Positions 1 to 64,000 are shown, numbered from the stretch's first letter. The stretch: DNA of 64,000 nt from Bacteroidia bacterium (GCA_019695215.1 JAIBAK010000009.1:13389-77388); one strand, 5' to 3'. A program made the numbers and translations. The notes: generated by a model from the letters alone, not told the origin.

Positions 1-1100
1 ATCCTGCCACCTTAAGTTTACGGGCACGCTGCTCATGTAATAATTTGCCTGATCAAGAGTAAACAGTTGAGTGTATTGCTGAAGGAGGCAAAGCCCTATC
101 CCGATTACGTTTCCTATTACCAATCCGTTAAATAATAAACGAGCCGACACATGAAAAAATATTTTGCCAATGGCAATATTTCCTGAGCCAAAGGTTTTCA
201 GCAACCCAATCATGTGGGTGCGCTCCAGTATAAGAATAAGCAATGCCGTTACCATATTAATTACAGAAACAACCAGCAGCAGGCCAATGATAACAATTAC
301 ATTCACATCAAGCAAATCGAGCCAGTCAAATAAATTCGGGTTAATTTCCTTAATTGATTTTGCTTCGTACTCATAGCCGGTTAAATAATTTACCCGCTCT
401 GTATTTTCGTCTAAGTGGTCAAACTGTTTAAGTTGAATTTCAAAACCTCCGACCATGGTTTTACTCCAATCATTTAGTTTTTGAATATGGCCCAAATCGC
501 AAATCATGTAAATTTTGTCAAACTCTTCTAATCCGGTTTCATAAATCCCGCTGATGATAAAACTTCTTACCCTCACCGGCTCCTGAATAAAATATACAAT
601 CAGTTTTTGTCCGGTATCTAAACGCAACTTGTCGGCTGTGAATTTAGAAATAAGCACCTCATCGGTTGGGACACTGTCATTTGGTATAATTTTATGCCCT
701 TTGGTGAGTTTAGTATTAAAAAACGTCCAGTTAAAGTCGGTGCCTATTCCCTTCAGCACAATAGCTTCCATATCGGTTTTGGTACGAATGATGCCCGCTT
801 TGGTGGCAAACACCTGTATATGGTTAAAATCGGGAAGAGATTTAATGGGTTTAATAAACTCCTGATGACGATACACAGGAGCCGTTTCATACGAATTATT
901 CAAATCGATATGTGCAATTTGAATATGCGACCCAAAGCCAATAATTTTGTCCCGTATCTCATGCTGAAATCCGGTTACAATGGAAATTGAAACAATCATC
1001 ACCGTTACACTTAACGCAACGCCTGCCGTAGCAATGCGTACAATAAGCCGTGAGAAGTTTTTATTTCTCCTGCCCGATAACCTTTTAGCAATAAAATACG
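1..1100 (-). CDS. FtsX/LolE-like ABC transporter permease, partial (C-terminus runs off window start); probable TTG start near 1100
   Basis: Reverse-strand translation reads LNYAYFIAKRLSGRRNKNFSRLIVRIATAGVALSVTVMIVSISIVTGF ... GLLKTFGSGN ... YYMSSVPVNLRWQD without stops to position 1. Not in the ORF track because it is truncated. The sense-strand small ORFs 164-990 are antisense to it. Confidence 0.6.
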
Positions 1101-1109
1101 CGTAATTCA

Positions 1110-2306
1110 ATGTATAAAATGAAAACGTTCAAATATAATAAAGCTATTCTTCTTTTAGTTACGTTGATTTGCTTTTCATCTGCGTGCTTTTCGGCAATAA
1201 TCACCGGAGCTGAAAGAACAGATTACTACCTGCCGTTGCTTAAAGGTAAAAAAATCGGGCTGGTTGTAAATCAAACTTCCATAGTTGGAACAAAACATTT
1301 GGTTGATACCCTAAAAAGCAGTGGAATAACCATTAAAAGAATTTTTGCCCCTGAGCATGGTTTCAGAGGAAATCACAGTGCCGGAGCTCACGTAAGCAGC
1401 GGCACCGACAGCCTCACCGGATTACCCGTAGTTTCGTTGTACGGAGATAATAAAAAACCAAAACCTGAACAACTAAAAGACCTTGACCTTATCATTTTCG
1501 ACATTCAGGATGTGGGGGCACGTTTTTACACCTTTATCTCCACGCTGCATTATGTTATGGAAGCCTGTGCCGAACAAAAAAAACCGCTTCTTATTTTAGA
1601 CCGGCCTAACCCCAATGGTTTTTACGTTGACGGACCGGTGCTCGATATGAAATTTAAATCATTCGTAGGCATGCATCCGGTTCCGGTGGTACACGGAATG
1701 ACCATTGGCGAATATGCCCAAATGATAAATGGTGAACGATGGTTGAAAGATTCGGTGCAATGTAAACTCACTATAGTTACCTGCCTAAATTACAAGCACA
1801 GCATGCTGTATAAGCTTCCGGTAAAACCTTCCCCCAATTTACCTACGATGGAATCGGTTTACCTCTATCCTTCCCTTTGTTTTTTTGAAGGTACAAACAT
1901 AAGCCTTGGACGTGGTACGGATAAACCTTTTGAATGTGTGGGTAAACCTGATTTTGACGGAGGCAATTATTCCTTCACGCCTAAAAGCATTCCGGGAGTG
2001 GCTGATGACCCTCCGTACAAAAACCAGCTTTGCAACGGGTACCTGTTAAGCGGCTTTAGTGATAAATACCTGTTATCCTCCCGTAAATTGTACCTGCTTT
2101 GGCTGAGCGGATGCTATGAAAAAGACAAAGCGAAAGAAACATTCTTCACTTCATTTTTTGATAAACTTGCCGGAACCGATTTGCTCCGAAAACAAATAAC
2201 CGGTGGCGTTCCTGAGAGTGTGATAAGGCAAAGCTGGGAACCCGGTTTGTCAAAATTTAAAGTAATGAGAAAGAAATACCTTCTTTATCCTGACTTTCCT
2301 GCTTAG
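1110..2306 (+). CDS. DUF1343 family protein (NamZ-like exo-beta-N-acetylmuramidase family), lipoprotein-like signal
   Basis: 398-aa ORF with an N-terminal hydrophobic signal (FSSAC) followed by ITGAERTDYYLPLLKGKKIGLVVNQTS. The size and motif pattern are typical of DUF1343. Confidence 0.5.
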   Translation: MYKMKTFKYNKAILLLVTLICFSSACFSAIITGAERTDYYLPLLKGKKIGLVVNQTSIVGTKHLVDTLKSSGITIKRIFAPEHGFRGNHSAGAHVSSGTDSLTGLPVVSLYGDNKKPKPEQLKDLDLIIFDIQDVGARFYTFISTLHYVMEACAEQKKPLLILDRPNPNGFYVDGPVLDMKFKSFVGMHPVPVVHGMTIGEYAQMINGERWLKDSVQCKLTIVTCLNYKHSMLYKLPVKPSPNLPTMESVYLYPSLCFFEGTNISLGRGTDKPFECVGKPDFDGGNYSFTPKSIPGVADDPPYKNQLCNGYLLSGFSDKYLLSSRKLYLLWLSGCYEKDKAKETFFTSFFDKLAGTDLLRKQITGGVPESVIRQSWEPGLSKFKVMRKKYLLYPDFPA

Positions 2307-2335
2307 TTTCTTTAAACTTGCGGTAAATTTACATT

Positions 2336-3271
2336 TTGCACCCGCTTCGAATTGTTTTTATAGGTACCCCCGATTTTGCCGTGGCTTCGCTGGATGCCAT
2401 GTACCAAAAAGGATATCATATTGCAGGGGTAATTACTGCCCCCGATAAACCAGCCGGAAGGGGAATGCATATGCACGAATCGGCTGTGAAAAAATATGCA
2501 GCCGAAAAAGGTTTGCACCTGATGCAGCCTGCTAACCTTAAAACACCTGAATTTATTGAAGAATTAAAGGCATTGAAAGCCGATTTACAGGTAGTAATTG
2601 CATTTAGGATGTTGCCCGAGATAGTTTGGAATATGCCACGTCTGGGCACTTTCAACCTTCACGCATCGCTGCTGCCACAGTACCGCGGAGCTGCTCCTAT
2701 AAACTGGGCTATTATAAACGGGGAAAAAGAAACTGGAATTACCACCTTCTTTTTAAAACATGAAATTGATACCGGGCAAATCATTCTTCAGGAAAAAGTA
2801 AGTATTGGTGAAAACACCACTGCAGGCGAATTGCACGATGAGTTAATGCTAAAAGGAGCACAATTAGTGGTAAAAACACTTGAGCTTATCGAAAGCGGCA
2901 ATTATCCATCATTTGAACAGGATCTTTCGCAGCCACTAAAACATGCCCCTAAAATTTTTACCCAACACTGTCAACTAAACTGGAACAACCAAGTGCATCA
3001 TTTACACAATCAAATAAGAGGACTAAGCCCTCATCCGGCTGCGTTATCCACTTTAAATGAAAAGGTTTTAAAAGTGTACCGTTCCAAACCTGAGCTGGCA
3101 AATCATACCTTTGCAAAAGGCACTTTTATATCGGATGGCAAATCGTATATTAAAGTGGCTGCATCTGACGGATTTATTCACTTGCTCGAATTACAACTTG
3201 AAGGCAAACGAAAAATGAGTGCAGAAGAGTTTTTAAGAGGATATAACAAAACCAAATTAACTATAATTTAA
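2336..3271 (+). CDS. fmt: methionyl-tRNA formyltransferase
   Basis: LRIVFIGTPDFAVASLDAMY, HIAGVITAPDKPAGRG and the NLHASLLPQYRGAAPINWAIING motif. The start is a TTG at 2336, which the ORF track renders as M. Confidence 0.85.
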   Translation: MHPLRIVFIGTPDFAVASLDAMYQKGYHIAGVITAPDKPAGRGMHMHESAVKKYAAEKGLHLMQPANLKTPEFIEELKALKADLQVVIAFRMLPEIVWNMPRLGTFNLHASLLPQYRGAAPINWAIINGEKETGITTFFLKHEIDTGQIILQEKVSIGENTTAGELHDELMLKGAQLVVKTLELIESGNYPSFEQDLSQPLKHAPKIFTQHCQLNWNNQVHHLHNQIRGLSPHPAALSTLNEKVLKVYRSKPELANHTFAKGTFISDGKSYIKVAASDGFIHLLELQLEGKRKMSAEEFLRGYNKTKLTII

Positions 3272-3284
3272 AAGTAATTCACCA

Positions 3285-4043
3285 ATGAAAAAACATGCCG
3301 TAACCCTTATAGTCATGCTATTATGCCTGACTACCTCTTTTGCGCAGCAAACTACTGCAGGTATACCACAAACCGATAAAAGCGGAGTAATCCGTTTAAA
3401 GGGGAAAGCCACTCAAATGGTTATGCCTGATATTGCTGTTGTGTATTTTAATGTTACTGCCAAAGAAAAAACGGAACAGGAAACGCTTGCCAAATTAAAT
3501 ACGCAAACTCAATCACTCATCTCCCGGATGGAATCGCTGGGATTTAAGAAAGAAGAAATGAAACTGGGCAACTACCAGATTTATGAAAACTACACGTACG
3601 AAGGCGGCAAGCAAAAAAGGTCTGGGTATATTGCCAGCAACAGCATTATCCTGAAATTCAAATTCGATAAGGAAAAACTAAGCAACCTTTTTGGCAAAAT
3701 TATGGGCGAAAAATCGGAAAATATTTCGGTGAATTTCTCTACCGAAGTATCGAAAGAACTTCAGCAGAAAACAAGTACACAACTGGTGCGCGAAGCCATT
3801 AAAGACGCCAGTATACGCGCTAAAACCATTGCCGAAGTAGCTGACCTGCGCATAGTGATGATTAAAGAAGTAAACTACCAGGTTTTCAATTTCAGGCCTG
3901 TGCCGATGCTAGAGAAAGCTTACTCTTTCGCAGAAGCGGATGTGACGGCAGCCGCTCCGGCATTTTCAAACGTGGATGTACAGGAAATAGAACTAAGCGA
4001 AGAGGTAGAAATCACATTTCAGGTAGAAAATCTGATGAAGTAA
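3285..4043 (+). CDS. SIMPL/DUF541 domain secreted protein (YggE-like)
   Basis: Signal peptide MKKHAVTLIVMLLCLTTSFAQQ followed by IRLKGKATQMVMPDIAVVYFNVTAK, a SIMPL-like pattern. Size about 250 aa. Confidence 0.45.
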   Translation: MKKHAVTLIVMLLCLTTSFAQQTTAGIPQTDKSGVIRLKGKATQMVMPDIAVVYFNVTAKEKTEQETLAKLNTQTQSLISRMESLGFKKEEMKLGNYQIYENYTYEGGKQKRSGYIASNSIILKFKFDKEKLSNLFGKIMGEKSENISVNFSTEVSKELQQKTSTQLVREAIKDASIRAKTIAEVADLRIVMIKEVNYQVFNFRPVPMLEKAYSFAEADVTAAAPAFSNVDVQEIELSEEVEITFQVENLMK

Positions 4044-4063
4044 TTCTATTTATCTATACCGAT

Positions 4064-4097
4064 AAAAAAGGCAGCCTATCGCTGCCTTTTTTATTTT
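4064..4097. terminator. bidirectional rho-independent terminator between convergent genes
   Basis: A-run, stem GGCAGC (4070-4075), loop CTATC, stem GCTGCC (4081-4086), then T-run TTTTTTATTTT (4087-4097), flanked by an A-run on the other side. Confidence 0.5.
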
Positions 4098-4848
4098 ATT
4101 CCCCACTTAGGATTCCTCCCAGTAAACCGCCCACACCGCGGCTTTGCTCTTTTCCTCCAGCCGAGGCTGCCAGAATGCGGTCAGCAAGGCGCGAAAACGG
4201 AACGCTCTGTAAGTACACGATTCCAGGACCCGTAACTACTGCATAAAACAATCCTTCGCCTCCAAATAAGGAATTGCGGAAACCTCCGATAAATTTAATA
4301 TCGTAATCAATGCTGCTGGTAAATGCTACCAAACATCCTGTATCCACCCGCAGGGTTTCCCCATGTTTCAGCTCACGTCTTATGATGGTCCCGCCTGCAT
4401 GTACAAAAGCTTTTCCATCACCCCGCAAGCGCTGAAGAATAAATCCTTCGCCACCAAATAAACCTGCACCTATTCGTTTGGTAAAGGCGATATCAATTTC
4501 AATTCCTTCGGCTGCGCATAAAAAACCATCTTTCTGACAGAGAATTTCGCCACCATACTGTTTTAAATCAAAAGGAATAATTTTTCCCGGATAAGGTGCT
4601 GCAAAAGCCACTTTACTTTTTCCGACACCCTGATTTAAAAATGAAGTGATGAAAAAACTTTCCCCGGTAAACATGCGTTTCAACCCGCTGAAAACTCCTC
4701 CGGTAGAGGTTTGCATTTGAATACCATTTTCCATATACAGCATAGCTCCCGCTTCGGCCCTTACTGCTTCCTGCGGGTCAAGTTCAATTTCTACTACCTG
4801 AATATCGTCACCGATAATGTTGTAATCAATTTCATGTGCAATGCCCAT
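4096..4848 (-). CDS. TIGR00266/AIM24 family protein (DUF124)
   Basis: Gly-rich repetitive beta-structure motifs: [62 protein letters not shown] and [22 protein letters not shown]. Confidence 0.55.
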
Positions 4849-4977
4849 AGCTTTAATATTTAGTCCTCAAAATTCTAAGTAATCCTTATTAATTCAAAAC
4901 AAAAGTGATAACCGTCTGCCATTTACCGATGAACAAAACTCTTAGTCTGGTAAAATGAAAAGATTAAATTTGCAGCT

Positions 4978-5628
4978 ATGAGGTTTTTAGCACTTTTGTT
5001 TAGTTTACTGCTGGTAAGTTTTACGCCAGCAACTACTTCGGTAAAAATTGCCCGCTTAAAATACAATGGCGGAGGAGACTGGTATGCAAATAAGACTTCG
5101 CTCCCCAATCTTATTCGTTTTTGCAACCAGCAACTCAAAACCAATATACAGGGAGAAGAGGACATTGCTGATGCAGGCAGTCCTGATATTTTTAATTATC
5201 CGTTTGTTCATATGACCGGCCATGGAAACGTGGTTTTTTCTTCTTCAGAAGCAGAAAACCTGCGCAAATACCTGATTGCCGGTGGCTTTTTGCATATTGA
5301 CGATAACTACGGCCTGGATAAATTCATTCGCAGGGAAATGAAAAAAGTTTTTCCCGAACTCAATTTTATAGAATTACCATTTAATCACCCTGTATATCAT
5401 CAGACGTTTCAATTTAGCAATGGATTGCCTAAGGTTCACGAGCATGACGGAAAACCAGCTCAGGGTTTCGGATTAATCTACAATGGCAGGCTGGTTTGTT
5501 TTTACAGCTACGAGTGTGATTTGGGTAACGGATGGGAAGATCAGGAAGTGTACAACGACCCTGAAGCCGTAAGACTAAAAGCGCTTCAAATGGGTGCCAA
5601 CCTTATTCAGTTTGCCTTTGCCCGTTAA
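4978..5628 (+). CDS. DUF4159 domain protein (secreted)
   Basis: Signal peptide followed by KIARLKYNGGGDWYANKTSLPNL, consistent with DUF4159. Confidence 0.4.
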   Translation: MRFLALLFSLLLVSFTPATTSVKIARLKYNGGGDWYANKTSLPNLIRFCNQQLKTNIQGEEDIADAGSPDIFNYPFVHMTGHGNVVFSSSEAENLRKYLIAGGFLHIDDNYGLDKFIRREMKKVFPELNFIELPFNHPVYHQTFQFSNGLPKVHEHDGKPAQGFGLIYNGRLVCFYSYECDLGNGWEDQEVYNDPEAVRLKALQMGANLIQFAFAR

Positions 5629-6182
5629 TTGAACCTGAGGTCGGGCGGAGAATTACCCAAAACCGCAAAATCAGTCCCCATTTTGGCTAAAACAGTTTTC
5701 CATAACAATTCCGGATGGTCATGAAAAATGCATTCAATTTCGGCCTTAGAAACAAACCAGGCATGCTCTGTGAGTTCGTCATCTAACTGGCCTGCCGACC
5801 ATCCTGAATAACCTATAAAAAAACGAATCTGATTTTCGCCAACAATTTCGTTTCGTATACCTAGGGCAATTGCCTCCAAATCACCTCCCCAGAATACACC
5901 CGGTTGAATTTGCTTGGAATCAAGTGAAAACTGCGGGCAGGAATGAATAAAATGAAGTGTGTTTTGCTCCACGGGGCCGCCATAAAACAACCTATGCGTA
6001 AGTCCGGTAAATTCAGGCAAAATATCAGAAAGAGTTAAATTAGTGGGGCGATTCACAACAAAACCTACGGCACCACTTGCATCATAAGCAGTAAGGTAAA
6101 CTGCAGTCCGGTTAAAATTGGGGTCGGGCAGAAAAGGATCTGAGAGAAGAAATCTGCCTGCCTTAAGAGGTATCCTATGCAT
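5625..6182 (-). CDS. YqgE/AlgH family protein (UPF0301/DUF179)
   Basis: LLSDPFLPDPNFNRTAVYLTAYDASGAVGFVVNRPT ... FYGGPVEQN ... GYSGWSAGQLDDEL, the characteristic AlgH/YqgE pattern. Its 3' end overlaps the convergent upstream gene by 4 nt. Confidence 0.75.
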   Translation of the reverse strand: MHRIPLKAGRFLLSDPFLPDPNFNRTAVYLTAYDASGAVGFVVNRPTNLTLSDILPEFTGLTHRLFYGGPVEQNTLHFIHSCPQFSLDSKQIQPGVFWGGDLEAIALGIRNEIVGENQIRFFIGYSGWSAGQLDDELTEHAWFVSKAEIECIFHDHPELLWKTVLAKMGTDFAVLGNSPPDLRFN

Positions 6183-6346
6183 GAAAGTGTTATTGAACGG
6201 GTTTATATAACGTCAAATTTAGTACATTGAACGAAACTTGACCGAAGATGTGGAATAAATACAGAGTTTTGCTCACTGATTGGAAAAATTAGAACCCGTT
6301 TTTTTAATTAATTATACTAATTTTATCCCGTTAAGCACCACACACA

Positions 6347-6709
6347 ATGAAGATATTAATTGCTGAAGATGAGCAGATGCTGAAGAAGGCCGTTGAGTTC
6401 AAACTTAAGAAGGATGGTCATGAAGTTTTCACAGCTGCCGATGGGCGGGAAGCGTTGAGCCTTATTAAAGAAAATTCATTTGATATGATTATTACTGATA
6501 TCATGATGCCATTTGCATCAGGATTGGAGATAATCAGCCATGTAAGGGCACAGGGACTTAAAATGCCTATTATTGTTGTGTCATCTATCGGACTTGAAAA
6601 TACTGTTCTGGAAGCATTTAAACTTGGAGCTGATGATTTTATTACAAAACCTTTCAGCCCAAATGAACTATCAATGCGTGTAAATAGATTATTGTCCAAA
6701 ATATCATAG
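6347..6709 (+). CDS. stand-alone response-regulator receiver domain (CheY-like), first gene of the exopolysaccharide locus
   Basis: MKILIAEDEQML ... MIITDIMMP ... IIVVSS ... KLGADDFITKPF. The acidic pocket, phospho-acceptor D and the K are all present. Its stop overlaps the start of the next gene at 6709. Confidence 0.8.
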   Translation: MKILIAEDEQMLKKAVEFKLKKDGHEVFTAADGREALSLIKENSFDMIITDIMMPFASGLEIISHVRAQGLKMPIIVVSSIGLENTVLEAFKLGADDFITKPFSPNELSMRVNRLLSKIS

Positions 6710-8415
6710 TGAAAACACAGAAATGGTGTACTACTCCCTTTTCACCTTCGGGGATTAAAACTTTTTTACTTGCTTTTTGGGTGATACTCTCGGGTATTTC
6801 CTCGTTTGGCCAACAGTTGCCCAATGTTGATTCGATGTATATAGCAGCTAAAAACATTGGATTCAGAGGTGTGTACGATACTGCGCGAATGGAAATGGAT
6901 ACCGTACTGCTGTATGCCCCCAATTATTTAGATGCTCGAACCTTTATTGCCCGTACATGGAGTTGGGAAAATCAATATGAAAAATCGCGTGCCCAACTTA
7001 AATTAGTATTAGATAAAGACCCGAATAATTATGAAGCACTGGATGCACTGGTTGATGCATTCAGGTGGCCAAATGAAATTGACACCGCTTTGGCCATATG
7101 CGAAAAAGGCATGAGCCTTTTTCCGTCCGATACCATGTTCAAGTATAAAAAGCATGAAGTAATACGGCAGCAGCGAAACATAAAACTCAGCTACAATCAA
7201 ATTATGGCCGATTCCTTTTATATGAAGGGAAGGTCACTTGCCTTCAAAGGTAAATACCAGGAAGGACGCGTGTGGCTTGATTCATCCATTAAAAGAGATC
7301 CGCTTTTTTTTGATGCGTATATTTTAAAAGCCCGCACTTTTAGCTGGCAAAAAAAATATGATGAAGGGCGGCCTGTGCTTAATTATGTGCTGCTCAACGA
7401 TACCCTGCCCTCAAGAAGGAAGGATGCTTACAGTGCCTTAGCTGATTTGGAAATGTATGCCTCAAAAAACAAAAAATCGGGAAAAGTGTGCGACACTGCA
7501 TTAACTCAATTTAAAAAGGCTGTTGAGTTTCATAAGAAAAAATCAATTACGCTGGCCAACGAAGATTATTACAAAGAAGCCATCCCCGAACTTCAGCTTT
7601 ACCTCGATTCGGTAAAAACCGATACCCCGGCCGTCAAAATGATGGAAGATTTTAAATTTAAAAAATTACGGAATTACGTGGGGGCAGGCTGGGTGCATCA
7701 GATGTATAATCCAAAAACCACCTTTGCCCCATGGGATTTTGGAAATCTGGAATACGGACACAGGTTTAGAAAAGTGCAGTCAATTGGTCGAATAAACTAC
7801 GCAAAACGATTCGGCAGGCAGGCATTGCAGTTTGAAGTTGATAATTATATAAAAATTTTCAGAGGCACTACCCTGTTTACCAATATTGGATTTTCAAATA
7901 AAAATATTTTGTATCCGCGCTTTCGTTTAGGTGCCGAGGTGTATCAGAATGTACATAGTAAATTTGACGTTTCGCTGGGATACCATATGCTTTTTTACGA
8001 ACCCGATTCGGTGCGGGAAACTTTTCATATGATGGTAGGTTCCGTTGGCTACTATTACAAAAAATGGTGGTTTTCCTACAGGCCTGTTGCCGTTTTAGAA
8101 CCTTATGGAAAAGGTTCAACCACGTTATCTAATACAGTTCAGGCAAGGTGGTATTATAAATCGGATTACGATTACATAACGTTCATGTTAGCCTATGCAA
8201 ACGGTGCTATAGGCCTAAACAATCCCACCGCTGTAATTCTGGGTGAAAAAAACTTTGTGAAACTTCAAACCATACGAGCCGGCATTGACTTTCAACGCAG
8301 ACTTAATACAACTGTTTTTGGAGGGCTCGGTACCTGGTGCGATTATGATGAGTACTCGGCCAACAAGTACCGTTACCGTTTTACGCTTACACTCAATCTG
8401 AAAAAAGTTTTTTAA
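6709..8415 (+). CDS. TPR-repeat N-domain plus C-terminal YaiO-like outer-membrane beta-barrel (PgaA/NfrA-like exopolysaccharide porin)
   Basis: Signal peptide, then TPR-like helical repeats (YEALDALVDAF, YILKARTFSWQKKYDEG). The C-terminal half has alternating aromatic beta-strand patterns and ends in a C-terminal Phe (LNLKKVF), the outer-membrane-protein signature. Confidence 0.5.
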   Translation: MKTQKWCTTPFSPSGIKTFLLAFWVILSGISSFGQQLPNVDSMYIAAKNIGFRGVYDTARMEMDTVLLYAPNYLDARTFIARTWSWENQYEKSRAQLKLVLDKDPNNYEALDALVDAFRWPNEIDTALAICEKGMSLFPSDTMFKYKKHEVIRQQRNIKLSYNQIMADSFYMKGRSLAFKGKYQEGRVWLDSSIKRDPLFFDAYILKARTFSWQKKYDEGRPVLNYVLLNDTLPSRRKDAYSALADLEMYASKNKKSGKVCDTALTQFKKAVEFHKKKSITLANEDYYKEAIPELQLYLDSVKTDTPAVKMMEDFKFKKLRNYVGAGWVHQMYNPKTTFAPWDFGNLEYGHRFRKVQSIGRINYAKRFGRQALQFEVDNYIKIFRGTTLFTNIGFSNKNILYPRFRLGAEVYQNVHSKFDVSLGYHMLFYEPDSVRETFHMMVGSVGYYYKKWWFSYRPVAVLEPYGKGSTTLSNTVQARWYYKSDYDYITFMLAYANGAIGLNNPTAVILGEKNFVKLQTIRAGIDFQRRLNTTVFGGLGTWCDYDEYSANKYRYRFTLTLNLKKVF

Positions 8416-8417
8416 AG

Positions 8418-10238
8418 ATGACTGTATGCCGCAACATTCTTTTACCATTTATATGCATTTTGCTGATTGCGGCAAACGTTGCAGCACAGAATACGCCAAA
8501 AGAAGTAATGTTACAACCGGTTTACTACCATGCTCCTGCCGGAGAAAACATACGTGTAGTAGCCAAAAAATATAAACTGAGTGAACGAACACTTGCCTCA
8601 CGTAACAGAATACCCGCGCACAAGCTCTTTCAAAAAACAACTGCGGTTATCATTGGGTACAGCATGGTACCGGCAGGGGAACTAAGCAACCCGCCCGAGA
8701 ATGCTTTTATCGTAGATGAAGAAACGGCTAAAATTTATTCGATCGTTCCTCAAAATTTTCTTGCCGATTCAGTTAGTATCTCCCCTTTCCTCTTTGCCAA
8801 ATTAACAATACAACCGGAAGAAGTAACGGCCACTACTCCTGAAATTATTCAGGAACCCGTAACTCCGGAAGTGAAAGAAAAGGGAACAGCTCCTCCTGCC
8901 GCACCCACCAGTACAGCTACGCCAACTGCAGGCGAATTAGCCAAAACAATTACGGATGATAAAGGAGATTTTGCGCAGGATACTACAGAAGACAGCGACC
9001 CTACCATCAATAATATTTCTCCAAAAAACCAGGCCGGCACCATGGAAAGCTATTTTGCCGACAGAGTTAGAGAAATCGAAGAAAGTGCCATAGACTCAAG
9101 TAATGTTGAGATTGAATTTTTCGAGTCCCCTTCAGGCTGGTTTGCCCAAACCTACCGGGCACAGCCAACCATTATCCAGCGCGGAATTATTATTTTATGT
9201 TTCTTTATTTTCGGGAACATTACTCTTTTCATTGTTATAATCAGTAGTCGTGTGTATAAATCTTACGTAGAGTTACGTAAAAAGCGGTTGATTGAAGTGT
9301 ATGAACCTTTGCTGGCTAATTTATTATTTGGTAAATACGACACGGAAGAACGCAGAATGCATGTGGTGAGGCGTATAAAAAAAAGATACCTTGTAAATGA
9401 ATTTAACAATGAAGTTTTTTTACAGGAGTTGTTAAATCTGCACAAAAATTTTTCGGGAGATGTATGCGATGAAATCCGAAACCTTTACCTGGAGTTTAAC
9501 CTGCTCAAATTTAGTATGAGAAAACTTAAAGCTTTTCCATGGGATGTGAAGATAAAAGGTATAAGGGAGCTTACCCAAATGGATATAAAAGACGCCTATG
9601 ATGAAATATTTAAATTTGTCGACAGCAAAAATCCAATCCTTCGTCTGGAAACGCTGTTATCCCTCATTCAGCTCAGCGAATCAGACCCGCTGAAATTTTT
9701 GAGCAATACCAAAGCTAAAATGACCGGCTGGCAACAGGTAAATATTTTAGCCATTCTTTCCATTTTAAATACTGACGATCTGCCGGATTTTAAACGCTGG
9801 CTTAATTCGCCCAACGACTCGGTATCATTATTTACCATTCGCATGATTAACCATTTTAAACAAATAGGTTCAGTAAACGCTGTAATACCTTTACTTGAAG
9901 ACCCAAGAGAAGAAATACGGGAAGCTATTATTGATACAATAGGTAATTTAGAATTATACGGATTTGCCGACCAGTTAATTGATACGTTTGGAAAAGAACA
10001 AGACAGGTTGAAGGTGAAAATACTGCAGGTAATGACTAAAATAAGTGATGATGACCAGATACCCTTTTTCAAACAGGAACTCTTCAGCCCTAACTTTGCA
10101 ATAGCCCTTAACTCGGCAATAGCGCTGGTAAAAACAGGCGCCAAAGGGAAAAATGAGCTGACATTATTATTGGAATCGGCAGATGAACGCAGTTCAAAAA
10201 TTATCAAACATGCACTTGACAAAAGAATAGTAAAATAA
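8418..10238 (+). CDS. modular membrane protein: signal peptide, LysM-like segment, Pro/Thr-rich linker, one TM helix, cytoplasmic HEAT/PBS-lyase-like repeats
   Basis: YYHAPAGENIRVVAKKYKLSERTLASRNRI is LysM-like. PEEVTATTPEIIQEPVTPEVKEKGTAPPAAPTSTATPTAGE is the linker and IIILCFFIFGNITLFIVIIS the TM helix. Repeated alpha-helical units follow (IRELTQMDIKDAYDEIFKFV ..., IREAIIDTIGNL ...). Starts 3 nt after the upstream stop. Confidence 0.45.
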   Translation: MTVCRNILLPFICILLIAANVAAQNTPKEVMLQPVYYHAPAGENIRVVAKKYKLSERTLASRNRIPAHKLFQKTTAVIIGYSMVPAGELSNPPENAFIVDEETAKIYSIVPQNFLADSVSISPFLFAKLTIQPEEVTATTPEIIQEPVTPEVKEKGTAPPAAPTSTATPTAGELAKTITDDKGDFAQDTTEDSDPTINNISPKNQAGTMESYFADRVREIEESAIDSSNVEIEFFESPSGWFAQTYRAQPTIIQRGIIILCFFIFGNITLFIVIISSRVYKSYVELRKKRLIEVYEPLLANLLFGKYDTEERRMHVVRRIKKRYLVNEFNNEVFLQELLNLHKNFSGDVCDEIRNLYLEFNLLKFSMRKLKAFPWDVKIKGIRELTQMDIKDAYDEIFKFVDSKNPILRLETLLSLIQLSESDPLKFLSNTKAKMTGWQQVNILAILSILNTDDLPDFKRWLNSPNDSVSLFTIRMINHFKQIGSVNAVIPLLEDPREEIREAIIDTIGNLELYGFADQLIDTFGKEQDRLKVKILQVMTKISDDDQIPFFKQELFSPNFAIALNSAIALVKTGAKGKNELTLLLESADERSSKIIKHALDKRIVK

Positions 10239-10239
10239 C

Positions 10240-11730
10240 ATGGATAAATACTTAGAGCTCATAGGCGACTTTTTTGATTCATTTATATTTTACTATGCCA
10301 TTTCATTGTGCTTCTCTTATTTTACCCTTGCTATTGTTTCGGCCTTTGAAATGCGGCACTACATGAAGAAAAACAGTTTTATTGACTATCGCACCATTCT
10401 CAGTTCACATTTGCAGCCATCTATTTCACTCATTGCACCTGCCTATAATGAAGGAGCCAATATTGTTGAAAATGTCCGGTCACTTTTATCCATTCACTAT
10501 GGCAACTACGAAGTAATTATTGTGAATGACGGAAGCAAAGATGACTCAATTGCCGTGTTAGTACAAAACTACGAACTTGAAAAGGTAGACTACGCTATAA
10601 ATGAACAATTGCACACTAAACCTGTTAGGGGGGTATATAAATCGAAAAACTCTGCCTTTAGCAAATTACTTGTGGTTGACAAGGAAAACGGAGGAAAAGC
10701 AGATGCATTAAACGTGGGTCTTAATATCTCACAGAGTGATTTGGTGGCATGTGTGGATGTAGACTGTGTGATAGAACAGGATGCACTTGTAAAAATGGTT
10801 AAGCCGTTTATTGAAGAAGAAACGAGGGTAATTGCAACTGGCGGTGTAGTGCGTATTGCCAATTCATGTGAAATAGAAAATGGCAAACTCATTAAAGTAA
10901 ACCTGCCTGACGAATTGCTGCCAAGAGTTCAGGTTATCGAATATATACGTGCTTTTTTGATGGGACGCATGGCCTGGAGTAAATTAAACGGCCTTTTACT
11001 TATCTCGGGCGCGTTTGGATTATTTGACCGCGATATTGCCATTAAAAGTGGCGGGTACAATCATAAAACAGTAGGCGAGGATATGGAACTGGTGGTGCGC
11101 ATGCGTATCTGGTGCCACGAAAATGATTTAAAATACAGAGTCGTTTATATTCCCGATCCGCTTTGCTGGACCGAAGCTCCCAATAATACCAAAATTTTGG
11201 GCCGCCAGCGAAACCGATGGGCCAGGGGCACTGCTGAAACATTGTGGTTTCACCGTAAAATTTTCCTCAATCCCAAATACGGAAAACTGGGAATTTTAAG
11301 TTACCCCTTCTGGCTGCTGTATGAGTGGCTTGCTCCGTTTATTGAATTTTTCGGAGTGTTGTTTTATATCATTCTTGCCATCCTTGGATTTTCTACCTGG
11401 CAATTCTTTTTCATGATCATCAGTTTGATTTACGCTTTTGCAGTGATGATGTCCATATCGGCAATTCTTTTTGAAGAAATGTCGTACCATCAGTATAAAA
11501 ATAAACGGGATATGTTCAGGATGATGGCAACTGCTTTAATAGAACCTATTTTCTATCACCCTATGACGGTAAAATGGTCGCTTGAAGGAAATATAGACCT
11601 GCTCACCGGTAAGAAAAACTGGGGTGAAATGACCAGGCAGGGATTGGGTAAAAAGAAAGCTAAAAAAGAAAAGACACAGGCCAAACCGGAAGAACCCGAT
11701 AAGGAAACACCGGCCCCGCCTTCTAGTTAA
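10240..11730 (+). CDS. processive family-2 glycosyltransferase (PgaC/IcaA/NfrB/BcsA-like polysaccharide synthase)
   Basis: N-terminal TM helices, then ISLIAPAYNEGANIVENVRSL, VIIVNDGSKDDS (DxD), VDVDCV, the TED-like acid GEDMEL, QRNRWARG (QxxRW) and C-terminal TM helices. The tail KKAKKEKTQAKPEEPDKETPAPPSS is low-complexity. Confidence 0.75.
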   Translation: MDKYLELIGDFFDSFIFYYAISLCFSYFTLAIVSAFEMRHYMKKNSFIDYRTILSSHLQPSISLIAPAYNEGANIVENVRSLLSIHYGNYEVIIVNDGSKDDSIAVLVQNYELEKVDYAINEQLHTKPVRGVYKSKNSAFSKLLVVDKENGGKADALNVGLNISQSDLVACVDVDCVIEQDALVKMVKPFIEEETRVIATGGVVRIANSCEIENGKLIKVNLPDELLPRVQVIEYIRAFLMGRMAWSKLNGLLLISGAFGLFDRDIAIKSGGYNHKTVGEDMELVVRMRIWCHENDLKYRVVYIPDPLCWTEAPNNTKILGRQRNRWARGTAETLWFHRKIFLNPKYGKLGILSYPFWLLYEWLAPFIEFFGVLFYIILAILGFSTWQFFFMIISLIYAFAVMMSISAILFEEMSYHQYKNKRDMFRMMATALIEPIFYHPMTVKWSLEGNIDLLTGKKNWGEMTRQGLGKKKAKKEKTQAKPEEPDKETPAPPSS

Positions 11731-12904
11731 AAACAGAAATCATTTCTTTACCCTGCCGTTTTCGGTGTTCGTTTATAGCCGTTCGGATAAGCGGAATATA
11801 ATATTCCCAAAAAAATCGTTTTCTGTTTTCAAGTTCAATCTGCGAATAAAACATGGAACGAAAATTACGAATGCCCCGCAACTTTGACGACATCATGCCT
11901 ATTTGATTGTCGCAAAAATCAGCTGAGAAATAATAATAATTGGAATCGCCCGAATGATGCTCGATAGATGCGATGAAAGTTTTAGGAATATGATAATAAT
12001 TCAAAATGGAATCGCCCGAACCATTTGTTTTCATATTGAAAACCGACATCACATTGTTGTTTGCCCTTGCATTCAGCGTTACTGCAAACCAAAAAGGATA
12101 TAAAATATTATCGGGAAGGTTATACGATTTCTGATACTTCTCATCGGTGTAAATAATCGGTATCGGAAAATTCATGTGCCTTTTCTCATCCAGTATAACA
12201 ATTTTATCGCTGGTGTGCACATATACCAGCCCCCCATCCTTAAAAGGATATTTACCTCCGTGTTGCTTGCGATACAGCCTCCAAACCCACGGAGGTAATT
12301 CTTTATTTTTTACGGTATCAAGTGATGAAAAATACCTTCCTACCCATCCGGTCCATTGTAATCCTAAAAGCTCTTCACATTTTTGCCGCAATGCATAAGA
12401 AGTAGGCAATGCATACAAACTAAATTCGGTAATAACAGTCTTTCTCTTTTCCACCATCTTTTTCAACAGCTCAAAATCGTTTCTGTGCAGTCCACCATAA
12501 ATTAATTCCGACCGTTCTTTGTCATTCCCCCTTTTGTACCATTCATTGTGATAAATACCATACGTATCGGTGTAATAGGCCATCTCATAATAGGATGCCA
12601 TACTATCTAATTCCGCATCCGTATAATCTGTCAAATCCTTTACATCAAACTGAAAATCTTCTAAAGGGAAAAAGCCCATATAATCTTTATCAATTTTGTA
12701 TAAATCCCCGTTAGGTTTGGTAATTTTCATGTGATCAAGAATCCAGTTGAACGATCGGTGCTCCAACCCTTCTTTAGTGAGCACGGTTTTATCAAGGATA
12801 AAAATTTTCATGGGATATTGGCTTTGAAACAACCAAATAACCCAGAGAATGAACGGGAATAGTAAAATTACCAGTAGAATAATCCGAACTGCTTTGCGTA
12901 CCAT
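11723..12904 (-). CDS. uncharacterised membrane-anchored protein (N-terminal TM, large Trp/Tyr-rich extracytoplasmic domain), convergent to the synthase
   Basis: 393-aa ORF. RIILLVILLFPFILWVIWLF is the TM anchor; no family recognised by eye. Its end overlaps the synthase stop by 8 nt. Confidence 0.4.
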   Translation of the reverse strand: MVRKAVRIILLVILLFPFILWVIWLFQSQYPMKIFILDKTVLTKEGLEHRSFNWILDHMKITKPNGDLYKIDKDYMGFFPLEDFQFDVKDLTDYTDAELDSMASYYEMAYYTDTYGIYHNEWYKRGNDKERSELIYGGLHRNDFELLKKMVEKRKTVITEFSLYALPTSYALRQKCEELLGLQWTGWVGRYFSSLDTVKNKELPPWVWRLYRKQHGGKYPFKDGGLVYVHTSDKIVILDEKRHMNFPIPIIYTDEKYQKSYNLPDNILYPFWFAVTLNARANNNVMSVFNMKTNGSGDSILNYYHIPKTFIASIEHHSGDSNYYYFSADFCDNQIGMMSSKLRGIRNFRSMFYSQIELENRKRFFWEYYIPLIRTAINEHRKRQGKEMISVFN

Positions 12905-12992
12905 GAATTACGAATATCATCAATATTGAGCAAACTTGTTGAAAAAACAAAAACATCAGCCGAAAATCATCAATTCAATCTAATTTTGCCGT

Positions 12993-13643
12993 ATGGAAAT
13001 GAGTAATGAACATATTGCGGCACTCCGTAAAGAATACCTGCTGAAAGAATTTGATGAAAGCCATTTAGTAGCCGACCCTTATAATCAGTTTAAGCTTTGG
13101 TTTAAAGAAGCCATTGAATCGGAAGTAAACGAACCCAATGCCATGATGCTGGCAACAGCTTCGGCAAACGGACAACCTCACGCCCGTATTGTACTGCTTA
13201 AAGGCTTTGATCACGAAGGACCCGTTTTTTTCACCAACTATCAAAGCGATAAGGGAGAACAGATAAAGGAAAATAATAAAGTAGCCCTTACTTTTTTCTG
13301 GCCCGAACTCGAGCGGCAGGTTCGTATTGAAGGAACCGCAGCGCTAATTCACCCCGAGCAATCGGATGAGTATTTTTACAGTCGCCCTATTGGCAGTCAG
13401 ATTGGTGCGCATGTGTCGCCCCAGAGTAAAGTAATTGTGAACAGGATGTTTTTAGAAGACCGCGTGAGGGAGTTTGAAAAAATATTTTCCGAACAACCTT
13501 TACTAAGGCCTGAACATTGGGGAGGTTATGTGGTAAAACCTCATTTATTTGAATTTTGGCAGGGACGCAGCAGCCGACTTCACGATCGTTTTTTATTTAC
13601 ACGTAAAGGTAAAGGATGGCAAATAGAACGACTTGCTCCCTAA
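12993..13643 (+). CDS. pdxH: pyridoxamine 5'-phosphate oxidase
   Basis: PHARIVLLKGFDHEGPVFFTNYQSDKG ... LERQVRIEG ... FWQGRSSRLHDRFLF, the canonical PdxH. Confidence 0.9.
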   Translation: MEMSNEHIAALRKEYLLKEFDESHLVADPYNQFKLWFKEAIESEVNEPNAMMLATASANGQPHARIVLLKGFDHEGPVFFTNYQSDKGEQIKENNKVALTFFWPELERQVRIEGTAALIHPEQSDEYFYSRPIGSQIGAHVSPQSKVIVNRMFLEDRVREFEKIFSEQPLLRPEHWGGYVVKPHLFEFWQGRSSRLHDRFLFTRKGKGWQIERLAP

Positions 13644-14764
13644 TTTTTTACCGGTGCAGGCATTCCCTGTTTATTGATAAAGAAAACATGATTCAGGTAT
13701 TGCACCTGTGCCAATCCAAAGCTAAAGGGCGAAACCCCGTCAAACTCGGGCTGAATAACCACCTTTCCTTTTTTATTCATAAAACCCCATCGGCCATGTT
13801 TACGTATAGCTGCCATTCCGTTTGAAAAACCCTGAGCTTCATCAAGAGTGAGCGGTACAAAAATGGCTCCTTTGCTATCTATAAATCCCCATTTTTTATT
13901 AATCATTACCGCTGCATACCCTTCGGAAAATGATTCGGCATAATCATACTCGGGTTTTATGATTACCTTTTGCTTAAGATTAATATATCCTATTTTATCT
14001 TTCATACGCACCGCAATTAATCCCTCGGCATAATCGGAGGCAAAAGTATATTTGGGTTTAATAAGTACTTTCCCTTTTGTATTCACAAAACCGGCCAATC
14101 CGCCTAAATCAATGCGGGCAACTCCGCCTGAAAACGGATAAATATAATCATACACAGCTGGCAGCAAAAATTTACCATGCGCATCTATCAGCCCGTATTT
14201 GTTTTTCATTTTTACACGCGCCACGCTATCCGCAAAATCTCCCGCATCAAAAAACTGACAGGGAATAACCAACGTACCGGTTTTATCCATATACCCGAAT
14301 TTAAAAACCAACATAGCGGTGCGTCCTTTAATTTTTACATCTTCCTGCACACTCACCACCGCTAGCCCGTTGTGAAACAATTGTGCATCATAAAAATCTA
14401 GAGGAACGTCAAGCACTTTAGCCCCTGTTTTGTCAATATAGTAGCGTTCGTTTTGGTCTCCGTGAATACGTGCCCATCCCTCCGAAAAAGCGGAGGCACT
14501 TTGGCAGGTAAGCGGCCCTATCACCACTTTACCTGCAGGGTCGATATAAAACTTCTTTCCCTCCCGCTCAACTAAAGCAAGGCCTTCGCTAAACTCATCG
14601 GCATATGAGTAAATGGTATCAATTGCCAAATGGCCTGTTTCATTCAGGTAGCCGTATTTTTTATTCCATTCAAAAGGAGTAAGGTTATTTCCCTGTGCCA
14701 TTAACCGCCCTGATAGGATGAGCAATGTTGATGTAACAAGAATGTACTTTTTGATATATCTCAA
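13640..14764 (-). CDS. WG-repeat (KWG) containing secreted protein
   Basis: Repeated WGFIDSKG / KYGLIDAHGKFLLP / IGYINLKQKVIIKPEYDY units. The longest ORF runs to 14845, but a TTG at 14764 gives a clean signal peptide (M)RYIKKYILVTSTLLILSGRLMAQ. The start is uncertain. Confidence 0.55.
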   Translation of the reverse strand: MRYIKKYILVTSTLLILSGRLMAQGNNLTPFEWNKKYGYLNETGHLAIDTIYSYADEFSEGLALVEREGKKFYIDPAGKVVIGPLTCQSASAFSEGWARIHGDQNERYYIDKTGAKVLDVPLDFYDAQLFHNGLAVVSVQEDVKIKGRTAMLVFKFGYMDKTGTLVIPCQFFDAGDFADSVARVKMKNKYGLIDAHGKFLLPAVYDYIYPFSGGVARIDLGGLAGFVNTKGKVLIKPKYTFASDYAEGLIAVRMKDKIGYINLKQKVIIKPEYDYAESFSEGYAAVMINKKWGFIDSKGAIFVPLTLDEAQGFSNGMAAIRKHGRWGFMNKKGKVVIQPEFDGVSPFSFGLAQVQYLNHVFFINKQGMPAPVKN

Positions 14765-14909
14765 AATAATGTAGTTAATATAGTAAGCAATAAACAAAAA
14801 TAACCTGTGCCGGCCATTTAATCCAAGGCACATTATCAACATCAACCGAAAACTGTTTGCTTTTATACCCTACCTTCGCCACAGGCATGATAGCCCTCTT
14901 TAATTCGGG

Positions 14910-15671
14910 TTAGGCATGAGGGGAGGTTGCGCGCAAAGGCAACCGTTTTTTTCGGAAAATGAATTCGAGCAAAACCCGTGAAGGTTTGGGTGTGCGCATG
15001 CGTTTTAACCCAAATTTTTCAATAGAATGTGCCGCAATATGCTGCACAGCCTCCTCTACCGAATCGGTGTACCGCACCAGGTTCAGGTCATTGGCATCAA
15101 TGGTTCCCTCGGCTACCATGGTATCGAGCATTTCCATCAGTTTTTTCCAGTAGTCTTTGCCAAACAATACCACCGGAAAATTTTCTACTTTATGCGTTTG
15201 AATCAGGGTGAGCGCCTCAAACATTTCATCCAGTGTGCCCATACCTCCGGGCATAATAACAAACCCATAGCTGTATTTAAACATCATAAACTTACGGATA
15301 AAAAAGTAATGAAAGGTTACCTCCTTATCTACATAGGGATTGGGCTTTTGTTCAAAAGGCAAAACGATATTGCAGCCCACCGAGCGGCCACCCGATTCAA
15401 AGGCTCCGCGATTGGCTGCTTCCATAATACCGGGGCCGCCACCGGTCATTACCGTAAACCCCAGTTTGGCCAACTGTTTTCCCATCTCACGGGCCTGCCC
15501 ATATTGCGGGTGATCTTCTTTAAAACGAGCCGAACCGAACACGGTGATGCACGGACCCACAAAATGCAATATTCTAAACCCTCTGATGGTTTCGGATAAA
15601 AAGCGGAACGTAAATTTTAACTCCTGCCATCGGGAGCGGGGACCCTCCAGGTAATAACTCTTTTTTGCCAT
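14910..15671 (-). CDS. LOG family / TIGR00730 Rossmann-fold nucleotide-binding protein
   Basis: VFGSARFKEDHPQYGQAREMGKQLAKLGFTVMTGGGPGIMEAANRGAFESGG and PGGMGTLDEMFEALTLIQT. The likely start MAKKSYY at 15671 is internal to the 296-aa ORF-track entry. Confidence 0.8.
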   Translation of the reverse strand: MAKKSYYLEGPRSRWQELKFTFRFLSETIRGFRILHFVGPCITVFGSARFKEDHPQYGQAREMGKQLAKLGFTVMTGGGPGIMEAANRGAFESGGRSVGCNIVLPFEQKPNPYVDKEVTFHYFFIRKFMMFKYSYGFVIMPGGMGTLDEMFEALTLIQTHKVENFPVVLFGKDYWKKLMEMLDTMVAEGTIDANDLNLVRYTDSVEEAVQHIAAHSIEKFGLKRMRTPKPSRVLLEFIFRKKRLPLRATSPHA

Positions 15672-15909
15672 GTACAAATAGAACGAAAAAAAACGTGACT
15701 TGAATATTACGCAAAGAAGAAATTTAGGATTCAATCCGACCGAACGGTTCAATGATTTTGAACCTACCGAAAACCATCCCCCTACCCCCTTTGCTTGCAC
15801 TCAACCCCACGCTGCAAGGGGGACTTAGAACATTTTTAGCACAAGACAATATGTTGGAGTGGAGAGTAAATCCTTAGCCGCAGGAAAAGGGTAGTTTAAT
15901 GGTAAAAAA

Positions 15910-16782
15910 TTAACCAAGAGAATCAATTAGTTCGGACGGAGTAATTGACAATATTTCCTTTTCTTTTATAAAAATATAATTCACAAGAAAAATAAAATTA
16001 TTAAGACTTAGAGGCAAAAGAAAATTACTTTCAAATATTTTTGTTAGCAATTCAATCCTGTCCACTTTAAAAAAATCTCTAATAAAGTCCTCCGTTAATA
16101 ATATTTCTAACTTCTCAGAAATGTCATAATCAGAAATACGGATTCTAAACTTTGTTCGAACCATTGGAATAAACTCCTTTGCTTTGTAGTGCCTAAAGCT
16201 TAACTGTTCAAAAAGTCTAAGGATTGCATACTCACTTGTCTCTAAGGAGGCTAATATCCCATTAAAACTCCTTTCCAATTCGCTATGATCCTGCCAATCT
16301 TTCTTACATTTATATCTTAAGTCATGATCTACTTCATGCCACCCTTCAGATAATACAGTTCTAAGTTGAATTTCAAAAGTGTCATCAACCATTTTACTTT
16401 TGATGATTTCCTTAAACTCCTTGTTAAAAGTAGTAGGAAGTTTAAATACTAAATTCAATTTGGTGGGAGCAAATTTAGTTGCCTCATTTTTGTCAATGGT
16501 TTCCTCAACAAATGGGAAAAACCCTTTGAGCCTGTTATAAACGATTGGAACATCATCAGAAAAATATAATATAACCCTTATTCCAATTGCATCTCTTATT
16601 AACTTCGTTTCCCCATCATAATAGTTTTTTCCCTTGGAAATTATTTTTGTATTCAAAGACTGATCTGTTTTTACTCGACTAAATATCCTAAAAATTAATC
16701 CGGCTCGAGAAATTTCATCTTCAATTAGTGTCGAAACATTTTTTGTAATTCTGTCGAGGTCTCTAGGTTGATACTTAATCAT
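15910..16782 (-). CDS. RelA/SpoT-domain (small alarmone synthetase / toxSAS-like) nucleotidyltransferase, second gene of the AT-rich island
   Basis: RIFSRVKTDQSLNTKIISKGK ... LIRDAIGIRVILYF and TFEIQLRTVLSEGWHEVDHDLRYK match the RSH synthetase fold motifs (R-x-K...GxR, E-x-Q-x-RT...W-x-E-x-x-H...YK). Its start overlaps the upstream gene in an ATGA overlap. Confidence 0.6.
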   Translation of the reverse strand: MIKYQPRDLDRITKNVSTLIEDEISRAGLIFRIFSRVKTDQSLNTKIISKGKNYYDGETKLIRDAIGIRVILYFSDDVPIVYNRLKGFFPFVEETIDKNEATKFAPTKLNLVFKLPTTFNKEFKEIIKSKMVDDTFEIQLRTVLSEGWHEVDHDLRYKCKKDWQDHSELERSFNGILASLETSEYAILRLFEQLSFRHYKAKEFIPMVRTKFRIRISDYDISEKLEILLTEDFIRDFFKVDRIELLTKIFESNFLLPLSLNNFIFLVNYIFIKEKEILSITPSELIDSLG

Positions 16783-18908
16783 AATTGTAATTCATCTCTT
16801 ATCTCCTGAATTTTATTGATATTAAAATTAATTTGCGACCCCCGAATCTGAATATAACCCTGATATTCCAGTTGATTAAGGGATTGCATAACAAGTTTCC
16901 TATTAATTGTATTCAATTTATGTAATAACTTAAGAATATGTTGAGACTTAGTGGAAGAAATTGACCATAATTCCTTAATAATAACTTCCTCAACCTCATC
17001 AAATAAATGATTATCTTGTTTAGAATGATAATCGTAATGTTCCAAAATTTCACATTCCTTTAATTTACTTTTTATGCTTGATATCTCTTTGGTAGAATCA
17101 AGATAAATTGAATTTTCGACTTTACAAGCATCAAAGGTACAATCAACGAAACTAACTCCATTAAATACAATAGGGTCAAAAATACAAGCTTTAAAATAAC
17201 AGTTTAGAAAAACAGAATTAGAAATACTATGTTTCAAAAAAGGAATATTAAAAAAAGTGGTGTCATAAACCGACAATTCATAATAATCTCTCTCCAGTTC
17301 CTCTCTAAGGATAATGTCATAATTAAAAATTGAAATAGGCTGGAGCTTATGAGTTACGCTATTAACTTTCTCCCATAGGCTTTGTTTATTTCTTTTATTT
17401 TGCACCTTGTATGCGGTACAAGCAAGGTCAAGCATATAATATGAATAATCCTTCTCGATCTTTTCAACAGGTGACTCACAGATTATTTCACCAATTAATA
17501 TTCCCAATACGAAATCATTGATAAATCCAATTTGACTTTCATCTCTCCCTTTCCTATCTAATAATGCGTGTGTGGCTAGTGTATCAACTAAATTCTCAAG
17601 AGTAGGTTTTTCGGCACCTGAGTATAAGGTCCTAGTGTATTCTAAAAGTTTACTATTTTGGTCTTTAATAATCTCCTTAAAAAACTCCTTAGATTCCACG
17701 GTTATATCAAATTCTAATAAAAGTTTTGCTACATTCTTAAAGATTTCGTACTGTTTCTCTTTTGTAATAATTAAGTTCTGGCGTTCCTTCTCTCTCTCAA
17801 GCATTCTATCAAAATACTGTTTAACTAATAAATCAGGACTAATGATCTGGCTCAAAAAATCTTCTCTTGAAATATTTTTTAGGTAAGTTAATAAAACTGG
17901 ATTAGCAATATATTGAATAGGAATATTTCTATCCTTGATTTGGTTAAACCTAGTAGTCCCAACCCAATCCTTAATCCTAGGCTCCTTTAAAGTTAACCTT
18001 GTAACATTGAACTTAGTATTCCATTTTGCAAGCCATTTATCAAACTCTAGTCCACTAAAAATTGCCGTCTTCCGTGTTGTGAGAATAATCTTTGCATTTT
18101 TTTCAAGGAGGTTTCCAATAGTATCAAGCATTGTTTCAATTTCGTCAAATGATTTTGACACATCACTATCTGAAATATTGACCTTTTCAAGAAGCTCATC
18201 AAAGCCATCAATTATTAGGGGGATTCTCCCATTTTTTATCTCGTGAATTACTAGCTCAGAATTAAGAGTTGGAAATTCTAAATCTATTTCATCTAAAAGA
18301 ATGTATCTAAATATTTTGGCTCCTCTATTCTTTGACAATTCAGTAAAAAGGGGGGAAACCAATTCACTTTTATTGTCAGTTAAAGTATTCAGTATCTCAT
18401 ATGCTGCACATGTTTTTCCGTAACCCGCTGCGGCTTCAATAATCAATAACTGGGGTGACCTCGTTGAGATAATTCCTTTTATCTTCTCTAACAATCCTAG
18501 ATTATTATTATTATTATCAAACTGCTCGTATACTTCAAAAGGACTTTCAATGTACTCGTACTTATTTCCGAGCAGTGCCTTTGTTTGTTTATTAACGAAA
18601 TCGTTGTATTTCTTCTTCAGTCGAAGAATAGTAAGGTCATAAGAAAAGAAACTCTTAAACAATTCGCGTTCTACATCTCTAATATCTTTAAAGCATTTAA
18701 CATAAGAAGCATAACCAAGTGCTGAATACCTAAGTTTTATTTTTTCTGCTCTTCCCTTAGTTTCTTCGTCTGAGACTAGTGGAACTATATCTACCCCAAA
18801 ATATCTACTTTTTTTAAACAAAAAACTTGCGATATTTTCTTCTTCATGCTTTACTTCAAATCCATATGTTTTGTAGGTAACTTCTAACTGTTTTAAATCT
18901 ATCTTCAT
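16779..18908 (-). CDS. NACHT-type STAND NTPase (bacterial NLR-like), first gene of the AT-rich island
   Basis: Walker A IIEAAAGYGKTCAA and Walker B LIIDGFDEL (the hhhhDGhDE NACHT signature), followed by ILTTRK. An unrecognised N-terminal domain of about 150 aa ends in an NNNNN tract. The C-terminus has Cys/Phe-rich pentapeptide-like repeats (NCYFKACIFDPIVFNGVSFVDCTFDACKV). Confidence 0.6.
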   Translation of the reverse strand: MKIDLKQLEVTYKTYGFEVKHEEENIASFLFKKSRYFGVDIVPLVSDEETKGRAEKIKLRYSALGYASYVKCFKDIRDVERELFKSFFSYDLTILRLKKKYNDFVNKQTKALLGNKYEYIESPFEVYEQFDNNNNNLGLLEKIKGIISTRSPQLLIIEAAAGYGKTCAAYEILNTLTDNKSELVSPLFTELSKNRGAKIFRYILLDEIDLEFPTLNSELVIHEIKNGRIPLIIDGFDELLEKVNISDSDVSKSFDEIETMLDTIGNLLEKNAKIILTTRKTAIFSGLEFDKWLAKWNTKFNVTRLTLKEPRIKDWVGTTRFNQIKDRNIPIQYIANPVLLTYLKNISREDFLSQIISPDLLVKQYFDRMLEREKERQNLIITKEKQYEIFKNVAKLLLEFDITVESKEFFKEIIKDQNSKLLEYTRTLYSGAEKPTLENLVDTLATHALLDRKGRDESQIGFINDFVLGILIGEIICESPVEKIEKDYSYYMLDLACTAYKVQNKRNKQSLWEKVNSVTHKLQPISIFNYDIILREELERDYYELSVYDTTFFNIPFLKHSISNSVFLNCYFKACIFDPIVFNGVSFVDCTFDACKVENSIYLDSTKEISSIKSKLKECEILEHYDYHSKQDNHLFDEVEEVIIKELWSISSTKSQHILKLLHKLNTINRKLVMQSLNQLEYQGYIQIRGSQINFNINKIQEIRDELQL

Positions 18909-19257
18909 AGCGTTTTAGACATCTAAACTATTATTGCTTTTTTCAATCAAACAAACGAAATATTAATCGAAATATTTAACAAAACTATTCACCCCAACTT
19001 TTTATAGCCGAATATGATAATCAAACCTCTTTAGGTTCTCAAATCTGAAATTATCTAATTTAAACACTTAAATTACTGCTCTAATGAATGCTTCATTGTC
19101 AAATATATGAATATCATTCAAAAAGTGCAAGAATATAACAGGTTATGAATCCAATAACCTTATTTTAGTAAGCCATTAAATTATGCCCAATGAAGTACAA
19201 TAAAACAAAATTTAATTCTATTAGAGTGGCAATCCACTTACTTAATAAAATTTAACT

Positions 19258-19298
19258 TTTAAAAATAAAAAAGCGCATCTTTTCTGAAGATGCGCTTT
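19258..19298 (-). terminator. rho-independent terminator downstream of hppD
   Basis: On the minus-strand RNA the stem AAGCGCAUCUU, loop CAGA, stem AAGAUGCGCUU are followed by UUUUUUAUUUUU (hairpin 19271-19298, A-run 19258-19270 on the + strand). Confidence 0.5.
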
Positions 19299-19318
19299 GG
19301 TGGTTATAGGCACAGAGG

Positions 19319-20443
19319 TTACAGGTTCCCTCTTATCTCCTGCTCACGTTCGATGGCTTCAAACAGGGCTTTAAAATTTCCTTTACCAAAACTTTTGGCT
19401 CCTTTGCGTTGTATAATTTCGTAAAACATGGTCGGGCGGTCTTCCACCGGTTTGGTAAACAACTGCAGCAGGTAACCCTCGTCATCGCGGTCAACCAAAA
19501 TACCCAGTTCCTTCAGCGGTTCAATATCTTCGTCAATGGGCCCTACCCTGTCCAATAAATCATCATAATAAGTAGATGGCACTTTTAAAAATTCCACCCC
19601 GCGGGCCATAAGTTGTTTTACGGTACTTACAATATCTTTGGTGGCAATGGCAATATGCTGGGTTCCCTCTCCTTCGTAAAATTCGAGGTACTCTTCTACC
19701 TGCGATTTTTTCTTTCCTTCAGCGGGTTCATTAATAGGGAATTTTACATACCCGTTTCCGTTACTCATTACTTTGCTCATTAAAGCCGAGTATTCGGTAC
19801 TGATATCTTTATCATCAAACGAGAGGATGTTTTTAAAACCCATCACATTTTCATAGAAATTTACCCAGGGGTTCATTTGGTTCCACCCAACATTTCCTAC
19901 GCAGTGGTCAACATAGAGCAATCCGGTTGGCTCGGGATTGTAATCACTTTTCCACTCTTTAAATCCCGGTATAAAAACTCCTTTGTAGTTTTTACGCTCA
20001 ATAAAAAGATGCACAACTTCGCCATAGGTATGAATACCACTCATGCGCACTTCCCCATGGGAGTCATTTAAGGTAGTTGGCTGCATGTATGGTTTACCTC
20101 CTCGTTTGGTGGTTTGCTCAAAGGCATCATACGCATCATCTACCCATAGCGCCAGTACTTTTACGCCATCACCATGTTTTTTATGATGCTCGGCAATCGG
20201 ACTGTTGCTGTGCAGGGGCGATGTAAGCACTAAGCGCATTTTATTTTGCACCAGTACATACGAGGCACGGTCTTTTAATCCGGTTTCAGGACCGGCATAG
20301 GCCAGTGACTGAAAGCCGAAAGCTGTTTTATAAAAATGTGCTGCCTGCTTGGCGTTGCCCACATACAACTCAATATAATCTGTGCCGTTAAGTGGCAGAA
20401 AATCGGTTGTCGTTTGTTTTGTTTTTACTTCTAATGTATCCAT
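19319..20443 (-). CDS. hppD: 4-hydroxyphenylpyruvate dioxygenase
   Basis: Two VOC modules: ELYVGNAKQAAHFYKTAFGF and GTQHIAIATKDIVSTVKQLMARGVEFLKVPSTYYDDL; C-terminal FGKGNFKALFEAIEREQ. Confidence 0.9.
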   Translation of the reverse strand: MDTLEVKTKQTTTDFLPLNGTDYIELYVGNAKQAAHFYKTAFGFQSLAYAGPETGLKDRASYVLVQNKMRLVLTSPLHSNSPIAEHHKKHGDGVKVLALWVDDAYDAFEQTTKRGGKPYMQPTTLNDSHGEVRMSGIHTYGEVVHLFIERKNYKGVFIPGFKEWKSDYNPEPTGLLYVDHCVGNVGWNQMNPWVNFYENVMGFKNILSFDDKDISTEYSALMSKVMSNGNGYVKFPINEPAEGKKKSQVEEYLEFYEGEGTQHIAIATKDIVSTVKQLMARGVEFLKVPSTYYDDLLDRVGPIDEDIEPLKELGILVDRDDEGYLLQLFTKPVEDRPTMFYEIIQRKGAKSFGKGNFKALFEAIEREQEIRGNL

Positions 20444-20470
20444 TTCAAAAGGTGTATTTATTCTTGTTCT

Positions 20471-21628
20471 TTATTCAACCCAGGTTTTATAATAACCGGG
20501 GTCTTCCATTTTCATCGCCTCTTTGGTAATCATAAGCGGGTAAAACGGATCAATCATCACGGCCAGTTCTTTTGTTTCTTTGGCCCCGATTGATTTCTCC
20601 ACCGTACCCGGGTGTGGCCCGTGGGGAATGCCTTTGGGGTGCAGGCTAATCATGCCCCGCTCCACATGCTTGCGGCTCATAAAATCCCCGTCAACATAAT
20701 AGAGCACTTCATCGCTGTCAACATTGCTGTGATTATACGGAGCCGGTATGGCATCGGGGTGGTAATCGTAAAGGCGCGGGACAAACGAGCAAATGACAAA
20801 ATTATGCCCTTCAAATGTTTGATGAATGGGTGGCGGCATATGCACCCGTCCGGTAATAGGTTCGTAATTGTGAATGGAAAAACCAAACGGATAGCTGTAC
20901 CCATCCCAGCCAATGGCATCAAACGGGTGAGTAGCTAATGTGTAGGGGAACATCATATCCTGTTTCTTAATCATCACCTTAAACTCTCCCTGCTCATCAT
21001 GCGTTTCCAGATTTTCGGGCAATTTAATATCGCGTTCGCAATAGGGTGAATGTTCCAGTAATTGCCCGAATTGATTCAGGTATCTTTTTGGAGGACGAAT
21101 GGGCGAAAACGATTCAGTAATAAAAAGGCGGTTGTTTTCCGAAGTAAAATGCAACTGATAAATGGTACCGCGCGGAATCACCAGGTAATCTCCGTACTCA
21201 AACGGAATTTGTCCGTACAATGTTTTCAGCACTCCACTTCCCTCATGAATAAAGAGTACTTCATCGGCATCGGCATTTTTGTAAAAGTAATCGGTCATCG
21301 ATTTTTTAGGCGCAGCCGATGCGAGGTACAAATCTTTATTGAACAACAGGTATACCCTGCTTTTCAGGTAATCGTCCTGAGGATTGGTTTTAAACGTAAG
21401 GAAGCTTCTGTTCTGCAGATTTTTTTCAATGGAGGCCTTTGGAGCCACATCATAGGGAGTGCCAATGCTTTTTACCAGTGTAGGCGGATGGCAATGATAC
21501 ACCAATGAATATATGCTGCTGAAGCCCTCGGTTGAAACCAGTTCTTCGGCATACAACGAACCATCAGGCTTACGAAATTGCGTATGTCGTTTCTGAGGAA
21601 TTTTCCCTAATCGGTGATAAAATGGCAT
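20471..21628 (-). CDS. hmgA: homogentisate 1,2-dioxygenase
   Basis: About 385 aa with a cupin HGD pattern (YQLHFTSENNRLFI ... SFVPRLYDYHP ... HPKGIPHGPHPG). Adjacent to hppD, forming the tyrosine catabolic pair. Confidence 0.85.
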   Translation of the reverse strand: MPFYHRLGKIPQKRHTQFRKPDGSLYAEELVSTEGFSSIYSLVYHCHPPTLVKSIGTPYDVAPKASIEKNLQNRSFLTFKTNPQDDYLKSRVYLLFNKDLYLASAAPKKSMTDYFYKNADADEVLFIHEGSGVLKTLYGQIPFEYGDYLVIPRGTIYQLHFTSENNRLFITESFSPIRPPKRYLNQFGQLLEHSPYCERDIKLPENLETHDEQGEFKVMIKKQDMMFPYTLATHPFDAIGWDGYSYPFGFSIHNYEPITGRVHMPPPIHQTFEGHNFVICSFVPRLYDYHPDAIPAPYNHSNVDSDEVLYYVDGDFMSRKHVERGMISLHPKGIPHGPHPGTVEKSIGAKETKELAVMIDPFYPLMITKEAMKMEDPGYYKTWVE

Positions 21629-21760
21629 AATTAAATTTATTTTTCAGTGCAACCTTTGTGTGCAGTATCTTTACAAAGTTACTGTTAAGCGGTGCGAAAA
21701 TAATTACAAAAGCTCGCAAAAATCACCAACTTTGCCCACAGGAAAAATGACAAAAGTCAG

Positions 21761-22774
21761 ATGATTAGAATTTTCATTATCAGCCTTATACTTGTAAATG
21801 TATTTCTTACCACCTCCTGCCACCGGGAGCAAAACAGCTTTTTAGCTCAGGCCGATTCCAATGCATCGGCCGCTATCAGGGAAATAAATGAGCAAATCCA
21901 AAAGGATCCGCAAAATCCGGAACTGTATTATAAAAAGGCTAAAACCTACTACACAGAGAAACGATTAGATAAAGCCGAAGAAGCCATTCAGGCTGCTATT
22001 GTACTCGACTCAACCAATGCCGTCTATCATTACCACAAGGGGGAAGTACTTTTTGCTCTGAATAAAACCATTGCAGCCGCAGCCGAGTTTGAAAAAGCCA
22101 CACAGCTAAAACCCGAATTTTACGAGGCTCATATTAAACTGGGTGAATTGTATTTGTTTGTGAAAAAACATAAAGAATCGCTCGAATGTTTTACAAAAGC
22201 GCAGGCATTACAACCCAATGAGGCAAAGACCTATTTTATGAAAGGACTCAATTTTAAAGGGCTTAAAGATACAGCTAATGCTATTGTAAGTTTTCAGCGC
22301 GCCACCGAAACCGATAACCATTTTATTGATGCGTACATTCAATTAGCTATTTTGCACAACGCGCAGGGAAATAAAAAACTGGCACTTGATTTTTATAACG
22401 GAGCCATAAGGGTAAATGAATTTAATGCAGATGCCCTTTACGGACGCGCACTGCTGCTGCAGGAAGCCGAAAAATTTGATGATGCCGTAAAAGATTACCG
22501 CAAAATAATTTCAATTAATCCCGGTTACTACCGCGCCTACTACAATATTGGCTTTATTAATTCCTTCAATCAAAAATATGAGGCGGCCATTGAAAATTTC
22601 AGCAAGGCCATTGAAGAAAATCCGGAATACCTAAGCGCCTATTACATGCGCGGCTGGTGTCACGAAAAATTGGGTCACAAACAGGATGCGCTGAATAATT
22701 ACGAATATACGCTGCAATTAGACCCTACCTATCCAAAAGCACTGGAAGGCAAAAAAAGACTGGGAGTAAACTAA
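21761..22774 (+). CDS. tetratricopeptide-repeat protein with signal peptide
   Basis: Repeated AxxYxxxGxxxxxxxxxxxAxxxFxKAxxLxP units throughout. Confidence 0.7.
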   Translation: MIRIFIISLILVNVFLTTSCHREQNSFLAQADSNASAAIREINEQIQKDPQNPELYYKKAKTYYTEKRLDKAEEAIQAAIVLDSTNAVYHYHKGEVLFALNKTIAAAAEFEKATQLKPEFYEAHIKLGELYLFVKKHKESLECFTKAQALQPNEAKTYFMKGLNFKGLKDTANAIVSFQRATETDNHFIDAYIQLAILHNAQGNKKLALDFYNGAIRVNEFNADALYGRALLLQEAEKFDDAVKDYRKIISINPGYYRAYYNIGFINSFNQKYEAAIENFSKAIEENPEYLSAYYMRGWCHEKLGHKQDALNNYEYTLQLDPTYPKALEGKKRLGVN

Positions 22775-22776
22775 AA

Positions 22777-25700
22777 TTACTGCACTACAATCTTTTTGGT
22801 ATCTGTTAACCCTGAATTACTTTCTACTTTCAATAAGTAAATTCCCCTCGAAAATCCCGATATCAGTTGTTCGGAATTAGTGTATGCCTCCATTAGTTTT
22901 ACTTCCCTTCCGGTTAAATCATAAATATGAATCTGGTAATTTCCGTTTTCAGAACTAAGCCAGTTCACTCTGATAAAACCGGCATTTGAGGGATTAGGAT
23001 AAACCAACAATTCACTTTTACCTGCCGCGTTAGAAACACCGTTTGGATTTACGTTTATATAGGATGATTTTGTTCTGGAAGTTGAGCAATTGCCGTCCTG
23101 ATTAAAGGCAGTAAGTTTTACGGTGTAAGAACCCTGTTGCTGATACGTATGAGAAGGAGTAAAAGCAACCGAAGTATTATTGGAACCACTTAACGAGTCA
23201 CCAAAATTCCACTCAAAACCCGAAAAACCTGCTGAAGAATTATTTGAAAAATTAACCGTAAAAGGTGCGTTACCAAGCACCGACATGGATGAGAAGTCGG
23301 CAGCCAGTACATTTACCAGCATACTATCTTTATTGGTGCATGCCTGAGCGGTATAAGCATACATAATTTTATACGCACCTGCTGCAATGCCGGTATTAAA
23401 TTTATTACCCGTTACGGAAGTTCCCGACCAAACTCCTCCGGCCGGATATCCCGACAGCGTAATATCTCCGTTGTTAATACAGGTTTTTCTGTCGCTTCCA
23501 GCATTAACCACCGGCAGTTGCTCAACTTTAATTAAAACAGAGTCCGTTGTTACACATCCGTTAGTATAAGTATAGGTATAGGTTTCAAAGTGATTTCCTG
23601 TTCCGGCAGCCGAAGGATTGAATGTTCCGTTGCTTTGAACACTGTTTCCGCTCCAGATTCCTCCTGAAGGATTTGCTAATAAAAACGCCTGATTCGAAGC
23701 TTCGCAGAAAACATATGATGGATTCGTAAATGAAATTTGTGCGCTGTACAATACATTGATATAAGTGCTGGCCTGAGTACCGCAGCCCCCCGCAGCCTGG
23801 TAGAAAATGGCATGAGTCCCAGTCCCCGCAACCGCAGGATAAAACTTATCTCCAATAATTCCGTTGCCGCTCCATGTACCGTTAGAAGGAGTTCCATTTA
23901 ACTGTAAAGGAGACGCATTGTAACATAATGGGGAATAACTTCCCGTTTGTGACTGGATACTATTTAGGATAGTTAAAGATAAAGTATCACTACCAGCACA
24001 TCCATAAACATCAGTATACCGATAAACAATTCGGTTAGGTCCTGCACAACTCAATTTGGGTGTAAAACTACTTCCGTTCAGGCAGGTGGAGGTGCTGCTC
24101 CAATTTCCACCTGATGGGTGACCGGAAAGAGATAATACCGGGCTGTTATAACAAACTGCGGTATCGGGTATTAAAATGGAAACAGATGGCAGGTTACGAA
24201 TCCCAACAGAAATTTGGGCGGTTTTACTGCACCCAAACGAATCAGTCATTAATAAATAAACTGTACCCGGTTGAGAAGATTGAAAAGTATAAGTGCCGTT
24301 GGAAGATAATGCGGAACCATTCCAACTATAACTGTAAGGTAATCGGCCGCCAATATAGGCCGCTGTAAGCAGTAAAGGAGTATTAGAGCATGCTATTGTA
24401 TCAGTTTTACCATTAATGGAAACCGAAAGCGGAATGTGCAGAGGCACCACAACAGAATCGTTTTTTATAAAATCGCCACAACTTTGAAGGGATGAAATAC
24501 GAATGGAGTAGTAATGTTTTCCGGTTGATGAATAAGTATGGGAAAAACTGGAATCTGTTGAAAACATCCCTCCTGTCCCGGCCCACTGGTATTGGCATGT
24601 TCCACTTCCGCTGGTTACCGTTGCCTGAAAATTAACTTTACCCGTGCAAGGGTTATAACCAGAAACCTCATTTGCATTAATTTGGTTGGCAGCAGCCTTA
24701 ACCTCGATGGCAATAACCTTAACAATAGAAGATCTTTTAGGGCAAGAGTTATCCGTTCCTCGAAACGTAATGTAGTAAGGTTCTGTTCTTACATCATTGG
24801 CAGAAGGAGTCCAGCAAAAAACCCCTTTTTCATTTTTTAATCCATTGGTTTGAAAAGTAGCTCCTGAAATAGTTCGGTCCCATACAATACTAGTACTATC
24901 CCCTGAATTCACATCAGAACTATAAACGTCAAAACATATGGATGACCCCGCACAAACTTTATATGAACCGGAAGAGGTGAATAAATTAGGGGTAGAATTA
25001 TTTCCGCCATTGCTAATAATGCATAAAGTATGACTGACCAATGTTTGACCAATTTTAACTCCACTTCTATAACGGGAAACAGTATAGGAAAGTAAATAAT
25101 AGGAATTTGCTCCGGTTGGGGTAATCCAATCCGATGCCCCGGCTTTTAATTGACCTGTTTTATTGTCAAATTGTAAAGCAAAAGCCGAAAAACCACTATA
25201 TGGAAAAGGTTTTGCTCCTGAAAATCCGCCTGTGTAGGTAACATTTGAACCAGGTCCTATCAAACCGGAGGTCATTGCATAAACAATACTATCATTATTT
25301 TGATTTAATGTACGGGCATTGTAATAATTTGGAATTCCGGTAGTAAATATTAACGGAAGCTCATAACAGAATTCGGGTCCTTCATTTATCCCAACTCCTT
25401 TCATAAAATAAGATTCCAGGTAATCATTACCCCCGGTGAAAGAAGCAAAAACTCCATCATAACAGCAGTCAGACCATGATATTTTAATTTCTGAATTTGA
25501 ATTAAAAGAGGCCAAACTTACCCTTTTGCTATAATAGTGTCGCTCAAAACCCACGTTAATATTGGTTCCACCGTTGCATAAATCTTTCGTTGTCGGGCAA
25601 AGATCAGTTACCCCGGTAATTGATAACCTATTTAAAGTAATATTTACTGTAGTGGCGCTTTGGGTAAGAACTACCGCTGGATTTGCATTAAGGGTAATTC

Positions 25701-25872
25701 CTGTACATGATCTGTAAAGCACAAGAATAATATCTGCACTATCGTTGGGTACAAGCTTATAACTTAGGTACCCCCCATGATATCCACTAGCAAAAGCATT
25801 GGAAAAAGATAAAAAAACAGCACTTACCAATAGAAAAAGTAAACGGCAAAGCCTAATAGCTGACCTTTTCAT
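22777..25872 (-). CDS. large secreted protein with PKD-like domain and type-9 secretion C-terminal sorting domain
   Basis: Signal peptide; FEWNFGDSLSGSNNTSVAFTPSHTYQQQGSYTVKLTAF is a PKD motif. The C-terminus LLVYPNPSNAGFIRVN ... YQIHIYDLTGREVK ... GIYLLKV matches the T9SS type-A sorting domain. Confidence 0.7.
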   Translation of the reverse strand: MKRSAIRLCRLLFLLVSAVFLSFSNAFASGYHGGYLSYKLVPNDSADIILVLYRSCTGITLNANPAVVLTQSATTVNITLNRLSITGVTDLCPTTKDLCNGGTNINVGFERHYYSKRVSLASFNSNSEIKISWSDCCYDGVFASFTGGNDYLESYFMKGVGINEGPEFCYELPLIFTTGIPNYYNARTLNQNNDSIVYAMTSGLIGPGSNVTYTGGFSGAKPFPYSGFSAFALQFDNKTGQLKAGASDWITPTGANSYYLLSYTVSRYRSGVKIGQTLVSHTLCIISNGGNNSTPNLFTSSGSYKVCAGSSICFDVYSSDVNSGDSTSIVWDRTISGATFQTNGLKNEKGVFCWTPSANDVRTEPYYITFRGTDNSCPKRSSIVKVIAIEVKAAANQINANEVSGYNPCTGKVNFQATVTSGSGTCQYQWAGTGGMFSTDSSFSHTYSSTGKHYYSIRISSLQSCGDFIKNDSVVVPLHIPLSVSINGKTDTIACSNTPLLLTAAYIGGRLPYSYSWNGSALSSNGTYTFQSSQPGTVYLLMTDSFGCSKTAQISVGIRNLPSVSILIPDTAVCYNSPVLSLSGHPSGGNWSSTSTCLNGSSFTPKLSCAGPNRIVYRYTDVYGCAGSDTLSLTILNSIQSQTGSYSPLCYNASPLQLNGTPSNGTWSGNGIIGDKFYPAVAGTGTHAIFYQAAGGCGTQASTYINVLYSAQISFTNPSYVFCEASNQAFLLANPSGGIWSGNSVQSNGTFNPSAAGTGNHFETYTYTYTNGCVTTDSVLIKVEQLPVVNAGSDRKTCINNGDITLSGYPAGGVWSGTSVTGNKFNTGIAAGAYKIMYAYTAQACTNKDSMLVNVLAADFSSMSVLGNAPFTVNFSNNSSAGFSGFEWNFGDSLSGSNNTSVAFTPSHTYQQQGSYTVKLTAFNQDGNCSTSRTKSSYINVNPNGVSNAAGKSELLVYPNPSNAGFIRVNWLSSENGNYQIHIYDLTGREVKLMEAYTNSEQLISGFSRGIYLLKVESNSGLTDTKKIVVQ

Positions 25873-25930
25873 AACGTTGGAATTTTATTACCACTAAGGT
25901 AATACTGAAAAAAAAGAAAAAAAAGAAAAT

Positions 25931-27814
25931 TTAGTAAGCCCTGGTCGTTTTCCCTTCCATGAAGTTAATAAAAGCACGATTCACCACTTTATTGCCTCCT
26001 GGTGTAGGGTAATTGCCCGAGAAGTACCAATCGCCAAGATTTAACGGACAGGCTTCATGAAGGTTCTCGATGGTTTGATAAATCACCTCTACTTCGGCCC
26101 GGCAGTCATCGGGAGTTACTATTCCGGCAACTTTATTACTTATTTCCTCATCGGTAAATAAGGCATACAATTGCTGCAAATGGTTTTTAATTTCCTCCTT
26201 AGGCAAATCTTCCTGTGCCTTACACTTCAAGTAGGTTTCATGCAGTAAATCTTCTTTACCGCGTTCTTTCAATAAAGCTATCATTGCCTGAAATGCTACA
26301 AACTCGCCCAGCCGCGACATATCAATTCCATAACAGTCAGGGTAACGAATTTGAGGGGCAGAAGAAACAATGATAATTTTTTTAGGATGCAGCCTGTCAA
26401 GTATACGAATGATGCTGGTGCGTAAAGTGGTACCCCGCACAATTGAATCATCGATTACCACCAGTGTATCTTTATCATTATTGATGATACCATAGGTAAC
26501 ATCATACACGTGTGCCACCATATCCTCCCGGTGGGTATCATCGGTGATAAACGTACGCAGTTTTGCATCCTTAACAGCAATTTTTTCCCTTCGGGGTTTT
26601 ATGCTCAAAATCTGCTTCATTTTTTCCATATCCGGTTTGGCACCGAGCTTCAGAATTTCCTGTGCCTTATAATCGGTAAGGTAATCGTGAACCCCGTCAA
26701 TTAACCCGTAAAATGCCGTTGCCGCTGTATTTGGAATATAAGAAAAAACGGAATTATCTAAATCGTAGTTTATCGCCTTTAACACTTTTGGCGATAACAA
26801 ATGTCCGAGTTTTTTTCGCTCAAGGTAAATATCCCGGTCATTTCCTCTCGAAAAATAAATCCGTTCAAACGAACAGGATTTGCGCTCAGCAGGCGGGATG
26901 ATATTTACTTCGCTTATTGCTCCTGTTTTGCGAATAATAAGCGCATTTCCGGGTTGCAGCTCCTTTATCTCAGTGAGTCGTATATTAAATCCGGTTTGAA
27001 TGGCGGGTCGCTCTGAAGTGACAACTACAATTTCATCATCATGGTAATAATAACATGGCCGTATACCAACCGGGTCGCGTACTACGAACGCATCTCCATG
27101 GCCCATCATTCCGGCAAGGGTATATCCTCCGTCAACTTCCTTGAGCGACCTTTTAAGAATATTTTCAATATTCAGGTTTTTGGCAATAAGCGGTGAAATG
27201 TCTTTGTTGCTGTAACCTTCCTTCTTGAACTGATCAAACCAAACCTGATTTTCTTCATCCAGAAAATGGCCAATTTTCTCCAGCATGGTAACTGTGTCGG
27301 CCTTTTCCCTCGGGTGCTGCCCAATATCTACCAATAATCCGAAAAGCTCATCAACATTGGTCATGTTAAAATTTCCGGCCAGCATCAGGTTACGGCTCAT
27401 CCAGTTGTTTTCACGAATAAAAGGATGGCATTTATCTTCCGAATTTTCTCCGTGCGTTCCGTAGCGTAAATGCCCAAGTAATAATTCACCGGCAAAGGGT
27501 GCATTGGCTTTCAAAAAATCGGCATCTTTATTTCCGCTCTGGTTTATTTTAGTGCTTATTCGGGCAAAAATATCAGCAATGGCACCGCTGCCAGCCGTAC
27601 GTTTTCTGAACACATACGGATTCCCCGGTTCCGGATCAAGTTTAATAACTCCTACACCTGCTCCATCCTGCCCGCGGTTGTGCTGCTTTTCCATAAGCAG
27701 GTACAGCTTTTTCAATCCGTAAAGGGCCGAACCGTATTTTTCCTGATAAAATGATAAGGGTTTTAGAAGACGAATAAGTGCGATTCCGCACTCGTGTTTT
27801 ATGGCGTCACTCAT
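25931..27814 (-). CDS. purF: amidophosphoribosyltransferase (long Bacteroidota-type)
   Basis: The N-terminal MSDAIKHECGIALI has the class-II glutamine amidotransferase Cys, then NRGQDGAGVG, with a PRTase region (VVIDDSIVRGTT). The length of about 627 aa is typical of the Bacteroidota form. Confidence 0.8.
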   Translation of the reverse strand: MSDAIKHECGIALIRLLKPLSFYQEKYGSALYGLKKLYLLMEKQHNRGQDGAGVGVIKLDPEPGNPYVFRKRTAGSGAIADIFARISTKINQSGNKDADFLKANAPFAGELLLGHLRYGTHGENSEDKCHPFIRENNWMSRNLMLAGNFNMTNVDELFGLLVDIGQHPREKADTVTMLEKIGHFLDEENQVWFDQFKKEGYSNKDISPLIAKNLNIENILKRSLKEVDGGYTLAGMMGHGDAFVVRDPVGIRPCYYYHDDEIVVVTSERPAIQTGFNIRLTEIKELQPGNALIIRKTGAISEVNIIPPAERKSCSFERIYFSRGNDRDIYLERKKLGHLLSPKVLKAINYDLDNSVFSYIPNTAATAFYGLIDGVHDYLTDYKAQEILKLGAKPDMEKMKQILSIKPRREKIAVKDAKLRTFITDDTHREDMVAHVYDVTYGIINNDKDTLVVIDDSIVRGTTLRTSIIRILDRLHPKKIIIVSSAPQIRYPDCYGIDMSRLGEFVAFQAMIALLKERGKEDLLHETYLKCKAQEDLPKEEIKNHLQQLYALFTDEEISNKVAGIVTPDDCRAEVEVIYQTIENLHEACPLNLGDWYFSGNYPTPGGNKVVNRAFINFMEGKTTRAY

Positions 27815-28019
27815 GGTGAAATTTCAAAGTGCAAAAATAGTTAATTTAACAAGGAATGGCGCACAATCGGGTTTTATAAATTAACCATCAATTAACATTC
27901 AGGTAAAACCCGCAGGTTGTGCCGTGCTAACCACATTGCTTTGAACATAAAATAATTTTGGTAAGCAATTTTTTGCCACCTAATTTTCAGTAAAAATATA
28001 AGCAGAAGAAATCTAACCC

Positions 28020-28343
28020 CTAAGGGTTGCCATCCGGTTGTTTGGCAAAAGCTACTGCATACTTTAAGATATAACTCTGCGAAACCTGATCGAGTTTCGC
28101 CCTTGACGACATAACCGGAATAATACTCATCCATTCCAGCTCAGTATGTTCTTCGGGTTTATGGTACTTATGGCACTTGTTGCAATTTTGCTCAAATAAC
28201 ATTTTTCCCTTAGTGAGCTCGGCCAAGGTAACCTGAGGAAAACGTTTGGCCGCCTGTTTCACCTGCTGCTCTCCAGGAGCAGGTAATTTCTGAACTGAGC
28301 ATGCCATAGCCAGTAAAAGCAACAGTACAACAAAATATTTCAT
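28020..28343 (-). CDS. small secreted c-type cytochrome (heme-binding CxxCH)
   Basis: Signal peptide plus FEQNCNKCH. Confidence 0.5.
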   Translation of the reverse strand: MKYFVVLLLLLAMACSVQKLPAPGEQQVKQAAKRFPQVTLAELTKGKMLFEQNCNKCHKYHKPEEHTELEWMSIIPVMSSRAKLDQVSQSYILKYAVAFAKQPDGNP

Positions 28344-28364
28344 ATGTAACCTAAACCGGTAAAA

Positions 28365-28664
28365 CTACCCGCGTTTTTGTTCCCCTTTGGGGCGGATAAG
28401 TGTGAGCGCATTGATAATGATATCGAGTTGCTCTATCAGATCCTTATTTTCCGTTTGGCAAACCACAAAAACCGGTTCAAGGGTAATGAGGTAGGGAGCA
28501 GCGGCTAAAACACCTGCTATATATGCCTTCTGTAATTTCATGGCCGGCTTACTGCCCGGTTTCACTTCATTTACAATAAAAACAATATTCAGGCGATCCT
28601 TTATTTTTTTCAGACGGTTGATTCGATGGTTAATTTTCTGATCGTTCTTCTTTAATGGTTTCAT
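28365..28664 (-). CDS. hypothetical protein (99 aa)
   Basis: Intact ORF between two minus-strand genes; no family recognised. Confidence 0.3.
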   Translation of the reverse strand: MKPLKKNDQKINHRINRLKKIKDRLNIVFIVNEVKPGSKPAMKLQKAYIAGVLAAAPYLITLEPVFVVCQTENKDLIEQLDIIINALTLIRPKGEQKRG

Positions 28665-28797
28665 TTCTCTACAGTATGGAGTTATTATCTAAATTATTTC
28701 TAAGCATGCAGAAAAATAGGTAAGAAAAAAATTTAGCAACATTTTTATTAGACGTAAAGAAGTTTAACGAACTGCTTAGTAACTAACAGGTGAATCG

Positions 28798-29301
28798 TTA
28801 TGAAGTTATATGGTCAAATTTAAGCTTTTTTATCTTTTTTAAAGGCCCCGGGCAATTTTCTGTATGACATTGAATACAAGCATCAAGCACCAAATTAAAT
28901 CGCCCCATCACATTCCCTCCTGGCTGAACCAACTCATTAAACCTTCGTTTAAACTGTCCGGCCCGCATAAAAAACTGGTCGGTGAGAACACTTGAATCGG
29001 TGGGTTCGGCATAAATAAAATCTACCATTTTAAACTGACCGGTTTGCAATTCATCGCCCCTTTCAATTTGGGCACGTATTGCCACCATCTGTTCATACAT
29101 GGCCCGCATACCCACTGCCATTGGTTTCATATTATCGGAGTATGGATTGGTGCAGGATGACATGGAATCATTTTCCATAGACGAACTGTCTGCTAAAGAT
29201 GTCTTTTCCCCCTCTCCTTTATGTTCAGAGGTACAGGCTGCCGCCAATACAAATAAAGTAACTATACAGAGTACGATAACCCGATGCATACCTGATATCA
29301 A
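28798..29301 (-). CDS. lipoprotein with CxxCH heme-binding motif
   Basis: Lipobox LAAAC and C-terminal CIQCH. Confidence 0.4.
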   Translation of the reverse strand: MISGMHRVIVLCIVTLFVLAAACTSEHKGEGEKTSLADSSSMENDSMSSCTNPYSDNMKPMAVGMRAMYEQMVAIRAQIERGDELQTGQFKMVDFIYAEPTDSSVLTDQFFMRAGQFKRRFNELVQPGGNVMGRFNLVLDACIQCHTENCPGPLKKIKKLKFDHITS

Positions 29302-29742
29302 CTACAGAATAAGTACACCGTCAGCTTCAAAAACCAATTCACGTTTTGGTTCTTTTATAGCATCAATTTCGGCCTGTGATTTACCAGCATCTTTAGCATA
29401 ATGTTTTAACTCTTCAACCGAAGTTTCCTGCCAGCTGGCTACCCCTTCAATAACTACCGTTTTACCGGCAGCATTTTTTGGAATAAAAAACGCATAATCT
29501 TTAAAGGTAATACGCATGGATTGTCCATTACCTAAATCAAGCTTCATCCAACAGCCTTTTTTCTGACATACTTCCAGAATTTTGCCGGTGAGTTTAACTT
29601 TTACTTCCTTTTTCCCTTTCATCATTGACGAAAGTTCGGAAGCTGGTTTGGCATCGTCTTTAGTAACCTTTGCTCCGTAATTTTGCGCAAAACCTGCTAC
29701 TGAAAACAGGCTGATTAAAGTAAGAATAAATAAACGCTTCAT
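29302..29742 (-). CDS. DUF4920-like secreted protein
   Basis: Signal peptide; KGCWMKLDLGNGQSMRITFKDYAFFIP. Confidence 0.35.
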   Translation of the reverse strand: MKRLFILTLISLFSVAGFAQNYGAKVTKDDAKPASELSSMMKGKKEVKVKLTGKILEVCQKKGCWMKLDLGNGQSMRITFKDYAFFIPKNAAGKTVVIEGVASWQETSVEELKHYAKDAGKSQAEIDAIKEPKRELVFEADGVLIL

Positions 29743-29757
29743 ATTTTTTCTTCAAAT

Positions 29758-31605
29758 TTAATAACTGAACTCGTCACTACCTGATTTTCCTTTATTTTTT
29801 GAGAATTTATCTTTCCTGCTTCCGCCAAAGGAGCTTTTTTCCCCTTTGCTGTGGAAAGATGATCGGCTGCTGCCACCTCTGTCGCTTCTTCCGTATCCTC
29901 CCCGTCCGCGGGATTCATTGCCACTTCCTCCGTTTCTTCTTCCTCCGCCAAAACCTCCCCTGTCTCCTCCTCTTTCAAATTTACGACCTCCGTCACGCGA
30001 GCGTGGTTCCTCGCCCGATACTTCAGCTCTTATTTTACGCCCGCGATACTGCTGGTTGCGCATATTATCTATAAATTGTTCGGCAAGAGATGAACTTACT
30101 TCAACAAAAGAATATGCATTTTTAAGACTTATGCGGCCAATATCGGTTTTATTGTAATTGGTGCAATCCAATACAAACCTGAACAGCGACCCTTTATCAA
30201 ATCCATCCATGGTTCCTACGCTCACAAATACACGGGTAAAATCACCCGAGTCGCGCGAAGAAAACTCCTTCTGGCTGGCATCGTAATTCAAATCGGGAGC
30301 ATTTTTGTAATAATTCAGAAAACGATTGAACTCTACCGAAGCAAATTTTTTGATTAATTCTTCTTTGGTTAAATCCTGAAGTTCTTCCATAATGCGGCCA
30401 ACATAAGGCTCTATGGCCGAATCATTCACTTCTACCTTATGTACATTATTAATGATATGGAACAATTGCTTTTCGCACACATCAACTCCGCTGGGAATAA
30501 TTTCTTTTTCAAACTTTGCTTTAGTTAGTCGCTCCATTTGCCTCAGTTTTCCTACCTCCTTCGGGTTAACAATAGTAATTGAAATTCCTTTTTTACCGGC
30601 ACGTGCAGTACGTCCGCTACGGTGTGTATAGCTTTCCAGCTCATCAGGAATGGAGTAATTAATTACGTGGGTAATATCATTCACATCAATACCTCTTGCG
30701 GCCACATCGGTTGCAACTAACAACTGCAACGAACGCTGACGAAAACGGTTCATTACCTTATCGCGCTGTTGCTGACTTAAGTCTCCGTGCAGCGCATCTG
30801 CGTTATATCCTTCACGAATTAATTTCTCGGCAATTTCCTGAGTTTCGATTTTTGTCTGGGCAAAAATAATCCCGAAAATATCGGGCTGATAATCGATAAC
30901 CCTTTTCAGCGCATCAAATTTGTGATTAGCCCGGGTGATGTAATACACATGCTTAATATTTTCGGCAGTAGTGTTCTTATGTCCAACGGTTAACTCAAAC
31001 GGATCAACCATAAAACGCTCGGCAATCTGACGAACCTCGCGTGGCATGGTAGCCGAGAACAACCAAACATTTTTCTCTCCGGTAACATGCGAAAGAATAA
31101 ATTCAATATCGTCACGAAAACCCATGTTCAGCATTTCATCGGCTTCGTCAAGCACTACATATCTGATTGCCGCAAGGTTTATCACTTTGCGCTCCATTAA
31201 ATCCATTAACCGGCCGGGAGTAGCCACAATAATTTGTGCACCGCGTTTTATTTCCGAAATCTGCCCGCTGATACTTGCACCACCATATACTGCTACCAAA
31301 TGCGCTCCTTTGGTGTGAGAAGAATATTTTTCCAAATCACTTTTAACCTGCATACACAACTCGCGTGTAGGGCAAAGAATAAGACCCTGCGTTGTTTTTA
31401 TGGAGAAATTCAAATGATTGATAAGCGGTAATCCAAATGCGGCTGTCTTTCCGGTTCCCGTTTGGGCAAGGCCCATAAAATCTCTTGTACCTGTGAGCAA
31501 TACGGGAATAGATTGCTCCTGGATTGGCGTTGGTTGTTGAAAGCCTAACTCTTCTACTGCCTTGGCAATCTCCGGCTTCAACCCCAGCGTTGAAAATAAT
31601 GTCAT
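29758..31605 (-). CDS. DEAD-box ATP-dependent RNA helicase with DbpA-like RNA-binding domain and RG/GG-rich C-terminal tail
   Basis: Q motif, AQTGTGKT, PTRELC, DEAD (VLDEADEMLNMGF), SAT, HRSGRTARAG. The tail is RGRGGYGRSDRGGSS .... Confidence 0.9.
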   Translation of the reverse strand: MTLFSTLGLKPEIAKAVEELGFQQPTPIQEQSIPVLLTGTRDFMGLAQTGTGKTAAFGLPLINHLNFSIKTTQGLILCPTRELCMQVKSDLEKYSSHTKGAHLVAVYGGASISGQISEIKRGAQIIVATPGRLMDLMERKVINLAAIRYVVLDEADEMLNMGFRDDIEFILSHVTGEKNVWLFSATMPREVRQIAERFMVDPFELTVGHKNTTAENIKHVYYITRANHKFDALKRVIDYQPDIFGIIFAQTKIETQEIAEKLIREGYNADALHGDLSQQQRDKVMNRFRQRSLQLLVATDVAARGIDVNDITHVINYSIPDELESYTHRSGRTARAGKKGISITIVNPKEVGKLRQMERLTKAKFEKEIIPSGVDVCEKQLFHIINNVHKVEVNDSAIEPYVGRIMEELQDLTKEELIKKFASVEFNRFLNYYKNAPDLNYDASQKEFSSRDSGDFTRVFVSVGTMDGFDKGSLFRFVLDCTNYNKTDIGRISLKNAYSFVEVSSSLAEQFIDNMRNQQYRGRKIRAEVSGEEPRSRDGGRKFERGGDRGGFGGGRRNGGSGNESRGRGGYGRSDRGGSSRSSFHSKGEKSSFGGSRKDKFSKNKGKSGSDEFSY

Positions 31606-32004
31606 AAATTGTGTTTCCTAAAATGAGGCGCAAAGGTATTGAAATATATCCGGCTTACAAAGAACTTATTGAAATTCAGACATTCGGATTATTCAGACAT
31701 TGCTCCATTAGCCAATTGCATTCCCACATGGCCACCTGCGCTGATTCTTTTTGTTTTATTTTACTTTTAACAAACTCAAAAAGGCTAACCAACAGATAGA
31801 TAATAACAAATAAGATAAACTGCACAACCAAAACAGGAACGAGAAAAGGAGGTAGAATTGTTTCCATATTGAAAGCTATTTGTAAACTTTATTTTATCAC
31901 TTCAAAGAAAATACAGACGGATTAAGCAATTGTTTACTTCAGGTTATAATTATAATTTATTTGTCATCATGTAAATTATATTCCTCATAATCTGCTTATC
32001 GATT

Positions 32005-32012
32005 TATATTTG
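32005..32012 (+). promoter_or_regulatory. candidate Bacteroidota -7 promoter element TAnnTTTG upstream of trhO
   Basis: TATATTTG ends 10 nt before the ATG at 32022. The ORF-track start at 32010 is the TTG inside this box. Confidence 0.3.
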
Positions 32013-32021
32013 CAGCTTAAT

Positions 32022-32963
32022 ATGAACGAAAAAACAAAGTACCTGATTTTACTCTATTACTGTTACAGCCCGATAGAACATGCCGAACAGTTTGCAATTG
32101 ACCATCTGGCATTTTGCAAAGAGTTAAAACTCAGGGGAAGAATAATTGTTGCCGGTGAAGGCCTGAACGGAACCATAAGCGGAACCCGTGAGGCTTGTGA
32201 AAAATATATGGCAACTATACTTGCCGACCCGCGCTTTGCAAAAACCGATTTTAAAATTGATGAGAGCGACAGTCATACATTTCAAAAAATGCATGTGAGG
32301 TACAAACCCGAAATTGTACACTCGGGCCTCAGAAATCCGGAGGAGGTTAATCCGAATAAAAAAACGGGCATTCACCTGAGCGGTGAAGAATTTCAAAAAC
32401 TAAAAGAAAACGATGATGTGGTGGTGCTTGATGTGCGTTCAAACTACGAACATCATGTTGGTCACTTTAAGGGAGCAATTACCCTTGATATGGAAAATTT
32501 CAGAGAGTTTCCGGAAAAAGTAAAAGAACTGGAGCACCTGAAAGATAAAAAAATTATTACTTACTGCACCGGAGGAATTAAATGCGAAAAAGCATCTGCA
32601 CTGCTTTTAAAAGAAGGATTTAAGGATGTTTTTCAGCTTCACGGTGGCATTATAAAGTATGCAAAAGAAACCGGAGGTAAAGATTTTGACGGTGTTTGTT
32701 ATGTGTTTGATAACCGTGTCACGGTTCCCGTAAATTCAGTTAATCCTTCCACCGTAAGCAAGTGTCATATTTGCGGTATTCCCACTTTCAGAATGATTAA
32801 TTGTGCCAACCCCGAATGTAACAATCACCTGCCGGTTTGTGAAGAATGCGGTTGGGAAATGGAGGGAGCATGTTCAGCCGAATGCAAAGAACATCCAAAG
32901 AAAAGGACTTATAACGGAACAGGTTACTATGTTAAAAACACCGACCCTGCTCATCTTGACTAA
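32022..32963 (+). CDS. trhO: tRNA uridine(34) hydroxylase (rhodanese-domain, UPF0176/YceA family)
   Basis: LILLYYCYSPIEH ... RGRIIVAGEGLNGTISG, a rhodanese module (YCTGGIKCEKAS) and a C-terminal Cys cluster. The start was moved to ATG 32022. Confidence 0.8.
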   Translation: MNEKTKYLILLYYCYSPIEHAEQFAIDHLAFCKELKLRGRIIVAGEGLNGTISGTREACEKYMATILADPRFAKTDFKIDESDSHTFQKMHVRYKPEIVHSGLRNPEEVNPNKKTGIHLSGEEFQKLKENDDVVVLDVRSNYEHHVGHFKGAITLDMENFREFPEKVKELEHLKDKKIITYCTGGIKCEKASALLLKEGFKDVFQLHGGIIKYAKETGGKDFDGVCYVFDNRVTVPVNSVNPSTVSKCHICGIPTFRMINCANPECNNHLPVCEECGWEMEGACSAECKEHPKKRTYNGTGYYVKNTDPAHLD

Positions 32964-32968
32964 GGTGA

Positions 32969-33547
32969 ATGAATACGATAAAGTCAAACCTGAATCCGGA
33001 ACTGTGGGTAGATTTATATGCCGATTCTCTTTTTCGCTATGCCTGTAAACGAATAAATCAGAGGGAAACCGCAAAAGAACTTGTTCAGGAAACTTTTTTG
33101 GCTGCACTTAAAGCACTGCCAAACTTTAAAGGAGCTATTTCAGAAAAAAACTGGCTCTATACAATTCTGAAAAATAAAATTATTGATTATTACCGAAAAA
33201 AAACTCCGGTTTACATTGAAGATTTTACAACAAACGAAAAAGAATACAGCTATAGTTTTGACGATTCGGGCCATTGGAAACAGGAAAAAAGTAAACCCGG
33301 ATGGATTGCAAACGAAAATGATGTTCTGCTGAATAAAGAGTTTATGCAGGTGCTTGCCAAATGCCGCCAAAAACTAAATGAAATACAAGACGCGGTTTTC
33401 TCCATGAAATATATTGACGAAACAAATTCGGAAGAGATATGTAAGGAACTAAACATAACAACGTCTAATTATTGGGTGATTATGCATAGGGCAAAACTCC
33501 TGCTGAGGGCGTGTATCCAAAAGAACTGGTTAAATGAAAAATTATAA
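32969..33547 (+). CDS. RNA polymerase ECF sigma factor (sigma-70 regions 2 and 4)
   Basis: ELVQETFLAALKAL and a C-terminal HTH (EEICKELNITTSNYWVIMHRAKLLL). Confidence 0.8.
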   Translation: MNTIKSNLNPELWVDLYADSLFRYACKRINQRETAKELVQETFLAALKALPNFKGAISEKNWLYTILKNKIIDYYRKKTPVYIEDFTTNEKEYSYSFDDSGHWKQEKSKPGWIANENDVLLNKEFMQVLAKCRQKLNEIQDAVFSMKYIDETNSEEICKELNITTSNYWVIMHRAKLLLRACIQKNWLNEKL

Positions 33548-33778
33548 ATGAGACTGAAAATTACCTGCAAAGAAGCCAGCCTGCTGATAATAAAAAGTGA
33601 GGAACATCACCTGGGCTACAGCGAAAAAATTAGGATGAATTTTCATTTGTTTATTTGCAAAATGTGCCGCTTATTCAAACGTCAAAATAAAATACTGGAT
33701 AAAGCTTTGGCAGTAAACAATACTCAGGAGCAATTAACCGTTTCGGAAAAAGAAAACCTTAAAGAATTAATAAAGTAA
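33548..33778 (+). CDS. putative zinc-finger (HxxxCxxC) anti-sigma factor
   Basis: The start abuts the sigma-factor stop. HLFICKMC matches the zf-HC2 H-x3-C-x2-C motif. Confidence 0.4.
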   Translation: MRLKITCKEASLLIIKSEEHHLGYSEKIRMNFHLFICKMCRLFKRQNKILDKALAVNNTQEQLTVSEKENLKELIK

Positions 33779-33850
33779 TGGTTGTTTTGTGCATACCCCG
33801 TTGCTTGCAAAGGCAATTACGAAACGACAAACTATCTCCTATATTTGTAT

Positions 33851-34729
33851 ATGGCAAAATCAAAAATTATTGGTAACAGCGAACTCATATTAAACAAAGA
33901 CGGATCTGTTTATCACCTGCATTTATTACCCGAAGATATTGCTGATACTATATTTTTGGTAGGTGACCCCGACAGAGTAAAAAAAGTATCGAAATTTTTC
34001 GACCGCATTGAGCTGAAAAAGCAAAAACGAGAATTCATCACACATACCGGATATGTAGGAAGAAAAAGATTCACGGTGCTTTCTACCGGCATTGGAACGG
34101 ATAATATAGATATTGTACTGAACGAACTGGATGCTTTAGCCAATATTGATTTAAAAGCACGTGTGCCGAATAAGAAAACAAAATCACTGCAGTTAATAAG
34201 GCTTGGTACCTCGGGAGCTTTGCAAAAAGACATTCCGGTAGATTCAATGGTGGTTTCAACACACGGGCTGGGTCTTGACGGACTTTTAAACTACTATATG
34301 CTTAATTATGGCAAAAAAGAAAAAGACTTACTCCAATCGTTTAATGAATATTTTCATGATGAACACCTTTTCCCCAAAACCTACCTTGCAAAAGCAGATA
34401 ACGAATTGCTTGTAAAACTGGGAAAGAATGAGATTTCAGGAATCACTGCTACCTGTTCGGGCTTTTACGGGCCACAGGGACGTACTGTAAGAACAACTCT
34501 GAAAAAGCCTGATTTGATTGATATACTTGCCGCCTTTCGTCACGGTAAAAGTCGTATTACCAATTTTGAGATGGAAACCTCGGCCATTTATGGTTTAGCT
34601 TCCGTTTTTGGCCACAGAGCCTGTTCGGTAAACGCCATTATTGCCAACCGGCCAAATAAAATTTTCAGCACTAAAGCCGATAAAAGTGTTGACGGGATGA
34701 TTAAAAAAGTTATCGATTTACTGGCATAG
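33851..34729 (+). CDS. nucleoside phosphorylase (PNP/UDP family)
   Basis: YHLHLLPEDIADTIFLVGDPDRVKKV ... VLSTGIGTDNIDIVLNEL ... RLGTSGAL ... FEMETSAIY. The start was chosen at ATG 33851 (MAKSK), internal to the ORF-track entry. Confidence 0.65.
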   Translation: MAKSKIIGNSELILNKDGSVYHLHLLPEDIADTIFLVGDPDRVKKVSKFFDRIELKKQKREFITHTGYVGRKRFTVLSTGIGTDNIDIVLNELDALANIDLKARVPNKKTKSLQLIRLGTSGALQKDIPVDSMVVSTHGLGLDGLLNYYMLNYGKKEKDLLQSFNEYFHDEHLFPKTYLAKADNELLVKLGKNEISGITATCSGFYGPQGRTVRTTLKKPDLIDILAAFRHGKSRITNFEMETSAIYGLASVFGHRACSVNAIIANRPNKIFSTKADKSVDGMIKKVIDLLA

Positions 34730-34736
34730 CCTCCGC

Positions 34737-35669
34737 TTACTGGCTGTTCAGTATTTGCAATAACTCGTCTAATTTAGGAGTTAAAATAATTTCGGTTCTT
34801 CGGTTTTTCTTACGTGCTTCGGCAGTTTTAGCAGGAGCCACGGGATAATATTCACCCCTTCCGGCTGCAACAAATCTTTTGGGATCAACTTTGCCGTCTG
34901 TGGTAAGAAGCTTCACTATATTAGTTGCTCGCAGTACGCTCAAATCCCAATTGTCTTTAATGGCCCCACCGCTAATCGGAACATCATCAGTATGGCCCTC
35001 TACCAGCACGTTTACATCTTTTTCCTTATTCAATGCTTCGGCCAATTTTAGCAACGCTTCTTTCCCTTTTTCATCCACTTCCGTTTTTCCCGATTTAAAA
35101 AGTAATTGTTCCTCAAGCGAAACATATACTTTCCCGTTTCTTATCTCTACGGTGAGTCCTTTATCTTTAAAGCCCAATAATGCGTTGCTGATATTTGCCT
35201 TTAATGCCCTCACAGCTGAATCCTTGGCATTGAGTACACTTTGTAATTCATTAATTTTTGCCTGAGAAAGTTTCAGGTTATCCTCCTTAGCATCCAAATC
35301 TTTTTGCTTGGCTGTAAGTTTTGCATCTAAATCTTTTAAGCTGGCCAGCATCTTTTTCTGCTCTACTTCGCTCATTTTACTAAAATCACGGAATTTTTCA
35401 TCCAGTTCCTGCATTGATTTAGTAGTTTTGGATAAGAGTGTGGCCAATTCGGTTGAATCAACCTTTAGATTTTTAACCTGTGATTCCAGCGCATTAGCTG
35501 TATTAGTTAATGAATCATTAGAAGACATGGCCTTCTCTAGCCTGTCTTTACATTCGGCATTACTTTTCTCGAGTTCTTTTTTGGTAAACTCAAGCGCATC
35601 ATATTTTTTTCGCGAAACGCAACCGGTAAATACTACCAGAGCAGCCAACGCAATCATCAGCTTCTTCAT
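34737..35669 (-). CDS. OmpA/MotB-domain lipoprotein with long coiled-coil region
   Basis: Lipobox FTGC, heptad-rich middle, C-terminal EGHTDDVPI ... NWDLSVLRATNIVKLL ... NRRTEIIL. Confidence 0.75.
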   Translation of the reverse strand: MKKLMIALAALVVFTGCVSRKKYDALEFTKKELEKSNAECKDRLEKAMSSNDSLTNTANALESQVKNLKVDSTELATLLSKTTKSMQELDEKFRDFSKMSEVEQKKMLASLKDLDAKLTAKQKDLDAKEDNLKLSQAKINELQSVLNAKDSAVRALKANISNALLGFKDKGLTVEIRNGKVYVSLEEQLLFKSGKTEVDEKGKEALLKLAEALNKEKDVNVLVEGHTDDVPISGGAIKDNWDLSVLRATNIVKLLTTDGKVDPKRFVAAGRGEYYPVAPAKTAEARKKNRRTEIILTPKLDELLQILNSQ

Positions 35670-35694
35670 AAAATCATTTAATTAATAAGGAGGC

Positions 35695-37245
35695 TCAGAG
35701 TTTAACCTCTTCACCATTTTTATCAAAGAAATGATACTCCGACAAATAATAGGATGAAACGGGCTTAATTTTTATCCACTTACCATACTTGAGAAACCAG
35801 TTAAAGCGCTTTGATTTGACGCCTTTGGTGAGGTAAGACTCTATGTATGGGTGTACTTGCAGGGTAATTGACTTAATGTTCAATTCTTCATACAGGTACT
35901 CCATATTCCTTTCAATCTCATCAACCAAAAGTATGCTGGCTGCACTTTGACCGGTACCGTTGCACATGGCACAAACCTCGGTTGTAACTACATTTGTTTC
36001 GGGCCGCACCCGCTGACGGGTGATTTGAACCAACCCAAATTGGCTCATAGGAAGAATTTTGTGTTTGGCCTTATCATTTTTCATAGCCTCCTTCAACCTT
36101 TCATAAACCTGCCTGCGGTTACCGGCATTTTTCAGGTCAATAAAGTCTATTACCACAATGCCACCCATATCGCGTAAACGCAGTTGCCGGGCAATTTCAT
36201 CCGCAGCCTCTATGTTTACATTGAGCGCGTTTTCTTCCTGATTTTTTTCAACCACCGTCTTGCCGCCACTGTTCACATCAATTACGTGCATAGCTTCGGT
36301 GTGTTCAATAATGAGGTAAGACCCTCCGCTTAGTACTACTTCTTTTCCAAATGCAGTTTTAATTTGCTTCTCTACACCATAGTGCTCAAATAGTGATGTT
36401 TTTCCGTGGTGCAGTTTAACAATTTTTTCGAGATGTGGGGCAATGGTTTTAATATACAGTTTTACCTGCTGAAAAACATAGGGATCATTTACGTGAATAC
36501 CTGAAAAATCGTCATTCAGCATATCCCTTAGCATGGAAATAAAACGGTCGCTTTCACCCAGAATTTTTTGAGGAGGCGATACCTTTTTTAATTGCTTGAA
36601 AATGCTCTCCCATTTCTCCACCAAATCGTAATAATCCCGCTCTACATCTTCAAGGTTTGCTCCTTCGGCCACCGTTCTCACAATTACCCCGAACTGATTT
36701 CCGCGAATACCCTGAAACAATTGTTTCAGTCGCAGCCGTTCTTCGTTACGTTTTATTTTTTTAGAAACAGTAATTGAATTACTAAAGGGTACCAGCACCA
36801 AAAACCGGCCGGCTAATGAAATCTGTGAACTTAACCTGGGGCCTTTCGACTGGATAGGTTCCTTTACAATTTGAACAAGCAATTGTTTTTCCTTACCAAG
36901 AACGGTAGTTATTTTGCCTGTTTTATCAATATCCTTCTCAGGCTCAAATTTGCTTAGATCGGAAGTTTTAATACTTCCGCCCTGAACCTGCCTTGAATAT
37001 TTTATGAGGGATTTTATCTGCGGACCCAAATCAAGGTAATGCAAAAAAGCATCCCTCTCATGCCCCACATTGATAAATGCGGCATTTAATCCGGGCATTA
37101 TTTTATTTACAACCCCAAGGTAAATATCGCCTACCGAAAAATTATTGGAATTTTTTTCCTGATGTAATTCAGTAAGCTTTTTGTTTACAGTAAGGGCTAT
37201 TACTACACCCGAAGAGTCGGAACTAACAAATAGTTCACTACTCAC
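35695..37245 (-). CDS. ribonuclease E/G family endoribonuclease
   Basis: S1-like N-terminus (GDIYLGVVNKIMPGLNAAFINVG) and catalytic core (GGIVVIDFIDL, LVQITRQR). Confidence 0.85.
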   Translation of the reverse strand: MSSELFVSSDSSGVVIALTVNKKLTELHQEKNSNNFSVGDIYLGVVNKIMPGLNAAFINVGHERDAFLHYLDLGPQIKSLIKYSRQVQGGSIKTSDLSKFEPEKDIDKTGKITTVLGKEKQLLVQIVKEPIQSKGPRLSSQISLAGRFLVLVPFSNSITVSKKIKRNEERLRLKQLFQGIRGNQFGVIVRTVAEGANLEDVERDYYDLVEKWESIFKQLKKVSPPQKILGESDRFISMLRDMLNDDFSGIHVNDPYVFQQVKLYIKTIAPHLEKIVKLHHGKTSLFEHYGVEKQIKTAFGKEVVLSGGSYLIIEHTEAMHVIDVNSGGKTVVEKNQEENALNVNIEAADEIARQLRLRDMGGIVVIDFIDLKNAGNRRQVYERLKEAMKNDKAKHKILPMSQFGLVQITRQRVRPETNVVTTEVCAMCNGTGQSAASILLVDEIERNMEYLYEELNIKSITLQVHPYIESYLTKGVKSKRFNWFLKYGKWIKIKPVSSYYLSEYHFFDKNGEEVKL

Positions 37246-37293
37246 TCTGATTCATATAAAAGTTAATAAGTAAGAGGTAACCTCATTGAGAGA

Positions 37294-37383
37294 TTACTTC
37301 TTCTTATGCCTGTTTTTCCTTAACCTCTTTTTGCGTTTGTGAGTGGCAATTTTGTGTCTTTTTCTTTTCTTTCCGCTTGGCAT
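37294..37383 (-). CDS. 29-aa hyper-basic micro-ORF (MPSGKKRKRHKIATHKRKKRLRKNRHKKK)
   Basis: ATG at 37383, stop at 37294, in the 140-nt gap between the RNase and TPR genes on the same strand. 22 of 29 residues are K/R/H. Not in the ORF track because it is under the size cutoff. Confidence 0.3.
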   Translation of the reverse strand: MPSGKKRKRHKIATHKRKKRLRKNRHKKK

Positions 37384-37387
37384 AGCT

Positions 37388-38212
37388 CTAATTATTTTGA
37401 ATTTCTTTAATTAAATCGTCAATTCTGTTTTTGGCCTTTTGTTCCTTGGTAAGTGCTTTACATTCCTCCAGCATCATTACCGCTTTTTCTTTTCTTCCCA
37501 ACTGATTGTAAATATCGGCCAGGTAGTAGTAGTACTCCGTATTATAAGGCTCCAGTCTGCGAAGCTTCTCAAAACGGTCAGCAGCTTTATCCATTTGTCC
37601 TGACTGGATGGCAAGCATGCCTAAAGTAAATGTAGCCTGAACATTATTTGAATCAATTGCTAACACCTCTCTGAGCATTTTTACCGCTGACATAATCTGA
37701 GTAGGGTTTTGAGCTAAACAAAGCGCTAACGAATTTTTTGCATCGAGGTTGCCTTCGTTGTAAGAAAGAACCTTTTCAAATGATTCAGTTGCCTTGCCTA
37801 TACAAAAAAACACCTCGGCAGAGTCTGTTGCATTTCTTGCGGCCTGTATGTACGCTTTTCCTGCACTAAGCCAGCTGGCTTCTGAAGGAGCTGCAATTGC
37901 AGCTTTGAAATAATAACTCCCTGAAACAGGCCATGCTTTCAGGGAGTCATATAAATTGGCCAATGCCATATAAGCAGAGGCACTACCTGAAGACGACTTT
38001 ACGTCCGCTTCAAGTAAATCAACATGTTTCTTTATACCCTCAGGCAACGAATTAATGACCTTTTGCTCCGTTGCCTTCTCATCAAAAGCAACAACAGTTG
38101 TCTGCCCGGTTTCTATCGTCTTTACTGCACTTTTATACCCTTTTACAAAAAGGATGGAGCAACAGGAAAGAATAATAATCCCTAAAAGCAGGGGGCCTTT
38201 TATTCCCTTCAT
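37388..38212 (-). CDS. tetratricopeptide-repeat protein with signal peptide
   Basis: TPR-like units throughout, for example YYYYLADIYNQLGRKEKAVMMLEE. Confidence 0.6.
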   Translation of the reverse strand: MKGIKGPLLLGIIILSCCSILFVKGYKSAVKTIETGQTTVVAFDEKATEQKVINSLPEGIKKHVDLLEADVKSSSGSASAYMALANLYDSLKAWPVSGSYYFKAAIAAPSEASWLSAGKAYIQAARNATDSAEVFFCIGKATESFEKVLSYNEGNLDAKNSLALCLAQNPTQIMSAVKMLREVLAIDSNNVQATFTLGMLAIQSGQMDKAADRFEKLRRLEPYNTEYYYYLADIYNQLGRKEKAVMMLEECKALTKEQKAKNRIDDLIKEIQNN

Positions 38213-38232
38213 CGGGTAATGCGAATAAACCC

Positions 38233-38556
38233 TTAAGCTTTAGTGGCTGATTTTTTTGCAGCCATTGTCTTAACTGTTTCGCTCTTTTTTACTTTGTCAA
38301 CAAAGGTTTTAGCCGGTTTGAAGGCAGGAATCCAATGCTCATCAATTACCATTGCCGTATTTTTTGAAATATTACGGGCAATTTTTTTAGCTCTTTTCTT
38401 TACGATGAAACTTCCGAAACCTCTGAAATACACGTTTTTGCCTTCAACCATTGAATTGCGTACAACTTTAAAAAAAGTTTCAACACACTCTTGAGCGGCA
38501 AGTTTTTCAACTCCTGTTTTAGCAGAGATTTCTGCAATTACTTCAGCTTTTGTCAT
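38233..38556 (-). CDS. HU-family DNA-binding protein with Lys-rich C-terminal extension
   Basis: MTKAEVIAEISAKTGVEKLAAQECVETFFKVV ... FRGFGSF. Confidence 0.85.
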   Translation of the reverse strand: MTKAEVIAEISAKTGVEKLAAQECVETFFKVVRNSMVEGKNVYFRGFGSFIVKKRAKKIARNISKNTAMVIDEHWIPAFKPAKTFVDKVKKSETVKTMAAKKSATKA

Positions 38557-38696
38557 TGTTCTGTAGCTTTTAATTTTTTATGATTCAACTATTTAATAAA
38601 AACTTTTGATATTAGTTTTTGGGACGGCAAATTTAGTTAAATTTCTATTTAAAAAAACTTTTTCTGCTTGAAACAAAATTATTTGGGAATAATTTT

Positions 38697-39761
38697 GTGC
38701 AATTCATGAGCTTCTCAACCCAACTTATTCGATGGTATCGCAAAAACAAGCGTGACTTGCCCTGGCGCGAAACAACTGACCCTTACCAAATTTGGCTATC
38801 GGAAATAATATTACAACAAACACGTGTTGAACAGGGACTTCCATACTTTTTAAAGTATATCAAGGCATACCCTACCTTAGCTGATTTTGCACAGGCTCCG
38901 GAAGACGAAATCCTTAAATACTGGCAGGGATTGGGCTATTACAGCCGGGCCAGAAACATGTTAAACACTGCCAGGCAACTAATTAAATTGTACCAGGGAA
39001 AGTTTCCCAAAAAATATGAAGAGCTTATACTCCTAAAAGGAATTGGGCCATATACAGCCGCAGCCATTGCCTCTTTTGCTTTTAACCAAGCCGTTCCGGT
39101 AGTTGACGGCAATGTGTTCAGGGTATTGAGTAGGTTTTTAGGAATTTATGAACCCATTAACAGTTCGGTAGCCAGAAAACTTTTTACCAAAGCCGCTTTT
39201 GAACTGCTGGATAAAAAAAATCCGTCCGAATTTAATCAGGCGATAATGGAATTTGGAGCCACCTTATGTAAGCCGGCCAAACCTGATTGTGACAACTGCC
39301 CCATTTCATCTTCTTGTTTTGCTTTTGCCAAAAATAAAATTGCTGAATTACCGGTTAAAACTCCGAAAACAAAACAGAGAATCAGATATTTCAATTATAT
39401 ACATTTCACAAAAAACGGAAGCACTTTCTTAAAAAAACGGGGCCCTAAAGATATTTGGCAGGGGCTTTATGAATTTCCACTGATTGAAACTCAGAAAGCT
39501 ATTAACCCCGAAGAACTTTTTGACCATCCCGACTTTATTGCTTGGACTCAAAAAACTAAAATCAAATTAATAAATTGGCAATCAGCCAAAAAACACATTC
39601 TAAGCCACCAAATTATTTATGCCCGGTTTTGGCAAATTGAGGTTATGAAAGGAAATTTGAAGCCGGACAAATCTACCATCATAGTTTCTGAAGAGAGATT
39701 GGCAGCGTACCCTGTTCCTCGGATTTTGGATATATATTTGAAAAAAATTAATTTAGTTTAA
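38697..39761 (+). CDS. mutY: A/G-specific adenine DNA glycosylase
   Basis: RDLPWR, ILQQTRVEQ, the HhH-GPD region (LPGIGPYTAAAIASFAF), a [4Fe-4S] Cys cluster (CKPAKPDCDNCPISSSC) and a C-terminal NUDIX-like domain. Confidence 0.85.
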   Translation: MQFMSFSTQLIRWYRKNKRDLPWRETTDPYQIWLSEIILQQTRVEQGLPYFLKYIKAYPTLADFAQAPEDEILKYWQGLGYYSRARNMLNTARQLIKLYQGKFPKKYEELILLKGIGPYTAAAIASFAFNQAVPVVDGNVFRVLSRFLGIYEPINSSVARKLFTKAAFELLDKKNPSEFNQAIMEFGATLCKPAKPDCDNCPISSSCFAFAKNKIAELPVKTPKTKQRIRYFNYIHFTKNGSTFLKKRGPKDIWQGLYEFPLIETQKAINPEELFDHPDFIAWTQKTKIKLINWQSAKKHILSHQIIYARFWQIEVMKGNLKPDKSTIIVSEERLAAYPVPRILDIYLKKINLV

Positions 39762-39780
39762 GAATTAGCATTGAATCTCT

Positions 39781-40218
39781 ATGTCAGTAAATAAAGTAAT
39801 TTTATTGGGGAATTTGGGAAAAGACCCTGAAGTTAGAAATTTAGAAGGCGGAGCAAAAGTGGTAAAGTTTCCACTGGCCACTTCAGAAACTTATAAAGAC
39901 AAAAGCGGGAACAAAGTAGAACAAACCGAGTGGCATAATATTGTTGTGTGGAGAGGTCTGGCCGATATTGCTGAAAAATACTTACGCAAAGGAAGCTCTG
40001 TTTTTATTGAAGGTAAAATCAGATCCCGCTCGTGGGACGACAAAGACGGGAACAAAAGATACATTACTGAAATTGTTGCCGACAACTTAACACTTGTAGG
40101 CGGAAAACGGGATGAAAATTCCGGTGGAAACCCATCTTCAGTCAACACAACAAGTGGCGATTTCAGTTCGGCAAATCCAGTAGTAACAAGTGACAGTTCT
40201 GATGATCTGCCATTTTAA
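39781..40218 (+). CDS. ssb: single-stranded DNA-binding protein
   Basis: OB fold (NKVILLGNLGKDPEVR ... TEWHNIVVWRGLA) and an acidic C-terminal tip DDLPF. Confidence 0.9.
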   Translation: MSVNKVILLGNLGKDPEVRNLEGGAKVVKFPLATSETYKDKSGNKVEQTEWHNIVVWRGLADIAEKYLRKGSSVFIEGKIRSRSWDDKDGNKRYITEIVADNLTLVGGKRDENSGGNPSSVNTTSGDFSSANPVVTSDSSDDLPF

Positions 40219-40240
40219 GTTTCACTTAATCAGGTAAATT

Positions 40241-41599
40241 TTGGAAAGTTCCCTTCCTAACCCATTCTTAACTCTACTTCACGTACCGTTATCGGTTTTA
40301 AAACAGAATATTCCGGCATCCGATCTGGTTAGTGTACTCATAAGTATTATTCTGATAATTATTTTTCTGGCCTGTGTGGCGGTGTTCTCAGCCTCTGAAA
40401 ATGCTTTTTTTTCCATAACCCCGACCACTGTTGACGAACTTAGGGAAGACGATAGCCGCTTTGCCAAGGCAACTGTTTTCTTAATGACTCATCCCAAAAA
40501 ACTATTGGCTACCATTCTTATAGGTACAAATTTCGTGAATGTGGGTATAGTAGTTTTATCTTCCTTCATCATAAATATTCTGTTTGATTTTTCCTTTAAC
40601 CCTGTTGCCGGATTTATTTTTCAGGTGGTTATTGTAACCTTTTTAATTGTGATGATTGGGGAAGTGCTCCCTAAAATATATGCCGTACAAAACAGCATGA
40701 AGATGGTAAAATTTATCGCTTCGCCCATGTATACATTGAGCAAAGTGTTAAGTCCGCTGGTATTTATACTTGAAAAATCAACTTCAATTATTGATAAGCG
40801 CATCACTAAAAAAGGGCATATGCTTTCCATTGATGAACTTAATCATGCCATTGATATTACTAGCGAAGAAGATGCCCCGGAAGAAGAAAAGGAAATTCTC
40901 AAGAGTATTGTAAACTTTGGGAATATAAGTGTAAAAGAAATTATGAAACCCCGTATGGACGTGGTGGCATATGATAAAAAAACCGACTTGTCTTCCCTTA
41001 TAAAAGAAATAAACGAATGGGGTTACTCCCGAATACCCATTTTTGAAGGAAACTTTGATCGTATTGTAGGTGTGTTATACATTAAAGATTTACTTCCTCA
41101 TCTGGGCAAGGTAAATGATTTAGCCTGGCAAAAACTGATAAAGCCTCCCTATTTCGTTCCGGAAAGTAAAAAAATTGATGACCTGCTGAAAGAGTTTCAG
41201 AATAAACGGGTGCATTTAGCCATTGTAGTTGACGAGTTTGGAGGTACCAGCGGCATTGTTACCATGGAAGATATTCTGGAAGAAATTTTTGGGGAGATAA
41301 AAGATGAATTTGACGAAGATGAATTGTTTTACTCTAAACTTGATGAAAGCACTTATGTATTTGAAGCTAAAATTTCTTTGAATGATATGTGCCGCCTGAT
41401 GGAAATCGAGGATAATAGTTTTGATGATATAAGAGGAGATGCTGATACCCTGGGAGGATTAATTCTGGAGATGACAGGCAAAATCCCTAATCTCAAACAA
41501 AAAATAGAATACAATCATTTTATGTTCACAATTGAATCGGTTGACAAACGAAAAATTAAACGGGTAAAAGTGGAATTAACTCCGCTGCTTGAAGGATAA
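40241..41599 (+). CDS. gldE: CNNM-TM / CBS-pair / CorC-HlyC family protein; gliding-motility GldE-like
   Basis: Domain order and position (immediately after ssb, followed by a GldD-like lipoprotein) match the flavobacterial gldE arrangement. The symbol is an inference from synteny. Confidence 0.6.
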   Translation: MESSLPNPFLTLLHVPLSVLKQNIPASDLVSVLISIILIIIFLACVAVFSASENAFFSITPTTVDELREDDSRFAKATVFLMTHPKKLLATILIGTNFVNVGIVVLSSFIINILFDFSFNPVAGFIFQVVIVTFLIVMIGEVLPKIYAVQNSMKMVKFIASPMYTLSKVLSPLVFILEKSTSIIDKRITKKGHMLSIDELNHAIDITSEEDAPEEEKEILKSIVNFGNISVKEIMKPRMDVVAYDKKTDLSSLIKEINEWGYSRIPIFEGNFDRIVGVLYIKDLLPHLGKVNDLAWQKLIKPPYFVPESKKIDDLLKEFQNKRVHLAIVVDEFGGTSGIVTMEDILEEIFGEIKDEFDEDELFYSKLDESTYVFEAKISLNDMCRLMEIEDNSFDDIRGDADTLGGLILEMTGKIPNLKQKIEYNHFMFTIESVDKRKIKRVKVELTPLLEG

Positions 41600-41601
41600 C
41601 C

Positions 41602-42186
41602 ATGAAGGGAATTTTTATTGTATTCGTGTGCAGTGTATTAATCGGAGTATTTGTTTCGTGCGGAGATGAGTATATTCCAAAACCAAGAGGATACAACCGC
41701 ATCGAATTTCCGTTAAAATCATATACCACATATGACTCCCTTTGTCCGTTCACGTTTCAATATCCGGTATATGCAAAAGTATTACCGTATACGGGAAACG
41801 ATGGCCCTCATCCATGCTGGCTCAACCTGTATTTCCCGGAACTAAAAGCTACACTTCACTTAAGTTACCTTGATATACAATCGAAGGAACAACTAATAAA
41901 AATGATTGAAGACTCCAGACGCTTAGTATTTAAACATACCGTAAAGGCTGAAGAGATAATAGAAAATTACCTCGAAAAGCCGGGCAAATACGGCATTGTT
42001 TACGAGCTTACAGGATCAACAGCCAGTTCTTTACAGTTTTATATAACCGATAGTACCCAACACTTTTTAAGAGGCTCACTTTATTTTAATGTTGCCACTA
42101 ATCCCGATTCGGTAGCACCTGTTGTCAGGTTCATTAATAAAGATGTGGAGCGCTTTCTTGAAAGTTTGGCCTGGAAGTTGAAATGA
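41602..42186 (+). CDS. gldD: gliding-motility lipoprotein GldD-like
   Basis: Lipobox (FVSCGDEY); size about 190 aa; downstream of the gldE-like gene. The assignment rests mainly on synteny. Confidence 0.5.
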   Translation: MKGIFIVFVCSVLIGVFVSCGDEYIPKPRGYNRIEFPLKSYTTYDSLCPFTFQYPVYAKVLPYTGNDGPHPCWLNLYFPELKATLHLSYLDIQSKEQLIKMIEDSRRLVFKHTVKAEEIIENYLEKPGKYGIVYELTGSTASSLQFYITDSTQHFLRGSLYFNVATNPDSVAPVVRFINKDVERFLESLAWKLK

Positions 42187-42246
42187 CCATGTTTCAGGAA
42201 AATAATTTCCTGTAGTTCCTGATTTTATTAACCTAAACCAACCGTT

Positions 42247-43980
42247 ATGAAGTACACCATTTTACTTTATTTCGCCACCTGCTATTTAACCCTGTCATCT
42301 GTTAATTTAAAGGCTCAAACTGTACCCGATATTAAAAACGGGTTACTGGTTTATTACCAGCTAAACGGCAATACAAAGGATTCATCTGGGCTTAACAAAC
42401 ATGCGAAAGCCACAGGCACCGCTTTTATACCGGATAAAATGGGAAACCTCACAAGAGCTGTAAACTTTAGTAAAGGGGATAAAATTGAAATCCCGGCTCC
42501 TTCGGTTTCAATAAAGAGTTTTACGTTTAATATATGGTTCAAAACAACCGATACAGCCTTTACATTTTTAAGCGGATATAACCCGACTGCTAAAAACGAA
42601 CTGTATGTAGGGATAGCAGACAAGGGCTCAAAACTTTCCATCGGCTACCATGACTCAACAGGAGAAAACCTCACTTCTTACACCGGTGTTCCGATTGACG
42701 GAGCATGGCATATGCTCACTGTAATGGCGACTGAAGATTTTACTAAAATATTTATTGATGCAAAACCAACGGATGCTGAAGATATTGGAACTGAATCGGG
42801 ATTAAATATAAAAAATTTATTTTTAGGAGCAAGACAGCAATGTGCAGCATCATGCTGGGACGAAAGTAAATATTTTGAAGGCTCATTGGATGAATTGAGA
42901 ATTTACAACCGCGTTTTAACTGAGCCGGAAATTTCATTGCTGTTTGAAGACATAAAAGATATTACTGCCCCTAAAATTATCATCAGTGCCCCGCTGGTAA
43001 CCAGAGGTCTTAAAATAATAGAACGCGACCGCTCCCTTCAAACCGTTGTTTCGGGTAAAATTACCGAAGAGGGAAGCCTGAAAAAAGTTTGGGTAAATAA
43101 TATTCCGGTGCAGGTAAATGCGGATGGTAATTTTTCGTTGCCTGTAGAATTGCAAAAAAATGTTTTTGTAGTTACCGCTGAAGATGCGGCAGGAAACAAA
43201 ACAGTAGAGCAGTTTTCAGTAGATGAACAAAATTTTGCAAAAACCGATACCTCAAAAGCCGTTAAGCAAATGGGGAAATATTATGCCATCATTATTGGTG
43301 TGGAAGACTACAACGATCCCAATATTAACGACCTTGAAAACCCTGTAAAAGATTCGGAACGATTGATGAATTTACTGCGTACTAAATATACGTTTGAAGA
43401 CAGCAATATTATTTTTCTTAAAAATCCAAAGAGAGAAGAAATTACCCGGCAATTTGATTTGCTCACAGATAAAATGACCGAAAATGATAACCTCCTGATT
43501 TTTTATGCCGGACACGGATACTGGGATGAAAAACTAAAACAGGGATACTGGCTTCCGTCTGATGCGTCAAAGGGAAACCGTGGAAGCTGGTTTTCGAATT
43601 CTGACTTAAAAACATATATAGGAGGCATAAGCAGCAAACATACCCTGCTTATTGCCGATGCCTGTTTTGGCGGTAGCATTTTTAAAACCCGTGATGCATT
43701 TTCAAATAACACTTTTGCTATTAACGAACTTAACAAAATGCCAAGCCGAAAAGCCATGACCAGCGGTGCCATGAAAACTGTACCCGATAAAAGTGTATTT
43801 ATTGAATACCTAGTAAAAAGGCTTAATGACAATACGGAAAAATACCTGAGCACCGAACAGCTTTTTGCCAGTTTTAAAACCGCGGTTATTAACAACAGTC
43901 CAAACGGACAGATTCCGCAATTTGGAGATATTAGAGAAACCGGAGATGAAGGCGGGGATTTTATTTTTATCCTGAAATAA
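42247..43980 (+). CDS. secreted LamG/ConA-like domain fused to caspase-family (peptidase C14) domain
   Basis: Signal peptide; FEGSLDELRIYNRVLTEPEI is a LamG signature. C-terminal YYAIIIGVEDYN ... LIFYAGHGY ... LLIADACFGGSIF supplies the His/Cys catalytic dyad context of caspases. Confidence 0.6.
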   Translation: MKYTILLYFATCYLTLSSVNLKAQTVPDIKNGLLVYYQLNGNTKDSSGLNKHAKATGTAFIPDKMGNLTRAVNFSKGDKIEIPAPSVSIKSFTFNIWFKTTDTAFTFLSGYNPTAKNELYVGIADKGSKLSIGYHDSTGENLTSYTGVPIDGAWHMLTVMATEDFTKIFIDAKPTDAEDIGTESGLNIKNLFLGARQQCAASCWDESKYFEGSLDELRIYNRVLTEPEISLLFEDIKDITAPKIIISAPLVTRGLKIIERDRSLQTVVSGKITEEGSLKKVWVNNIPVQVNADGNFSLPVELQKNVFVVTAEDAAGNKTVEQFSVDEQNFAKTDTSKAVKQMGKYYAIIIGVEDYNDPNINDLENPVKDSERLMNLLRTKYTFEDSNIIFLKNPKREEITRQFDLLTDKMTENDNLLIFYAGHGYWDEKLKQGYWLPSDASKGNRGSWFSNSDLKTYIGGISSKHTLLIADACFGGSIFKTRDAFSNNTFAINELNKMPSRKAMTSGAMKTVPDKSVFIEYLVKRLNDNTEKYLSTEQLFASFKTAVINNSPNGQIPQFGDIRETGDEGGDFIFILK

Positions 43981-44118
43981 TTTTCACGCGTGCTGCGACT
44001 GATAACGCCTCAGTTTCCAATGAGCATCCTTACAAAAATTCAGAAGGGCTGAATTCCTTAGGAATTTTTACCTTTTACCTGTTTCATTTTTGATACATTT
44101 TAGTGCACTTTTGCATTT

Positions 44119-46221
44119 GTGAGTGATTTTCTGCAAACGCCCATTGAATTTTTGAAAGGAGTTGGTCAGGCCCGGGCTGATTTACTCAAGAAAGAATTAA
44201 ATATATTCACTTTTGAAGACCTGCTTTATTTCTATCCATACCGTCATATAGACCGAACCCGCTTCTACAAAATTTCGGAACTGCAGGATGATTTACCGTA
44301 TATACAGCTGCGTGGAAAATTTACCGATTTCAGAACCGAAAAATTAAATCGGGGACAACGTTTAACGGGTAGCTTTACCGATGGAACAGGTCATTTGGAG
44401 ATTGTGTGGTTTCAGGGGGCAAAATGGGTGAAAGAATTGATTAAACCCCAAACCGAATATATTCTGTTTGGCAAGCCTGCTATTTTTAACGGCAAGTTTA
44501 ATATGGTACACCCTTCAGTTGATTTGTACAACGATGAAAACATAAAAATGCTTTCAGCCCTGATGCCCATGTACAACACAACTGAAAAAATGAAACAACG
44601 TAATTTTGAAAGCAAATCCATACTTAAACTTTTGCATAACCTTTTAAAAGACGAACGCCTGATAATTCCCGAAAACTTACCAGATAAACTCATCAGCAAA
44701 GAAAACATGTTAGCCCGAGGAAAAGCTATTCATGCCATACATTTTCCGGGGAGTGCAGCTGAATTGACACAAGCTACCGAAAGACTAAAGTTTGAAGAAT
44801 TGTTTTTTCTTCAGATTAGAATTCTGCGATATAAAGTTCAACGGGGGAAACTTCATAACGGAATATGCTTTGAACATATTGGAGAATTATTCAATACTTT
44901 TTATGAGAAACATCTACCATTTAACCTGACTGAAGCGCAAAAAAGAGTAATTCGGGAAATAAGAGGAGATATGAAAAGCGGGGTACAAATGAACCGCTTG
45001 TTGCAGGGGGATGTGGGCAGTGGTAAAACAATTGTTGCCCTGCTGTGCATGTTAATTGCCATTGACAATAACTACCAGGCCACGTTAATGGCCCCAACGG
45101 AAATTTTGGCTCAGCAACACTTCCACAATCTGCAAGAACTATTAAGCGGATTGCCCGTTTCTATCCGGTTGCTCACCGGAAATACATCATCCAAAGACCG
45201 GAAAAAGATGTTACAGGATCTTGAATCGGGCTCCTTAAATATTCTTATAGGCACGCATGCTTTGATTGAAAATGCCGTTCAATATAAAAATCTGGGTCTT
45301 GTTATCATTGACGAACAACATCGGTTCGGGGTAGAACAGCGATCGAGGTTATGGCAAAAAAATGAAAAACCACCGCATGTACTGGTGATGACAGCTACTC
45401 CTATTCCGCGCACTCTGGCTATGACAGTTTACGGGGATTTGGATGTATCGGTCATTGATGAACTTCCTGCCGGAAGGAAACCAATAAAAACGATTCACCG
45501 TTTTGAGAGCGGACGACTGGCTGTGTTTGAATTTATGAAGCAGGAACTAAGCAAAGGAAGGCAGATTTATATTGTGTATCCGTTGATAGCCGAAAGCGAA
45601 AAAATGGACTATATGAATTTACAGGACGGATTTGAAAGTGTATCGCGGGCATTTCCGTTGCCGCAATATAAAGTAAGTATTGTACATGGAAAAATGAAGC
45701 CCGCAGATAAAGATTTTGAGATGGCTCGTTTTGTAAAAGGAGAAACCAATATAATGGTTGCTACCACCGTGATTGAAGTAGGAGTGAATGTTCCGAATGC
45801 CTCGGTTATGATTATTGAAAGTGCCGAACGTTTCGGATTATCTCAATTGCATCAACTGCGTGGGCGAGTGGGCCGCGGAGCCGAACAAAGCTATTGTATA
45901 TTAATGACCGGCAATAAATTGGGAAATGAGGCAAAAACCCGGATTAAAACAATGGAGCAAAGCAACGATGGATTTTATATTTCGGAAGTTGATTTAAAGT
46001 TGCGAGGCCCCGGTGATTTGGAGGGTACACAACAAAGCGGATTGCTCGATTTAAAATTAGCCGATTTAAAAACGGATGATCAGATTTTACAAAGAGCCCG
46101 GAATAGCGCATCCAAATTACTGGGGGAAGATGCCGGTTTTTCGCAACCCGAAAATCTTCCGGTAAAATTATGGCTGAGCAAACAACAGCGTCACGCTAAA
46201 GTGTGGTCCAGAATTTCGTAA
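44119..46221 (+). CDS. recG: ATP-dependent DNA helicase RecG
   Basis: Wedge domain, GDVGSGKT, DEQHRFG, the TATPIPRT motif, and a C-terminus typical of RecG. Confidence 0.9.
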   Translation: MSDFLQTPIEFLKGVGQARADLLKKELNIFTFEDLLYFYPYRHIDRTRFYKISELQDDLPYIQLRGKFTDFRTEKLNRGQRLTGSFTDGTGHLEIVWFQGAKWVKELIKPQTEYILFGKPAIFNGKFNMVHPSVDLYNDENIKMLSALMPMYNTTEKMKQRNFESKSILKLLHNLLKDERLIIPENLPDKLISKENMLARGKAIHAIHFPGSAAELTQATERLKFEELFFLQIRILRYKVQRGKLHNGICFEHIGELFNTFYEKHLPFNLTEAQKRVIREIRGDMKSGVQMNRLLQGDVGSGKTIVALLCMLIAIDNNYQATLMAPTEILAQQHFHNLQELLSGLPVSIRLLTGNTSSKDRKKMLQDLESGSLNILIGTHALIENAVQYKNLGLVIIDEQHRFGVEQRSRLWQKNEKPPHVLVMTATPIPRTLAMTVYGDLDVSVIDELPAGRKPIKTIHRFESGRLAVFEFMKQELSKGRQIYIVYPLIAESEKMDYMNLQDGFESVSRAFPLPQYKVSIVHGKMKPADKDFEMARFVKGETNIMVATTVIEVGVNVPNASVMIIESAERFGLSQLHQLRGRVGRGAEQSYCILMTGNKLGNEAKTRIKTMEQSNDGFYISEVDLKLRGPGDLEGTQQSGLLDLKLADLKTDDQILQRARNSASKLLGEDAGFSQPENLPVKLWLSKQQRHAKVWSRIS

Positions 46222-46225
46222 GAAA

Positions 46226-47167
46226 TTAGTTGCAGTATTTTTTCAATAACTCATTGGCTCTTTTCTCCCCAAGTGCCAAAGCAGCTTTCCAGTCGGCACA
46301 GGAGTCTTTCTTTTCACCTGCTTCTCTCCTTGCCCATGCTCTTATCATTAAAATTTCGGCAGAACCTGGTTTAATTTTTACTGCCATATCCATGTCTTCC
46401 AAAGCTTCCTTAAATTTTTTCTGCTGCTGTTTTACTTTACCTCGTCCGGCATAAGCCTCGGCCATATTCGGGTCTTCTTTAATAGCCAGCGTATAGTTTT
46501 TTATTGCTTCATTGTAATTTCCAGCCTTAAAATTCACTTCACCCATTTTACAATATGACAATGCAAGTTTATACTCATATTGAATGGCTTTTGCATAATC
46601 TGCTGCTGCTTCTATAAACTCATCTAAATTTTTCCTTGCCTCGGCTCGTTGAAAATAGGTTTCGCCCGAGGATGGCTCCAGTTCAATGGCTTTATTAAAA
46701 TCCAGAATGGCCCACTCGTATTCATTTACTCTTAATTTTCGCACCCCGCGTCCGTAGTAAGCAAAGGAAGTAGGCAATGCTTTATCATTATCCCCAAGCC
46801 TTAGTATGATCGCATCGAGCCATATATTTTTTTCTTTCCCAAGTTCTGGATTAAGATTATCAGGGGTATTTAAGGTTGGATCAGACTGAGCGTAAACAGC
46901 AAAACTCTCTTTCAGAAACGGAATCATATCAATGCTGTCATGCTGCGTTCTGAATCGTTTAATTTCAGCTTCCACTTTTGCTCTGAATTGAGGATACAGG
47001 TTAATGTAAAACCACATGGCTTTTGAATACTCCTTTCGGGCAATCAACTCGTCTGCTTTTTCAAACGTATAAGTGGCGGGATAGGCATCCTTTTTATCAC
47101 TGTCATCCTGCCCGCTGGCCCGGAAAACAATAAGCGTTGATAAAAGAAGGTAAATGAGCTTATTCAT
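46226..47167 (-). CDS. tetratricopeptide-repeat protein with signal peptide
   Basis: Multiple TPR units (YFQRAEARKNLDEFIEAAADYAKAIQ ...). Confidence 0.6.
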   Translation of the reverse strand: MNKLIYLLLSTLIVFRASGQDDSDKKDAYPATYTFEKADELIARKEYSKAMWFYINLYPQFRAKVEAEIKRFRTQHDSIDMIPFLKESFAVYAQSDPTLNTPDNLNPELGKEKNIWLDAIILRLGDNDKALPTSFAYYGRGVRKLRVNEYEWAILDFNKAIELEPSSGETYFQRAEARKNLDEFIEAAADYAKAIQYEYKLALSYCKMGEVNFKAGNYNEAIKNYTLAIKEDPNMAEAYAGRGKVKQQQKKFKEALEDMDMAVKIKPGSAEILMIRAWARREAGEKKDSCADWKAALALGEKRANELLKKYCN

Positions 47168-47240
47168 TCAATTAAGGTAATATGGAATACGATTATAGCT
47201 GCTTTTTAAAAGAATGCCAAAACATATTTTAAACCGGGAG

Positions 47241-48896
47241 TTAATTGCCGGAGTAAACCAACTCTCCGTTGAGGTACGTTGCCAATACTTTTGCCTTTAC
47301 CACATCCGATATTAAAACTTTGGCAATATCCATATCCATAACTACAAAATCGGCCGCCATACCGTTTTGAAGGCAACCTTTTTCTTTTTCTTCAAACTGT
47401 GCATAAGCAGCCCAGTAAGTCATCCCTTTAAGAGCTTCCCAAATGGTAAGTGCGTTATGTATCTGAAAAGAACCCATCGGATGTTCCTGAATGGTTGTAC
47501 GCATCACAGCCGAATAAAGTGTAGCCATAGGATTTGCTCCTTCAACCGGGAAATCTGTTCCCAAAGCCAGCCTGCCCGAATATGGAAGAAATGATTTATA
47601 TGCATAAGCCCTTTCTAACCGTGCCTGCCCCAAACGCAAGGGCACCCAGTTTTTATCGGAACTTACATGAGTGGGTTGCACTGAAGGAATAACCGAATAA
47701 AGATTTATTTTAATCCAATCGGCCTGATGTATTACCTGGGCATGCTCAATGCGCCAGCGAAAATCATTTTTCTGTTTTAAAACCTCCCCGTAAATATCAA
47801 GCATTACCCTGCTTGCCGAATCTCCTATACAATGCGTGTTTAATTGATATCCCGCTGCAAAAACCCTTTTAGCCATTGCTCGTAAATAACTTGTATCTTT
47901 ATTCATTAGGCCATAATACCCGGGCTTATCCGAATAGGGTTCGAGTAAACACGCCCCGCGGCTTCCTAATGCCCCGTCAGCATACAGCTTTACAGATTGA
48001 ATATGAATATTGCCGTTACGATATGGCCCTTTTGACATTACTTTTTTGAAATTTTCTTCGGTAGGATTAAGCATTACATAGGACTTGATTTTAAGTAATC
48101 CCGCCTTTTGCAAGGACTCCATTTTCTTGATGACAAAATAATCAACCCCCGCATCCTGAACCGAAGTAATGCCATACATAAAACAAATGCGCTGTGCTTC
48201 CAAAAGAGCATCCTGCATTTCGGTATCGGCAGGCTTTGGAATTATCCTCTCCACCAAATCCATGGCATTATCCACTAGTAAACCGGTAGGATTCCCACCG
48301 GCATCACGTATAATCTCCCCTCCGTCTGTTTTGGTTTTTGAACCAATTTTAGCCAGTTTCAATGCCTTGGAATTTACTAAGGCGGCATGCCCGTCCACAC
48401 GCTTTAAAATAACCGGAGTTTTAGGAAACAGGGAATCTAATTTTTCCTTAGTAGGAAATTCTTTTACAACCCAAATATTCTGGTCCCACCCTCGGCCCTG
48501 TATCCATTTAAGTTTTTTCTTTTTTGCCAGCGCATCCTGCTCGTATTTCTTCAAAAGAACAAGTACCTCATCATACGACTTTGCTCCGCGCAAATCTGCC
48601 TGCATCATCATCATGCCCAAACCCATAAAATGACAATGAGCATCGTTAAATCCGGGATAAATAAACTTGCCTTGCAGGTCGATGATTTTTTTACTGGTAT
48701 ACTTGCTGAAGATATCATCTTTCATCATAGAAACCGCCACTACTTTACCCTGATGAACGGCCATGTAATATCCATTACTAAGCCGGGCATCCATGGTGTA
48801 AATAAATCCGTTCACAAAAATCATGTCCACTTCCTGCTGCGCTTTTGCTCCCAGCCAGAACAGAAGCGAAAAAAGTAAAATGAGTGTTTTTTTCAT
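47241..48896 (-). CDS. amidohydrolase-family (Amidohydro_3-like) metal-dependent hydrolase, secreted
   Basis: Signal peptide; PGFNDAHCHF metal-binding HxH; about 550 aa. Confidence 0.65.
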   Translation of the reverse strand: MKKTLILLFSLLFWLGAKAQQEVDMIFVNGFIYTMDARLSNGYYMAVHQGKVVAVSMMKDDIFSKYTSKKIIDLQGKFIYPGFNDAHCHFMGLGMMMMQADLRGAKSYDEVLVLLKKYEQDALAKKKKLKWIQGRGWDQNIWVVKEFPTKEKLDSLFPKTPVILKRVDGHAALVNSKALKLAKIGSKTKTDGGEIIRDAGGNPTGLLVDNAMDLVERIIPKPADTEMQDALLEAQRICFMYGITSVQDAGVDYFVIKKMESLQKAGLLKIKSYVMLNPTEENFKKVMSKGPYRNGNIHIQSVKLYADGALGSRGACLLEPYSDKPGYYGLMNKDTSYLRAMAKRVFAAGYQLNTHCIGDSASRVMLDIYGEVLKQKNDFRWRIEHAQVIHQADWIKINLYSVIPSVQPTHVSSDKNWVPLRLGQARLERAYAYKSFLPYSGRLALGTDFPVEGANPMATLYSAVMRTTIQEHPMGSFQIHNALTIWEALKGMTYWAAYAQFEEKEKGCLQNGMAADFVVMDMDIAKVLISDVVKAKVLATYLNGELVYSGN

Positions 48897-48944
48897 TGAA
48901 ATATTTTTCTATATGACGTTTGTCCGTTTGAAGATGTTGCAAAC

Positions 48945-50540
48945 TCAGGTTTGTAAAATACCCGGATTGTAGGCCCGTGTTAATGGAGCATGATTAGCAG
49001 CTTCAATACCGGTTGAAATCAACTGCCGCGTTTTTACGGGATCAATAATCGCATCAACCCACAACCTTGCTGCTGCATAATACGGGGTAGTTTGTTTCAG
49101 GTATCTGTCGGTAATGGTTTTTAATAATTCCTTTTCTTTTTCCGCAGTAATCTCCACTCCCTTTGCTTTGAGGTTGGCCTCCTGTATCTGCAGGAGAGTT
49201 TTAGCGGCCTGAGCTCCGCCCATTACCGCAATTTGCGCGGTAGGCCATGCTACAATAAGCCGGGGGTCATATGCTTTACCGCACATAGCGTAGTTACCTG
49301 CTCCGTATGAATTACCCGTGACGATGGTAAATTTGGGCACCACCGAATTAGCTACCGCGTTTACCATTTTCGCCCCGTCTTTTATTATTCCTCCGTGCTC
49401 ACTGCGCGAACCCACCATAAAACCGGTTACGTCCTGCAAAAACACCAGCGGAATTTTTTTCTGATTACAATTTGCTATAAAACGGGCCGCCTTATCGGCA
49501 GAATCGGAATAAATTACTCCTCCAATCTGCATCTCCCCCTTTTTTGATTTAACAATTTTACGGTTGTTGGCTACAATACCTACCGCCCATCCGTCAATGC
49601 GGGCGTATCCGCACAGAATGCTTTTACCATATAACTCTTTATACTGTTCAAATACCGAATCATCCACCAGGCGCTCTATCAATTCCATGGTATCATATGG
49701 TTTTGATGTATCAGACGGAATGATATCATAGATCTCGCTTATATTTTTCAACGGAGGTTTAGGTTCAGCTCTGTCAAATCCTGCTTTTTCTTTATGCCCA
49801 ATCTTATCCATGATTGCACGTATTCGATCAAGGCAGGCTTCATCATTCGGAAATTTGTAATCAGTTACACCCGATATTTCGCAGTGAGTGGTTGCACCTC
49901 CCAAAGTTTCGTTGTCAATATCTTCGCCAATGGCAGCTTTAACCAGATACGAACCTGCCAGAAATATTGAACCGGTTTTATCTACTATCATGGCCTCATC
50001 ACTCATAATGGGAAGGTAAGCACCTCCGGCCACGCAACTCCCCATGATAGCGGCAATTTGAATAATGCCCATAGAACTCATCACCGCATTGTTTCTGAAA
50101 ATGCGTCCAAAATGTTCTTTATCGGGAAATATTTCATCCTGCATAGGCAGGTATACTCCGGCACTATCTACCAGGTAAATAATTGGCAGGTTATTTTCCA
50201 TGGCAATTTCCTGCGCACGCAAATTCTTTTTGCCTGTTATCGGAAACCATGCTCCGGCTTTTACGGTAGCATCATTGGCTACAATTACACAAAGGCGTTT
50301 ACTCACATGTCCCAAACCAACAATTACTCCTGCTGCAGGACATCCTCCTTCCTCTTCATACATTTCGTATCCGGCAAAAGCACCCAGTTCAATAAAGTCG
50401 GAGCCCTTATCAATAAGGTAAGCCACACGTTCCCGTGCAAGCAGTTTCCCTTTCTCTTTTTGTTTGGCAGCCGCTTTTGCTCCGCCACCAAGAAATATTT
50501 TTTCTTCCCGTTTTTTTAACTCTGTGAGTTTATCTTTCAT
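48945..50540 (-). CDS. acyl-CoA carboxylase carboxyltransferase (beta) subunit (propionyl-/methylcrotonyl-CoA carboxylase type)
   Basis: Two crotonase-like CT halves (GGGAKAAAKQKEKGKLLARERV ... ; YGAGNYAMCG ...). Confidence 0.8.
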   Translation of the reverse strand: MKDKLTELKKREEKIFLGGGAKAAAKQKEKGKLLARERVAYLIDKGSDFIELGAFAGYEMYEEEGGCPAAGVIVGLGHVSKRLCVIVANDATVKAGAWFPITGKKNLRAQEIAMENNLPIIYLVDSAGVYLPMQDEIFPDKEHFGRIFRNNAVMSSMGIIQIAAIMGSCVAGGAYLPIMSDEAMIVDKTGSIFLAGSYLVKAAIGEDIDNETLGGATTHCEISGVTDYKFPNDEACLDRIRAIMDKIGHKEKAGFDRAEPKPPLKNISEIYDIIPSDTSKPYDTMELIERLVDDSVFEQYKELYGKSILCGYARIDGWAVGIVANNRKIVKSKKGEMQIGGVIYSDSADKAARFIANCNQKKIPLVFLQDVTGFMVGSRSEHGGIIKDGAKMVNAVANSVVPKFTIVTGNSYGAGNYAMCGKAYDPRLIVAWPTAQIAVMGGAQAAKTLLQIQEANLKAKGVEITAEKEKELLKTITDRYLKQTTPYYAAARLWVDAIIDPVKTRQLISTGIEAANHAPLTRAYNPGILQT

Positions 50541-50647
50541 ATGCGCTTATCCTAATCTTTATTAGCCTTAGGTTCACGGCAAATCTAACCTATAGCTTAA
50601 AAAGATGGAAATCACTTTCCGTGTTTTACCAAAAATAAATACTTTTG

Positions 50648-50750
50648 CGCCCGGGTAGGCGTCATACGACCAGCTCCCTTTGAACTCCCCCAGGCCTTGA
50701 CCGGAGCAAGGGCAAAAGGTTGTAGCGGTGCGATATGATGGCCGCCCTTT
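50648..50750 (+). ncRNA. candidate approximately 105-nt structured small RNA (weak small-SRP-like resemblance) in the divergent intergenic region
   Basis: The 5' GGGUAGGCGUCAUA can pair with the 3' UAUGAUGGCCGCCC (12 of 14 pairs). An internal hairpin CCUUG-ACCGGAG-CAAGG is present. The segment CCAGGCCUUGACCGGAGCAAGGGCAAAAGG loosely resembles the SRP domain-IV region. A U-run follows at 50748-50754. Strand is uncertain. Confidence 0.25.
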
Positions 50751-50856
50751 TTTGTTTATCAGCTCATTACAAAACGGTGAGTTGTTTGTGTACAAGTTGA
50801 CGGGTGCATAATCAACCTCCCCCTTATTTTTGATACCATACCAGAAAGCACATACC

Positions 50857-51513
50857 ATGAAATTTTTTATTGACACAGCCAACCTTGCCCAGATTAAAGA
50901 AGCCAACTCTTTAGGAATTCTTGACGGAGTAACCACCAATCCTTCGCTAATGGCTAAGGAAGGAATAACCGGCCGGGACAATATCCTGAAGCATTATGTG
51001 GATATATGTAAAATTGTAAAAGGCGATGTGAGTGCCGAGGTTATTTCAACCGATTTTGAAGGTATCATTCGCGAAGGAGAAGAACTGGCCTCGCTGCATG
51101 AAAACATTGTGGTAAAGGTTCCCATGATTAAAGACGGAATAAAAGCCATCAGTTATTTTAAGTCGGAAGGAATTCGTACCAACTGCACCTTAGTATTTTC
51201 ACCGGGTCAGGCAATTTTAGCTGCCAAAGCCGGTGCTACTTATATCTCCCCTTTTATAGGCAGGTTAGATGATATTGCTTTTAACGGGCTGGAGTTAATT
51301 GCTCAAATTGCAGGTATTTTTGCCATGCAGGGTTACGAAACGCAAGTATTGGCTGCCTCAATCAGAAATCCTATTCATATTGTAAAATGTGCCGAAATCG
51401 GGGCTCACGTTATCACAAGTCCGTTAGAACCAATTCTGGCTTTACTTAATCATCCGCTCACCGATAGCGGACTACAGAAGTTTTTAGCCGATCACAAAAA
51501 AGCGAACGGGTAA
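50857..51513 (+). CDS. transaldolase / fructose-6-phosphate aldolase family (short form)
   Basis: MKFFIDTANL ... GVTTNPSL ... the Schiff-base Lys context VKVP ... FSPGQA. Start chosen at ATG 50857. Confidence 0.8.
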   Translation: MKFFIDTANLAQIKEANSLGILDGVTTNPSLMAKEGITGRDNILKHYVDICKIVKGDVSAEVISTDFEGIIREGEELASLHENIVVKVPMIKDGIKAISYFKSEGIRTNCTLVFSPGQAILAAKAGATYISPFIGRLDDIAFNGLELIAQIAGIFAMQGYETQVLAASIRNPIHIVKCAEIGAHVITSPLEPILALLNHPLTDSGLQKFLADHKKANG

Positions 51514-51519
51514 TCTTAT

Positions 51520-52002
51520 TTAATCAATTTTATTAATCAAAAGGGTAAGGTCTGAATTTGATTCAGCCAAAATACCCCTTACTCCTGCTTTGGCTGCGGC
51601 TTCTATATCACGATGGGCATCGCCAATAAACCAACTTGCAGCTGCATTCAGTTTAAACCTTGCAATAGCCTTTTCTACCATCAGCGAATCAGGTTTACGG
51701 CAAATGCACTTTCCAAAATCGGGGTGGTGCGGGCAATAATATATTTCGAGCAAGGGTATTTGGGCGGCAGACAACAAATTGATTAACTTTTGATGAATTC
51801 TATCTAAAAAAGCATGGTTATATAAATTTTTAGCAACCCCGCCCTGATTGCTGATGACTACAAACTGAAACCCTTTAGCCTGCATGACTTTAAGAAACGG
51901 AACAAGGCTTGGATTGATATGAAAATCCGGTTCTGAGGTAACATAATTGCCTATTTCTGTATTAATAATGCCATCTCTGTCTAAAAAAATTGCTTTTTGC
52001 AT
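51520..52002 (-). CDS. HAD-IIIA hydrolase, D,D-heptose 1,7-bisphosphate phosphatase (GmhB)-like
   Basis: FLDRDGIIN with catalytic DxD, VISNQ, GDAHRDIEAA, and the Cys cluster typical of GmhB (CPHHPDFGKCICRKP). Confidence 0.7.
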   Translation of the reverse strand: MQKAIFLDRDGIINTEIGNYVTSEPDFHINPSLVPFLKVMQAKGFQFVVISNQGGVAKNLYNHAFLDRIHQKLINLLSAAQIPLLEIYYCPHHPDFGKCICRKPDSLMVEKAIARFKLNAAASWFIGDAHRDIEAAAKAGVRGILAESNSDLTLLINKID

Positions 52003-52790
52003 TAGTTTTATTAATTATTGCGTTAGTTATCGGATACAAAGAAAGAATAAATATTTTGTCAGACAGCATTGTTATTATTCCAACCTACAATGAAATAGAA
52101 AACATCGAACGGATGGTGAGGAAGGTATTTTCGTATGAAAAGGACTTCCATATTCTGGTAGTAGATGATAACTCGCCTGACGGAACCAGAACAGTTATTA
52201 AAAATTTGATGCCCGAATTTAGCGGAAGACTTCATATGCTGGAACGGGCAGGGAAAGAAGGATTGGGCCGCGCTTATATTGCAGGATTTAAATGGTGCCT
52301 GCAAAAAAACTATGGGTATATTTTTGAAATGGATGCCGATTTTTCGCACAACCCTGATGACCTGATAAAATTATATACCGCCTGCGTGCAGGGAGCCGAT
52401 ATGGCCATTGGTTCACGTTACAAAACGGGGATAAATGTGGTAAACTGGCCAATGAGCCGGGTAATGATGTCGTACTACGCCTCGTGGTATGTAAGATTTA
52501 TTACCGGCATGAGCATAAGAGATACTACAGCCGGATTTGTTTGTTACCGCAGAAAAGTGCTTGAAACAATTGAACTGGATAAAATTAAATTTAAAGGGTA
52601 CGCTTTTCAGATAGAGATGAAACATACCGCCTGGAAAATAGGTTTCCGTATTGAAGAAGTATCAATTATTTTTACTGACCGTACCGTGGGACAAAGCAAA
52701 ATGACCAAAGGAATTTTTAAAGAAGCTATTCTGGGAGTAATTGAATTATTTTTTAAAGGGCTGGTAAGAAAATATCCATCCATAAATTAA
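51990..52790 (+). CDS. polyprenol-phosphate sugar synthase (Dpm1-like GT2, dolichyl-phosphate mannosyltransferase family)
   Basis: IVIIPTYNEIENI, VVDDNSPDGT, and the DADFSH motif. The longest ORF overlaps the divergent gmhB start; a TTG at 52056 (MSDSIVIIP) is the more plausible start. Confidence 0.75.
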   Translation: MLFALVLLIIALVIGYKERINILSDSIVIIPTYNEIENIERMVRKVFSYEKDFHILVVDDNSPDGTRTVIKNLMPEFSGRLHMLERAGKEGLGRAYIAGFKWCLQKNYGYIFEMDADFSHNPDDLIKLYTACVQGADMAIGSRYKTGINVVNWPMSRVMMSYYASWYVRFITGMSIRDTTAGFVCYRRKVLETIELDKIKFKGYAFQIEMKHTAWKIGFRIEEVSIIFTDRTVGQSKMTKGIFKEAILGVIELFFKGLVRKYPSIN

Positions 52791-52796
52791 TATCAT

Positions 52797-53780
52797 TTGA
52801 CTCCTTCCAGTCATCCTGACATTTCATCCATTAACCGGATCAATTACCTGAATGTTTTTTTAATGCTTTTGTCCATGCTGCTTTCATGGTACAGGCCTTT
52901 CGAAGTTTTTACCCTATCACTTATCCTTATCGGTCCGCTTCATTATTTTACTGAAATTTCTTGGCTCGATAAAAGAAACTATTTCGCATTTTCCCGCTCA
53001 CAGTTTTGGTTATTTATTCCCATTAGTTTTTTTATTACCATAGGCGGACTGAACCGCGCCTCACCAATTAATCAGTATGCGGTAAGCCTTCTATTCGGCT
53101 GTTTTGTTTACGCATTTTTTTCAATACGCATACCAAATCTGCTAAAAAATCTGGCCGTTTATTTCGTAGCAGTTGCCATAGCGCATATAAGCGGAATGGA
53201 CATGCAGCCTTATTTCATCATCACCTTTGCTGTTTTATTGCCTACCATTTTGCATGTACTGGTATTTACTTTTTTATTTATGATTGCAGGAGTTAAAAAG
53301 AATCCCTTGCTCTCGGGCTTTGTTTCCCTTGCAGTATTTTTAGGTTGCACCGTTTTACTTTTAGTTCTCAACCCGTTTAAAAACGTGAATGAGCCGGGGC
53401 ATTTCTATATGGACTTTTATAAAAATATGGCTTCGCTTAATAAAGTACTGAGTGACTTATTGCATATTGGCCGAATTAATCAACCATCAGAAGTTTTTTC
53501 GGGCGATGCTCCGTATCGAATCATGTCGCTTATTTCATTTGCCTACCTTTACCATTACCTGAACTGGTTTTCGAAAACAGAAGTGATAGGCTGGCATAAG
53601 GTGAGCAAAAAAAGACTTATTTTTATTTTTGCTTTATGGATAGCAACAGTTGGCTTATACCTTATGGATCATAAAACAGGAATAAACGTAATTTTGTATC
53701 TGAGTTTGCTTCATGTTTTACTTGAATTTCCGCTTAATGCGTTATCCTTAAAACAGGTATTTACTTCAGGAGCCAAATAA
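52797..53780 (+). CDS. polytopic integral membrane protein of unknown function (about 9 TM)
   Basis: Hydrophobic helices throughout. Immediately downstream of the Dpm1-like gene, so a candidate lipid-linked-sugar-utilising glycosyltransferase partner. Confidence 0.4.
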   Translation: MTPSSHPDISSINRINYLNVFLMLLSMLLSWYRPFEVFTLSLILIGPLHYFTEISWLDKRNYFAFSRSQFWLFIPISFFITIGGLNRASPINQYAVSLLFGCFVYAFFSIRIPNLLKNLAVYFVAVAIAHISGMDMQPYFIITFAVLLPTILHVLVFTFLFMIAGVKKNPLLSGFVSLAVFLGCTVLLLVLNPFKNVNEPGHFYMDFYKNMASLNKVLSDLLHIGRINQPSEVFSGDAPYRIMSLISFAYLYHYLNWFSKTEVIGWHKVSKKRLIFIFALWIATVGLYLMDHKTGINVILYLSLLHVLLEFPLNALSLKQVFTSGAK

Positions 53781-53782
53781 GT

Positions 53783-54460
53783 TCAGAGAATCACATATCC
53801 CTTCTGGATGGCGTAAATTACTAAGCCGGCTGTATTTCTCGATTTGGTTTTAGCAAGCATTTTCATACGGTAATTCTCAATTGTTTTAGCACTTAATGAA
53901 AGGATGTCGCCAATTTCCTGTGTGGTATGCTCCTTACATATTAGTTCTAAAATGCTTATTTCCGTTTTGTTTAAATCAGGCGCATCGGCCACAGGAAGTG
54001 AAAATACCGGATGATTATTATTCACTAGTTTTTTGAAGAGAGTCACCGATAAATTATCAGCGAAATAATACTCTCCGGAGTTTACTATTTGAATAGCTTT
54101 AATAATTTCTTCGGGGTCGGCATCTTTTAAAATATATCCTCTGGCTCCGGCATCAAACATTTTTGAAACATACAGCTCCTGATTGGAAACAGACAATGCA
54201 ATAACCCGTGCATCAGGGAAAGCCTGCGTTAGTTGTTTTGTAGTACTTATCCCGTCCAATTTCGGCATATTAATGTCCATTAAAAAAATATCAGGACGTA
54301 CTCTGGGATAATTTAACAAAAGCTCTTCCCCGTTATCCGATTCAAGTACAATTTCAAAATCGGGGCAAACAGACAAAGCTGTTTTCAAACCTTCTCTGAA
54401 AATTTTATGATCGTCAGTAATTGAAATTTTAATTTTATCCATGCATTTAGTTTTCTTCAT
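53783..54460 (-). CDS. NarL/FixJ-type response regulator (receiver plus LuxR HTH)
   Basis: ISITDDH, IFLMDINMP, C-terminal HTH LTKTEISILELICKEHTTQEIGDILSLSAKTIENYRMKML. Confidence 0.85.
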   Translation of the reverse strand: MKKTKCMDKIKISITDDHKIFREGLKTALSVCPDFEIVLESDNGEELLLNYPRVRPDIFLMDINMPKLDGISTTKQLTQAFPDARVIALSVSNQELYVSKMFDAGARGYILKDADPEEIIKAIQIVNSGEYYFADNLSVTLFKKLVNNNHPVFSLPVADAPDLNKTEISILELICKEHTTQEIGDILSLSAKTIENYRMKMLAKTKSRNTAGLVIYAIQKGYVIL

Positions 54461-55265
54461 TCAGTTTCTGTTCTGGGGCCACTCGTATTTCCACTCTCAG
54501 CCCGTTTCCGGGTGATGAAATCCAATCAATACTTCCGCCTATCATTTGCACCCTGCTCTCAATATTCCGTAACCCCAAACCTTTCTTTTTGCCGCCCGTT
54601 GCAAAGTCTTTCGGATTAAATCCTGTTCCGTTATCCTCATAGGTATAAATTAAACCGGCATCAGAAACAGTTACTCCTAATTTAATTTTTGTTGCTGAAG
54701 CATATTTTATGGTATTATTAACCAGCTCCTGACTTATTCTGAACAATGCCAGTTCCGCTTCGGCCGGTATGGCGGCCTCACCTGCCTCATAAAAAAATGT
54801 AGTTTCCGTTGTGTTGCTTTCAAAATTACTGAGCAATTGAGCCAGCGCTTCTTTTAATCCAAAATCGAGCAATACTCCCGGCAACAGGCTGTGCGAAATG
54901 GAACGTACTTCTTGTATAGACTGTGTTGTGAGGGTTAAGCTCTGAGCAACCATAGAATCGATTTCTTCCTGATTTTTATTTGCCCGCTTTATTCCGTTAA
55001 TATTTAACTTAATTGCCGAAAGCATTTGGCCAACACTATCGTGTAACTCCCGTGCAAAATACTGCCGCTCCTTTTCCTGAGTATTAATTATAGCATTTAG
55101 TAATTCCTGCTGCCGCTCAATCTCCATTTGCTTTAGCATAAGCTTATAACTCTCCTTACGCTTTAAATACAAAACAACAAACGAAACAATGAATCCAATA
55201 AGGATAATCATTAACAAGGTTCCCCCAATAACGAAATAACTTATCGAATTGATTTTTTCAGACAT
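54447..55265 (-). CDS. sensor histidine kinase (HisKA_3 plus HATPase_c) with single N-terminal TM
   Basis: RELHDSVGQMLSAIKL (H-box), NTIKYASAT (N-box), GTGFNP, GLGLRNIESR (G-boxes). Confidence 0.8.
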   Translation of the reverse strand: MSEKINSISYFVIGGTLLMIILIGFIVSFVVLYLKRKESYKLMLKQMEIERQQELLNAIINTQEKERQYFARELHDSVGQMLSAIKLNINGIKRANKNQEEIDSMVAQSLTLTTQSIQEVRSISHSLLPGVLLDFGLKEALAQLLSNFESNTTETTFFYEAGEAAIPAEAELALFRISQELVNNTIKYASATKIKLGVTVSDAGLIYTYEDNGTGFNPKDFATGGKKKGLGLRNIESRVQMIGGSIDWISSPGNGLRVEIRVAPEQKLNEEN

Positions 55266-55870
55266 AAAAAAGCTGCCCCAAAAATTATATTGGTAAAAAT
55301 GTTAACTAACCCATGAAATGAATACAATTCTATTGGTAATTTCCTAACATACTTAGAGTAGTCATAGAATGAAAAAATAAAAAAATTAACCGAAAAGTAA
55401 ATGAATACTCCAGTAATAATCAGTGAATCACTTCGAAATAGCCCAAAATTATCCTGCTCTAATAACTTATATATGGTAAGCCCACTCCAAAAACACAACC
55501 ATATACATAAAATAGAAATGGGAATAGAATAAAAACGCATGATATTATCCCCCGTCATGGAATAGCAAATAGAAAAAAAACAAAAGAGAATTATGCCTAA
55601 ATACTGAATCTTATTAATAAATGGCTCCCACTTGTAAAATTCTGAAAAAAGATATGTATAAATAATAAAATCCATTAGACTATGTGCCTGAATAATAAAT
55701 AAATTATTTGTACGTGTGGCTGCCAAAACCAACGACCAGAATTCAGTAAACACGGTGACAATACAAAAAATAAAAAATGCCCTGTAGGGTGCATTTAGTT
55801 TGCGCACTACAACCAGCCCGCAAACGGCAGGTATAAGGGAAGAATAAATGGTCAATATGCCAATTGACAC
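55241..55870 (-). CDS. polytopic membrane protein (about 6 TM), probable separate sensor module of the downstream kinase
   Basis: Entirely hydrophobic helices. Its 3' end overlaps the kinase start. Confidence 0.45.
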   Translation of the reverse strand: MSIGILTIYSSLIPAVCGLVVVRKLNAPYRAFFIFCIVTVFTEFWSLVLAATRTNNLFIIQAHSLMDFIIYTYLFSEFYKWEPFINKIQYLGIILFCFFSICYSMTGDNIMRFYSIPISILCIWLCFWSGLTIYKLLEQDNFGLFRSDSLIITGVFIYFSVNFFIFSFYDYSKYVRKLPIELYSFHGLVNIFTNIIFGAAFLCLKKSIR

Positions 55871-56184
55871 TAGCTATTTAATGGATTATTAACGCTACAA
55901 TTAGTAGGACATGGTAAGCCAAAATCGGCTATTACCCCGCGTGTCATATCATTTTCTGAAGAATCGGCACCCACAAATACCAAGGTTGGCTGATTAGTAG
56001 TATCATTAAAAGCGTAGTAAACTCTGATGCCCATACAATCGGGCTGAGCCAGAATTTGATTTAATAAATCGCGGCCCATAAAAATCGCATTGACTGCATC
56101 CTGACCTTTTGCCCGGTAATTGGCGGTTAATGTGGCTGCTTCGTTTAGGGTGATGGCCGAACCCTCTGTTCCGTTAAATGGCAT
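55870..56184 (-). CDS. hypothetical 104-aa soluble protein, first gene of the two-component operon
   Basis: ATG at 56184 (MPFNGTEGSAITLNEAATL ...). The upstream part of the ORF-track entry runs over the repeat hairpins and is probably not translated. Confidence 0.35.
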   Translation of the reverse strand: MPFNGTEGSAITLNEAATLTANYRAKGQDAVNAIFMGRDLLNQILAQPDCMGIRVYYAFNDTTNQPTLVFVGADSSENDMTRGVIADFGLPCPTNCSVNNPLNS

Positions 56185-56244
56185 ACTAGTTATTTGGTTT
56201 AATGTTAAAAATAGCTTCCCTGATTCAGATATCTTCTGAAAAAA

Positions 56245-56283
56245 AGAGGGTTTTCCCTCTATAAAAAAGAGGGTTTTCCCTCT
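56245..56283. repeat. two tandem copies of palindromic element AGAGGGTTTTCCCTCT (third copy at 58952-58965)
   Basis: 56245-56260 and 56268-56283 are identical 16-mers, each a GAGGG-TTTT-CCCTC hairpin. 58952-58965 carries the same core with the same TTGT extension. Confidence 0.5.
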
Positions 56284-56553
56284 TGTGCTTATAGAAGCGT
56301 TCGCTCTAATTTTACATCCAAAAAATACCTGAACTATGAGGGCCCTATTTCTAGTTTGATCAGATTGATCCATCGCAGGTGTCGTTGCATCCCCCTAAAA
56401 TCTCTGACACTTTGCGGTGGGTCGGTTTGATTCTGTCAAATATACATAAAGCACCTCAAATGGTAAAAAGACGAAATTCTAATTTATGATAATGCGTTGA
56501 AACTAAATTTATTTATCCCGGGCAATCGAATAAATCGGATAGCCCACTTTTCA

Positions 56554-56570
56554 CCCTTTAGGGTAAATAC
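56554..56570. promoter_or_regulatory. ACCCTTTAGGGTAAATA motif immediately upstream of ATG 56575 (second copy ACCCTAAAGGGTAAATA at 58921-58937)
   Basis: A 12-bp near-palindrome ACCCTnnAGGGT plus TAAATA occurs exactly twice in the window, each time ahead of one sub-operon of the 56.5-62.4 kb cluster. Confidence 0.35.
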
Positions 56571-56716
56571 GCAAATGAAAAAGAAAAAACAGACAGGGAA
56601 AAAAGAAACCACTAAACAAAAAAAAGAGAAGAAATCTTTTTTAAAGACCTACTTACAATCGGTAATGATTAATTTTGAAGAAGGATATCGTTATATCGAA
56701 ACAATCAAACAACCCG

Positions 56717-57415
56717 ATGCAGGCACAAATAAATAATCAGGCTTCGTTTATTCAATTACCCGGCCTCATAAATAACCACTTTCTGACTGAAATTGATAAG
56801 CTGCTTGAAAATGCCAGTTTTATTGACGGGCAGGCAACCGCCACCATGGGCGCTAAAATGGTTAAGAATAATCTTCAGGCAAACCCTGCCCAACAGGAGT
56901 TAATGCAACATTTACAGTATTACATACTTCAGGCTTTTAACCAATCGGGCCTGTTTCAAAATGCTACTTTGCCAAAACAAATTTACGCCCCGGTTTTCAG
57001 TCGCTATTCCCCCGGAATGTACTATGGCTGGCATGTAGATAGCCCGGTAATGGGCCATCCTGCCGTGCGTACCGATATTGCCATGACTATCTTTTTGGAA
57101 GACCCTGATCAATACGAAGGAGGCGAACTTGAAATACAAACTGAAAATGGAACAGTAAAAATTAAACTGAATAAAGGAGATGCCGTTTGTTACCCGTGTC
57201 ACTACCTGCACCGCGTATGCGAGGTAACCAGTGGTACACGGAAAGTAGCCGTTACCTGGATTCAAAGCATGATAAAAAGTCCCGAACAGCGCAATATTCT
57301 TTTCCGGCTTAAAGAACTTCACACGCGTTTATTTGAAAAAGATGCTCAGTCGCCCGAAGCCAATGAATTGCTGCAAACCTATAGCAACCTGCTACGGATG
57401 TGGGCCGAAATATAA
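56717..57415 (+). CDS. Fe(II)/2-oxoglutarate-dependent oxygenase (PKHD-type hydroxylase, YbiX/PiuC-like)
   Basis: GQATA ... YSPGMYYGWHVDS gives an HxD facial triad; EGGELEI; distal RKVAVTWIQS. The ORF-track start at 56675 is possible; 56717 gives a YbiX-like length. Confidence 0.65.
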   Translation: MQAQINNQASFIQLPGLINNHFLTEIDKLLENASFIDGQATATMGAKMVKNNLQANPAQQELMQHLQYYILQAFNQSGLFQNATLPKQIYAPVFSRYSPGMYYGWHVDSPVMGHPAVRTDIAMTIFLEDPDQYEGGELEIQTENGTVKIKLNKGDAVCYPCHYLHRVCEVTSGTRKVAVTWIQSMIKSPEQRNILFRLKELHTRLFEKDAQSPEANELLQTYSNLLRMWAEI

Positions 57416-57990
57416 TAGACTCAGCAATGATTGACTTCTATAAATTTCCCTTCACTTTTAATATAAGTGAAACCCGAAAATTAGTACTTGAACTACCTTC
57501 AAACACCTGGATCCCTCATTACAACAAAAACGATTATGAAGGAGACTGGAGTGTAATTGCCCTGCGCTCGGGGTGGGGACATGAATCCAACATTTACTCT
57601 GTGCCTATGCCCGCTCATTCTTTTCAGGATACGCCTGTCATGAGCCAATTTTCTGATGTACAAAAAATATTAGAACGGCTTAAATGCGATAAAACATCGG
57701 TGAGGTTTATGAAATTGAGTAAGGGTGCCGATATAAAAGAACACTGTGACGACAACTTAGATGCTGAAACCTCGGGTGAAGCCCGACTGCATATTCCAAT
57801 ACAAACGCATAATGATGTTGCCTTTTATTTGAATAAACAACTCGTTAAAATGAAAGAGGGCGAATGCTGGTATCTTAATTTTAATTTGCCGCACAGCGTG
57901 GCAAATCCCGGACCGCTTGACCGCATACATCTGGTAATTGATTGCGTGGTGAACGATTGGTTAAGGCAACTGCTCTTTCATTCTGCCTGA
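57400..57990 (+). CDS. aspartyl/asparaginyl beta-hydroxylase-family cupin (AspH/LpxO/OlsC-like, no TM)
   Basis: RLHIPIQTHNDVAFYLNKQLVKMKEGECWYLNFNLPHSVANPGPLDRIHLVIDC matches the Asp_Arg_Hydrox core. An alternative start is ATG 57427. Confidence 0.6.
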   Translation: MGRNIIDSAMIDFYKFPFTFNISETRKLVLELPSNTWIPHYNKNDYEGDWSVIALRSGWGHESNIYSVPMPAHSFQDTPVMSQFSDVQKILERLKCDKTSVRFMKLSKGADIKEHCDDNLDAETSGEARLHIPIQTHNDVAFYLNKQLVKMKEGECWYLNFNLPHSVANPGPLDRIHLVIDCVVNDWLRQLLFHSA

Positions 57991-57992
57991 CC

Positions 57993-58928
57993 ATGCCAGT
58001 ATTTCCGTTACGGCCGGTTCTGGTTGCCGATCAAATTTATTTTTCGCCAGTTGAACTCAATGAAGATGCCTTTGGTGAACCGTTTTTTGATGATTGTTTA
58101 AAAACTACTCCTGTTAACGAAAAGTGCGACTTAGATACCTGCGAAGTTCCTCTTCACATCATCGAACCCGAAGCATTTATTTTTCATCTTTCCCATTGTG
58201 GTTCCACCCTGATGGCCCAATCACTGGCCGCCATAAACAGCCACCGGGTAATAAGCGAACCTGAAATAATTAATACCATTTTTTTATCTAAGGTATTTAA
58301 TAACGACCCTGACGAAAAATGTATTAACCGGCTGCGTTTAGCCATTCGCTTACTGCTGCAACCCGTTAATGCGAATGAAAAACATGCTTTTATTAAATTC
58401 ACCTCCTGGAATATTTTTCATGCTGAGTTAATAAGAAAAGCGTTTCCCGAAACTCGGTTTATATATATACACCGGGAGCCTGCCGAAGTTATCGCATCAC
58501 TTAAAAAAGATCCGAATGGTTTTGCTCAATGGAATAAACATGCTGCACCTGTACTTGCATCCCGGTATTTAAAAAAATCGGCTGATGAAATTTACCGGCT
58601 TACCACTGATGAATACCTTGGTGAAATGCTTTTGCTGCATATGCATCATGCGCTTCATTCATTGCCCGCGCATACTGGTTATCTCATTTTTCCGGATTGG
58701 ATAAAACAATTCCCCGATAACATTTTTAACGATTCCGCGCGCCTAACAGTCATTCGCAAAAAAATGACTCAACGCCTTTTATTCAATGCCAAAAAACCTG
58801 CTGAAAAATTTAATAAGTCCGGTGAACCAGCTGAAAAAATACTACTAAGCAATTCATTACGGATAAAAATACAGGAAATTCATCTTCGTATATTAGACCG
58901 TACAAGCAATAAAATTGGTTCAAAATAA
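57993..58928 (+). CDS. sulfotransferase-like protein (P-loop-like 5'-PSB HLSHCGSTL)
   Basis: Start ATG 57993 (MPVFPLRP), 2 nt after the upstream stop. HLSHCGSTLMAQSL and a later RFIYIHREPAEVIASL resemble PAPS-binding 5'-PSB/3'-PB elements. The family call is tentative. Confidence 0.45.
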   Translation: MPVFPLRPVLVADQIYFSPVELNEDAFGEPFFDDCLKTTPVNEKCDLDTCEVPLHIIEPEAFIFHLSHCGSTLMAQSLAAINSHRVISEPEIINTIFLSKVFNNDPDEKCINRLRLAIRLLLQPVNANEKHAFIKFTSWNIFHAELIRKAFPETRFIYIHREPAEVIASLKKDPNGFAQWNKHAAPVLASRYLKKSADEIYRLTTDEYLGEMLLLHMHHALHSLPAHTGYLIFPDWIKQFPDNIFNDSARLTVIRKKMTQRLLFNAKKPAEKFNKSGEPAEKILLSNSLRIKIQEIHLRILDRTSNKIGSK

Positions 58929-59056
58929 TTACCCTAAAGGGTAAATATTTTTAAAAAAAATGAGGGTTTTCCCTCTTGTTTTAAAACAAACAAAATCGGT
59001 TTTTTACAAAACTGATATCTGAAAAAATAAAATTTAAACCAAAGCAAAAACAAAAA

Positions 59057-59587
59057 ATGACCGCCAACCCAATAACCGGCCAACAGCCATTTACCAATGA
59101 AATGGCGAAAAAAATGATTGACTTTGTAAGGAGCCTTGGTATTGAAGTAAAACATGCAAGCGTTCCCGACAATCCGCTTATCCCCGGTATTCGGGTGCAG
59201 CATGGTGTAATGCTCATTGATGAAAATAATCTTACTTATCCGGGAGATATTTTATATCAGGCAGGTCGCATGGCCATTCTTCCGGCAGGCGAACGTGCTT
59301 CATATAACGGAGAAGATCATCCGGATAAAACAACTGAAGCCGCACAGGCCATGACGGCTATGTGCTGGTCGTGGGCCGCACTTACTCATTTGCAAATTGC
59401 ACCTGAAGTAGTATTTCACAACGGAGGATATAAAGGACAATCCATGCAAATAATTCATGGATATCAAAGCGGGGCCTATATGGGGCTTCCTATTATGCAA
59501 ATGTATGAGATGGCCTATGAACCGCATCAGGCAGCGGCTAAAGGATTAAACCCTTTTCCCTACATGTACAAATGGATTAACAGCTAA
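59057..59587 (+). CDS. hypothetical 176-aa protein preceding the tail-collar triplet
   Basis: Intact ORF with ATG start; no family recognised. Confidence 0.45.
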   Translation: MTANPITGQQPFTNEMAKKMIDFVRSLGIEVKHASVPDNPLIPGIRVQHGVMLIDENNLTYPGDILYQAGRMAILPAGERASYNGEDHPDKTTEAAQAMTAMCWSWAALTHLQIAPEVVFHNGGYKGQSMQIIHGYQSGAYMGLPIMQMYEMAYEPHQAAAKGLNPFPYMYKWINS

Positions 59588-59631
59588 GCTTTATCTAAAA
59601 TAAATTTTCAAACTAAAAAAAATTACACTTT

Positions 59632-60192
59632 ATGGAAGGAATGATTGGTGAAATCCGCATGTTCGCGGGAAATTTCGCCCCCAAAACATGGGCATTTTGT
59701 TCAGGGCAAACCGTGAACATTGCCTCCAACACCGCCCTCTTCAGTATTCTGGGTACAACCTACGGAGGGAATGGAACCACCACCTTTGCTTTGCCCGACC
59801 TGCGCGGTCGTATGGCTGTAGGACAAGGGACCGGACCGGGTTTATCTCCTATTGCTCTTGGAGAAAAAGCCGGTTCTGAAACGGTAACCCTAACAACTAA
59901 CAACATCCCTCCCCACTCGCATGTGGGTGCAGGTACTTTTAGCGGCACCTGGAAAATGCCGGCCAGCACTGAAAGTGGTGGTGCTACCCCTACCGGTAAT
60001 GCCATTGGTGTTACTTCAAGCAACATGTTCGATGGGGGTACAGATGCATCTCTTGCCAATGCGCCCATCACGGGCAATGTAACTGCCGCAATCAGCCCGA
60101 ATGGCGGAGGTTTTCCTTTCTCCGTGCTCGGGCCGTACATTGCCGTCTATTATATAATTTGCCAGTTTGGCGTTTTCCCTTCGAGAAACTAA
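59632..60192 (+). CDS. phage tail-collar domain protein (MdpB-like), paralog 1 of 3
   Basis: MEGMIGEIRMFAGNFAPKTWAFCSGQTVNIASNTALFSILGTTYGGNGTTTFALPDLRGR ... C-terminal ICQFGVFPSRN. The canonical Collar-domain N-terminal block and G-x-FPSR ending are present. Confidence 0.8.
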   Translation: MEGMIGEIRMFAGNFAPKTWAFCSGQTVNIASNTALFSILGTTYGGNGTTTFALPDLRGRMAVGQGTGPGLSPIALGEKAGSETVTLTTNNIPPHSHVGAGTFSGTWKMPASTESGGATPTGNAIGVTSSNMFDGGTDASLANAPITGNVTAAISPNGGGFPFSVLGPYIAVYYIICQFGVFPSRN

Positions 60193-60231
60193 GACTATTC
60201 ATTTATTAAAACTTAATTTAAAAACACATTT

Positions 60232-60807
60232 ATGGAAGGATATATAGCAGAAATGAGGTATTTCGCCTCCAATTTCGCCCCAAAAAACTGGGCATTATGT
60301 GCCGGTCAGCTGATGGCCATTTCAACCAATCAGGCTCTTTTTAGTTTATTAGGTACTACCTATGGTGGTGATGGACGTACCACTTTTGCACTGCCTGATG
60401 CACGCGGCAGATTTATAGTGAGCCCCGGACAAAGCCAGGGCACAAGCAATTATGCGCTTGGACAAAAGTCCGGTTCGCCTACTACTACCCTCACCTTACA
60501 GAATCTCCCTTCGCACACACATACTATTGTGAGTAGCGCTGTGTCTGGCAGCGTTACTCCGGTAGGATCAACCGAAACGTCAACTAGCGAACCCAATGGA
60601 ATGCGGTTTGGTGCCGGAGACGGAATAAATCCATATTCGCAAACAGGGTCGCCTGATACTACGCTTACTCCGGCATCGGTTTCGGGCATTACCAACAATA
60701 TAAGTATTGGTACCTCGGGTGGCTCACAACCCATGCCCATTCTCAGTCCGTACCTCGGGCTAAATGTGGTGATTTGCCAGTTTGGTATTTTCCCATCCAG
60801 AAATTAA
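60232..60807 (+). CDS. phage tail-collar domain protein (MdpB-like), paralog 2 of 3
   Basis: MEGYIAEMRYFASNFAPKNWALCAGQLMAISTNQALFSLLGTTYGGDGRTTFALPDARGR ... ICQFGIFPSRN. Confidence 0.8.
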   Translation: MEGYIAEMRYFASNFAPKNWALCAGQLMAISTNQALFSLLGTTYGGDGRTTFALPDARGRFIVSPGQSQGTSNYALGQKSGSPTTTLTLQNLPSHTHTIVSSAVSGSVTPVGSTETSTSEPNGMRFGAGDGINPYSQTGSPDTTLTPASVSGITNNISIGTSGGSQPMPILSPYLGLNVVICQFGIFPSRN

Positions 60808-60853
60808 TTCTTAAACTCTTAATTCAATTTATTTAAACTTAATATAAATTTAC

Positions 60854-61423
60854 ATGGAAGGATATATGTCAGAAATAAGACTCTTCGGAGGCAACTTTGC
60901 CCCTCAGGGTTATATGCTGTGTCAGGGCCAGCAAATGAGTATTGCTCAATGGTCGGCACTATACGCATTACTTGGAACTATGTATGGTGGAGACGGTGTA
61001 CAAACTTTTAACCTCCCAGATTTGCGTGGCCGTACTCCAATTGGGGCAGGACAGGGCCCCGGACTTCCTATGATGGATGAAGGACAGGCAGGTGGTTCTG
61101 AAAGCATGACCATGACAACGCAATACATGCCTGTTCATAATCATGCATTAACTGTTAGCTCCATTACGGCCAGCGCTTCACTCAAAGCGTTTACAACAGC
61201 CGGAAGTTCAGACCAGCCTATAGCAAGTTTTATGGCCAGCGCACCTGAATTGTACGTTGCCCCTGCATCGGCTGATGCATTCATGGCTCCTCAAACTGTT
61301 AGTGGTACAGTATCGCTTTCCCTAAGTGCAACCGGTAGCGGCCAACCTTTCAGCAACCGATCTCCTTATCTTGGTATTAATTTCATTATTTGTGTAGAAG
61401 GTATATTCCCTAGCAGAAATTAA
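60854..61423 (+). CDS. phage tail-collar domain protein (MdpB-like), paralog 3 of 3
   Basis: MEGYMSEIRLFGGNFAPQGYMLCQGQQMSIAQWSALYALLGTMYGGDGVQTFNLPDLRGR ... ICVEGIFPSRN. Confidence 0.8.
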   Translation: MEGYMSEIRLFGGNFAPQGYMLCQGQQMSIAQWSALYALLGTMYGGDGVQTFNLPDLRGRTPIGAGQGPGLPMMDEGQAGGSESMTMTTQYMPVHNHALTVSSITASASLKAFTTAGSSDQPIASFMASAPELYVAPASADAFMAPQTVSGTVSLSLSATGSGQPFSNRSPYLGINFIICVEGIFPSRN

Positions 61424-61508
61424 TATTTAACGTAATTACAACTATTTAAAACCTGTAACCTTCGGATAACTAAAATCCGGAGGTTGCAGGTTTTTAGTAA
61501 TTCAAAGA

Positions 61509-62426
61509 ATGAAAATTTCGGTTTTATGTAACAGTCGCCTGGCTATTCCGGCCATTCAACAGTTAGCCCTTTCGGGTGAACTGAAGGGAGTAGGTGTTCC
61601 CGATCGTGCTCATGAAGATAATGAGGAAATCTCTTATGTGTGCAACCGGCTAAATATTCCTGTTCACACCCTTCAGCATACCGGTTTAGAAACAAATCTG
61701 GTCGAATGGATCAAGAAATGGAATCCGGATGTGGTGCTGGTATTTACCTTTCCCTATAAAATTCCTGAAACGGTTTTACCAATTCCCGATTACGGATTCA
61801 TTAATTTTCATTTTGGGTTATTACCCGCTTACAGAGGTTCGGATGCCATTTTCTGGCAAATAAAAAACCGGGAACCCATGGGCGGTATCAGCGTGCACCA
61901 AATGACCGGTGAACTGGACCGAGGGCCCATTTATTTTATTCAAAAAGTTGCGATTGTTCCCGATGACACTTATGGCTCTCACAGCAACGCTTTAAGTTTT
62001 GCCGGTGCAGGTGCCGTGTCAAACTTGCTTTTGATGCTTAAACAGGGCAAACAAGCCACTGCTCAAAACGAACAGGAGGCATATTATTACCACCGCCCCA
62101 CGCTGGAAGATGTGATGATAGACTGGACTAAACCCGCTGATGACATCATCGCTTTAATTAACGCCTGCAACCCATGGAATAAGGGAGCGTTTACTATCCA
62201 AAATAACACTCCAGCAAAAATTATTCATGCATATAAAATAACATATGAAGAAAAACACCATTTACCAGGGTTTATAAAAAGTATCACCGATAAAGGACTT
62301 TTGGTTTGTTGTAGCAAAAATGATCACTTGCTTATACAAACCATTTTTGTTAATAATGAATTTTTGAATAGTTGCCGATTTCAAAAGACTAGTTGGAAAG
62401 AGGGTTTTTGTTTCTATAATCCTTAA
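61509..62426 (+). CDS. formyltransferase-family protein (Fmt/ArnA-N-like), last gene of the cluster
   Basis: GFINFHFGLLPAYRGSDAIFWQIKN carries the formyltransferase SLLP/HxSLLPxxRG-type motif with the catalytic His; a C-terminal Fmt-C-like domain follows. This is distinct from the bona fide fmt at 2336. Confidence 0.7.
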   Translation: MKISVLCNSRLAIPAIQQLALSGELKGVGVPDRAHEDNEEISYVCNRLNIPVHTLQHTGLETNLVEWIKKWNPDVVLVFTFPYKIPETVLPIPDYGFINFHFGLLPAYRGSDAIFWQIKNREPMGGISVHQMTGELDRGPIYFIQKVAIVPDDTYGSHSNALSFAGAGAVSNLLLMLKQGKQATAQNEQEAYYYHRPTLEDVMIDWTKPADDIIALINACNPWNKGAFTIQNNTPAKIIHAYKITYEEKHHLPGFIKSITDKGLLVCCSKNDHLLIQTIFVNNEFLNSCRFQKTSWKEGFCFYNP

Positions 62427-62534
62427 ATCTAGCATCTAACTTTATCTTATACTTCGATTGCAACATTTAATTAGGTTAATTTACATTCGAATACTATAGA
62501 AAACTTGTATTTATTCAATATTTAGTTATAAAAA

Positions 62535-64000
62535 ATGAAAAAAAATGCGCTTTTATTTTGCTTGCTTCTTGTCTTGTTGAAGCATTCAATTGCTCAAAAT
62601 CCAAACCCACGTTGGCTATATGTAGACAACCTCGCAGGCATTTTAGGTACGCCTTATCAGGCGGAACTTATTACATACCTCGATAATCAAAACATAACAT
62701 ACATTGCCGCTTATCAGGTGCATGAAATATCTATAGCACACCCTTGTTTGCTGGCAGATTTTATAAGTCAATGTCATGCGGTGGGTACGGGCGTGGGTGC
62801 TATTCTCAGCAGCCCCTGTTCAGCCGGCAGCAGCCACGTTTCCATTGGCACCTTCTGGTATGATAAATACCTGAATATTGTTGATTATAACAACCAAAGT
62901 GTAACCACCCTTCCTGCCATGTGCGGTTCGGGATGGAATTTCACCTCTCCCCAGATTGACGCTATCCACATAGAGAACGAATACTGGAATATGCACCCTG
63001 ACGATTACAACGATATGGTGACCAATATGAACAGTATGATAAGTCATCGCAGTATCAATAGCACCAATATAGAGTTCCATATTCATATGGCCAGGTATCC
63101 TTCAGGTGGAAGTTGGCCAAGCGTTGCTACACAGGCCGGATTTATTGCTGATAACTTTAATGTGGTGCAGGTCGTCAATTACGCTTCTGACGAAAATAAA
63201 TTGCTCGACAATACTTTAAACATAGTAAAACCACTGCTTGATAACACAACGAAAAGCCAACTGAATGTTTCCATACTTTTTTCAAACCTCTGCAATGCAT
63301 CAGGCGATTGGTTGAGAAGTAATAGCTGGAACCATGACCTTTTATATGCGGATAAGTACACCAACAAACTTAACGCATTTAATAGCTCATCCCAAGCCTG
63401 TTCAACCTCGTATTATGGATGCAACCAATCAAAATTGAACTTAATGCCTCCAACCTGGTTCTCCTACTCCTTTGAATTCTCATTTCCCGATATCCTATGT
63501 GATGGAGTATTTCACCCCAATCATCCCGAAAACAGCACCTCAAACCTATCCAAAGAATTTGGCACGATTGAAACCCTACCTGGGGGGGCTAAGCGCAATG
63601 CCAGTCAGGATCGGGTTGTTATCCAGCCACCACAATTACAATTAATGACTAACCTTCATCAGTTAACTGACCCTTTTCATAGTTACACATTTGAGGCCTG
63701 GATCAATGTACCGGCCGTGGTATTATCAACCGAATATGCTACCAACAACACTATACGTACTCTTTTTGTCAACTACTCATACTCTTGGGAGATTACAGAA
63801 GACGATATTATCGTTTTTGCGCATCATCCCGTCAACGGTTTTCGTATTGCGCTTGATAATAGCAACCACCTCATGGTAGCATCGCCCAACTTCACTGATG
63901 CTTCAGGCAACACCTTTTATATGCCTCCCGCCAATTACTCCCCCACTTTTACCAGAACACTCGATGAGATTAGGGTAACAGATGACAATGCTCTTCCGAC
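62535..64000 (+). CDS. secreted protein of unknown function, partial (runs off window end); possible glycoside-hydrolase-like (IENEYW motif)
   Basis: ATG 62535, signal peptide MKKNALLFCLLLVLLKHSIAQ, open frame to position 64000 with no stop. Not in the ORF track because it is truncated. Confidence 0.4.
   Translation, partial: MKKNALLFCLLLVLLKHSIAQNPNPRWLYVDNLAGILGTPYQAELITYLDNQNITYIAAYQVHEISIAHPCLLADFISQCHAVGTGVGAILSSPCSAGSSHVSIGTFWYDKYLNIVDYNNQSVTTLPAMCGSGWNFTSPQIDAIHIENEYWNMHPDDYNDMVTNMNSMISHRSINSTNIEFHIHMARYPSGGSWPSVATQAGFIADNFNVVQVVNYASDENKLLDNTLNIVKPLLDNTTKSQLNVSILFSNLCNASGDWLRSNSWNHDLLYADKYTNKLNAFNSSSQACSTSYYGCNQSKLNLMPPTWFSYSFEFSFPDILCDGVFHPNHPENSTSNLSKEFGTIETLPGGAKRNASQDRVVIQPPQLQLMTNLHQLTDPFHSYTFEAWINVPAVVLSTEYATNNTIRTLFVNYSYSWEITEDDIIVFAHHPVNGFRIALDNSNHLMVASPNFTDASGNTFYMPPANYSPTFTRTLDEIRVTDDNALP

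Follow-up and report, generated by a model that had tools for sequence, protein, structure and literature searches.

The genes at 56.7-62.4 kb of the window, by which we mean the whole 64-kb stretch of DNA that was analyzed, form a conserved cellular module and not a prophage. A hydroxylase, a protein of 176 amino acids denoted U176 and two to three tail-collar (Collar, PF07484) genes recur together in at least six phyla; the adjacency is thus not unique to this genome, a point that the sequence-only reading had left to a survey of genomic context. We conclude that the functional link between the Collar triplet and the enzymes is real, because the module recurs across phyla, U176 genes are fused to those of other module members and a common operator-like repeat is present in the clade of the window. 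The sequence-only reading had proposed that the enzymes modify the Collar proteins; recurrence, fusions and repeats bear out the enzyme link, whereas Collar is a candidate substrate, with part of the enzyme evidence indicating a small molecule just as readily.

Organization and distribution of the module

Eight co-directional genes lie on the plus strand where the sequence-only reading had placed them, and Pfam and NCBIfam supported the family call of every assigned gene. Together with the next gene downstream, they are:

56717..57415 (ORF opens at 56675), plus strand: YbiX/PiuC-family Fe(II)/2OG dioxygenase (2OG-FeII_Oxy_3 and PKHD_C; NF003974, 245 bits)
57400..57990, plus strand: PF05118 cupin Fe(II)/2OG hydroxylase, denoted AspOH (Asp_Arg_Hydrox, Pfam 4e-16)
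57993..58928 (ORF opens at 57942), plus strand: sulfotransferase (Sulfotransfer_3, Pfam 2.5e-8)
59057..59587, plus strand: U176, 176 aa, zincin-fold putative hub protein, without a Pfam or NCBIfam family match
59632..60192, plus strand: Collar paralog 1, 186 aa, predicted complete fibre-tip module (PF07484, 3e-28)
60232..60807, plus strand: Collar paralog 2, 191 aa (PF07484, 1.5e-26)
60854..61423, plus strand: Collar paralog 3, 189 aa (PF07484, 3.5e-26)
61509..62426, plus strand: specialized Fmt/ArnA-N-like formyltransferase (Formyl_trans_N and Formyl_trans_C)
62535..64000, plus strand: secreted protein with a signal peptide, > 488 aa, running past the window end, no Pfam match

The likely true starts of the YbiX and sulfotransferase genes are the ATG codons at 56717 and 57993, the latter 2 nt past the hydroxylase stop, and the start of the AspOH gene overlaps the end of the YbiX gene by 16 nt. 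The cluster had been taken to begin at 56497, where a 79-aa TTG ORF opens; relatives carry no conserved equivalent, and it is probably not a gene. The ninth gene, downstream of the formyltransferase, had gone unmentioned. The flanks of the cluster within the window contain no phage structural genes, in agreement with the earlier view that the locus does not represent a prophage tail module, and 50,697 phage genomes encode virtually no homologs of U176 or the hydroxylase.

Among 75 U176-seeded species genomes, Collar genes were identified in 25 of the 33 loci with partner enzymes versus 3 of the 42 without (odds ratio 41, p = 7e-10, a statistic that ignores the kinship of the genomes). Five independently sampled, Collar-seeded loci encoded the formyltransferase, downstream of the Collar genes, in four cases, a Peripla_BP_6 (PBP6) protein in three, and AspOH, U176 and YbiX in two. 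AspOH-U176 pairs without Collar genes were identified in four loci.

The Collar triplet

The assignment of the three paralogs to the Collar family holds (PF07484, E-values of 1e-26 to 3e-28), as do their N- and C-terminal signatures and hypervariable middle regions. Paralogs 2 and 3 are 48% and 41% identical to paralog 1, respectively. Residues M1, E2, H95, H97 and a C-terminal FPSR are invariant among 32 Collar homologs, and a profile of these homologs aligns across the whole unit to phage T4 gp12 (1OCY, positions 5-171), with PaHtH aligned to the gp12 YHKH and the C-terminal strand aligned to LNYII. The profile also matches the long tail fibre 8KEC (2e-11), and the Collar proteins have full-length matches to phage minor tail proteins. 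On these alignments, each paralog is a complete tip of the gp12/long-fibre type, with an HxH pair and a C-terminal strand. A monomer modelled alone in AF2 yielded no fold (pLDDT 50), as expected if the trimer is intertwined.

Bacteroidota (L072, L082) and Planctomycetota (L024) share orthologs at each of Collar positions 1, 2 and 3, as do members of the window clade, in which paralogs 2 and 3 of the window are position-orthologous to their counterparts in two relatives (L016_2 and L017_2; L016_3 and L017_3). This positional orthology across phyla, along with the 1:1:1 fibre of virophage DSLV2 (see below), suggests that the three ancient paralogs most likely assemble 1:1:1 as a knitted heterotrimeric knob. 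The window Collar proteins lack signal peptides and no export route is evident. One signal-peptide-bearing homolog was detected elsewhere, encoded 3 nt upstream of a T9SS protein with no enzymes nearby.

U176

The most informative gene of the cluster, passed over by the sequence-only reading, encodes U176, a previously undescribed zinc-protease-like protein. Its family comprises about 950 clusters with a zincin fold and an HExxH motif and has no Pfam entry. The motif is intact in about 95% of homologs, suggesting that U176 is probably an enzyme in most genomes and not merely an adaptor. In the window it is degenerate (YQAGR), yet the in-cluster copies of this clade that lack HExxH are 65-86% conserved, compatible with binding rather than catalysis. 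U176 is fused to AspOH (16 cases), carbamoyltransferase (4) and c22 (3), and also to APS kinase, sulfotransferase and GNAT plus AspOH. In Pedobacter it adjoins a Collar triplet with no other module member, and many Alphaproteobacteria encode it on its own, flanked by serC and serA. The multiple fusions, the Pedobacter pairing and the retained HExxH-less copy suggest that U176 acts as a hub, as do the capacity of zincin folds to bind extended peptides and the example of YfcM, in which such a fold acts on a protein substrate (PMC4231759).

Tailoring enzymes

The YbiX-like protein exceeds the NF003974 cut-off (245 versus 143 bits), matches PiuC structures (9QN1 at 3e-39) and is encoded in 12 Collar-positive loci as well as in L097 and L098. 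The second hydroxylase does belong to PF05118, as the label ‘Asp/Asn beta-hydroxylase’ implied (4e-16), but its closest solved relatives are free L-proline cis-4- and 3-hydroxylases and not the protein-modifying ASPH. The best of these is the L-proline cis-4-hydroxylase 4P7W (2e-7), in which H-x-D and the distal H align; the sole NCBIfam match is a weak one to TIGR04531, a ‘non-proteinogenic amino acid hydroxylase’ model. In other genomes AspOH is fused to U176 or to sulfotransferase. Sulfotransferase accompanies AspOH in 11 loci, four with APS kinase, and carbamoyltransferase accompanies AspOH in seven, whereas the two transferases never co-occur. This mutual exclusion around a common partner would fit a hydroxyl that is capped by either sulfate or carbamate.

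The formyltransferase scores 130 bits against TIGR00460, below the 201.5-bit cut-off, and the window carries a housekeeping fmt elsewhere (2327-3268, 250 bits); the cluster enzyme is a second, non-housekeeping and specialized Fmt-like protein. NodU/TobZ-type carbamoyltransferases and Fmt/ArnA-type formyltransferases are mostly known to act on small-molecule, sugar-nucleotide or tRNA substrates. In most Bacteroidota loci a leaderless PBP6 protein adjoins Fmt, which suggests a small ligand. No glycosyltransferase recurs in the module, so the suggestion of a glycan-type modification is unsupported.

Inverted repeats and the adjacent two-component operon

Upstream of the module lies a divergent two-component operon, and inverted repeats occur in the intergenic regions:

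53783..54460, minus strand: LuxR/NarL-type response regulator (Response_reg and GerE), candidate module regulator
54447..55265, minus strand: histidine kinase (Pfam HisKA_3 and HATPase_c), gene overlapping the regulator gene
55241..55870, minus strand: 209-aa multi-pass membrane protein, possible sensor partner (hydrophobic sequence, no Pfam match)
55870..56184, minus strand: conserved 104-aa protein, first gene of the operon (ATG at 56184, no Pfam match)
56246-56259 and 56269-56282, no strand: tandem inverted-repeat pair GAGGGTTTTCCCTC, 23 bp apart, proposed operator, located where the two-component operon and the YbiX gene diverge
58930-58943, no strand: promoter-proximal palindrome TACCCTAAAGGGTA in the gap upstream of U176
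58962-58975, no strand: third copy of GAGGGTTTTCCCTC, lying 82-95 bp ahead of the U176 start codon (ATG)

The response regulator (51% identity) and histidine kinase (46-48% identity) are syntenic beside the module in L016 and L017, which also encode 53-57% identical orthologs of the 104-aa protein at the same position; L016 has a 213-aa ORF at the position of the 209-aa membrane protein. The three exact copies of GAGGGTTTTCCCTC in 64 kb compare with 0.01 expected. Both relatives have equivalent tandem pairs (TAGGG-N4-CCCTA) at the same relative positions, and the repeat recurs two to three times in their gaps upstream of U176, such that in this clade an AGGG-N4-CCCT repeat precedes every module transcription unit and the adjacent two-component operon. 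The shared repeats and syntenic two-component genes suggest a single regulon. The repeats at 58930..58975 also score as weak terminator-like hairpins and could act at the level of RNA.

Sorted surface partner

The most constant neighbor of Collar is a sorted surface protein, identified in four of the five Collar-seeded loci; PKD-type proteins were identified in 16 of 28 seeded loci. In Bacteroidota a T9SS-sorted family, T9P, is encoded downstream of Collar/Fmt, and in Betaproteobacteria a PEP-CTERM protein takes its place. Loci outside the Bacteroidota often comprise enzymes and Collar genes without a recognizable surface partner. In the window, the conserved T9P and PBP6 genes were not found; the secreted protein at 62535 occupies the position of the T9SS partner in relatives, yet is not homologous to T9P, and its membership in the module is uncertain.

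Proposed function and alternatives

The reading that we tentatively prefer, as a whole somewhat short of an even chance, is that a Collar fibre-tip triplet is tailored by a U176-centred suite and acts with a surface partner. The three paralogs, each with a collar, a metal-binding HxH head and a C-terminal strand, would form a knob. A cytoplasmic suite would be built around U176, which would serve its members in common for docking or recognition. In this suite the PF05118 hydroxylase would install a hydroxyl together with YbiX or PhyH. The sulfotransferase would then cap that hydroxyl with sulfate, drawing on PAPS that APS kinase supplies; other lineages would use carbamate instead, through the carbamoyltransferase. 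In Bacteroidota the Fmt-like enzyme would formylate an amine. The substrate would be the leaderless Collar subunits, modified while still in the cytoplasm on heads that are hypervariable and rich in Ser/Thr/Asn/Asp/Gly. Once exported, the Collar knob would act alongside a sorted surface protein (with a T9SS tail in Bacteroidota or PEP-CTERM in Betaproteobacteria) in adhesion or ligand binding. In the window clade, the NarL-type system would switch the module on through the AGGG-N4-CCCT operators. Against this reading stand the solitary U176 of Alphaproteobacteria, the four Collar-free AspOH-U176 pairs, and, in the window, the leaderless Collar proteins and the missing T9P and PBP6 genes. Against Collar as the substrate, the solved relatives nearest in sequence to the hydroxylase act on free proline, and a small molecule is indicated just as readily by the carbamoyltransferase, the Fmt-like enzyme and the leaderless PBP-type protein.

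A small-molecule pathway is a possible but rather unlikely alternative, in which a free amino acid or primary metabolite would become a hydroxylated, O-sulfated (or O-carbamoylated) and N-formylated product, with U176 as a metallohydrolase step and the PBP-like protein binding an intermediate; the Collar trimer would use, bind or display the product, or be co-regulated for a shared surface function. Favoring it are the L-proline hydroxylase and weak TIGR04531 matches, the PBP6 protein beside Fmt, the usually intact HExxH, the serC-serA location of U176 and the presence of typical small-molecule tailoring enzymes (carbamoyltransferase, APS kinase, GNAT, methyltransferase-like c22 and Gfo/Idh/MocA oxidoreductases); the APS kinase-U176 fusion is also easier to understand as a fusion at the level of a pathway than as a means of substrate docking. 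However, no scaffold-forming enzyme (NRPS, PKS, ligase or glycosyltransferase) or exporter recurs in the module, and such a pathway leaves unexplained why the suite is found with fibre-tip proteins in six phyla, why U176 alone adjoins the Pedobacter triplet and why the window clade retains a catalytically dead U176. It is improbable that the enzymes instead act on the sorted surface protein encoded with them (T9P, PKD-repeat, PEP-CTERM or the downstream protein of the window), with the Collar trimer as a cytoplasmic assembly factor or partner. The constancy of the sorted partner, even beside the minimal signal-peptide form of Collar, is consistent with this, but proteins exported by Sec leave the cytoplasm unfolded and shortly after they are made, giving multi-step cytoplasmic tailoring little room; moreover, the partners, unlike Collar, are not homologous between phyla, are often unrecognizable outside the Bacteroidota and, in the window, are represented by a protein unrelated to T9P.

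Complete receptor-binding tips that lack a leader and carry hypervariable heads, and the positive selection reported among Solibacter Collar paralogs (PMC3174227), would also suit an anti-phage decoy or assembly poison, in which cytoplasmic tip mimics co-trimerize with or compete against phage fibres or receptors and the enzymes tune the mimicry. We consider this very improbable: no module gene matches a PADLOC defence-system model, the sole match being between a CRISPR-associated ‘2OG’ profile and the YbiX-like protein, through the generic 2OG-oxygenase domain of the latter, and the module lies outside a defence-island context. The constant link to sorted surface proteins, the existence of exported Collar members and the essential absence of U176 and the hydroxylase from phage genomes also argue against it. 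Least credible, and highly unlikely, is the lipid/envelope modification island of the sequence-only reading, in which an LpxO/OlsC-like hydroxylase and an ArnA-like formyltransferase were acquired with an unrelated Collar triplet. PF05118 includes LpxO and OlsC, and the formyltransferase scores about equally against the ArnA N-domain and Fmt. The hydroxylase, however, is short (196 aa), soluble and without an LpxO/OlsC model match; the formyltransferase reaches 111 bits on the ArnA equivalog model, for which the cut-off is 777 bits, and lacks the dehydrogenase half; and the window contains no arnB/C/T-type genes. The hydroxylase is, moreover, fused to U176 or sulfotransferase and tracks Collar across phyla, including lineages that lack the formyltransferase, and shared operator-like repeats join the module units. 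Tailoring of the Collar triplet remains our preferred reading.

Comparison with known systems

The Collar proteins are homologous across the whole ~180-residue unit to the T4 short tail fibre gp12 (1OCY) and to long fibre tips (8KEC; gp37-type), with which they share an N-terminal collar, a P-x-H-x-H pair, a variable head and a C-terminal beta-strand; a knitted, metal-binding trimer is expected. Unlike these tips, they stand alone, lacking a shaft, a means of baseplate attachment and accompanying phage genes, and comprise three diverged paralogs, not one chain, alongside cellular tailoring enzymes that phages lack. In virophage DSLV2, three tandem ~190-aa PF07484 proteins co-purify as a 1:1:1 heterotrimeric fibre of ~16 nm, for which LPS was proposed as a ligand (PMC12724248). 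The module likewise has three consecutive, co-directional ~190-aa PF07484 genes. The DSLV2 fibre is a virion part encoded beside capsid genes, and it is accompanied by neither an enzyme suite nor a hub protein or sorted surface partner. MdpB (COG4675), RhiB (Rhizobium rhiABC) and MrpB (Microcystis) are chromosomal or plasmid-borne, non-phage members of the same Pfam family, and COG4675 proteins are expressed, in the quorum-regulated rhi operon and in soil metaproteomes. The rhi and mrp operons have other partners (RhiA/RhiC and MrpA), and the literature searched did not link MdpB, RhiB or MrpB to a tailoring-enzyme module or to U176, nor did it analyze them specifically as triplets.

For the enzymes, the iron ligands (H-x-D...H) of 4P7W align with those of the module hydroxylase, although the two are only about 25-30% similar over 135 residues and differ in length (292 versus 196 aa). 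The EF-P lysine hydroxylase YfcM/EpmC (PDB 4PDN; PMC4231759) also counts among the closest known systems. U176 resembles RiPP recognition elements (PqqD-like RRE) and other docking domains that tailoring enzymes share by analogy only, in that each is a small domain that occurs on its own or joined to tailoring enzymes of one pathway that differ in their chemistry. The folds of U176 and the RRE are unrelated, U176 being a zincin usually with an intact HExxH, and its putative substrate would be a folded ~190-aa protein or a metabolite rather than a leader peptide.

Gene Content of the Module

The eight co-directional plus-strand genes that the sequence-only reading had described were present as it described them, and every family call that it made was upheld in searches of Pfam and NCBIfam. 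Proteins identical to those of this uncultured Bacteroidia bacterium were found only on short metagenome contigs and in one NCBI MAG.

Features of the module (176-aa protein and its homolog family denoted U176)
56675-57415 (likely start ATG 56717), plus strand: YbiX/PiuC-type PKHD dioxygenase; NF003974, 245 bits versus a 143-bit cut-off
57400-57990, plus strand: PF05118 cupin hydroxylase; 16-nt overlap with the YbiX gene
57993 (likely start, 2 nt past the hydroxylase stop), plus strand: Sulfotransfer_3 protein (Pfam)
59057-59587, plus strand: U176, 176 aa; without a Pfam, NCBIfam, or PADLOC match
59632-61423, plus strand: three Collar (PF07484) proteins of 186, 191, and 189 aa; E about 1e-26 to 1e-28
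61509-62426, plus strand: 305-aa protein with Formyl_trans_N and Formyl_trans_C (Pfam); no further domains
62535 to past the window end, plus strand: ninth gene, a secreted protein unrelated to the T9SS-sorted family (T9P) found near Collar genes elsewhere

The YbiX-like protein carries a PKHD_C domain at its C-terminus (4e-7, Pfam) and is matched by PiuC structures at 3e-39; the TonB-receptor neighbor that is usual for YbiX/PiuC is absent beside it. Known contexts of PiuC/YbiX are limited to iron uptake. Position 56497, at which the module had been said to start, belongs to a non-conserved TTG ORF. A small Lys-rich ORF on the plus strand (56575-56736, MKKKKQTGKKETTKQKKEKK...) lies upstream of, and overlaps, the YbiX start. 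As the ORF 56497/56575-56736 it was the sole candidate for a RiPP-style precursor peptide and was rejected, being absent from the two closest relatives of the module (loci L016 and L017). It is probably not a gene, since it is not conserved in those loci, where the intergenic region spans only ~170 bp.

The module had also been correctly judged not to be a prophage tail module, as phage structural genes are absent from its flanks. Inspection of 10 kb to each side, both in the window and in 33 related loci, revealed no sheath, tube, baseplate, tape-measure, or capsid genes, and no tRNA or tmRNA genes were detected in the window (1-64000). Elsewhere in the window, a low-GC islet (GC 0.31-0.35; 14910-18908, minus strand) looks like a NACHT/STAND-type defense candidate with an alarmone-synthetase-like partner.

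Genes of the low-GC islet
14910-15800, minus strand: LOG/SLOG 'lysine decarboxylase'-family gene; adjoins the RelA/SpoT and NACHT pair
15910-16782, minus strand: RelA/SpoT-domain protein; gene overlaps the NACHT NTPase gene by 4 nt
16779-18908, minus strand: 709-aa NACHT NTPase with an N-terminal inactive-REase domain

Collar Proteins as Complete Phage Fiber Tips

The three Collar paralogs are 41-48% identical to each other and scored 98, 93, and 91 bits for the Collar domain versus a 24-bit Pfam cut-off. A single paralog matched T4 gp12 (1OCY, 5IV5) in the collar region, and a profile of 32 homologs aligned to gp12 across the whole unit, with the P-x-H-x-H of the profile (PaHtH) on S-Y-H-K-H of gp12 and the C-terminal strand PYLGLNYII on ISLNYII. 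Both the H-x-H pair and the distal C-terminal beta-strand, ~100 residues past the collar, are present in the window paralogs. The gp12 histidines of the aligned pair reportedly bind metal in the 1OCY structure. A phage long tail fiber (8KEC) was a better profile match than gp12 (2e-11), and minor tail proteins of actinobacteriophages matched over the full length (Collar residues 3-183). The 32 Collar homologs all share M1-E2, H95/H97, and a C-terminal FPSR(N/D), and residues ~100-160 are hypervariable with abundant Gly, Ser, Thr, Asn, and Asp. An AF2 monomer model of paralog 1 (32-sequence alignment) reached a pLDDT of 50 and a pTM of 0.20; low monomer confidence would be expected if the fold forms solely within a knitted trimer.

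Neighbor-joining reconstruction indicated that Collar positions 1, 2, and 3 are orthologous across distant genomes, both between Bacteroidota (L072 and L082) and Planctomycetota (L024) and between the window and its two closest relatives, with recent duplications instead in a few lineages. In the virophage DSLV2, three consecutive PF07484 proteins co-purify 1:1:1 and form ~16 nm fibers (PMC12724248). Position orthology and this precedent suggest that the triplet most likely assembles as a heterotrimer.

A search with one paralog as the query returned at least 8,000 clusters at ≥90% identity. Known members of the PF07484/COG4675 family include RhiB, MrpB, and 'MdpB'. Fusions of Collar to U176 or to an enzyme were considered and dismissed, as long Collar hits proved to be tandem double-Collar proteins or apparent frameshifted read-throughs.

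Conservation of the Gene Neighborhood

The adjacency of Collar genes and enzymes is not unique to this genome. The neighborhood recurs across phyla, and the functional link that had been proposed is strongly supported. With a U176 alignment as the seed, one genome per GTDB species was scanned, and ORFs were labeled by phmmer and all-against-all clustering. U176 was detected in at least 578 genomes from many phyla, and 80 loci were kept. Collar genes were identified in 28 of 75 U176-seeded loci (13 triplets, 9 pairs, and 6 singles) affiliated with Bacteroidota, Ignavibacteriota, Planctomycetota, Verrucomicrobiota, Acidobacteriota, Chloroflexota, and Beta- and Gammaproteobacteria. Recurrent partners in these 28 loci comprised the PF05118 hydroxylase (21), PKD/He_PIG repeat surface proteins (16), a leaderless Peripla_BP_6 protein (PBP6; 14), the formyltransferase-like protein (Fmt-like; 13), YbiX (12), sulfotransferase (7), PhyH (6), carbamoyltransferase (5), and APS kinase (3). 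Collar genes were present in 25 of 33 loci with any partner enzyme versus 3 of 42 without (odds ratio 41, p = 7e-10, uncorrected for phylogeny).

Five Bacteroidota contigs served as a reciprocal check, selected solely because they were long and encoded a Collar protein of 51-57% identity. Four encoded Fmt, four a T9SS-sorted partner, three PBP6, and two the hydroxylase/U176/YbiX suite. Collectively, the U176-seeded and Collar-seeded counts indicate a cross-phylum core of hydroxylase, U176, and two to three Collar genes, to which Bacteroidota add PBP6, Fmt, and a T9SS protein. In Ignavibacteriota, an ORF cluster (c47) adjoins Collar genes in L022 (14466-15365), L028 (5247-6092), and L051 (13615-14187, minus strand); its products are ~280-300 aa in the former two and a 190-aa fragment in the last. 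From its sequence, c47 looks like a GNAT acetyltransferase, which would be another lineage-specific tailoring enzyme.

The Collar-negative U176 loci were mostly alphaproteobacterial, with U176 alone between serC and serA/purA. This placement looks like that of a housekeeping gene and lies outside what a hub role for U176 explains. Such lone copies, with HExxH intact and situated at about position 10000 of loci devoid of Collar and tailoring genes, occur in L018, L020, L021, L025, L026, L029, L035, L046, L047, L052, L053, L069, L070, L076, and others.

Identity of the Tailoring Enzymes

The alternative that the sequence-only reading had offered, a lipid-modification set with an LpxO/OlsC-like hydroxylase and an ArnA-like formyltransferase, was rejected by membership tests for both. 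LpxO/OlsC was assessed with curated family models and as a membrane-associated protein of ~300 aa; the window hydroxylase has 196 aa, no hydrophobic segment, and only a weak NCBIfam match (TIGR04531). The formyltransferase scored 111 bits versus the 777-bit ArnA cut-off, has only the Formyl_trans_N/_C domains, and is not accompanied by arn genes. Nor is the hydroxylase an ASPH-type protein Asp/Asn beta-hydroxylase: phmmer against the PDB returned proline hydroxylases (2e-7, 0.11) and no ASPH chain at E ≤ 1, and the closest enzymes are free L-proline cis-4- and 3-hydroxylases.

Housekeeping methionyl-tRNA formyltransferase was likewise dismissed as the identity of 61509-62426 (TIGR00460, 130 bits, below the 201.5-bit cut-off). 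A true fmt is encoded elsewhere in the window, and the cluster gene is therefore a second, specialized paralog.

Housekeeping formyltransferase gene of the window
2327-3268, plus strand: methionyl-tRNA formyltransferase; TIGR00460, 250 bits, above the cut-off

By eye, the cluster protein contains the N-x-H...D catalytic motif (as INFH...ELDRG).

Sulfotransferase (11 loci) and carbamoyltransferase (7 loci) never co-occurred, and the hydroxylase accompanied the former in 11 of 11 loci and the latter in 5 of 7. We read this mutual exclusion, with the hydroxylase common to both, to mean that a single newly added hydroxyl is capped in one of two alternative ways. Sequence searches of the PDB with the sulfotransferase, T9P, and c22 (an ORF cluster) yielded no useful match. 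A phage origin of the enzymes was rejected on a search of 50,697 phage genomes (no hits for U176 and 4 weak hits for the hydroxylase). PADLOC defense models matched nothing in Collar, U176, Fmt, sulfotransferase, or PBP6 and only a generic 2OG-oxygenase domain in the YbiX-like protein, and membership in a known defense system was rejected on this basis.

U176, a Zincin-Like Protein and Proposed Hub

Tested for membership in the zincin fold, U176 was found to belong to it, and the family is zincin-like. An exhaustive HMM search recovered 957 representative clusters (637 at E ≤ 1e-10), none of which matched a Pfam model. HExxH is intact, as HEAGH or HEAAH, in 85 of about 90 homologs, and distant members combine HEAGH with an EE farther downstream; at the HEAGH site, YQAGR is present in the window protein and in the homologs closest to it. 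In the window protein, HExxH is thus not intact and the downstream EE is missing, which suggests that it is probably a pseudo-enzyme. Loss of HExxH is limited to the in-cluster copies of the window, L016, and L017. The latter two loci encode a second U176 copy with HExxH intact beside a PhyH gene; no second copy was found within the 64 kb of the window.

Among the best 149 U176 clusters, 31 are fusions. Partners include the hydroxylase (16, in both orders), carbamoyltransferase (4), and the unknown protein c22 (3), with single fusions to APS kinase, to sulfotransferase, and to GNAT plus hydroxylase. A hydroxylase-sulfotransferase fusion exists as well (L019). In Pedobacter, U176 adjoins a Collar triplet without other module enzymes. 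Judged from these gene fusions, U176 appears to be a hub that links the module enzymes.

A Proposed Shared Operator and Regulation

Three copies of a perfect inverted repeat, GAGGGTTTTCCCTC, are present in the window, versus 0.01 expected in 64 kb. A pair of them, spaced 23 bp apart, is located 62-98 bp upstream of the start codon (ATG, 56184) of a minus-strand operon. This operon is divergent from the YbiX gene and encodes a 104-aa protein, a membrane protein, a HisKA_3 kinase, and a LuxR/NarL-type regulator. The third lies 82-95 bp upstream of the U176 ATG.

First gene of the two-component operon
55870-56184, minus strand: conserved 104-aa protein heading the operon; no family match

The listed 167-aa ORF (from 56373) probably over-extends across the operator repeats, with 56184 as the start of the 104-aa protein. 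Orthologs of this protein in L016 and L017 are 53-57% identical and occupy the same position, and the kinase, regulator, and 104-aa genes are syntenic there. In these two loci, both equivalent sites carry the core of the repeat, AGGG-TTTT/AAAA-CCCT, as a tandem pair with 22-bp spacing, and an extra pair is situated between the second U176 copy and the PhyH gene. Only one more occurrence of the core was found across 1.57 Mb of other loci, beside a PhyH/carbamoyltransferase/U176 cluster (L089).

Weak terminator-like hairpins in the 129-bp gap before U176 indicate that the hydroxylase/sulfotransferase unit and the U176-Collar-Fmt unit may be two transcripts. Based on their upstream sequences, the two units look like one regulon, and we infer that the neighboring two-component regulator is likely to be the protein that binds the GAGGGTTTTCCCTC repeats. 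Both 5' regions (56553-56564 and 58930-58943) also have a second palindrome in common, ACCCTTTAGGGT / TACCCTAAAGGGTA, with AAATA after it, and a longer related palindrome, AGGGTAAACATTT...AAATGTTTACCCT, is present in the divergent region of L016 and L017. A generic scan for sigma-70 promoters gave fewer sites than shuffled sequences did, and a count of the Bacteroidetes -7 motif was at chance level; both say little on operon structure.

Recurrent Partners at the Cell Surface

In Bacteroidota, the gene 3' of Collar/PBP6/Fmt usually encodes a conserved T9P protein of ~430-470 aa that comprises a signal peptide, an 'AGDIAFTGY' N-domain (no Pfam entry), and a T9SS Por_Secre_tail. The genes for T9P and PBP6 are absent from the window. 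In Betaproteobacteria, a secreted PEP-CTERM protein occupies the equivalent position, and the partner in Denitromonas and Rhodocyclaceae is analogous to the T9SS partner of Bacteroidota.

Surface-sorted partners in compared loci
T9P: L096 13446-14777; L055 4043-5350; L064 14224-15522; L094 11273-12586; L016 13432-14850; L100 12788-14173
287-aa secreted PEP-CTERM protein after a Collar pair (Denitromonas, Rhodocyclaceae): L032 12767-13630; L037 12686-13546; L060 11957-12835 (minus strand)

Planctomycetota encode giant beta-helix repeat proteins near Collar genes. In two homologs ~54% identical to paralog 1, P0095 (L102, 4587-5174) and P0035, the collar is immediately preceded by a classical Sec signal peptide, and P0035 comprises a tandem of two shortened Collar units. 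Just 3 nt separate the P0095 gene from a following gene for a T9SS-tail protein, and no tailoring enzymes are encoded nearby; this is a single example.

Possible Substrates of the Enzymes

That the Collar proteins are the substrate of the module enzymes is plausible, at somewhat less than an even chance. Collar is the sole non-enzymatic component common across phyla and is multi-copy with hypervariable polar heads, and the enzymes accompany its leaderless forms. The Pedobacter triplet has U176 alone alongside, a catalytically dead U176 is kept in the clade of the window, and a zincin cleft binds peptides; each of these observations is consistent with modification of the protein itself. The intact HExxH of most U176 proteins and the serC/serA context in Alphaproteobacteria point instead to a small-molecule pathway, which we regard as somewhat less likely than a protein substrate. 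Such a pathway would also suit a hydroxylase nearest to enzymes of free proline rather than to ASPH, and the set of a carbamoyltransferase, an Fmt-like protein, an APS kinase, and a cytoplasmic PBP-type binding protein is one that typically serves to tailor metabolites. The compared loci had no recurrent glycosyltransferase, scaffold-forming enzyme, or exporter.

With the Collar proteins as substrate, the observations can be combined into a single tentative reading, which as a whole we consider less likely than not. Phage fiber tips would have been domesticated in bacteria of at least six phyla as heterotrimeric knobs, the hypervariable heads of which would be chemically diversified after translation by hydroxylation, then sulfation or carbamoylation, together with formylation. 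The enzymes would be recruited through U176 as a dedicated docking domain of zincin fold, analogous at the protein level to RiPP recognition elements. Controlled by a two-component system, the knobs would act together with the sorted surface proteins as adhesins or ligand receptors that can be tuned.

Few phage-derived proteins are as widespread in bacterial chromosomes as those of the COG4675/'MdpB'/RhiB type, which also appear in soil metaproteomes yet have had no function since the 1990s. The module provides a defined set of partners with a predicted order of reactions (hydroxyl, then sulfate or carbamate), a hub family of ~950 clusters without a Pfam entry that joins enzymes physically through fusions, a likely regulator with its operator, and recurrent surface-sorted partners. 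If fiber tips are the substrate, this would represent a new kind of enzymatic diversification of receptor-binding proteins and a new docking-domain logic for protein tailoring, with a bearing on adhesion, predation, phage-host biology, and the engineering of binding proteins. Should a small molecule be the product instead, a phage-derived binding protein would be tied to an undescribed family of amino-acid-type metabolites that are formylated and either sulfated or carbamoylated. In both cases the biology would be new.

In full-text searches of an incomplete library, for tail-collar triplets with these enzymes and for COG4675 or PF07484, no earlier account emerged of the enzyme module, the family of U176, the alternation of sulfate and carbamate, the operator, or the surface-partner rule. 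The locus encodes domesticated phage fiber-tip proteins, with a substantial chance of something more. MrpC of Microcystis was considered as a precedent for an exported, modified Collar protein and set aside, as it is a tubular-pilus pilin of unrelated fold; among the Microcystis mrp and the rhi proteins, only MrpB/RhiB are of Collar type, unlike MrpC.
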